DNA of 32,000 bases, from assembly GCA_943789275.1 (NCBI GenBank), contig CALSTM010000002.1, forward strand, positions 540,001-572,000, given 5' to 3'. This stretch comes from Candidatus Poseidoniaceae archaeon (GTDB taxonomy: Archaea; Thermoplasmatota; Poseidoniia; Poseidoniales; Poseidoniaceae). The position numbers and the translations under genes are program-made. The notes under the pieces were generated by a model, which worked only from the letters and a program-made list of their open reading frames with translations, searched no databases and was not told where the DNA came from. How positions within the stretch are numbered: the first letter of the stretch is position 1; the number at the start of each line of letters is the position of its first letter. Below are positions 1 through 32,000 of this stretch, piece by piece.

Positions 1-2068
1 TTCGACCTTCGATGAGTGCAGACAAACCTTCGAGCGAATCAGCAGTTGAGAAAATATCAGTCAACTGGTCGAGTTCCATCTGCAATCCAGCAGACAATTC
101 GGTAGCCGAAGTAGCGTCAATCAAATCACTGGCCATCTTCAAGGCAATTGGTGCGGTTCGAGAGAGAGATTTCAATTGACGTGAAACGATCTTATCCTCG
201 GAGTCAAAACCTTCTGGACATGCTCCGTTCATGATGGATGCCATGTTCTCATCGCTGTAAAACGAGGCAGCAAAAGCGGCTGCTGGACTGGAAGGATTCG
301 TAGGTGCACCGGGGTATTTGTTGTCCGGTTTACCGGCCGAGGCTAATTCTGCAACGCAGGAATCAACCGAAGCCACATCAACCAAGTGGGTGAGAAGACC
401 AAGGTCGTATCCAGTTTGTGCATCCATGAAATTACCAGCGAGAACAGACCAGCGTGCAGCGGGAATGCCGCAAATTCGAGCAGGCCGTTGTGTACCGCCC
501 AATCCAGGGTAAATGCCGATGGAGGTCTCTGGGAAACGGAACTGTGTACGTCGGGTGCCGATTCGATAGTCGCAAGCAAGAGCCAATTCCAAACCACCGC
601 CAAGAGCAAGACCTGTCGTCAAAGCTACAGTAGTCTTCTCTGATGATTCCAATTTGTTGAGCATGGTGTGACCATCAGCGGTAAACGTGACAATGTCCGG
701 AATTGATTCCGCTCTGATTTTATCAACGAAAAACTTGACATCTGCACCTGCAACAAACGCTTTGCCAGCTCCGTCGAGCACAATGGTGTGAACTTCTGCA
801 TCTGCATTGACCAGGTCAAGAGCATCGTTCAGTTGTCCAACGACCGTTTCATTGAGCGCATTCATGGCTTCGGGTCGATTGATGGTGAGCGTAGCCACTC
901 CAGATTCGATGCTTACATCGACGTACGAGAAGTTCCATCCTTGATTCGCTTGCGCTTGCTTGGAAAAGTATTCAGGAACGGTCCATGAACGCTCAGGGTC
1001 GCTTTCAGCACTCAAATCAGCGTAGGCTTGTGCCATACGATGTGCTTCTTGAATCCCAACACGGTTCATCATTTCGAAAGGTCCTCGCGCCCAGCGTAGT
1101 CCAACTTTCGCCCCGCGGTCCACATCTTCCATCGAACAAACGCCTTCTTCGACAATTTGTGCTGCCACGCCAAAGACGACGCCGTAGAGTCGCTCTGCGA
1201 CTGCAGCGTACTGTTCAGGAGTGTATGCTTGATCGCCAGATACATCCCAGTGCTCATTCGCTTCAATGAGGTTCCGTAGGTTTTGAGCACCGGTGTAGCG
1301 AGGGGTGTGGAGTTGCTCAGCAAGATAATCTGTAGAATGCAGAGCAATCGGTGGGCCTGTGAGGTTCATGAGGCCAAACGGCCCTAGGCCTATCCGGAAC
1401 GCCTTGCATGCTGCAGCATCAATTTGTGCGGCAGTGGCAACGCCTTCTTCGAGCAATAAACATGCTTCATTGAGCCACGGAACAAAGAATCGATTGACTA
1501 CAAATCCCGGTCGGTCTCCACAAACAATGACGACTTTACCCAGCATCTTACAGTATTGAACGACCTTTTCAACGGTTTCAGCGCTTGATGCCTGAGCTGG
1601 AATCACTTCTACCAATCGGTTCTTTGCCGGGTGATAAAAGAAGTGCAATCCAACGAATCGGTCCGCTCGACCCGTTGCTTCAGCAAGGGCATTCACGGAA
1701 AGCGAAGACGTGTTGGAGGCAAGGATTGTTTCAGGACCGCAAGCGGAGTCCAATGTGTTGAAGACTGCAGTTTTGATGTCAAAGTCTTCGAACACTGCCT
1801 CGATAACGAGGTCGGTGTTTGCGGCTGTGTTTTCTACGCCAACAACTCCCGTAATTCGACCTTGGATCGCCTCGACTTGAGCCGGCGAAAAAATGCGCCG
1901 TTCTACAGCCTCAGAGAGGAAATCACGAATGATGCCTTGCCCGCGGTCGACCCACTGTTGCTCTCTGTCAACCATCTGGACGTCGAATTCTTCCTGAGCC
2001 GTTTTCTGAGCGATACCGGAACCCATGTTCCCCGCACCGACGATTGCTACACGCTGAATAGGTTGCAT
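1..2068 (-). CDS. bifunctional 3-hydroxyacyl-CoA dehydrogenase / enoyl-CoA hydratase (dehydrogenase half N-terminal); 3' end runs off the left window edge
   Basis: Absent from the supplied ORF track, presumably because there is no stop inside the window. Hand translation of the minus strand from ATG at 2068 gives MQPIQRVAIVGAGNMGSGIAQK (Rossmann GxGxxG), RFVGLHFFYHPAKNRLVEVI and GFVVNRF (3HCDH-like). The crotonase half follows: LTINRPEAMNALN, KAFVAGADVKFF, GLALGGGLELALACDYRI, FPETSIGIYPGLGGTQR, ending ...DSLEGLSALIEGR still open at base 2. Confidence 0.85.
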   Translation of the reverse strand, partial: MQPIQRVAIVGAGNMGSGIAQKTAQEEFDVQMVDREQQWVDRGQGIIRDFLSEAVERRIFSPAQVEAIQGRITGVVGVENTAANTDLVIEAVFEDFDIKTAVFNTLDSACGPETILASNTSSLSVNALAEATGRADRFVGLHFFYHPAKNRLVEVIPAQASSAETVEKVVQYCKMLGKVVIVCGDRPGFVVNRFFVPWLNEACLLLEEGVATAAQIDAAACKAFRIGLGPFGLMNLTGPPIALHSTDYLAEQLHTPRYTGAQNLRNLIEANEHWDVSGDQAYTPEQYAAVAERLYGVVFGVAAQIVEEGVCSMEDVDRGAKVGLRWARGPFEMMNRVGIQEAHRMAQAYADLSAESDPERSWTVPEYFSKQAQANQGWNFSYVDVSIESGVATLTINRPEAMNALNETVVGQLNDALDLVNADAEVHTIVLDGAGKAFVAGADVKFFVDKIRAESIPDIVTFTADGHTMLNKLESSEKTTVALTTGLALGGGLELALACDYRIGTRRTQFRFPETSIGIYPGLGGTQRPARICGIPAARWSVLAGNFMDAQTGYDLGLLTHLVDVASVDSCVAELASAGKPDNKYPGAPTNPSSPAAAFAASFYSDENMASIMNGACPEGFDSEDKIVSRQLKSLSRTAPIALKMASDLIDATSATELSAGLQMELDQLTDIFSTADSLEGLSALIEGR

Positions 2069-2158
2069 GGCAGTGCCAGTAAAACGCCACCCATGAATAC
2101 TCCGCTCAGAAGTTCTCGCTGTTCTGTTGTGCAGCGATTGCAGTATGCAGGGACATAG

Positions 2159-2168
2159 ATTAAAAATA
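2159..2168 (+). promoter_or_regulatory. TATA-box-like element (ATTAAAAATA) upstream of the 2188 ORF
   Basis: AT-rich octamer centred about 24 nt upstream of the GTG at 2188, with no Shine-Dalgarno in between. The spacing fits an archaeal TATA box and a leaderless or near-leaderless transcript. Confidence 0.3.
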
Positions 2169-2187
2169 GACTCCTACAAGAAATTCT

Positions 2188-2766
2188 GTGGAACAAGAAA
2201 CGCATGCTGCTCAATATCAAGAAAAAGGAGAGTATCCTTTTATTGAAAAAGTATTCATTTCCATTTTTCTTGTTCCTCTGTTGGTGTTTTCCATCGTTTT
2301 TCCTTTGACATCAATTGCAGATGTGATTCAAACTGGGAGACGAGAAATGGTTCTTGGTATTTTAGGCACCATCTGTATTGGTCCATTTTACGCCATCATA
2401 CCTTACCTCTTTTTTACAACTCAACGTGGACTGCTACGCAAGTATGTGATTCAAATCGATAAAGACCGTGACACATTGGAACTTCAGTCCACCTTTTTTG
2501 GAAAAATTGATCAAACTTTTGAACACAAATTGTCCGAAGTCAAGAAGGTGAAAATGAGTAATGTCCAAGATACCGACGGTGAAGGAAGTTCAAGTAGGAT
2601 ATGGATTCAAGGAAGCACTTTATGGGGGGAAGATTGGGAACTTGAAATCACAGTATTCTATAATAATTCCAAAGAAAGAGGATGGAAAAATAAATTTCAA
2701 GATACTGCTCAAAGGTTTGCTGCAGTTCTCGGGGTGGAAGAGGATTCAGAAAAGATACGGACATAA
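2188..2766 (+). CDS. hypothetical membrane protein (2 TM helices plus a soluble C-terminal domain)
   Basis: ORF track; GTG start, and the next in-frame ATG would remove helix 1. Hydrophobic helices FISIFLVPLLVFSIVFPL and VLGILGTICIGPFYAIIPYLFF. No family recognised. Lies in low-GC DNA (23/60 GC in line 2281). Confidence 0.45.
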   Translation: MEQETHAAQYQEKGEYPFIEKVFISIFLVPLLVFSIVFPLTSIADVIQTGRREMVLGILGTICIGPFYAIIPYLFFTTQRGLLRKYVIQIDKDRDTLELQSTFFGKIDQTFEHKLSEVKKVKMSNVQDTDGEGSSSRIWIQGSTLWGEDWELEITVFYNNSKERGWKNKFQDTAQRFAAVLGVEEDSEKIRT

Positions 2767-2878
2767 TAATGCGAACTTCTACCAATTACTTGGAGATTTG
2801 AGCATCGGGCCTTTTTACGGCATTTATGAGGTGTATGGGCGTCCCCAAAGGTAATTACCGCCTGAGGTTGAGCGATAA

Positions 2879-3070
2879 GTGGTGATGGGGTTGACTGAAC
2901 GACATATCCTCTTCATTCCCTCGTGGTATCCGAGTTCAGACGCCCCGCTTTTGGGCACCTTCTTTCAAGAGCAGGCAGAGATGTTTGCAGAAATCGGTCC
3001 CAAAGTCGGTTTTCTTCGTCGGGAGGAAGATACAGCATTGTTCCAAATACCCATGAAATGGCACCCATGA
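2879..3070 (+). pseudogene. truncated N-terminal remnant of a GT4-like glycosyltransferase
   Basis: The 63-codon ORF ...HILFIPSWYPSSDAPLLGTFFQEQAEMFAEIGPKVGFL... resembles the first strand/helix of GT4-type enzymes but stops after 63 codons. The rest of a roughly 350-400 aa enzyme is missing. It is followed immediately by the low-GC cassette at 3157-5174. Confidence 0.4.
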
Positions 3071-3156
3071 ATGTGGTGTTGCCCACCACAATTCATTCAT
3101 GCCGTCTCCCGCGAAAGAATGAGATCTGCATCTGTTGTACATCAAAATAGTAAAGT

Positions 3157-3957
3157 CTAGTTTTGTGGAGTTGCAATTAAGACAACAGATATACCGTGTC
3201 TTGATGGCATTCTTCTTCTCTTTTGGCTCCCGATAATTGCCATGAATTTATTGTAAGTCCTCGATAGAATATCCATCCTCTGTTCTTCACCAATCATGTG
3301 TACTTTTTCGACTTTGAATCCTGCGGCTGTGGTTAATCGAGCTATTGTGTAAGGACTGAACCAGAATCTGTGATCTGAATTGATATTCTCAACTCCATTT
3401 CTCCATGCCCTTCGTGCAACACTTGAGAAAGCATTTGGAACTGTAATGATGATTCTATCATAGAGGTGCCCTAATGTCTCATTCAGATGTGTTAGGAATT
3501 GACCAGGGTTGTCTAAATGTTCCACTACCTCGGCTAGGAGAGCAAAATCATAGTGGCGCCCTTCTGAGAAGTTTTCAGTCTCACTGTGGACTTCAAGGAT
3601 ATCACAAATATGGAGGTCAGGGATGTCGTACTTTCCTTGTAAATGTTCAATTGCTTCGACATTGATATCGATACCGGTAACATTTTTTGATTTTTTAATA
3701 AGGGCACTATGTAGGTGTTTTCCTGCTGCAATCTTTGCATCGATTACATCTAGATGATCGGCGCAACCGATGTGAAGAACCGTCTTGCTTTCAAGTAATG
3801 AGCCAAGAAATGTAACACGATCGGTTGGGGTTTTAACATCTACATGGGAGATTGGAAATGAGAGATTACTATCCAGAGTTTCTCCAGTGAGAAATGGGCG
3901 AATTCCATCGAAATGAGATTCTTGCATAAGGTGGGCTCCTCTTAAGACATATTTCAT
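3157..3957 (-). CDS. class I SAM-dependent methyltransferase
   Basis: ATG at 3957. Motif I-like VLHIGCADH, post-I GIDIN, and LLAEVVEHL typical of the Methyltransf_11/23 type. Its start overlaps the stop of the upstream glycosyltransferase (TAATG), which suggests coupling. Confidence 0.8.
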   Translation of the reverse strand: MKYVLRGAHLMQESHFDGIRPFLTGETLDSNLSFPISHVDVKTPTDRVTFLGSLLESKTVLHIGCADHLDVIDAKIAAGKHLHSALIKKSKNVTGIDINVEAIEHLQGKYDIPDLHICDILEVHSETENFSEGRHYDFALLAEVVEHLDNPGQFLTHLNETLGHLYDRIIITVPNAFSSVARRAWRNGVENINSDHRFWFSPYTIARLTTAAGFKVEKVHMIGEEQRMDILSRTYNKFMAIIGSQKRRRMPSRHGISVVLIATPQN

Positions 3958-5174
3958 TATGCCTTTCCAATCTCATTTGTAATTTCATCAATGATCGAGG
4001 TGAATTTTTGAGCATTTTTTGTTGAGTCGAAGTTTTCTAATTGGATCCTGTTCACTTTTTCTCTAATTTGTGAGTCTTCGGACCATTCGTTGATAATTTT
4101 GGCAATATCTTCAGAGTTGGAATCCGGTGGAATAATGTGTTTTTCCAATACAATCTCATTGTTACCACCCACATCCGTTGCAACAACAGGAATACCATGG
4201 GAATAAGCTTCCATAATCGACACTGGAACTCCTTCAGATGAGCTGGTGTTCAACATCAAATCAATCGGTTCTGTCTTCAAGTATTGAAGAACGGAACTAT
4301 GTGGCAAATTTCCTAGAAACTCTACTTCAATATGGGGTGGGAGATTCGTCAAATAAGTCATGATATTGTTTCTTTCAGGACCGTCCCCAATGTGAGTCCA
4401 ACGAATTTTTCGTGTAATATAGGGCATGGCTTGTGCTATGAGTTGTACACGTTTTACTTCAACAAGTGAGCTTAAAGATAGTATGTGAAGAGTTTCTGTT
4501 GTGTTTTTTGGATTTTTGATATCTGAAGAAACAACACCCAAACGATGTGTTTGAATTCGATTATGAAATTCAGGAAATTGAGATTTCAAGTGATCCCTTC
4601 CAGCATCGGAAACAGAGAGAATCCTGTCTAAGCGACAGAGGGCCCATTCCTGTAATGGGAGGTGAGGGTAGTTTGCTCTCGATGCATAAATGTCACCTCC
4701 ATGGGCAAAAGAGATGGTTCTGATTTCGGGGTGATCCTCAGTAAGAAGGGCTGCAACAGTTGCTGGACGGTTTGCCCAATATGCAACAATTATGTCATTA
4801 TTTGAGAGGGTAATTGTTTGAGCAATTGAATCCTTTAGGAGAAGAGATTGGGCTAATTCTCCAATGATGATCGACCATGGAAGTGATGGTTTTCTCGATC
4901 TTTCGGAACGAAGGATATCGAGTCGAGTTAGACCTTTGATGGCGCGTCTAAATTTACCCCAACGATTCCATTTCTTAACAGCCAATGTAACTGGCTTAAT
5001 ATTGACATTAATCTTTGATGAAATTAAATAAAATTCGGATGATTCTTCAAAACTTAGTCCCACAGGAATTACAATAATTTCGTCAATGTGTTTCGATAAC
5101 GCTTCAAGATCTGATGTAAGGAACGTCTCTCCAGGAGGGTAGGGCCAATGATTGGTCAGAAAAATGAGTCTCAT
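3957..5174 (-). CDS. glycosyltransferase, GT4-like (GT-B fold)
   Basis: ATG at 5174. C-terminal domain signature NTSSSEGVPVSIMEAYSHGIPVVATDVGGNNEIV (E-x7-E region). Very low GC (19/60 and 20/60 in two spot-counted lines). Confidence 0.85.
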   Translation of the reverse strand: MRLIFLTNHWPYPPGETFLTSDLEALSKHIDEIIVIPVGLSFEESSEFYLISSKINVNIKPVTLAVKKWNRWGKFRRAIKGLTRLDILRSERSRKPSLPWSIIIGELAQSLLLKDSIAQTITLSNNDIIVAYWANRPATVAALLTEDHPEIRTISFAHGGDIYASRANYPHLPLQEWALCRLDRILSVSDAGRDHLKSQFPEFHNRIQTHRLGVVSSDIKNPKNTTETLHILSLSSLVEVKRVQLIAQAMPYITRKIRWTHIGDGPERNNIMTYLTNLPPHIEVEFLGNLPHSSVLQYLKTEPIDLMLNTSSSEGVPVSIMEAYSHGIPVVATDVGGNNEIVLEKHIIPPDSNSEDIAKIINEWSEDSQIREKVNRIQLENFDSTKNAQKFTSIIDEITNEIGKA

Positions 5175-5488
5175 GCTTCCATCAACCCTTCCTCTCTTCC
5201 GTAGATGAACGGTTGTGTTCTTGAGTCACTGACTGCGAATCGTGTGTGAGATTGACGCCCATCTTCATCACCAACGCCGAAGCGTTCTTATTTTTTCCTA
5301 AAACGCTAAACATAAGAAAGTAATGTGCTAATTCATACCAAATGTCAGAATTTAAACGAATGTTGTATGGTAGTCGCAGACGCGTGACATCACGCTATCA
5401 AGCGAACGTTCGGTTTTCTTCGTGGTAAGGACGGTTGGTCCGACAGAGTTCGCTGACGCACACAGGAAGACAAGCCACAATCCACCGA

Positions 5489-6499
5489 TTATCGGTCGTT
5501 CAATAGGCCTTCGAGCCCGCTTCGAAATGCTGCGATGGAGCGCCTATGGTCAACCATTTGTGTGTGCTTGCGCGCCAATGCACCGTAGCGCTCACGGTCG
5601 TCGTACACGGCCCTCAAGGCTTCGATGACAGCATCAGCGTCATGGCCGTCGTCCACCAAGATGCCCCCTTCGCCCAGGGCTTCCTTTTGCGAGCCCACGT
5701 CCGACGTCACGCTTGGCACCCCGAACAAACCTGCTTCGCCGATGACCCGACCCCAAGAACCGGTCGTCTCGAAAAGAATGAGGTGAAGATCGATGCTGGC
5801 GAAGAAGACCGCTGCATCTACATGGCCGACGACGCGAGCATTCGGGTGGTGAGCGAGTTCCTGCGGATATGCACTGCCCCCTGCAATGTGAACTTCAGCC
5901 TCCGGCCAAAGCTCAAGCAATCTCGGCAGAAGGCGTTGATACATCCGCAACCCCTTCTCAGGGGTAACGACCATGATGCCTATGGTGGGTGGTGCTCCTT
6001 CTGGTCGCTTTGCCTGCTCGGCGGAGCGTAAGGCGTTGACATCATCCATGCTCCCAAAGCGACCACCGAAATCGATTGGCAGCGGTACGCTGTGGCCTTT
6101 TTGAATGGCAAATCGAGATCGGATGTCGGTGAGCAAACCTTCTCCAGCCGCACACACGAGGGCTGCACCCTCCATCACGGGTCGAAACCGTTCTTCGAGA
6201 CGGAACACAGTGTCGTCGCGGACGAACATGATGTAAGGCATGCCACGGGCTGTGAACGCTTCTGCAGCACCTGGTGCCCATTCGAGTTGGGTCAATCCGA
6301 TGCCACCTTCGTGCTCCTGCTTGTCCAACCATGTTCCGACACGAGCAGCAAACTGAGAACTACGCCGACCGATGTGCCGGTCATGGGCCCACTTTCTGCG
6401 TCTCATCTCACCCTTTCGTTCCCGCAAGCCCCAGGCCACCTTCGACCAGAAACCTTCGATGGGAAGATCCGTGGTGGAGAAGTCCACTTCGCGGCTCAA
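5489..6499 (-). CDS. glycosyltransferase-like GT-B protein; 5' region possibly frameshifted
   Basis: C-terminal domain IGIMVVTPEKG...HIAGG...LFETTGSWGRVIGEAGLFGVPSVTSDVGSQKEALGEGGILV. The track start is TTG. A typical GT4 N-terminus (MSTRRLFAAVRDLDPPGGGAERSLAA) lies upstream at 6724-6644 in the same frame but is separated by stops. High GC (37/60, 33/60, 43/60 in spot lines). Confidence 0.55.
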   Translation of the reverse strand: MSREVDFSTTDLPIEGFWSKVAWGLRERKGEMRRRKWAHDRHIGRRSSQFAARVGTWLDKQEHEGGIGLTQLEWAPGAAEAFTARGMPYIMFVRDDTVFRLEERFRPVMEGAALVCAAGEGLLTDIRSRFAIQKGHSVPLPIDFGGRFGSMDDVNALRSAEQAKRPEGAPPTIGIMVVTPEKGLRMYQRLLPRLLELWPEAEVHIAGGSAYPQELAHHPNARVVGHVDAAVFFASIDLHLILFETTGSWGRVIGEAGLFGVPSVTSDVGSQKEALGEGGILVDDGHDADAVIEALRAVYDDRERYGALARKHTQMVDHRRSIAAFRSGLEGLLNDR

Positions 6500-6941
6500 G
6501 CAAACCGATTTGTTCGCCTAGATCGCTGCTTGCAAACGCGCAGACCGTCCACGCAGGATGCGTTGGAGCATCCGCAGCGGGTGACATTGGTACGAATGTT
6601 GGTGCGGTTTCGAGCGTTGGCCCAGGCACCGCAATACCGTTCAGCAGGCCGCCAGGGAACGCTCTGCGCCACCTCCAGGTGGATCAAGGTCCCGCACTGC
6701 GGCGAAGAGGCGGCGGGTGCTCATGCCCTTGCCTTCGCTCCGACCCCTTTGACCGTTGTGGTCCTTGCATAGCCTAACGTCGAACAAGACCCACTGCGAG
6801 CCCTTTGATTTGTCAATATCAGAGCAATAGGTCAGCGGATCGACCCTCTGAAGCTATCCGAAAGCGATGATACCGAGCAAAGAAATCTCACGCCCAAGCC
6901 TCTGTTCGTCTGTTGAGTGCTTCCTCACCTGAGCGTATTGT

Positions 6942-8111
6942 TCACAGGGAATCGTAAACTTCAGCCATGCGATTGCAAAACCGACTTTGGTCAAACCGTG
7001 TTGCGTATTCGATGAGTCCCGTGCGGGGTTTCGGCCAAGTATGCTCTTCATCGGCCTTGGTTCTGTTTTTCCAATTCGAAAAAACCGCAAGAATGGCTTC
7101 TCTCCAGGCCTCGATGTCGTCAGCAGGGAGACACGTCTCATCTGGCATCAGTTCATTGTGAGATGGAAGATTGGAACAAAGCACTGGCGTTCCACAAGCC
7201 ATTGCTTCTAAGGGTGGATATCCAAATCCTTCACTGGCGCTAGGGAAAAGCAGTGCTTCACTGGCAAATCGCATCTGCATCAAAGCTTCACTGGACACAT
7301 CACCGCCGTGTGATGTCCAATTTAGGACGTTGTTTGCACGTGCATGAATGGAGGCAGATGGACCACCGTATGGGCAATGTTCGTTGCCCACATGATGGAT
7401 GTGTATGTTTTCTTTCACATCCTTTTCAAGTCCCCCTAAGACCTGACACAAGAACTCCAGGCGCTTACGAGGTGCGTGACTTCCAACGATAAGCAGATGG
7501 CATTTCTTCGAGAAATTTCGAGCTGGGGAAAGAACTTCGCCGCTTTCCTGTGAGACTGGAGCGAAGGATGGAACTCGTAGGCCGAGTGGCACGCACACTG
7601 ATTTGACCTTCGGGAAATGTTCTTTGCAAGCGGACAAAGTCGCTTGTGAATCACACACCAACAGGTCTGCTCGGGAAAGGCCGTCACGTAATTTTTGCAA
7701 ATCTTTACGACGGAACCATCCGGGATTCTGTTCGCCAACATCAATCGTTTCATTCCCAATTCGAATTTGTTGTGGGAAAAGATGGAATAAATCATGTACG
7801 GTAACAACGGTTGGCACAGAACAGTTCTCTGGAATGAGATGGGCTTGTTCTTGATCGGTGATGTGAAGGAGGTTCAGTCCATGTTCACCCCGAGTCTTTT
7901 TCTCAACTTTTTTCGGATGCGAAAACCATCGCTTGTACAAGCGCGAGAGAGGATTCATTCGACGACGAAGAGGATATTCACAGACCTCTTGTGTGGACCA
8001 CCCTGCAATCTCTCCGCTGACGAGGGACGTAACGAGGTTGTGATGAGCCCCCCCAATGCCAGTATTACTGGCTAAGGCGCCGCCTCGAACGAGCAACACC
8101 TGTTTGGGCAT
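6942..8111 (-). CDS. glycosyltransferase, GT4-like
   Basis: Signature LLFPSASEGFGYPPLEAMACGTPVLCSNLPSHNELM. I prefer ATG at 8111 (MPKQVLLVRGGALASNTGIGGAHH, a typical strand-1/Gly-loop start) over the track's TTG at 8153. Confidence 0.85.
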   Translation of the reverse strand: MPKQVLLVRGGALASNTGIGGAHHNLVTSLVSGEIAGWSTQEVCEYPLRRRMNPLSRLYKRWFSHPKKVEKKTRGEHGLNLLHITDQEQAHLIPENCSVPTVVTVHDLFHLFPQQIRIGNETIDVGEQNPGWFRRKDLQKLRDGLSRADLLVCDSQATLSACKEHFPKVKSVCVPLGLRVPSFAPVSQESGEVLSPARNFSKKCHLLIVGSHAPRKRLEFLCQVLGGLEKDVKENIHIHHVGNEHCPYGGPSASIHARANNVLNWTSHGGDVSSEALMQMRFASEALLFPSASEGFGYPPLEAMACGTPVLCSNLPSHNELMPDETCLPADDIEAWREAILAVFSNWKNRTKADEEHTWPKPRTGLIEYATRFDQSRFCNRMAEVYDSL

Positions 8112-8241
8112 GCGTAAGCGTAGCGGCGAGACTTCTTGAAAGGTGAGACTCAAAGTTCGCTCATGCTTCAGTTTAATTTCGTAATCCAGTGTTAAAATGG
8201 AATTAAGTAGTCGGACGAATAGCCTCGTACGGGATGAGTAG

Positions 8242-8706
8242 ATGTCAACACCACCGCTTCGAGTTTCACGAGATGATTACAACGATGTCAGGAGTTCAAT
8301 CGAAAACGCCATATCACTCGGTGGTGATATCCGAGGAATTCTTGAATCTCAGAAAGAATTGAACCCAACCAATGATTTGCACAATGAAGTGTGCAGGGCT
8401 GGAGAGGCACTCAGCGTATTTGGATCACGGTGGACCATTGAAATTCTCTCGGCCTTGTACATTGCTGGACCACGTCGATTCAACCAAATGAAGAATCTCC
8501 TCGAAGGAATTTCTTCTCGAACACTTTCCGATAAACTGCGCTATCTCGCCGATGAAGGACTGGTTCACAGACAAGTCACTGAAGGTCCACCAATACGAGT
8601 GTCCTACCGCCTCACCGAACACGGTCGAACGTGTGGCCGTCTGCTTTCGCCGCTTGTGGCCCATCTGAAGATTCATCTTGGAACCGTCGTCGCTCAAGAC
8701 GAGTGA
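8242..8706 (+). CDS. HxlR-family winged-helix transcriptional regulator
   Basis: ATG at 8242. FGSRWTIEILSALYIAGPRRFNQMKNLLEGISSRTLSDKLRYLADEGLVHRQVTEGPPIRVSYRLTEHG matches the HxlR pattern (W..IL..L....RF.....I.GIS...L...L..L...GLV.R.......V.Y.LT..G). It also has an N-terminal extension of about 55 aa. Confidence 0.85.
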   Translation: MSTPPLRVSRDDYNDVRSSIENAISLGGDIRGILESQKELNPTNDLHNEVCRAGEALSVFGSRWTIEILSALYIAGPRRFNQMKNLLEGISSRTLSDKLRYLADEGLVHRQVTEGPPIRVSYRLTEHGRTCGRLLSPLVAHLKIHLGTVVAQDE

Positions 8707-8762
8707 CCCGTTCCCAAACACGAAAGGGATGGATTAAGAAAGGAGAACGCTGAGTTCGCTTT

Positions 8763-9425
8763 ATGCCTCTGCTTGCCCAATGGGTACGACAACGACCATG
8801 GTTGTCTGCTGGATTGGTCGGTGCTGCCGGAGGTGTTGTGGGTATTGCAAGCGGTGTTGCTGCGGCTGCTACAGCGGTTGGCGCTCTTGCCGTGGGCAGT
8901 GTTTCAAGTAAATCGCGAACGTATGAACATCCCTTGCGTCAAAGAATTTTATCCACCCTGGAGCAACATCCGGGATTGTGTTACCGAGAACTCCAGTCAA
9001 CCCTCAATGCTGCGAACGGAACGCTTCGGCATCACCTTGATGTACTGCAAACGGGAAGAAGCGTCACCGTCCTACCAGTGAACGGAAGAACCTGTTACTT
9101 TGCAGGAGCGCCAAGTCAGGTCGAAATCCTCCGTGGGATTGCTGTGACCGAAGAACGGGCCGCCACAGCGCTTCCAATTGGCCTTTCTCTGGTCCAAAAA
9201 CTCATCATTGAAGACATCAAAAAAGAGGGTGTACCTCGTTCACAAGCAGCACTTGCTCGAAGAATCGGCCGTTCACGAGCGACCGTTCATTCAGCGATCA
9301 AAGTCCTACGTCGCCGAGGTATATTGCGCGAGGACCGAATCGAAATGATGCCCCATATCGATATGGAAATAGAGTGGCACGGCTCGAAAGGCGTTGATTA
9401 CGACTGGCACGACGAGCGAAGATAG
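8763..9425 (+). CDS. membrane-tethered double HTH (ArsR-like wHTH) regulator
   Basis: ATG at 8763. N-terminal Gly/Ala-zipper hydrophobic helix (GLVGAAGGVVGIASGVAAAATAVGALAVG). Then RQRILSTLEQHPGLCYRELQSTLNAANGTLRHHLDVLQTG (ArsR-like) and a second HTH SQAALARRIGRSRATVHSAIKVLRRRGIL. Confidence 0.65.
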   Translation: MPLLAQWVRQRPWLSAGLVGAAGGVVGIASGVAAAATAVGALAVGSVSSKSRTYEHPLRQRILSTLEQHPGLCYRELQSTLNAANGTLRHHLDVLQTGRSVTVLPVNGRTCYFAGAPSQVEILRGIAVTEERAATALPIGLSLVQKLIIEDIKKEGVPRSQAALARRIGRSRATVHSAIKVLRRRGILREDRIEMMPHIDMEIEWHGSKGVDYDWHDERR

Positions 9426-9504
9426 GCGCTCTATTTTTCGTCGCTTGAGAGACAAATAATCCACAGCCTTCAAAGACCTTCGACAGAAACGAAGGCTGAG
9501 TGTC

Positions 9505-10617
9505 ATGTTTAGCGTCCGATTATCGGAAATCTCGTTGCCAGCGAGTGAACGTGATTTAGACAACCTCGTTGGATGGTTCATCGAGACGCTCTGTCTTGTT
9601 CGAAAGCGTGGTGAGGCGACTGCAGACTTCGGAAGGGCTGGACCTGTACATCGTCTGTTGAAGGAATACTTGTTTGCACAACCCGAAATCAGTTGGGATG
9701 CAAAAATGCTCGCTGAGGAATTAGCACTTACCCCCGCCTCCCTAAACCACCATCTCACCCGCTTGGTCGAAGCTGGTATCATCGGTTTCTCAAACGAAGG
9801 CAAAGGATGGCGGCGCTACTACCTCCGAGGGGGCTCTCTCACGAACGCTGTTGAGTTCTTTACTCTCCAATGTGAAACCATCGTCAAACAACGCATGGCG
9901 CTCCTTGATATGCATTGGAACAGAAACGAACCGTCGCCTTTACCAAAGACGACTCCATCAGAAACCCCTCCGCTAACCATCGGTATTGTCGACCACCGAC
10001 CGCTGTTTTCCGACAGCCAAGAAAGCCCTCTTTCGCAATGGATGGGCGATTTCGGACTGCTTGGAGAACGTCCAGGGAAAGAAGCACATGCCGAGTCGAT
10101 CTCGGTACAATTGTTTGAAATTTTACTCAACAGAGATTTGCCCCTTTCACTCGATGAGGCTGAGGAGTTACTCGATGACCAAAAACCACGACTGGGGAGA
10201 ATACTTGAGCGTTTTCGAACCACTGGAATGGTCCAGAGAGTGCCCCGCATTGACCGACTAAGCGTCGCTTTGTGGACTGCAATGACTGCACAACATCAGC
10301 GTCGAGGTGAAGATTGGATGCTCAAGAAAGGTGGATTTCAGCGTATCCTCAACACCAAGCAACAATCCTCACTCCTTTCGCAAATGAAGGCTGGAAAATT
10401 GAAAATTGAGGATGTTGAAAAAAGCATGCAGGGCCACTCATCAGAAGAACAAATGTTGTTGCTCAATTTACTTGGAGGAAGACTTCCTCTGGGCCACCAA
10501 ATGTGTGGATATTCATCCGCCGAGGTTCATCGCGAAATCGCCGCTCGTATCGATAAGATTCTACGCCGTATGAGGAGAGTAGCTCAGTTATACGAACAGG
10601 AAATGCATCCTGAGTAA
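9505..10617 (+). CDS. ArsR-like winged-helix protein with a large uncharacterised C-terminal region
   Basis: ATG at 9505. AKMLAEELALTPASLNHHLTRLVEAGIIGFSNEGKGWRRYYL is an ArsR/SmtB-type recognition helix plus wing. A possible second wHTH lies around SLDEAEELLDDQKPRLGRILERFRTTGMVQRV. The rest is not recognised. Confidence 0.6.
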   Translation: MFSVRLSEISLPASERDLDNLVGWFIETLCLVRKRGEATADFGRAGPVHRLLKEYLFAQPEISWDAKMLAEELALTPASLNHHLTRLVEAGIIGFSNEGKGWRRYYLRGGSLTNAVEFFTLQCETIVKQRMALLDMHWNRNEPSPLPKTTPSETPPLTIGIVDHRPLFSDSQESPLSQWMGDFGLLGERPGKEAHAESISVQLFEILLNRDLPLSLDEAEELLDDQKPRLGRILERFRTTGMVQRVPRIDRLSVALWTAMTAQHQRRGEDWMLKKGGFQRILNTKQQSSLLSQMKAGKLKIEDVEKSMQGHSSEEQMLLLNLLGGRLPLGHQMCGYSSAEVHREIAARIDKILRRMRRVAQLYEQEMHPE

Positions 10618-10654
10618 ACGGCCAGTCAAAGAAAAGGGGTCGAAAGGTGAGAAC

Positions 10655-11683
10655 ATGAGCGTACATATCGGTGCAAAACCCGGCACGTGGGAAGGCGAAT
10701 CCCGCCTTCTGTTTCTCGCTCCGATGGCCGGAGTTTCGGACCTCCCCTTCCGATTACTCGCCAAAGATTGTGGTGCTGATGTCACGATTACTGAATTTAC
10801 CAACAGTACCGCACTTTCTCGGGAAGCAGCCATGTCGTGGAGGAAAATGGAATCGCATGAGAAAGAAGTTCCATTTATCCCTCAAATTTTTGGAGGTGAT
10901 GCGGGAGACATGGCCACTGCTGCAGAAATGCTTTCAGCAAGCGCAGACATTATCGATCTCAATTTTGGTTGCCCTGCTCCAAAAGTTACCAAAATTTGTG
11001 CAGGTGCAGCATTGATGGGTGAACCGGACAACTTGGTTTCGATGGTCGATGGAATCATTCAACGAGTGGATATTCCCGTCACTGCAAAGATGCGACTGGG
11101 TACAGGTCAAGGAGCAAACAACGCCTTGGAGATTTGTAAAGAACTTGAGAACATCGGGACTTCACGCCTTTGCGTTCACGGACGTACCCTTCGACAGCGA
11201 TATTCTGGTGAGGCAGATTGGAGTGAGATTAAACGCATCGTAGAGGCGGTAGAAGTACCGGTCATTGCCAACGGTGACGTTGTCGATGCTGAGAGCGCTC
11301 GATTATGCCTTGAGACAACGCATGCTGCAGGACTGATGATTGGCAGAGGTGCCATCGGCCGACCGTCAATATTCGGCGACATCAAAGTAGGACTTGGATG
11401 GATGAAAGAAGAGGATTTGCCGTGGATCAACGAACTTGGTGATGAATGGTATGAACGCTCTCCTGTAGGGAGGGCTTTCGCTACCCGCAAATGGTGCTGG
11501 GACAAATACATCGATTATTCCCATCAAAGCGTGGGCTTACAGCCTCGATGGATGCAACGGCATGCTGTAGCATTCACCAAAGGTCTACCTGGTGCGAAGA
11601 AAATTAGAAACTTAATGCATGGTGCTCCAACACCGGAAGCATTCGCTGACGCCATATCGACGTTCTTAGCATCAAACGAATAG
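10655..11683 (+). CDS. dus: tRNA-dihydrouridine synthase
   Basis: ATG at 10655 preceded by AGGTGA 4 nt upstream. LAPMAGVSDLPFRLL, DLNFGCPAPKV (catalytic Cys), VHGRTLRQRYSGEADW, VIANGDV, LMIGRGAIGRPSIF. Confidence 0.85.
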   Translation: MSVHIGAKPGTWEGESRLLFLAPMAGVSDLPFRLLAKDCGADVTITEFTNSTALSREAAMSWRKMESHEKEVPFIPQIFGGDAGDMATAAEMLSASADIIDLNFGCPAPKVTKICAGAALMGEPDNLVSMVDGIIQRVDIPVTAKMRLGTGQGANNALEICKELENIGTSRLCVHGRTLRQRYSGEADWSEIKRIVEAVEVPVIANGDVVDAESARLCLETTHAAGLMIGRGAIGRPSIFGDIKVGLGWMKEEDLPWINELGDEWYERSPVGRAFATRKWCWDKYIDYSHQSVGLQPRWMQRHAVAFTKGLPGAKKIRNLMHGAPTPEAFADAISTFLASNE

Positions 11684-11721
11684 AGGCTTGAAACTGCTGC
11701 TGCAGTGTTGTCAAGAAGTAC

Positions 11722-12336
11722 TCAGAAGGTGGATTGCCAGTCTTCCAAGTCTTGAGAAGCAGCCCAGTCTTCATCGGTCATTTGACCACGAGCCTTGAGA
11801 ACTTCACGAGCGAGGAGCCAGTAAATGAATGCGAGAGAACGACGACCTTTGTTGTTCGCTGGTAGAGCGACATCGACGTTTCGAAGGTTGTTGTTTGCAT
11901 CAACAATTCCGACAATTGGCAAACCAGAGTTTACTGCTTCACGAAGTGCTTGTTGGTCAGCCGCTGGGTCGGTCACGAAAAGGACATCAGGTTCAACGTA
12001 TGAGCGGAGAACCGGGTTGGTCAAGGAACCGGGGATAAAACGGCCTACTGCAGAGTTTGCTCCAATTGCTTCAGAGAAGAGACGAGCAGGGCGTTGGCCG
12101 TATTGACGAGCAGAGACGACCATGATTCGTCCTGCCTCGTACTTGTTGAGGAATTGTGCGATGGAGCGAATTCGTGAATCGGTCATGTTGACGTCAAGCA
12201 GATACAATCCGTCTTCACGAACGCGTTCAATGAAACGAGCCATGTCTGCACTCTTCTGTTGAGTACCAATGTTGACTGCGTTCTCTTCATACGATTCGAA
12301 GGGCAAGAGTAAGTTCGATTCTTCGGACATGGTCAT
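11722..12336 (-). CDS. rps2: 30S ribosomal protein uS2
   Basis: Archaeal/eukaryotic-type S2: IGTQQKSADMARFIERVREDGLYLLDV, GRFIPGSLTNP, DVLFVTDPAADQQALREA, GLPIVGIVDANNNLRNVDVALPANNKGRRSL. ATG at 12336 or 12330. Confidence 0.9.
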   Translation of the reverse strand: MTMSEESNLLLPFESYEENAVNIGTQQKSADMARFIERVREDGLYLLDVNMTDSRIRSIAQFLNKYEAGRIMVVSARQYGQRPARLFSEAIGANSAVGRFIPGSLTNPVLRSYVEPDVLFVTDPAADQQALREAVNSGLPIVGIVDANNNLRNVDVALPANNKGRRSLAFIYWLLAREVLKARGQMTDEDWAASQDLEDWQSTF

Positions 12337-12364
12337 TCCTCAGCAGTCGTCCGACTTGGACTCC

Positions 12365-12372
12365 ATATTAAA
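12365..12372 (-). promoter_or_regulatory. TATA-box-like element (TTTAATAT on minus strand) upstream of rps2
   Basis: Centred about 32 nt upstream of the rps2 ATG at 12336, in the divergent 152-bp intergenic region. The spacing fits a very short leader. Confidence 0.3.
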
Positions 12373-12488
12373 GCGGTTCGTAGAGACGCGGAATGAAATT
12401 GTACCCAACCTTTGTCTGATTTGGACGGGATTGCCTAGGAAGAACTCAAGTGGTAAAGCCAAAGTGTTCATGGAGAGGGGGTTTGAAC

Positions 12489-13667
12489 ATGACTGCGAGT
12501 AACGAGCAAACCGAGGGACTGAGTGCAACTCGTTCCGAAGATGGAGTTTGGCGTAACCCAGAAGGAGTCGCTCTGCCGGTGAGCGCCAGTGATTTAGAAC
12601 GCCACGAATACTGTCCACTTTCATGGTCGTTGTCCCGACAAGGTAATTCTGGACAGGGTGAAGCCATCGTCGCCGGAATCAAAAGACACGCTGAAATTCA
12701 CACCCAAATGAAAGACTTTCAAGCCGTTCAAACGCAAATGCGGCGTTCTGTCACCATTTGGACGTGGTGGTTCTCCGTAATCATTGCATTATCGATTGAT
12801 GCTGTGGCGTTCAATTACATTGACGATGTGATCACTCCACTCTACATGGCACGATACCTCGCCTTGTGGAGCGTTACCACCCTCATTGCTGGACTGATTG
12901 CCATTTCGGTCCCATGGCGTTCATGGATTGGTATCAACGAAACCGTGCCTCGACAGAAAACGAAGTTTCTGGAAGAACGTGATGACCTGCAACAATTCTG
13001 GGAACCTAAAGGATTCATCGGTGGATGGTTTGAAGCAGGAAGAGTCGAAGCGAGTTTACTGTTCGGTTCTATTGTCCTAGGGCTTCATGCCATCGCTCTT
13101 GCCGCTGCAGACAACAGAGACCAAGCGACGTTTATTCTGTTCATCACTGCAATGACTTGGACGCTGGCAGCATCATGGCAACTTCAGCGAGTTTTGCTTT
13201 CGGACACAGCCCTTCAAACGATGAAGAAAGACATTGACATTGAGGCAGATGCTGAAATCGCCTACTCCGACAATGATGTTGACTCAAATCTCCTCATTGA
13301 TGAAAAATTAGGGTTGCGAGGCAGGCCCGATCAGATTGTCATTGTCGACGGTGAATTTATTCCAGTCGAACAGAAGACCGGTAAAGTCCCTAAGAATCCA
13401 CATTCCAGTCACCGAATGCAGTTGCTTGCATACCTACATTTGGTGGAAAAAAGCACGAGCAAAAGCTCACCGTACGGCGTTTTGCGGTACGGCAGCGAAA
13501 ACTTGCATCAGATTCCTTGGACAGTGAATGCCAAAAAGGAACTTCGTGAAGCGGTATCTGAGATTCAGCGGCTTATGGTTGAAGGTGGAGCAGTACGAAA
13601 TCATGAGCGGCCCGGGAAGTGCAGAAATTGCTCTCGACGATACGCATGCGATGATTCCCTTGTATGA
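12489..13667 (+). CDS. Cas4/DUF83-like PD-(D/E)XK Fe-S nuclease with an internal 4-TM insertion
   Basis: I prefer ATG at 12489 (GGAGAGGGGG upstream) to the track's GTG at 12450. Numbering from that ATG: C42 (HEYCPLSW), GIKRHAEIH, D281 (GRPD), E294-x-K296 (VEQK), Q311xxxY315 (QLLAY), C378-x2-C381-x5-C387. Residues about 88-236 form four hydrophobic helices. Confidence 0.7.
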   Translation: MTASNEQTEGLSATRSEDGVWRNPEGVALPVSASDLERHEYCPLSWSLSRQGNSGQGEAIVAGIKRHAEIHTQMKDFQAVQTQMRRSVTIWTWWFSVIIALSIDAVAFNYIDDVITPLYMARYLALWSVTTLIAGLIAISVPWRSWIGINETVPRQKTKFLEERDDLQQFWEPKGFIGGWFEAGRVEASLLFGSIVLGLHAIALAAADNRDQATFILFITAMTWTLAASWQLQRVLLSDTALQTMKKDIDIEADAEIAYSDNDVDSNLLIDEKLGLRGRPDQIVIVDGEFIPVEQKTGKVPKNPHSSHRMQLLAYLHLVEKSTSKSSPYGVLRYGSENLHQIPWTVNAKKELREAVSEIQRLMVEGGAVRNHERPGKCRNCSRRYACDDSLV

Positions 13668-13668
13668 C

Positions 13669-14226
13669 TCATTCACAAACGTCTTCCAATGGGTAGGTCA
13701 AACAGGTACGCGTGACGATGACATTAATTTCGAAATTGTCTTGCAGAGCGGTGTTTTGCAACCCTCCGCCTCGTGCGTTAATATCTAATCGCCAATTTCC
13801 GCTTTCAAAGGTAGTAGAGCCCTCTTCCATGAGAAGCGGGTCAGTCGATGCACCGAGGTCTTCGCACACATCGATGGACCAAGCGAGTGTATTGGATGGA
13901 GTATACAGTTCTGCTCGGACATAGCGGGTGAAACTCTCAAAACAACCAATGTCTTCAGTTCCGGTTATTTGCACCTTCCTGTAAATTGAAATTTCATTGA
14001 CGGAATCATCAATGGGGATGAACGTTGAGTTGGTGTATCCTTCCCATTCAAACAGGTTATAGAATACCTTGATTTCTTTGTAACTGGTTGTTTCAGTATT
14101 AAATTCCGGAGCCTCTCTCCCGTTTTCCAAAAACTCTCTTGATTGGAGAAGTCCCAAACATCCTGATGATGAACCAAGAACGATGGTCATGGCCAACAAA
14201 ATAGGCATGCTCCAACGGCTCTTCAT
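13669..14226 (-). CDS. secreted/lipoprotein-like hypothetical protein
   Basis: I prefer ATG at 14226 (MKSRWSMPILLAMTIVLGSSSGC: signal peptide ending in an imperfect lipobox-like SSGC). The mature part is beta-rich with 4 further Cys. No family recognised. Confidence 0.55.
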   Translation of the reverse strand: MKSRWSMPILLAMTIVLGSSSGCLGLLQSREFLENGREAPEFNTETTSYKEIKVFYNLFEWEGYTNSTFIPIDDSVNEISIYRKVQITGTEDIGCFESFTRYVRAELYTPSNTLAWSIDVCEDLGASTDPLLMEEGSTTFESGNWRLDINARGGGLQNTALQDNFEINVIVTRTCLTYPLEDVCE

Positions 14227-14373
14227 CGGTTTGCCCAAGTGCGCCCTACATATCAATACAATGCCGAAATGATACGAGGGTTTGAAACCTGAGAGATGCA
14301 GCACTCCTTGTCCGAATGACGCTTGCGGTTGCCGAGCACCTGCAATGACGAACCCTATGAAAGCCGACGGACA

Positions 14374-17175
14374 TCACTCGAACTTCGCACCGCAGGTTCC
14401 ACATTCTGTTGCTTCCACAGCCAGATCTGCACCGCACGCACCGCACTCAGCAACATCAGATTTGGACTCTTCAGCTGCCTTGCGTCGAGCGCCTCTTCGG
14501 CGTGCTGGCTTGTCTGCCTTTGGCGTTAATTCATCAATCTTAGAAAGTGGCTTTTCGTCGTCGATAACGGTGAAGTCGGAAGTCGTTTCAGAAACTTCGT
14601 TTCCAGCAAATGCTGAATCTGAAAGTTGCATTCCAACATTGACCTTGTCTCCTGGCATAATTCCGTCTTCACCGGTAATCTCGTACAGGCGTCCTCGAAT
14701 GTCTGCATCGCTTGCAGAGAGGTCTTTTCCATCGTCTTTGTGAGAAATTAGTTCACCCTTCGAAGCCAAAATCGCATCGATGTCATTGGTACTTTCCGTC
14801 AAGTCTTTCATGCTCTTGAGGGTTGTAGTGACCGTGTTCTGATAGGCCTCCAATTCCTCTTCTGTCATGTCTTCACGCAGAAGATCTTCAGCGTTTCGAC
14901 GGTCATAGGCTGCCTCAACTTCAGCTTCAGCAGAAACAATGTTTTCATCCCATTCATCCTCGAGTTGATCTTCATCAAATCCAAACTCCTTGACTGCTTG
15001 TGCAAAGTTCTCAGTTCCAGTCACGATGGCATCTTCGTCAATTTCCTCTGGTAAAGCCACCGTTTCTTTGACCGACCGTTCCTTTCGCTCGCGCTTCTCA
15101 AAGTAAGAGGATACATCTTGCTCTGCACCACAATAAACGCAGTTATCGAGCAAGTCAGGTATCGACTCACCGCACTCGTTGCAATCGTGGAATTGTTTTC
15201 TTGCCTTTTTGAGGTTGAAGGAACAATGAGGACATCGGTCTTCGTCACCTTCAAGTTCGCCGTCGCATGCTGGACAGTACTCGAAAATGTCACGCTCAAC
15301 TTCATCTTCAGACTCCCGAGTCAAGAACACTGAGATGGCAAGAATAGCAATCAAGATGAAGGCTACGATACCAATCAAAGTGAATGTCCCAAGTTCTGAA
15401 TTGGAATTCATGTCCTCAAGGTCTTCTCCACTCAATACCGTGGAAAAAGTTCGAGTGAAGGTGTTGGAAACGGTGGGGTCCGAGGGGACCAAACGAACGA
15501 CGGTTGATGGGGCAACGGCCGTAAAGTCACACTCAACGGTGACCTTATCTCCGAGGTTCATCACTTCAGCATTCATCGTGCTGAGAATTTCATCGTTGCC
15601 ATCAACACAATCGTAAGCAATTGAACCGGTAGCTGTGCTGGTCAAATCTATGCTAAGAGAATACTCAACGCCTTGCGTCATTGGGAGGGCAAAAGCTGAA
15701 CCTTCAGAATCGGTCACTTCGAGTGTTGCGAGAGCCCAATTAAGGCGTAATTCTGCTTCAACGGAGACCATGCCTGTTGCAACGCTGTTCAAGGGGTTTG
15801 AATCCCAACTGTTGGCAGAGGCGACCCATTGTGCTTCAAAGTCAGCCTCATGTGCACCGATTGAAGTTGTTAATTCGATGACCCATGTGAAATCCTGACC
15901 TGAATCAAGATAGATGACTGGAGAAGTTTCCGTCGTTCCTTCCCACGTGTAATGCAAACGGCCGGAAACTCGGATGTCGCCGGTATTGATCATGCTAACG
16001 CGCCATTCGACTGAATCTCCAGAATTCACCGATGGAGAAGAAGCAATAGCGTTGGAATCAACGAAAACATCTGGAACCTCGAACTTGGAAAGCGTAGAGG
16101 ATACCTCATCGTTCTCGGTTGATTCCTGTGTGAATGCAGCATTCGAGAACGGATCAATCTTGGCCGTGATGGTGTGGGTTCCGGCCGACAATCCATCGAG
16201 TTCAGCAGCCGTAATGGAATGGCTCCATGTGGATTCAGCATACCCGGTACCGCTCAGCGATACACTGAATGGAGCAGTGGTGACCAGTTGCCCGGTTGCG
16301 GATGTAATTTGAAGCCACATCGGCACTTCAGATACACCAGTTCCGTTGGTTCGACCCAGTTTCCCAGACACAACCCAAGGGCCCTGTAGAGCACCATCAG
16401 CAATTTCTACGCCCAATTCTCCGACATGGAAGACATCCATTCGTGTATCGACTGTAAACGGTACCTCGACCACTTTATTGAACTCAGATGATTCCTGAAC
16501 TGCATCTTGGTAATCTGGTGTCACATAGAGGGTGTGGGAGCCACTTTCTGGAGCTGTGAACGTCGTGTTAACCCATTCTGTTGCTCCTGCAGCGAGAGGT
16601 GGAGTAACGAGTTCTTGGTCACTCGCACCAGGGAAGTCGATGTGGAGGGTGCTTGCAACTGCAGGCTCACTGCCCACATTACGAACAAGCGAGGAAAGCG
16701 TTACTGTGTCACCGGAAAAAATTCCTGTTGAGGGGGTAAGTTCAGTTTGTGTTACTTTGAGGTTCGGAAGTCCTGTTACGGTAAAATCAACATAAAATTC
16801 AGCCACTGTTCCAGAACCTCGAGGATGTTGGAAGGTGATGTAAACTTCATGTTCGCCTTCGGTAAGACCACTCCAAACTGCAGAAACTGGAGCCGAAGTT
16901 TCCGTGTCTATGTCTACAGTCGCCTTTTTGATAAGCTGATCCGAGGAAATGAAATCACGATAAAACGAATATTCAACATCGGTTGCATAATTACCACTGT
17001 TGTACAATTGCAGGTTAATCGTGACCGAACCTCCTGCTACTGGATTGGATGGTTGAAGGGCAACCGTGCTCGGACTCGCTTGAATCGAACCGCTTTGTTC
17101 TGCCGATGCTGGCATCGGAACCGATGCGATACAAAGAAGAAGAATTGCCAATATCGGCTTCCACGCGCTTGCCAT
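14374..17175 (-). CDS. type I membrane cell-surface protein: signal peptide, multiple CARDB/Ig-like domains, one TM, acidic cytoplasmic tail with three zinc ribbons
   Basis: ATG at 17175 (MASAWKPILAILLLCIASVPMPASA); the track start is GTG at 17202. CARDB-like segments (NPVAGGSVTINLQLYNSGNYATDVEYSFY; GDTVTLSSLVRNVGSEPA; SGDSVEWRVSMINTGD). TM is LGTFTLIGIVAFILIAILAISVFLT. Zinc ribbons: CPACDG..CPHC, CNECGE..CVYCG, and C-terminal CGACGA..CGTCG. Confidence 0.75.
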   Translation of the reverse strand: MASAWKPILAILLLCIASVPMPASAEQSGSIQASPSTVALQPSNPVAGGSVTINLQLYNSGNYATDVEYSFYRDFISSDQLIKKATVDIDTETSAPVSAVWSGLTEGEHEVYITFQHPRGSGTVAEFYVDFTVTGLPNLKVTQTELTPSTGIFSGDTVTLSSLVRNVGSEPAVASTLHIDFPGASDQELVTPPLAAGATEWVNTTFTAPESGSHTLYVTPDYQDAVQESSEFNKVVEVPFTVDTRMDVFHVGELGVEIADGALQGPWVVSGKLGRTNGTGVSEVPMWLQITSATGQLVTTAPFSVSLSGTGYAESTWSHSITAAELDGLSAGTHTITAKIDPFSNAAFTQESTENDEVSSTLSKFEVPDVFVDSNAIASSPSVNSGDSVEWRVSMINTGDIRVSGRLHYTWEGTTETSPVIYLDSGQDFTWVIELTTSIGAHEADFEAQWVASANSWDSNPLNSVATGMVSVEAELRLNWALATLEVTDSEGSAFALPMTQGVEYSLSIDLTSTATGSIAYDCVDGNDEILSTMNAEVMNLGDKVTVECDFTAVAPSTVVRLVPSDPTVSNTFTRTFSTVLSGEDLEDMNSNSELGTFTLIGIVAFILIAILAISVFLTRESEDEVERDIFEYCPACDGELEGDEDRCPHCSFNLKKARKQFHDCNECGESIPDLLDNCVYCGAEQDVSSYFEKRERKERSVKETVALPEEIDEDAIVTGTENFAQAVKEFGFDEDQLEDEWDENIVSAEAEVEAAYDRRNAEDLLREDMTEEELEAYQNTVTTTLKSMKDLTESTNDIDAILASKGELISHKDDGKDLSASDADIRGRLYEITGEDGIMPGDKVNVGMQLSDSAFAGNEVSETTSDFTVIDDEKPLSKIDELTPKADKPARRRGARRKAAEESKSDVAECGACGADLAVEATECGTCGAKFE

Positions 17176-17367
17176 GTAGGTAATCGACAACCTGCGGAGC
17201 ACTTGAACCCATCTCTATGAGCCACGAAAAAAACCGCATCAAGGCTGAGATTTGTCAACTCCACATGGTCCTTTGACCGTTGACAATAAGAAGACGCCAA
17301 GCATTTGCCAACAAAACGGCCCCTACGAAGGGGAGCATTCAAGGATAACCGCACCCGTCACAGCACC

Positions 17368-19173
17368 ATGGGAAGGAGTTGGCCGAGTGTTATCCTCGTC
17401 GTGGTCCTTCTGTTCTTGAGCACAACGCCGGCTGTGAATCTCGAACTTGAAGATTCAAAATCCAGCTTCTTCACCACTTCTGACCTCTCGCTCAGTTTTT
17501 CAAACGGTCCGACGCAAAACCAAGACGTCACCGGACTGCTCAGCCTTTCGTTCTCTATGAGCGGTGAGGCGAACGTATCATCACTCCTCATCGAGTTGTC
17601 CAGTGATGGCAATACGTGGACAACGGTAACCAACCTCACATCGACGCCGTGGCTAACATACTTTGATTCAACAAGTTACACCAATGGCTCCTACACGCTG
17701 CGAGCAACGGCATGGGATGATGATGTCAACGAATCCGTCGTTGCCACATCAGGCACCTTCAACATCGTTAACCAAGTTCCAGTTATTACCATTTTTACCG
17801 CACTTAATGCCGCAGCAGGTTCAGGCACTTCGGCATCTGACCGAGCGTGGTTTGGCATTGCAAGTGACGGAACGATTGCTTACCGTTGGGGTGCAAGCGA
17901 TGATGACCTCAGTTACGCTACAATCACCAATGTGCCAGGGCCTGGAGCGCCATCCAACGATGGCCCTGCAAGCCTTGCTTACGGATGGGACTGGAGCAGC
18001 GGTGCCATGGCAGAAGGAACTTGGAACTCTCGACTCACAGTGTACGACGGTTCGAGTCTATCGGCGACTGAAACGCTGTTTGTTGGCATTGACAGAACCG
18101 GCCCAACGCTTTCTTCGGTAACGGTTGGTGACGGTTCGGATTGGCAGAAAACAACGGAGGTCACCTTGAGTGGATTGATCAACAACGCAGATGATGGACA
18201 AGGAAGCGGCGTTGCTTCCGCAGAGTATTCTGTTGACGGCCTACTGTGGAACAGCACAACTTCGGATTCCATCCAATTAAGCCTCAGTGAAGGCATGCAC
18301 ACCATTTCAGTACGTTCAATCGACCGTGTAGGAAACACCGGTGCAACAACCCAAGTCGTTGTTCGTATTGACGATACACGACCAGAATCAATTGGATGGA
18401 CGGTTGATGAATTAACAACCAGTCGCATCGGGCCAGCCAGTGTACAATTCAATGCTGTTGACGACGGCTCGGGTATTGATTCATCCAACTCATACATTCA
18501 ATTCGGTTTCGATTCAAACGGTGTCGGGCAAACACCCGATCTCTCTGGCAGCTGGTTGCAAATGAGTTCGCCGGGGCTAACCGGATCGATAGGGTTGGCA
18601 AGCTGGGCTACAAAATCACGCCAATATTTGATGTTCCGAGCCGTTGTTGTTGACAACGCTGGAAATGAGTACACATCAAATCCAAGTTCCTACCAAATTC
18701 TTCCGGGTCTTGACCTGTACTGGAACGCTACCGAAACCAACCTTGACCGCCTCATTGTCCGACCTGGAGAAGCCGATGGTAACGTCACCATTACGAGTCT
18801 TCTGGAAAGCAACCAAGATTACGGTGGAAGCGTCGTTGTTCGGCTTGAATCGGCACCTGCTGATCGCACCTCGTCCGTGACATGGACGGTAATGGAATCG
18901 CGAACTTTAGAAATGAATTCTCTTGAAGACCGTGAAGAATTATTGATTTGGAATTATACGGTACCGAAAACCGGTCAGTTTGACTTACGCTTGGTCATCG
19001 ACTACGTGAACGTCATCGACGAATACGATGAAGGCAACAACTACAACCACATGGTTGTAACCGGAGCTTCAATTGGTTCTCCGGGCTTAGTGCCTTCTTT
19101 TGCCCCTTCAGTTTTGCTGCTTCTCTTCGCCGGATTGGCCATAACTCTAATCCAGCGCCGAACAAGAGTTTGA
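17368..19173 (+). CDS. cell-surface protein with Ig-like/CARDB domains and a C-terminal hydrophobic anchor
   Basis: I prefer ATG at 17368 (MGRSWPSVILVVVLLFLSTTPAV signal/anchor); the track start is TTG at 17305. Repeated Ig-like modules with D.TGP...G.H...S.DRVGN...V.IDDT.P. A CARDB-like DEYDEGNNY lies near the C-terminus. Terminal SPGLVPSFAPSVLLLLFAGLAITLIQRRTRV. Confidence 0.75.
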   Translation: MGRSWPSVILVVVLLFLSTTPAVNLELEDSKSSFFTTSDLSLSFSNGPTQNQDVTGLLSLSFSMSGEANVSSLLIELSSDGNTWTTVTNLTSTPWLTYFDSTSYTNGSYTLRATAWDDDVNESVVATSGTFNIVNQVPVITIFTALNAAAGSGTSASDRAWFGIASDGTIAYRWGASDDDLSYATITNVPGPGAPSNDGPASLAYGWDWSSGAMAEGTWNSRLTVYDGSSLSATETLFVGIDRTGPTLSSVTVGDGSDWQKTTEVTLSGLINNADDGQGSGVASAEYSVDGLLWNSTTSDSIQLSLSEGMHTISVRSIDRVGNTGATTQVVVRIDDTRPESIGWTVDELTTSRIGPASVQFNAVDDGSGIDSSNSYIQFGFDSNGVGQTPDLSGSWLQMSSPGLTGSIGLASWATKSRQYLMFRAVVVDNAGNEYTSNPSSYQILPGLDLYWNATETNLDRLIVRPGEADGNVTITSLLESNQDYGGSVVVRLESAPADRTSSVTWTVMESRTLEMNSLEDREELLIWNYTVPKTGQFDLRLVIDYVNVIDEYDEGNNYNHMVVTGASIGSPGLVPSFAPSVLLLLFAGLAITLIQRRTRV

Positions 19174-19198
19174 AAAGAGGTTGGCGGTAGGATTGGCC

Positions 19199-19945
19199 AT
19201 GCGCCAGCCTCTGCCTCGTGTACCGATGAACCGAATAGCGGTTCTTATTGGCTCAAAAGGGGTGACTGCGAAGTCTCTTCGCAATGCGTCCGGTTGTAAA
19301 GAGTTCAACATCGATTCTGAAACCGGTGATGTCGAAGTTGTTTGGGGCGAACCAGGAACTTACGACCCGGTCAAGGCAATGAAGTTTCCAAACGTCATCA
19401 AGGCGATCGGAAGAGGAATGGCTCCAAAGGCTGCTATCCAATTGCTTGATGACAACCATTTCTTCGAACTGGTTGACATCCGAAAATTCGTCGGCAAGAG
19501 GTCAAATCAACAGCGAAGAATCCGTGGCCGAATCATTGGAAGCCAAGGTAAAATTCGTAAACTCATTGAGGGATTAACCGATACGCAAATCACCATTTAC
19601 AATTCAACGGTCGTTTTGGTTGGCGAAGAAGAAGGCCTCTCCGCTGCTCGCCAAGCAATAGAAATGCTTGCTGGTGGTGCTGAACACGGCACCGTTCTTA
19701 ACTTCCTTGAACGAGACCGAAGACGTTCGCGAATCGTGAACCGCCAACTCGACAGTATCGAAATCCGTGAAGACATCGCTGTACCATCAACTGGGTTTGA
19801 GGGACTGGTTCCTGGCCTGTCGGACTTGTCCCAGCGTCGTAGTCGACGCATGCGTGCATCGCAAGTCGATCCTGAAGATGCAGATGCAGTTACCGAAATG
19901 ATGGAACTCGCTGAAGATGAAGAAGTCAGTTGGGGAGAAGAGTGA
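19199..19945 (+). CDS. KH-domain RNA-binding protein, archaeal Dim2/Pno1-like
   Basis: Two KH GxxG motifs (RIAVLIGSKGVTAK; RIRGRIIGSQGKIRKLIE) and an acidic C-terminal tail. I prefer ATG at 19199; the track has TTG at 19181, and ATG at 19226 is also possible. Confidence 0.8.
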   Translation: MRQPLPRVPMNRIAVLIGSKGVTAKSLRNASGCKEFNIDSETGDVEVVWGEPGTYDPVKAMKFPNVIKAIGRGMAPKAAIQLLDDNHFFELVDIRKFVGKRSNQQRRIRGRIIGSQGKIRKLIEGLTDTQITIYNSTVVLVGEEEGLSAARQAIEMLAGGAEHGTVLNFLERDRRRSRIVNRQLDSIEIREDIAVPSTGFEGLVPGLSDLSQRRSRRMRASQVDPEDADAVTEMMELAEDEEVSWGEE

Positions 19946-20953
19946 TTATTCCTCTTCGGAAAACGTCTGCTGATGAATGTGGTCGAGATTCATATTGAGG
20001 ACCTCAAACATGGCTTCAGCAAGTTCGACCTTAATGCCGTTCTTTTTCCCCCATTCTACCAATCGAGTAACGTCTCGAACGAGGAACTCCTGTGCCTTCG
20101 GATGGGTTTGGATTACAGCTTGTCCGACATCGATGACCATCGCTCTCCCATCATGCCAGAGAATGTTATACGGCGAAAAGTCACCATGAACGAGATTCGC
20201 TTTTTGCCAGCAAATAGCCAAAAACTCCAGTAAATCTTCGAATACGCTTTCAGGGTCATCCACTTTAACTTCACGAAGTTTAGGTGAAGCGGATACTTCT
20301 GTCCCAACGTACTCCATCACGAGCACGTTCTTGTGGATTCCAAGCGGTCGAGGAACATTCAACCCCCAGCGTGACAAACGCGAGAGATTGCGATGCTCCT
20401 TTCGAACCCAGATATCAACGAGATCTCGGTGTCGGCGTCGCAAGCCACCGAATCGACGGTCACCTTCGATGTATTGGATGAGGTTCTTGAATACTGCATT
20501 TGAGGTATGAAAGATTTTCACTGCAACAACTTTTCCATCAATGTCGGTAGCGTGAAAAACGTGCGCTTCCTTGCCCCGAGCAATAGGGAAATCGAGCGTA
20601 TCGAGGGTTCCTGCTTTCATCAGTTTGTACAGCGACATCAGAGTCATTCGGTCAAAGACTTGGTCGAATACTCGACGGTCAACCCAATCGTATGTCCCTG
20701 TCCCTAACGCACCTTGTATGTTGGATTCAATATCTCTGAACATGCGTTTGTAGCGATCTTCCTTCATCCACTTGAAAGCACCGGATTTCGCCTCGAGATT
20801 ACTGAGAAAATGGTCTTGTTCGCTTTTAGCAAAATCTTCATCCATGCCCTGTTCAGTCGAAGACTTCTTTCGAGGCTGTTTGTGCTGACGGCGGCGTTTA
20901 CGCTGACGTTTGTTGGAACCCAGCTCGTCGTCCCAGTCGTTTCCTTTCGCCAT
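19946..20953 (-). CDS. rio1: RIO-type serine protein kinase (Rio1-like)
   Basis: ATG at 20953. ARGKEAHVFHATDIDGKVVAVKIF (P-loop-like STGKEA plus Lys), LVHGDFSPYNILW (catalytic loop), VIDVGQAV (metal-binding loop). Lies 26 nt downstream of aIF1A with a GGTGG Shine-Dalgarno-like element. Confidence 0.9.
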   Translation of the reverse strand: MAKGNDWDDELGSNKRQRKRRRQHKQPRKKSSTEQGMDEDFAKSEQDHFLSNLEAKSGAFKWMKEDRYKRMFRDIESNIQGALGTGTYDWVDRRVFDQVFDRMTLMSLYKLMKAGTLDTLDFPIARGKEAHVFHATDIDGKVVAVKIFHTSNAVFKNLIQYIEGDRRFGGLRRRHRDLVDIWVRKEHRNLSRLSRWGLNVPRPLGIHKNVLVMEYVGTEVSASPKLREVKVDDPESVFEDLLEFLAICWQKANLVHGDFSPYNILWHDGRAMVIDVGQAVIQTHPKAQEFLVRDVTRLVEWGKKNGIKVELAEAMFEVLNMNLDHIHQQTFSEEE

Positions 20954-20979
20954 TTGCCCACCCAGGGTCTTGATTCACT

Positions 20980-21675
20980 TCAACCAAACAAGGCTTCGAG
21001 GTCCTCGTCATCGTCATCGTCGTCGTCAGTATCGTCTTCCGCTGGATATTCTTCAACAGGGACATGTGGAACCTCTTCGGCGCTAACTGTTTCTTTAGCA
21101 TCGTCATCTGAACCGAACATGTCGTCGTCGTCGTCATCGTCAGAACCAAACAAATCGTCATCGTCGTCATCGTCAGAACCAAACAAATCGTCACCATCGT
21201 CGTCTCCGTCATCACCAAACAAATCGTCTGTCTCTTCTTCAGGTTCATCCATTGTACCGAAGGTGTCCGAGAATTCATCGTCATCATCATCGTTTGAAGT
21301 GTTCATACCAAAGAAGTCCAACTCCTTCGGAAGAACGCCTTTACGTGAGAGGTACATTGCTTGTGTCTTTGTGTAACGGTGCTTCACATCCGCTTTGGAA
21401 TCTTGGAAATCCCATGGCCAGACAATAATCAAATCGCCATCGCGGACCCATTGTCGGCGACGCATCTTACCCGGAATACGAGCCATGCGAGTTTCCCCGT
21501 CTTCACAAAGAACGGTCACCCGTCGGCCGCCGAGGATTTGTTCGGCAAAAGCGAACATCTCGTTGATTTTACGGTTCGGCATCTTGACACGGATTTTACC
21601 GCCCGACGCATCTTCTGGATTTTCAAGACGAGCAAGCTCCTCTACATCCACTTTTTCTTCATAACGTCGACCCAA
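20980..21675 (-). CDS. translation initiation factor aIF1A with a long acidic C-terminal extension
   Basis: OB-fold core: IRVKMPNRKINEMFAFAEQILGGRRVTVLCEDGETRMARIPGKMRRRQWVRDGDLIIVWPWDFQDSKADVKHRYTKTQAMYLSRKG. TTG start at 21675 with AGGTGA 6 nt upstream and an in-frame TGA two codons further upstream. The first ATG falls inside the conserved IRVKMP segment. Confidence 0.9.
   Translation of the reverse strand: MGRRYEEKVDVEELARLENPEDASGGKIRVKMPNRKINEMFAFAEQILGGRRVTVLCEDGETRMARIPGKMRRRQWVRDGDLIIVWPWDFQDSKADVKHRYTKTQAMYLSRKGVLPKELDFFGMNTSNDDDDDEFSDTFGTMDEPEEETDDLFGDDGDDDGDDLFGSDDDDDDDLFGSDDDDDDDMFGSDDDAKETVSAEEVPHVPVEEYPAEDDTDDDDDDDEDLEALFG
21110..21234 (-). repeat. tandem 33-bp coding repeats (GAY-rich) inside the aIF1A tail
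   Basis: Units start at 21110, 21143 and 21176 (gaacc[g/a]aaca[t/a][g/a]tcgtc...catcgtca). Each encodes about D7-[L/M]FGS. The third unit is degenerate. Confidence 0.7.
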
Positions 21676-21681
21676 GTAGTC

Positions 21682-21687
21682 TCACCT
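21682..21687 (-). promoter_or_regulatory. Shine-Dalgarno-like AGGTGA serving the TTG start of aIF1A
   Basis: Plus-strand tcacct at 21682-21687, 6 nt from the TTG. The same GGAGGTGA-type element precedes nuoH, nuoI, nuoK, nuoL, nuoJ2, nuoN, nuoD and dus in this window. Confidence 0.5.
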
Positions 21688-21737
21688 GTTTATCCCAACA
21701 GCCGACCCTTCTTGAATACAGCACCCAAGGCGAAGTC

Positions 21738-21757
21738 GTAAAAGTCCCGCACTCGGG
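21738..21757 (-). terminator. weak hairpin plus T-run after nuoN
   Basis: Minus-strand CCCG-AGTG-CGGG (plus 21746-21757) followed by ACUUUUAC (plus aaaa at 21740-21743), about 22 nt after the nuoN stop. The stem is only 4 bp. Confidence 0.25.
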
Positions 21758-21778
21758 CGTTTAAGCAGATGAACCGCT

Positions 21779-23509
21779 TCACCAATTGTAATTGAGGCTT
21801 TGCGCAGCCATTTCACAGAGGCGAAGCACAGCATCTCCAGCAACACCGATGATGAGTGTTGTAAGGACACAAGCAAAGATGGCTGCACGAACTTGCCAGC
21901 CGGATGGAAGTGGACCTTCACGGCCTTCTTCAGGCTCATCGAAGAACATGACAACACCAACACGCAGGTAGTAGAACATGGAAATGGCTGAGTTGAGGAC
22001 CATCAGCAATGCCAGCCACCAAACCCAGTGCATGTCACCAAGTGCATAGATACCACCATCAGCGAGCTCCGCACCCATGTCGCCAACAGCGACGCGCACG
22101 ATTCCCATGATGACGAGTAACTTCGAAAGGAAACCTGCCATTGGTGGGACACCTGCGAGTGAGATCATGAAGATAAACATCGAAACGGCAAGCAGTGGTT
22201 CTCGCTTTGCAAGGCCACCGAGGGAAGACAAGCGAGAGGCGTCGCCTTCGGATTCAAGGATAGACAACACGAGGAAAGCCCCGAGTTTGAAAGCAACCAA
22301 AACAAGCAGGTGGAAGATGACCGCGGTCATGACTGCAACTGCTGCTGCACCTGCATCGCCCGATACGGCTGCATCCCAATTCCAAGCACCGACTGCAGTC
22401 AGCGCAGCAAGCATGTAACCTGCATGGGCGACTGAAGAATACGCAAGCATACGCTTGGGGTTATCGCTGCCGAGGGCAGCAAGGTTGCCCCATGTCATGG
22501 TAACCGCTGCAAGAACTCCGAGACAGACAAGCCAAATCGCACTGCCATCTCCAGTTTCAGGCGCTGCTACAATCAACAACATGCGAACCAGTCCAATCAT
22601 ACCCATTGCCTTACTTGCCGTGGCAAGAACACCAGCAACTGGGCTTGTTGCTCCAGCGTAAGCGTCAGGAGCTGCAAAGTGGAACGGTGCTGCACTGACC
22701 TTGAAACCAAATCCAACCAGTACAAAGCCGATTCCAATCAAAGGTAGAGCCATGTCTGTTGAACTGGTCGTAGCGAAAGCGGTAGCAAGTACATCGAATT
22801 GCAGTGAACCTGCCCAGAGATAAAGCATCGAAAGACCGTAGAGTCCGACACCTGAAGCCACTGAACCGACGATGAAGTACTTCATACCGGATTCAACACC
22901 AACCTTGGATTCCTTGAGGAAAGCGACCAAGACATAGGTAGAGAACGATGCTAATTCAAGTCCAATGAACAAAACAAACAGGTCTTGAGCCAATGCCACA
23001 ACGGACATTCCCAGTGCACACGTCACCATGAGAATGTAAAAGTCAGCCTGCCGCCGGTTGTTGAACAATTCAGTTTCTGAAACCTTCGAACCAACACCAT
23101 TCACGCGCAGACGGTTCATACTCGAGAAAGCCGCAAGTGCAAGAGCACCGAAGAAAATCAGTTCGAAAATTCGGCTAAAGCCGTTGATGAGAAGCAACTC
23201 CTTTCCAGATTCACTTACGATAGCAACCCTGTCAAGGCCTTGACTGAACACGTAGAGAACGTTGAGGAATGCTCCACCAAGAGTGAAGGTTGCAAGCCAT
23301 GCTGGTAGGCGAGGGTCACTGGTGAATTCAAACCGTTCACCGCCAAGAAGCCAAGGTAGTCTGATTTGAGTCCCTGGAATACGGAAGGTACCCTTACCAA
23401 GGTTTGGAACAATGATGAGAAGAAGCATACCTGCAAACAGAATCAATTCAGGCCCCATAGCTTCGATGAATCCTTCGCCGAACGGTTCGATTTCAGTTAG
23501 GTTCGACAT
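21779..23509 (-). CDS. nuoN: NADH-quinone oxidoreductase subunit N
   Basis: Many TM helices; MLAYSSVAHAGYMLAAL motif. I prefer ATG at 23509 (GGAGGT 7 nt upstream, directly after the nuoM stop) to the track's TTG at 23536. Confidence 0.9.
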   Translation of the reverse strand: MSNLTEIEPFGEGFIEAMGPELILFAGMLLLIIVPNLGKGTFRIPGTQIRLPWLLGGERFEFTSDPRLPAWLATFTLGGAFLNVLYVFSQGLDRVAIVSESGKELLLINGFSRIFELIFFGALALAAFSSMNRLRVNGVGSKVSETELFNNRRQADFYILMVTCALGMSVVALAQDLFVLFIGLELASFSTYVLVAFLKESKVGVESGMKYFIVGSVASGVGLYGLSMLYLWAGSLQFDVLATAFATTSSTDMALPLIGIGFVLVGFGFKVSAAPFHFAAPDAYAGATSPVAGVLATASKAMGMIGLVRMLLIVAAPETGDGSAIWLVCLGVLAAVTMTWGNLAALGSDNPKRMLAYSSVAHAGYMLAALTAVGAWNWDAAVSGDAGAAAVAVMTAVIFHLLVLVAFKLGAFLVLSILESEGDASRLSSLGGLAKREPLLAVSMFIFMISLAGVPPMAGFLSKLLVIMGIVRVAVGDMGAELADGGIYALGDMHWVWWLALLMVLNSAISMFYYLRVGVVMFFDEPEEGREGPLPSGWQVRAAIFACVLTTLIIGVAGDAVLRLCEMAAQSLNYNW

Positions 23510-23510
23510 T

Positions 23511-25151
23511 TCAGATACCTCCGTTAAAATCGCCAAGAATTGGTAAAATCAATCCCTCGAAGATTTGCTTTGTCCAATCGTGCATCATGTCCAGACCAAT
23601 CCACGGCATGACGCCGAACAGAATTGTGAAGGCTGCCAAAATAAGCATGGCCAACTTTTCAGGCGATGCAAGGTCAGGTACGGGCTCTCCGTGCAGCGAT
23701 GCAGGAGGTTGAGTCTCGTCCCCACCCTCAAAGATTGTTCGTTGCATCGACCACAGGTAGTAAGCAGCAGTTACAGCAAGTACGATCGCCGGCCCGACCA
23801 TCCAAAAGACGCTCCAGCCGTTGGCTTCGATGAAGTACCACAAAGCGATGAGCATCATGACTTCAGCGACGAAACCAGCGAGAAGTGGCAGTCCAAGTGA
23901 AGCCATCCAAGCGAACATCATCGAGGTAGCAATCCAAGGGGAATGCTTTGCCATGCCACGCATGGCACCAATTTCCATGCTGTGGTAATGGTGCTTGAAC
24001 GCGCCACACACTGCGAACAGCATTGGACTGATGATTCCGTGAGCGAACATCATGAAGAGTGCTGCTGCCCAACCCATTGGCTGCATTGTAGCGATACCGA
24101 TGAGAATAACACCCATGTGAGACACGGAAGAGTAGGCAACCATCTTCTTCAGGTTGGTTTGACCTAAACATACGATGGCGCCCCAAACAAGCGAGACCAT
24201 TCCAATAATCATCAAGGCGAGTTGGAAGTACTCCAGAGCATGTGGGAACAGACTGATTGGTAGTCTGAACATACCGTAAGCACCCATTTTGAGCATCACA
24301 CCTGCAAGCAGCATAGAGCCGCCTGTTGGTGCTTGAACGTGAGCATCAGGCAGCCAAGTATGGAAAGGAACTGCTGGAAGTTTCACCAAGAAACCAAGCA
24401 TGAGCATAGCAAACAAAACCTTCTGGATGTTTGCTCCAAGGTACCAGTTACCGTTGCTGTTCTCTGCGAGGGCGTGTTGAGTGATGGTCGGAATGTGGAA
24501 ACTTCGACCGGTCATGCTTCCTGCGTAATCCAGTGGATTTCCAGGGTCTTGGAAGAAGTAGAGCGTGATGAGGCCAAGCAACATCACAACTGAAGCAGTG
24601 AAGGTGTAGATGAAGAACTTCTGGGAAGCATACTTTCTGTCTGCGCCGCCCCACATGAGAATAAGGAAGAACATTGGAATAAGTGTCAATTCCCAGAACA
24701 CGTAGAACATAAACAAGTCAAGAGCCACGAATACACCGATTAAAGCACCGCCCATTGCCAAAACAATTGGGAAGTACGTTGCACCGTTCTTCTCATTCCA
24801 TGTCGCAACAATTGTTACAGGAAGAAGGAACGTAGTCAGCCATACCATAGGGAAAGAGAGAGCGTCTAAACCGACGGTCCAATGAATACCAAGTGATTCA
24901 ATCCAAGTGTAGCGGTGCTCGTACTCGTACTGATTGAAACCGATACCTTCCCAACTGATGTCTCCGAAGTATTGGAAGAACATACCCGTCGTGATGCCAA
25001 GCAAAACCAAGGAGAAGACCAAACATGCCATTCGAATAGGGTCAGAAAGCTTGTTTCGCATCGATTCGCTGGCTCTCGAAACGAAAACCAACAAAAGAAG
25101 ACTCGAAATCAGGGGGAAACCAACCAGCGGCAATGAAATCCAATCTTGCAT
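23511..25151 (-). CDS. nuoM: NADH-quinone oxidoreductase subunit M
   Basis: ATG at 25151. KKMVAYSSVSHMGVILIGIA and PFHTWLPDAHVQAPTGGSMLLAGVMLKMG are typical of NuoM/ND4. Confidence 0.9.
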   Translation of the reverse strand: MQDWISLPLVGFPLISSLLLLVFVSRASESMRNKLSDPIRMACLVFSLVLLGITTGMFFQYFGDISWEGIGFNQYEYEHRYTWIESLGIHWTVGLDALSFPMVWLTTFLLPVTIVATWNEKNGATYFPIVLAMGGALIGVFVALDLFMFYVFWELTLIPMFFLILMWGGADRKYASQKFFIYTFTASVVMLLGLITLYFFQDPGNPLDYAGSMTGRSFHIPTITQHALAENSNGNWYLGANIQKVLFAMLMLGFLVKLPAVPFHTWLPDAHVQAPTGGSMLLAGVMLKMGAYGMFRLPISLFPHALEYFQLALMIIGMVSLVWGAIVCLGQTNLKKMVAYSSVSHMGVILIGIATMQPMGWAAALFMMFAHGIISPMLFAVCGAFKHHYHSMEIGAMRGMAKHSPWIATSMMFAWMASLGLPLLAGFVAEVMMLIALWYFIEANGWSVFWMVGPAIVLAVTAAYYLWSMQRTIFEGGDETQPPASLHGEPVPDLASPEKLAMLILAAFTILFGVMPWIGLDMMHDWTKQIFEGLILPILGDFNGGI

Positions 25152-27431
25152 TCAAGCCACCCCCCAGATTAGCATGAAGATCGCTAATGTTCCAACAGCC
25201 ACCATGAGAATGTAATCACGTGCAGAGCCGGTGGTCATCGAGCGAACGATGGATGAAAGCGATTGTGAACCGCTCTCAATCGCCTTGATGGTTCCATCAA
25301 TAACTTCACTGTCGGCCTCTGCAGCCTTGTTTGAGAAGCCTGCCACGATGTTGACCATGGCCTTGTCGTAATACTCGTCAATGTAAAGGCGGTTCTCAAG
25401 AGCCGTTGCTAAACTGGATTCAGCAAATGCAGAGTTATCGAAGTGGAATCGCTTGTTGACCCAAGCGCTGAGTTGAATGACTGGGCGCATCCACGGCTTT
25501 GTTTCTTCTCCGTCAGCAAGTTTGCCACCGTAAAGGGCCATAGCAAGTCCAGGACCGACCACAGCACCCAGGAAGATAGCGACATAAGTAAGGATGAAGA
25601 AGAACGCATCCGAATTGGCAAAGGCGTGTTCCAATTCATAAATAAGTCCGTCAAGTAAGCCTTTCTTACCAAGTTCATACGAGTTGTCTGAAGCCCAGTG
25701 GGTAAAGCCCAATCCAGCAAAAATAACCGACGAAAGGGTGACGAAGGTCAAGATGAACAACGGCGTCTTAATCCATGTGTTGGTAGGTCCAACGTGTGCT
25801 GCAATCTCGTTGTTTGGTTTGCCTGCAAAAGTCTTGAACCACATTCGGGACATGTAAAAACCGGTCATGGCTGCGCCGAGTAGAACGCAGGTTGCAGGTA
25901 GGAAGAAGCGTGGGTCGTCTTGAGCGACTCTCCAAGCGTTGGCAATGATGCCTTCCTTCGACCAGAATCCACCAATGAGTGGCAAACCCATAATCGAGGC
26001 TGAACCGACGAGCATTGCGGTAGCGGTAATCGGCATCTTCGAAGCCAAGCCACCCATGTTCTCCATCGATTGTGCATCAAAGTCGTCATCATGGTGATCG
26101 TCGTGATGTCCATCGCCATGGTCGTCATGGTGGTGGAGGTGATGATGCGCATGGTGAACCTCGTGAATCACTGAACCACTGGCCATGAACAGCATACCCT
26201 TGGCCATGGCGTGGTTGAACAGGTGGAAGAGAGCTGCACCGAATGCGACGACGACGATGTAATGAGCGTCATCATCATGATGCCAGTCAAGCGTGTTGGC
26301 GAGATACATTGCGCATCCAAGACCGGTGAAGATGTAGGCCAATTGACTCATCGTTGAGTAAGCTAAGACCTTCTTCAAGTCCATCTGTACAAAAGCGATG
26401 GCCGCAGCCATGACTGCAGTGATACCGCCAATTGCCGCAATGATGAAAGCGAGGTCTTCCAAATCTCCGTGAAGTGATTCTGCTCCAAAGAATGGGAACA
26501 TACGAGCAACAAGATACAATCCAGCGTTAACCATTGTAGCTGCGTGGATGAGGGCTGAAACAGGTGTAGGACCTTCCATTGCGTCTGGCAACCAAACGTG
26601 GAGAGGGAATTGAGCAGATTTTCCAACTGCACCAATGAACATCAAACCAAGAGCCCATTGAAGCGTTCCAGCGGAATTTGCTGCGACTGCATCGATGTTT
26701 TCGGTGGCAAAGACGACCGCATAATCAAGAGAACCGAACAAGTCCCAAAGCATGACAAGTCCAATCATAAGGAAGACGTCGCCAATTCGTGTGGTCATGA
26801 AAGCCTTCTTTGCCGCAGATGCTGCACTTGGGCGTTCGTAATAGAATCCGATGAGAAGGTACGAGCAGAGACCCATGATTTCCCAGAAAATGAACAACCA
26901 GAGGAACGAGTCCGAGAGCACCATTCCGAGCATACCCGAACAAAACAAAACGAATTCTGCATAGAAACGGTGGTTGCGGTTGTCGTTGATTGGGTCCGTG
27001 TTCATGTATCCAATGCTGAACGTGTTGATGAGCAAACACAAGAATGCAGCAACAAACAACAGCATAACGGTCACGTGGTCGACATAAATGCCGAATCCAA
27101 AAGAGACTGGAGTGACGGTGCTACCGCCGTTCCATACCGCCGAATTTACCCACGCAATCTTGTCAGCAACTTCGGGGTCAAACACCTTGAGAGGGTTGAA
27201 GCCGCCTAGGAACTCTGAAATCAAGAGAAGCGAGAGCACCAAGCTGGCACCCATAACGGGTAGAGCAATAAGACCGCCTTCTTTGAGCGTGTTCTTCCAA
27301 AACGGGTTACCGTTGAATACGCGTCCAAGGAACAAGATGACGGCGAAAGCCACCATTGGTAGAAGAATGATGAGGGGGGCGAAATCAAGCCACTCCGATT
27401 GGATTGTTGTCGTAACATCTGTACCTGCCAT
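25152..27431 (-). CDS. nuoL: NADH-quinone oxidoreductase subunit L (with His/Asp-rich loop insertion)
   Basis: ATG at 27431 with GAGGTG upstream. FPLHVWLPDAMEGPTPVSALIHAATMVNAGLYLV and KKVLAYSTMSQLAYIF are typical of NuoL/ND5. Long C-terminal region consistent with the lateral helix plus final TM. Confidence 0.9.
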   Translation of the reverse strand: MAGTDVTTTIQSEWLDFAPLIILLPMVAFAVILFLGRVFNGNPFWKNTLKEGGLIALPVMGASLVLSLLLISEFLGGFNPLKVFDPEVADKIAWVNSAVWNGGSTVTPVSFGFGIYVDHVTVMLLFVAAFLCLLINTFSIGYMNTDPINDNRNHRFYAEFVLFCSGMLGMVLSDSFLWLFIFWEIMGLCSYLLIGFYYERPSAASAAKKAFMTTRIGDVFLMIGLVMLWDLFGSLDYAVVFATENIDAVAANSAGTLQWALGLMFIGAVGKSAQFPLHVWLPDAMEGPTPVSALIHAATMVNAGLYLVARMFPFFGAESLHGDLEDLAFIIAAIGGITAVMAAAIAFVQMDLKKVLAYSTMSQLAYIFTGLGCAMYLANTLDWHHDDDAHYIVVVAFGAALFHLFNHAMAKGMLFMASGSVIHEVHHAHHHLHHHDDHGDGHHDDHHDDDFDAQSMENMGGLASKMPITATAMLVGSASIMGLPLIGGFWSKEGIIANAWRVAQDDPRFFLPATCVLLGAAMTGFYMSRMWFKTFAGKPNNEIAAHVGPTNTWIKTPLFILTFVTLSSVIFAGLGFTHWASDNSYELGKKGLLDGLIYELEHAFANSDAFFFILTYVAIFLGAVVGPGLAMALYGGKLADGEETKPWMRPVIQLSAWVNKRFHFDNSAFAESSLATALENRLYIDEYYDKAMVNIVAGFSNKAAEADSEVIDGTIKAIESGSQSLSSIVRSMTTGSARDYILMVAVGTLAIFMLIWGVA

Positions 27432-27440
27432 TCAAACACC

Positions 27441-27743
27441 TCAGTTCTTCAGGACATCCACGTCGTCCAATGATATCGTTTCGTGCTGGCCGTAAACGGC
27501 AAGGAAAATCGCCAAACCAATTGCAACTTCACTGGCTGCAATAGCGATGGCAAAGAGCGTGTAAACCCATCCGGTCGTATCACCGTGATGGACTGCTGCT
27601 GCTGCAAATTGCATGTTCGCAGCGTTGAGCATCAATTCGATGCACATGAGGACAATAATAGCGTTCTTTCGAGTGAATGCACCACCCAGCCCAATAACGA
27701 ACATCAAAGCAGAAAGTGCGGATACCAATGCTGGGTCAATCAT
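27441..27743 (-). CDS. nuoK: NADH-quinone oxidoreductase subunit K
   Basis: 100 aa with 3 TM helices. IIVLMCIELMLNAANMQF and AIAIAASEVAIGLAIFLAVY are typical of NuoK/ND4L. GGAGGTG upstream. Confidence 0.9.
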   Translation of the reverse strand: MIDPALVSALSALMFVIGLGGAFTRKNAIIVLMCIELMLNAANMQFAAAAVHHGDTTGWVYTLFAIAIAASEVAIGLAIFLAVYGQHETISLDDVDVLKN

Positions 27744-28009
27744 TCCTCTTCACCTCCAAATTCCCAAAGAAGGTTCTCCATTCTCTCGTCACGAACGAGG
27801 TATGCAGCACCAATCATGGCCATCGACATGAGTATGCCGAGGATGAGCAAAGGAAGGGCCCAATCGTTGAGAAGTGAATCGGCAAGACCGCTTGTAGTTG
27901 GATACTCATCACTGCTGTTGGCCCAAACGCTATCAGCGCTGAGAACAGATACGAGAATCATACCAAGGGCGAGCAAACCCATACGGGTGAATAAGGAAAC
28001 AAGTTTCAT
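27740..28009 (-). CDS. nuoJ: NADH-quinone oxidoreductase subunit J, C-terminal half (J2)
   Basis: 89 aa. LADSLLNDWALPLLILGILMSMAMIGAAYLVRDE matches the NuoJ C-terminal TM region. ATG at 28009 overlaps the J1 stop (ATGA); GGAGG upstream. Confidence 0.75.
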   Translation of the reverse strand: MKLVSLFTRMGLLALGMILVSVLSADSVWANSSDEYPTTSGLADSLLNDWALPLLILGILMSMAMIGAAYLVRDERMENLLWEFGGEEE

Positions 28010-28281
28010 TCAAAGTCCTCCTCTAGGATTTGTCTGCGGGTCAACATGATGCCGAACAAGACGACCAAACCGACGCTAGCAAGGTAAACGAGGATCTGAA
28101 TCGCAGCGAGAAATTCTGCACCCAAGAGGATGAAAATTCCTGAAACCGCCATGAAAGAAAAAATCAAAGAAAGCATAGAGTGGGCAACTCTTTGGGCCAA
28201 TACAAGCCCAAGAGCTCCGAGAATCGCAATGGTTGCGAACAAAAAGAACACCCCCGTTTCAGCAACACTTGCGATATCCAT
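28006..28281 (-). CDS. nuoJ: NADH-quinone oxidoreductase subunit J, N-terminal half (J1)
   Basis: I prefer ATG at 28281 (MDIASVAETGVFFLFATIAILGALGLVLAQRVAHSMLSLIFSFMAVSGIFILLGAEFLAAIQILVYLASVGLVVLFGIML), one base after the nuoI stop. The track's longer version would overlap nuoI by 185 nt. Confidence 0.8.
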   Translation of the reverse strand: MDIASVAETGVFFLFATIAILGALGLVLAQRVAHSMLSLIFSFMAVSGIFILLGAEFLAAIQILVYLASVGLVVLFGIMLTRRQILEEDFE

Positions 28282-28282
28282 C

Positions 28283-29272
28283 TCAAGCACTCTCCTCAGC
28301 AGCCTTTGCTTCAGCAGCCTTTGCTGCTTTCTTCGCCCGCTTCGTGCGCTCTTTGGTAGCACGCTTGGCCAACTCAGTATCGACTGCTTCTTGGTGGATT
28401 CCTGGCAAAACACGGGTTCTGCTGGCGTCCATCCAAAGTTCCTGTCGAGTGAATCCGGACATTCCATCGTATTCGTTGGTCATGAAGAAAGAAGTGAAAC
28501 CACATGCTTCCATACACAAACCGCAGAACATACATCGACCCAAGTCAATACGGCCTGAGACGATTTGGTCGTCTGCAACTCGCAAATCAGATTGGTCCAT
28601 CTCGACTTCCTCACCTGAATCGTTCCATCGAACGGTTGCAGTACTCCCTGAAAGGTCGAGCACTTCACCAAACCTCCACTCATTCGGAGTATCGGTGTGA
28701 GCCGTGACGTGATTAAAATCATCGAGTGTTGCTGCCACTTCAGGGAGAAGAGTTGCAGCGTGACCACCGACTTCGAGTTCTCCACCCATGCCGCCGTGTT
28801 CACCATCCGCTCCGTCAAGAACGTCAACACGAAGTTCTGTCGTCATGTGGAGGCAGTCGTTTGGACAAGCAGTAACGCACAATTTGCATGCCGTACATGT
28901 TTCCCAAATGACACCAATTCGGCCGTTGTAGTTACCAGGGACGAAAAGCCATGGCTCCATTTCCTCAAGACGTTCGTACGGGTACTGAACGGTTTGAGGC
29001 TTCCAAAGCGTAGGAAACAGATCAGAGGTAACTCGGTCTGGTGCAAAGGTTTGGACGGTAATGTCGTTGAACTCTGAGGTCTTTCCTGCTCGAGACTTAC
29101 TTCCATCGTCGAGGAACTCAGGGTGTTCGGTGTTGTGGTACCCCCAGTCAAGTCGCTTTCCGAAGCGCTTACCAAAGAATGGGAAGGTTCGAAGAGCGGT
29201 AATCAGGGTAATCTTAAACGGATACCAGAACAGGTTTCTAAAATTCGGTTTTGCGTGTGGATGCATTGGCAT
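28283..29272 (-). CDS. nuoI: NADH-quinone oxidoreductase subunit I (2x[4Fe-4S]) with large insertions
   Basis: ATG at 29272 with GAGGTGA upstream. Two ferredoxin motifs: C126-x2-C-x2-C-x3-CP (CTACKLCVTACP) and C247-x2-C-x2-C-x3-C (CMFCGLCMEACG). Confidence 0.85.
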   Translation of the reverse strand: MPMHPHAKPNFRNLFWYPFKITLITALRTFPFFGKRFGKRLDWGYHNTEHPEFLDDGSKSRAGKTSEFNDITVQTFAPDRVTSDLFPTLWKPQTVQYPYERLEEMEPWLFVPGNYNGRIGVIWETCTACKLCVTACPNDCLHMTTELRVDVLDGADGEHGGMGGELEVGGHAATLLPEVAATLDDFNHVTAHTDTPNEWRFGEVLDLSGSTATVRWNDSGEEVEMDQSDLRVADDQIVSGRIDLGRCMFCGLCMEACGFTSFFMTNEYDGMSGFTRQELWMDASRTRVLPGIHQEAVDTELAKRATKERTKRAKKAAKAAEAKAAEESA

Positions 29273-29283
29273 AATTATTCACC

Positions 29284-30798
29284 TCAGTCCTTGCCCGGAG
29301 TGTGCGTTCCCGCGGGCTGTAATGTGTAAACGTGATACATTCTGTCTGGAGCAGCGTCCTTGTCTTCATCGTTGAGAAGAACGTAGAATACCCCGACCCA
29401 AAGCAGTGTTGTAGCGATGGGGACGAGCATAGGAAAGCCCCAAGCGTCCCATGCATTACCACCTTCAGCAGTGTAACTCAAGTTGTCTGGTTTGAACAAG
29501 TAGAGCCTGTAGAGCGCAGACAGAACGACTTGAACGACCGATAGAGGCAGAAGCATTCTCCATCCGAATTCGAGGATTTGGTCGGTGCGGATACGAGCAA
29601 GAGAGAAACGAGCCCACACGAACACAACGAGGAACACAAGCCATGTCTTGAGCAAGACAACAACAGCGCCAGGAATCAAAACATATGCATCGCCGAGAAC
29701 TGGGATTTGACTGATGGTGCCTTGGAATGGAAGGTGCCATCCACCCAAGAAGAAGTGTGTGAACAAGAAACAGGCAGCGTACGTTCGAATGTACTCTGCC
29801 ATGAACAGCATACCGAATCGCATACCGCCGTATTCAGTCCACCAACCTTCAACCAGTTCAGCCTCAGCTTCTGGCATGTCAAACGGTACACGTTCAACTT
29901 CTGCAATCATGGTCACAAGGAACAAGACAGCGCCAAGCGGCATCAAGAACAGGTTCCATGAACCTGCAGCGTGTTGGAAGTGGATGCTCTCAATGATGTT
30001 GAATGTTCCAGAGAGAATTGCAACCGACAAGAGTGTCAGCAAAAGAGGGATTTCGTATGCCGTTAATTGAGCCGCAGATCGAATTCCACCAATCAATGTG
30101 TACTTGTTGTTGGATGACCAGCCCGCAAAGAAAACGCCGATTGGGGCAATTCCAAAAATGGCAATAGCATAGAGGATGGAAAGATCTGGATTGGTTGCAT
30201 AAATTCCGCTTGAAAGAGGAATAATGCCCAGAATCAGTAGGGTTGAGGACACGATAAGGAACGGTGAGACCTCAAAAATGAGTTTATCTGCACGACGGGG
30301 GACCATGTGTTCCTTCAAAAGAAACTTCATACCATCAGCCACGTTTTGGAAGAAACCTGGCAAAATCGAATAGCCCATCCACGAACGGTTGTTAACACGG
30401 TCAACGGTTGGAAAGTTCTCATCCCTGTTACCGAATTTCTTGTTGAGGAACTTGTTGATGGCACCAACAATACCACCGCCAAACGGCAGCATCTTCCACC
30501 ATTCTCCAGCAGTAACGCCGTTTTCTCCGACCCAAAGAGAACGGAGAGCGGTGGTTGCACCACGACGGTCGTTCATACGAGCCACAGCCTTTCGTTCGAT
30601 CCATAGAATCGCGAATTGACTGAAAAACAGCATCAAAAAGACGATGTTCACGACGGCGAAAGTACCAGCCAAGAAAGCCAAGTCACCTGAGCTTTCTTCG
30701 AGTGGCGTCCCTTCAAGGGCCGATGTAATCAACGAAGAGACAATGCTGTCTTTTCCGAGAAAGATACTGCGTAAATCGTAGATGTCATCCATAGTCAA
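29284..30798 (-). CDS. nuoH: NADH-quinone oxidoreductase subunit H (with loop insertion and C-terminal extension)
   Basis: ATG at 30798 with GAGGTGA upstream. WIERKAVARMNDRRG, FQNVADGMKFLLKE, PFDMPEAEAELVEGWWTEYGGMRFGMLFMAEY and RFSLARIRTDQ are typical of NuoH/ND1. Confidence 0.9.
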   Translation of the reverse strand: MTMDDIYDLRSIFLGKDSIVSSLITSALEGTPLEESSGDLAFLAGTFAVVNIVFLMLFFSQFAILWIERKAVARMNDRRGATTALRSLWVGENGVTAGEWWKMLPFGGGIVGAINKFLNKKFGNRDENFPTVDRVNNRSWMGYSILPGFFQNVADGMKFLLKEHMVPRRADKLIFEVSPFLIVSSTLLILGIIPLSSGIYATNPDLSILYAIAIFGIAPIGVFFAGWSSNNKYTLIGGIRSAAQLTAYEIPLLLTLLSVAILSGTFNIIESIHFQHAAGSWNLFLMPLGAVLFLVTMIAEVERVPFDMPEAEAELVEGWWTEYGGMRFGMLFMAEYIRTYAACFLFTHFFLGGWHLPFQGTISQIPVLGDAYVLIPGAVVVLLKTWLVFLVVFVWARFSLARIRTDQILEFGWRMLLPLSVVQVVLSALYRLYLFKPDNLSYTAEGGNAWDAWGFPMLVPIATTLLWVGVFYVLLNDEDKDAAPDRMYHVYTLQPAGTHTPGKD

Positions 30799-30803
30799 TC
30801 ACC

Positions 30804-31943
30804 TCAACGGTCCGTTTCTCCAATGCACGGGTCAAAACTACCCATAATTGCAGGAATGTCTGCAATCTTGTAACCAATCATCGTCTTGGCAACGTAAGGG
30901 ATGGTGATGAACATCGGTGAACGAATCGATACACGGTATGGATTCTTTCCACGTCCTTCGCCACCGCCTTGGATGTAGAATTGTGATGCACCACGGGTGC
31001 ATTCGTAGTTGCTGAAGCCAGTAGCTCCTTCAGGAGCCCGGGTTGGAGCCTTTGTGTAAATCATCTCATCACCGCTGGCGTAATTTGTATTCTTTCCGCC
31101 AGGAATCTTGTTGAGTGCATCGAGGACCATTCTGCACGATTGGCGCATCTCTTCCATACGGACACGGTAACGGTCGTAGCAGTCTGCGCCCTTGACAGAT
31201 GTCGGCTTCTCAACTGCTGGCTCCCAATCAATTTCATCGTAAACTGAGTACGGGTGAGCCCAGCGGACGTCGTAATTTACGCCGGCAGCTCGGACGTTCG
31301 GGCCAGATACACCAGCCTCGACCATCGATTCCGCATTCGCATAACCAACGCCTTGCAATCGAACAAGCCAGATGGTCGATTCATCGAGCATCATTTCGTA
31401 TTCATCGAGTCGCTTTTCGAACAATTTTGTCTTTGCAATAACGCGGTCAGCAAATCCGATTGGCATGTCGCGCTTTACTCCACCGATACGTGGGTAATTG
31501 TAGTGCATTCGAGAACCTCCAAGTTCTTGGAGAAGGTCGAGGAACATTTCTCGGTCACGCATGCACCATGTCATCAGTGTCAAGTTGCCAATGTCTGGAC
31601 CGAACGCACCGAGCCACATCAAGTGCGATGCAAGCCGTTGTAATTCAGCCGAGATAAGACGGATGTATTCTGCACGAACCGGCACTTCTGCTTCAAGAAG
31701 GTCTTCGGCTGCATAGATGTAGGAGTTTGCCCACGTCATCGCACTGACGTAACAAAGTCGGTCGCAGTACGGCGTCACTTGAGTGAAATCGCGTGCTTCG
31801 CAAATCTTCTCAACGCCCCGATGAATGTATCCAAGTTCGGCTTCGGTATCGACAACTGTTTCACCGTCAACCTTGACGCGAAGTGTCCACAATCCGTGCG
31901 TCATTGGATGCTGGGGTCCCATTGTAATCCACATTTGTGCCAT
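30804..31943 (-). CDS. nuoD: NADH-quinone oxidoreductase subunit D
   Basis: ATG at 31943 with GAGGT upstream. GPQHPMTHGLWTLRVKVDGETVV, LGYIHRGVEK, and C-terminal MGSFDPCIGETDR are typical of NuoD/49-kDa. Confidence 0.95.
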   Translation of the reverse strand: MAQMWITMGPQHPMTHGLWTLRVKVDGETVVDTEAELGYIHRGVEKICEARDFTQVTPYCDRLCYVSAMTWANSYIYAAEDLLEAEVPVRAEYIRLISAELQRLASHLMWLGAFGPDIGNLTLMTWCMRDREMFLDLLQELGGSRMHYNYPRIGGVKRDMPIGFADRVIAKTKLFEKRLDEYEMMLDESTIWLVRLQGVGYANAESMVEAGVSGPNVRAAGVNYDVRWAHPYSVYDEIDWEPAVEKPTSVKGADCYDRYRVRMEEMRQSCRMVLDALNKIPGGKNTNYASGDEMIYTKAPTRAPEGATGFSNYECTRGASQFYIQGGGEGRGKNPYRVSIRSPMFITIPYVAKTMIGYKIADIPAIMGSFDPCIGETDR

Positions 31944-31952
31944 AATAATACC

Positions 31953-32000
31953 TCACTTAACACGGCCCTCGTCCGCTGGCTTACGCATGAATCCTTGCGG
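31953..32000 (-). CDS. 3' end of the upstream nuo gene, probably nuoC (only 15 codons plus stop in window)
   Basis: Hand translation gives ...PQGFMRKPADEGRVK-stop (TGA at 31953-31955), 9 nt before nuoD. The identity is inferred from operon order only. Confidence 0.35.
   Translation of the reverse strand, partial: PQGFMRKPADEGRVK

Follow-up and report, generated by a model that had tools for sequence, protein, structure and literature searches.

A solo-Cas4-like nuclease divided by a predicted four-helix membrane module in Thermoplasmatota archaea

A gene of a Poseidoniales (Marine Group II) archaeon very probably encodes a Cas4 fold made in two pieces, with a four-helix membrane module lying between them. 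This gene was studied within a 32-kb stretch of DNA, hereafter called the window. The full account, in which the protein is a Thermoplasmatota integral-membrane form of archaeal solo-Cas4 with the activity and role considered below, is in our judgement probable. Among archaeal proteins that lack a known role, solo-Cas4 is one of the most widespread, and the membrane build of this form gives a strong spatial clue: DNA at the cell periphery should be its substrate. The gene, its neighbours and the parts of its product are as follows.

11722-12336, minus strand: gene for archaeal ribosomal protein uS2 (rps2), divergent upstream neighbour (TIGR01012, 240 bits)
12472-12481, plus strand: purine-rich GGAGAGGGGG, a possible ribosome-binding site, read from the sequence
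12489-13667, plus strand: probable membrane-split solo-Cas4 nuclease gene, complete, 392 amino acids plus stop (ORF listing)
12489-12749, plus strand: predicted N-terminal cytoplasmic half, aa 1-87 (invariant columns; 8d3l alignment; pLDDT 88-96)
12750-12815, plus strand: predicted transmembrane (TM) helix 1, aa 88-109, VTIWTWWFSVIIALSIDAVAFN (Kyte-Doolittle 1.72; AlphaFold helix)
12852-12914, plus strand: predicted TM helix 2, aa 122-142 (Kyte-Doolittle 1.94; AlphaFold helix 117-140; loop charges)
12915-13049, plus strand: predicted cytoplasmic TM2-TM3 loop, aa 143-187 (charge, conservation)
13050-13109, plus strand: predicted TM helix 3, aa 188-207 (Kyte-Doolittle 2.02; AlphaFold helix 185-206; conservation)
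13128-13235, plus strand: predicted TM helix 4 (aa 214-235, WTLAASWQLQR) and its cytoplasmic extension or stalk (aa 236-249) (AlphaFold helix 210-249)
13236-13664, plus strand: predicted C-terminal cytoplasmic half with the PD-(D/E)XK core, aa 250-392 (Pfam/NCBIfam, PDB, Foldseek, invariant columns)
13329-13331, plus strand: D281, catalytic motif of the C-terminal core
13368-13370, plus strand: E294, in the E294-Q-K296 motif
13374-13376, plus strand: K296, in the E294-Q-K296 motif
13419-13421, plus strand: Q311, in the Q311LLAY315 motif
13431-13433, plus strand: Y315, in the Q311LLAY315 motif
13620-13649, plus strand: predicted Fe-S ligands C378, C381 and C387 of the C-terminal core (C378x2C381x5C387)
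13669-14304, minus strand: gene for a lipoprotein-like protein, convergent downstream neighbour (SSGC lipobox-like signal)

The nuclease motifs are distributed over both ends of the protein, and the PD-(D/E)XK set is complete, with H67, D281, E294, K296, Q311 and Y315 all present. In the N-terminal half, the SASDLERHEYCPLSW motif holds the predicted Fe-S ligand C42 (nt 12612-12614), a G63xxxH67 helix supplies the metal-ligand histidine H67 (nt 12687-12689), and a lineage-specific beta-hairpin carries DGxWR. The C-terminal half additionally contains a family-specific R370-N-H372. An earlier note on this DNA had proposed the reading frame at 12489-13667 and named C42 (HEYCPLSW), D281 (GRPD), E294-Q-K296, Q311LLAY315 and C378/C381/C387 as its nuclease hallmarks; the frame and all of these residues were found where it had placed them. 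The named residues are invariant in 14 Poseidoniales homologues (57-100% identity); in 59 relatives, with identities as low as 23%, each is invariant or conserved to at least 90%. The four cysteines (C42, C378, C381 and C387) are invariant in every alignment made. The Cys, Asp, Glu and Lys conservation on which the proposal depended is thus upheld family-wide.

Profile searches yield results that assign both halves to Cas4. Pfam and NCBIfam matches in the C-terminal half cover aa 260-388, with PF01930 at 41.6 bits (cutoff 22.7) and TIGR00372 at 68.6 bits (cutoff 65) on aa 268-387. The N-terminal half alone has no match in Pfam or NCBIfam; it is assigned from the joined construct together with the alignment of the profile to PDB entries and the structure model. 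When the insert was removed in silico, TIGR00372 gave one alignment that scores 73.1 bits and spans positions 3-178 of the 180 in the model, and the score against the Cas4g/Cas1g model rose from 37.9 to 50.2 bits. A single-sequence search of the PDB returned marginal matches alone (E values of 0.18 or higher). The family profile matched Cas4 8d3l (E = 1.9e-8) through two collinear segments that keep Y-C-P and GxxxH in register, and it also matched 4r5q, 4ic1 and 7mi4. The alignment of both halves to Cas4 profiles is therefore collinear, as the proposed architecture requires.

An AlphaFold model built from the 59-sequence alignment (pLDDT 84.2, pTM 0.76) replaced a poor model from an earlier 14-sequence alignment (pLDDT 61.8). 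Foldseek ranked Dna2 first (2.7e-5), with Cas4 8d3l at 1.5e-4, 7mi4 at an rmsd of 1.9 Å over 119 columns, and further matches to MGME1, ACE1 and AdnAB nuclease domains. The structural check suggested earlier for a Cas4 fold has thus been passed, with a confident model and with Dna2, Cas4, MGME1 and AdnAB as its best structural matches. Judging from the model confidence and these fold matches, we infer that the four cysteines would cluster.

The insert comprises ~160 aa with four hydrophobic helices, placed after the His helix and ahead of the first core strand, and it separates C42 from D281 by 239 residues, matching the earlier estimate of about 240. All four hydrophobic segments that had been claimed are real and are 20-22 residues long. 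TM1 through TM3 have Kyte-Doolittle means of ~1.7-2.0 with a 19-residue window; TM4 is weaker, reaching 1.25 in a 17-residue window, and is a confident AlphaFold helix. In the model, TM1 runs on from the His helix as a single helix (aa 58-114), and the short TM1-TM2 loop that follows (aa 110-121) is acidic and has a predicted position outside. The TM2-TM3 loop, which is limited to Poseidoniales and their closest relatives, has 7 Lys/Arg and invariant PWR and GGWFEAG motifs, with low model confidence at aa 167-182. The stalk at aa 236-249 leads into the nuclease core.

Even parity and loop charge agree on a topology. The predicted outside loops (8-17 aa) carry 0.4-1.0 Lys/Arg, compared with 2-11 in the inside loops and flanks. 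The even number of ~20-residue helices and this positive-inside bias are those of an integral membrane protein, and hydropathy and the positive-inside rule indicate that both protein ends are probably cytoplasmic. The nuclease domain would therefore assemble on the inner membrane face, on a two-helix stalk. The earlier suggestion that an even helix count places both halves on the same side is accordingly borne out by hydropathy, parity and loop charges.

Within Poseidoniales, WTWWF and D104 in TM helix 1 and H200 in TM helix 3 are invariant. The strong conservation of the polar residues D104 and H200 within the membrane suggests that the module is more than an anchor. Compared with the closest genomes, the insert has a dN/dS of ~0.02, a sign of strong purifying selection, where synonymous sites are saturated except in the two closest genomes; its dN is lower than that of either nuclease half. 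Across the wider family the TM sequences are poorly conserved, and TM helix 4 is the best-conserved of them (pattern A..WL..A). The sole weak Pfam match in the insert is to MARVEL (E = 0.013). An intein or mobile insertion was considered and rejected, given that the insert has no Hint or endonuclease Pfam domain and is under the purifying selection noted above. An internal duplication was rejected as well, since hairpins 1 and 2 of the window protein have no detectable similarity, unlike the clear duplication in the eight-helix forms described below.

Relatives of the protein occur in at least 585 GTDB species genomes, and more than 1,129 homologues of equal length (392-398 aa) come from independent assemblies that include contigs of 1-2 Mb. 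Throughout Thermoplasmatota the split nuclease has two, four or eight helices and almost never an odd number; 317 of 325 full-length relatives follow this rule. The eight-helix forms are tandem duplications. In three loci (L092, L094 and L096) the two halves are encoded as overlapping ORFs, the upstream one supplying the YC...GxxxH module with a single TM helix and the downstream one a TM helix followed by the nuclease core; TM helix 4 of the window protein can be aligned with the one TM helix that these forms have at the N-terminus. The lineages with two-gene forms include one that is bacterial, and one such form sits among mobile-element-like genes (ParA-like, SNase, DUF5131 and helicase). 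The two-gene forms show that the halves can be expected to function together via paired TM helices. They also mark where the fold tolerates separation and, along with the modular two-, four- and eight-helix forms, constitute natural experiments.

In Poseidoniales the gene is single-copy and keeps its place beside rps2, among ribosomal and translation genes; the locus scan covered at least 80 loci, all Poseidoniales. In other Thermoplasmatota the neighbours are housekeeping genes that vary. The homologue survey called for earlier thus finds the insertion architecture in more than 1,000 proteins and conserved gene neighbourhoods in Poseidoniales. The earlier note had treated the gene as a lone oddity. 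It is indeed solitary and has no cas neighbours; however, it belongs to a phylum-wide family with two, four and eight helices and with two-gene forms. The neighbours are as the earlier note described them, rps2 and surface-protein genes: rps2 lies upstream on the minus strand, and a lipoprotein-like gene and a CARDB surface protein gene lie downstream. The uS2 gene, which is the same neighbour in five related loci (L001-L005), is a syntenic marker that lies outside the system. The product of 13669-14304 gave no match in a Pfam search and is 40% identical to the equivalent L001 gene, the position of which is conserved; this lipoprotein-like gene is a syntenic neighbour of the nuclease gene. A link to FtsZ was also considered, as ftsZ lies within 2-6 kb in two relatives, but neither the window nor three other contexts contain it, and the link was set aside as coincidence.

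Solo-Cas4 proteins, common among archaea, are passed on by vertical descent (PMC5704561). The window protein resembles them in its Cas4/DUF83 fold, four cysteines, D...ExK and QxxxY, and in being stand-alone, without cas neighbours, outside CRISPR-cas loci and mainly vertically inherited. However, solo-Cas4 has been described as a contiguous soluble domain of ~170-220 aa, whereas here ~160 aa and four TM helices (two or eight in relatives) intervene, and the window protein is not the single contiguous soluble domain of ~160-220 aa that marks the Cas4 family. The word 'transmembrane' is absent from the Cas4 phylogenomics paper (Hudaiberdiev et al. 2017, PMC5704561), and our literature searches gave no description of a membrane-embedded Cas4, in keeping with the earlier view of the architecture as undescribed. 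The best sequence and structure matches are CRISPR Cas4 proteins (type I-C 8D3L, the Cas4-Cas1 fusion 7MI4, SSO0001 4IC1 and Pcal_0546 4R5Q). These differ in having a cas context, whereas the window gene is neither beside nor fused with cas1/cas2 nor near an array, and its product has the membrane insert along with motifs specific to its family, RNH...GKC..CSRR and Y-x-D. Dna2, AddB/AdnAB and MGME1-like nucleases are of the same fold class, but the Dna2 and AddB/AdnAB domains are soluble and belong to helicase-nuclease machines, whereas the window protein has no helicase and is predicted to be membrane-integral.

Other systems offer functional likenesses. In bacterial DNA uptake, ComEC, EndA and NucA position nuclease activity at the membrane; however, their folds are unrelated and their catalytic domains face outward or belong to a channel, whereas here the nuclease is predicted to be cytoplasmic. 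Zorya is a membrane-anchored, multi-gene defence complex. Kiwa is another (PMC11785009), and the likeness to both is that a component within the membrane is coupled to acting on invading DNA. Both are multi-gene and patchily distributed, whereas the window nuclease is a single core gene without homology to them.

By computation, the N-terminal piece carries the His helix for metal binding and the first of the Fe-S cysteines, and the C-terminal piece carries D...ExK, QxxxY and CxxCx5C; the module enters the membrane straight from the His helix and returns via a helix into the first core strand. The solo-Cas4 of M. mazei is an Fe-S DNase that depends on Mn2+/Mg2+ and slows growth when overexpressed (PMC12501428). 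By analogy with characterised Cas4 enzymes, the assembled domain would bind a 4Fe-4S cluster and cut DNA in an Mn2+/Mg2+-dependent manner. The membrane module may confine this potentially harmful DNase to the membrane periphery, where it would act solely on DNA at or crossing the membrane and not on the nucleoid. The most likely target would be incoming foreign DNA, with the nuclease as a first-line barrier or processing step. We advance this role tentatively, as a possibility on which we would not insist; uptake, export, defence and repair, the roles suggested in the earlier note, are likewise speculative. The gene context gives no support to it, the neighbours being housekeeping genes that vary across Thermoplasmatota, and strict vertical inheritance as a core gene, which is unusual among defence genes, is just as compatible with a housekeeping role. 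Poseidoniales rank with the most abundant archaea of the plankton, and a membrane nuclease shared by all of them could influence virus-host dynamics as well as the flow of genes in the surface ocean.

It is an unlikely alternative that the protein is a housekeeping nuclease for repair or recombination, sharing whatever general role archaeal solo-Cas4 has, in which the insert just limits toxicity or sets stoichiometry or location and foreign DNA is uninvolved. The single-copy, syntenic and vertically inherited state of the gene among ribosomal and translation genes favours this reading, as does a search of IMG/VR viral contigs that found no relative. Solo-Cas4 genes evolve like regular cellular genes (PMC5704561), and the slowed growth on overexpression of a soluble solo-Cas4 (PMC12501428) fits an insert that limits toxicity. 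However, a repair enzyme must reach the nucleoid, and a membrane anchor would restrict this; the two-gene form among mobile-element-like genes sits poorly with a housekeeping function.

Action on DNA at the membrane could also take the form of a gate. The membrane module and an oligomeric Cas4 ring would then be a DNA conduit and not a mere tether, coupling the nuclease to DNA passage (uptake, export or injected viral genomes) in a manner similar to ComEC or EndA. We know of no archaeal DNA-uptake nuclease, which speaks for this idea, and such a gate, if real, would be the first machine of its kind identified in archaea, in one of the most abundant archaeal groups of the ocean. The high conservation of the module, with polar D104 and H200 inside its helices and a dN below that of the nuclease halves, is consistent with a conduit, as is its expansion in modular steps of two, four and eight helices. 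Some Cas4 proteins form rings or large assemblies: SSO0001 Cas4 is a toroidal or high-order oligomer, as cited in PMC13621843, and M. mazei solo-Cas4 forms an oligomer of 318 kDa (PMC12501428). However, Foldseek of the AlphaFold model found no channel-like fold match, the contexts inspected link the gene to no pilus, ATPase or DNA-binding partner, the poor conservation of TM sequences in the wider family is hard to reconcile with a pore, and forms with two helices could build one only as large oligomers. We therefore regard a conduit as quite improbable.

It is highly implausible that the protein is a CRISPR adaptation Cas4 acting in trans with a CRISPR-Cas system elsewhere in the genome. The protein passes the TIGR00372 'cas4' equivalog cutoff, and public sources label it 'CRISPR-associated protein Cas4'. 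However, no cas genes or CRISPR-like array were found in the window, and no cas1, cas2 or array in about ten related loci of Poseidoniales and other Thermoplasmatota (L001-L008 and L089-L091), which upholds the earlier claim that a CRISPR-cas context is absent. The conserved core location across the species genomes noted above also contrasts with the patchy occurrence of CRISPR-Cas. For these genomes the public label misleads.

An origin as an artefact, be it a chimeric assembly, two genes fused by a frameshift or an insert that is hydrophobic yet soluble, is effectively refuted. The two-gene versions that might suggest it mean that fusion and fission occurred in evolution. Misassembly is excluded, since independent assemblies repeat the 392-398-aa architecture and the ORF runs uninterrupted in more than 1,000 clusters that stem from independent projects. 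Purifying selection on the insert is strong, and a soluble insert is at odds with the length, hydropathy (up to 2.0), even parity and charge-biased loops of its segments.

The nuclease ORF begins with ATG at 12489 and ends with the stop codon at 13665-13667. An in-frame GTG at 12450 is a possible alternative start. The ATG is favoured because homologues begin at the equivalent Met and because GGAGAGGGGG lies upstream of it with a gap of 7 nt. By eye, no convincing TATA-like element for the plus-strand nuclease gene was seen in 12337-12488. The ATATTAAAG sequence at 12365-12373 better fits the divergent rps2 gene than the nuclease gene.

The membrane Cas4 architecture is real, widespread and strongly constrained. 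An ORF listing confirmed the gene as a 392-aa frame on the + strand, running from the ATG at 12489 to the stop at 13665-13667, as the earlier note had read it. An in-frame GTG at 12450 is an alternative start that adds 13 residues, and numbering from ATG 12489 is retained because homologues start at the equivalent position and this codon is preceded, at a distance of 7 nt, by a GGAGAGGGGG stretch. The motifs claimed from the sequence are all in place, namely C42 (HEYCPLSW), the G63xxxH67 helix, D281 (GRPD), E294-Q-K296, Q311LLAY315 and C378x2C381x5C387, and no catalytic or cluster ligand is missing.

In the native protein, matches to curated profiles are limited to the C-terminal half. PF01930 (1.8e-10) and PF12705 (2.7e-11) align with aa 260-388, and TIGR00372 'cas4' covers model positions 59-178 of 180 with 68.6 bits (cutoff 65). 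When the insert was removed in silico by fusing aa 25-80 to 253-392, TIGR00372 was matched in a single alignment over positions 3-178 with 73.1 bits, and the score against the Cas4g/Cas1g model rose from 37.9 bits (native) to 50.2 bits. When PDB sequences were searched with a profile built from 24 family members, the type I-C Cas4 8d3l was matched (E = 1.9e-8) over two collinear segments, of which the N-terminal one places Y-C-P on F-C and GxxxH on GxxxH; the next matches were Cas4 4r5q, SSO0001 4ic1 and the Cas4-Cas1 fusion 7mi4. The proposal that both halves belong to a Cas4 fold is upheld by the joined construct and by 8d3l, while the N-terminal 87 residues alone gave no match in the profile search. 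These findings support a single Cas4 fold built from two cytoplasmic segments. By sequence and fold the protein belongs to the Cas4 family, but it lacks the family feature of a single contiguous soluble domain.

AlphaFold supplied with 59 sequences (23-100% identity) yielded a model with pLDDT 84.2 and pTM 0.76, in which low confidence is confined to residues 1-3 and 167-182; with 14 close homologues the model was poor (pLDDT 61.8). In the 59-sequence model, the His helix runs unbroken into TM1 (helix 58-114), TM2 and TM3 occupy 117-140 and 185-206, and TM4 extends beyond the membrane into a stalk (helix 210-249) that leads to the first core strand at 256. This supports a two-helix stalk that carries the cytoplasmic nuclease segments and continues into the membrane helical bundle. 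Foldseek searches of the PDB with the model returned Dna2 (2.7e-5), Cas4 8d3l (1.5e-4) and Cas4-Cas1 7mi4 (rmsd 1.9 A over 119 columns), with further matches to MGME1, the Argonaute-associated Cas4 ACE1 and AdnAB. From the confidence of the model and these fold matches we infer that the four cysteines cluster.

Hydropathy bears out the claimed four-helix insert, with three strong hydrophobic segments (aa 88-109, 122-142 and 188-207; Kyte-Doolittle means 1.7-2.0 over 19 residues) and a weaker fourth (aa 214-235). Predicted outside loops span 8-17 aa with 0.4-1.0 Lys/Arg, and predicted inside loops and flanks carry 2-11 Lys/Arg. Because helix counts are even and loop charge is biased in this way, both nuclease halves are predicted to be cytoplasmic, in agreement with the suggestion that they lie on the same side. 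A cytoplasmic location is a requirement of an Fe-S enzyme.

For the insert, comparison with the two closest genomes gives dN 0.03 and dS >1 (dN/dS ~0.02, and ~0.01 for the four helices alone); the insert's dN is below those of the C-terminal half (0.055) and the N-terminal half (0.09). Substitution rates of this kind indicate that the insert is functional. Invariant within Poseidoniales are WTWWF, D104, PWR, GGWFEAG, H200 and WTLAASWQLQR; in the wider family a recognisable pattern, A..WL..A, is kept in the last helix only.

At E <= 0.001, a profile matched 1,052 of 1.84 billion representative proteins. In 325 full-length relatives, the number of hydrophobic helices separating the N-terminal Cys from the GxPD motif was four in 259, two in 32, eight in 26 and odd, from marginal threshold calls, in 8, with no six-helix forms seen; these proportions reflect sampling and not natural frequencies, because the proteins are best matches to seeds comprising the four-helix Poseidoniales protein and an alignment of other four- and two-helix forms. 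All named members with shorter or longer forms belong to Thermoplasmata/Thermoplasmatota, among them Candidatus Natronoplasma and Candidatus Poseidoniia. Eight-helix forms are tandem duplications of the four-helix module; for four of the five examined, the repeat scored z = 14-24 relative to shuffled sequences. Examples are P0135 (locus L006, 8001-9791) and other relatives of 500-600 aa. The family is much larger than the earlier note could see and has two-, four- and eight-helix forms.

The matches also include proteins of ~170 aa, one from an Anaerolineaceae bacterium, with one N-terminal TM helix and a nuclease core but without the N-terminal Cys. In alignments this one helix corresponds to the last helix of the archaeal proteins. 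At three independent loci, the N-terminal module that these proteins lack, together with a TM helix that follows it, is encoded by an upstream ORF overlapping the core gene:

L092, 4759-5004: ...EYEFCPTAWY...GMLYH...; gene pair 4759-5519
L094, 4753-5025: ...QYVYCPISWY...GIREH..., unannotated in the source; gene pair 4753-5549
L096, 262-486: ...NFLYCQRSWW...GIDFH...; gene pair 262-1007

The upstream ORFs (74-90 aa) comprise the YC...GxxxH module and one TM helix, and the downstream ORFs (172-182 aa) one TM helix and the nuclease core. The pairs are two-gene versions of the two-helix architecture, cut in the outside loop, and they show that the halves cooperate, joined through paired TM helices. 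The L092 pair lies among ParA-like, SNase, DUF5131 and helicase genes, a mobile-element-like context.

The window carries genes for glycosyltransferases, HTH regulators, Dus, uS2, the membrane Cas4, a small lipoprotein-like protein, a CARDB/zinc-ribbon surface protein, an Ig-like protein, a KH/Pno1-like protein, Rio1 and eIF-1A, and a nuo operon. The flanking genes are as first described, with archaeal uS2 (TIGR01012, 240 bits) as the divergent upstream neighbour and the lipoprotein-like and CARDB genes downstream, and the reported lack of CRISPR-cas context holds for the 32-kb window, which has neither cas genes nor a CRISPR-like array. The order from uS2 through eIF-1A, as listed, is kept among homologues at 61-69% identity, on contigs up to 2 Mb. 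Homologues with a named source belong to Candidatus Poseidoniales/Poseidoniaceae, the Marine Group II archaea. In other Thermoplasmatota the neighbours are variable housekeeping genes, with no cas genes. With each GTDB species represented by one genome, at least 585 genomes have a relative, and the best 80 are all Poseidoniales; a search of IMG/VR viral contigs yielded none. Given this conserved synteny, breadth and absence from the viral contigs, the membrane Cas4 behaves as a vertically inherited core gene, which fits solo-Cas4 as described previously (PMC5704561).

By context we assign the protein to solo-Cas4. Public labels read 'CRISPR-associated protein Cas4' or 'Dna2/Cas4 domain-containing protein', and the former is rejected in its operational sense because there is no cas context. 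Consistent with the view that the architecture is undescribed, neither the full-text literature searched, whose coverage is incomplete, nor the Cas4 phylogenomics paper (PMC5704561) was found to mention a Cas4 that is transmembrane or embedded in a membrane.

The solo-Cas4 of M. mazei has a 4Fe-4S cluster, cleaves DNA in a Mn2+/Mg2+-dependent manner, assembles into a large oligomer and, on overexpression, slows growth (PMC12501428). By analogy with characterised Cas4 enzymes, the membrane Cas4 would bind a 4Fe-4S cluster and show Mn2+/Mg2+-dependent DNA cleavage. Anchoring would keep this DNase at the membrane periphery, where it would meet DNA entering the cell or at the membrane, and not the nucleoid. 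We tentatively favour a barrier or processing role toward incoming DNA. This preference is weakly held because no partner is evident from the gene context, and because a housekeeping role, which we consider unlikely, accounts just as well for the core-gene behaviour. A ring-shaped, translocation-coupled DNA gate seems more improbable still.

Several other features of these loci were observed. The convergent neighbour (13669-14304, -) has a lipoprotein-like signal (…GSSSGC…), no Pfam family and 40% identity to the syntenic gene in the related locus L001; in all loci seen, 1-3 nt separate its stop from that of the Cas4 gene. The gene at 14374-17202 (-), syntenic across Poseidoniales, encodes a 942-aa protein with a signal at its N-terminus, a CARDB domain and a TM segment; its C-terminal region bears several CxxC double-zinc-ribbon motifs and acidic stretches. 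In the non-Poseidoniales loci L007 (2039-8010) and L090 (727-7023), and in none of the other loci, the membrane Cas4 gene overlaps the end of a same-strand upstream gene that itself encodes, or is preceded by, a very large protein (1,840-2,098 aa, no Pfam match); this may be an operon. An HxlR-type regulator (8242-8706) precedes two adjacent HTH/winged-helix genes (8763-9425 and 9505-10617, +), one matching the HVO_0163 N-terminal HTH, and the trio is kept upstream of Dus and rps2 in L004/L005. Window positions 2001-5000 have a GC content of 0.40-0.43, against ~0.50 elsewhere, with methyltransferase and glycosyltransferase genes (3157-5174, -), and may be a horizontally acquired glycosylation cassette. 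Within the eIF-1A-domain gene (20980-21675, -), a 33-bp tandem repeat at 21110-21228 (3.5 copies, 84% matches) encodes an acidic, Asp-rich repeat extension.
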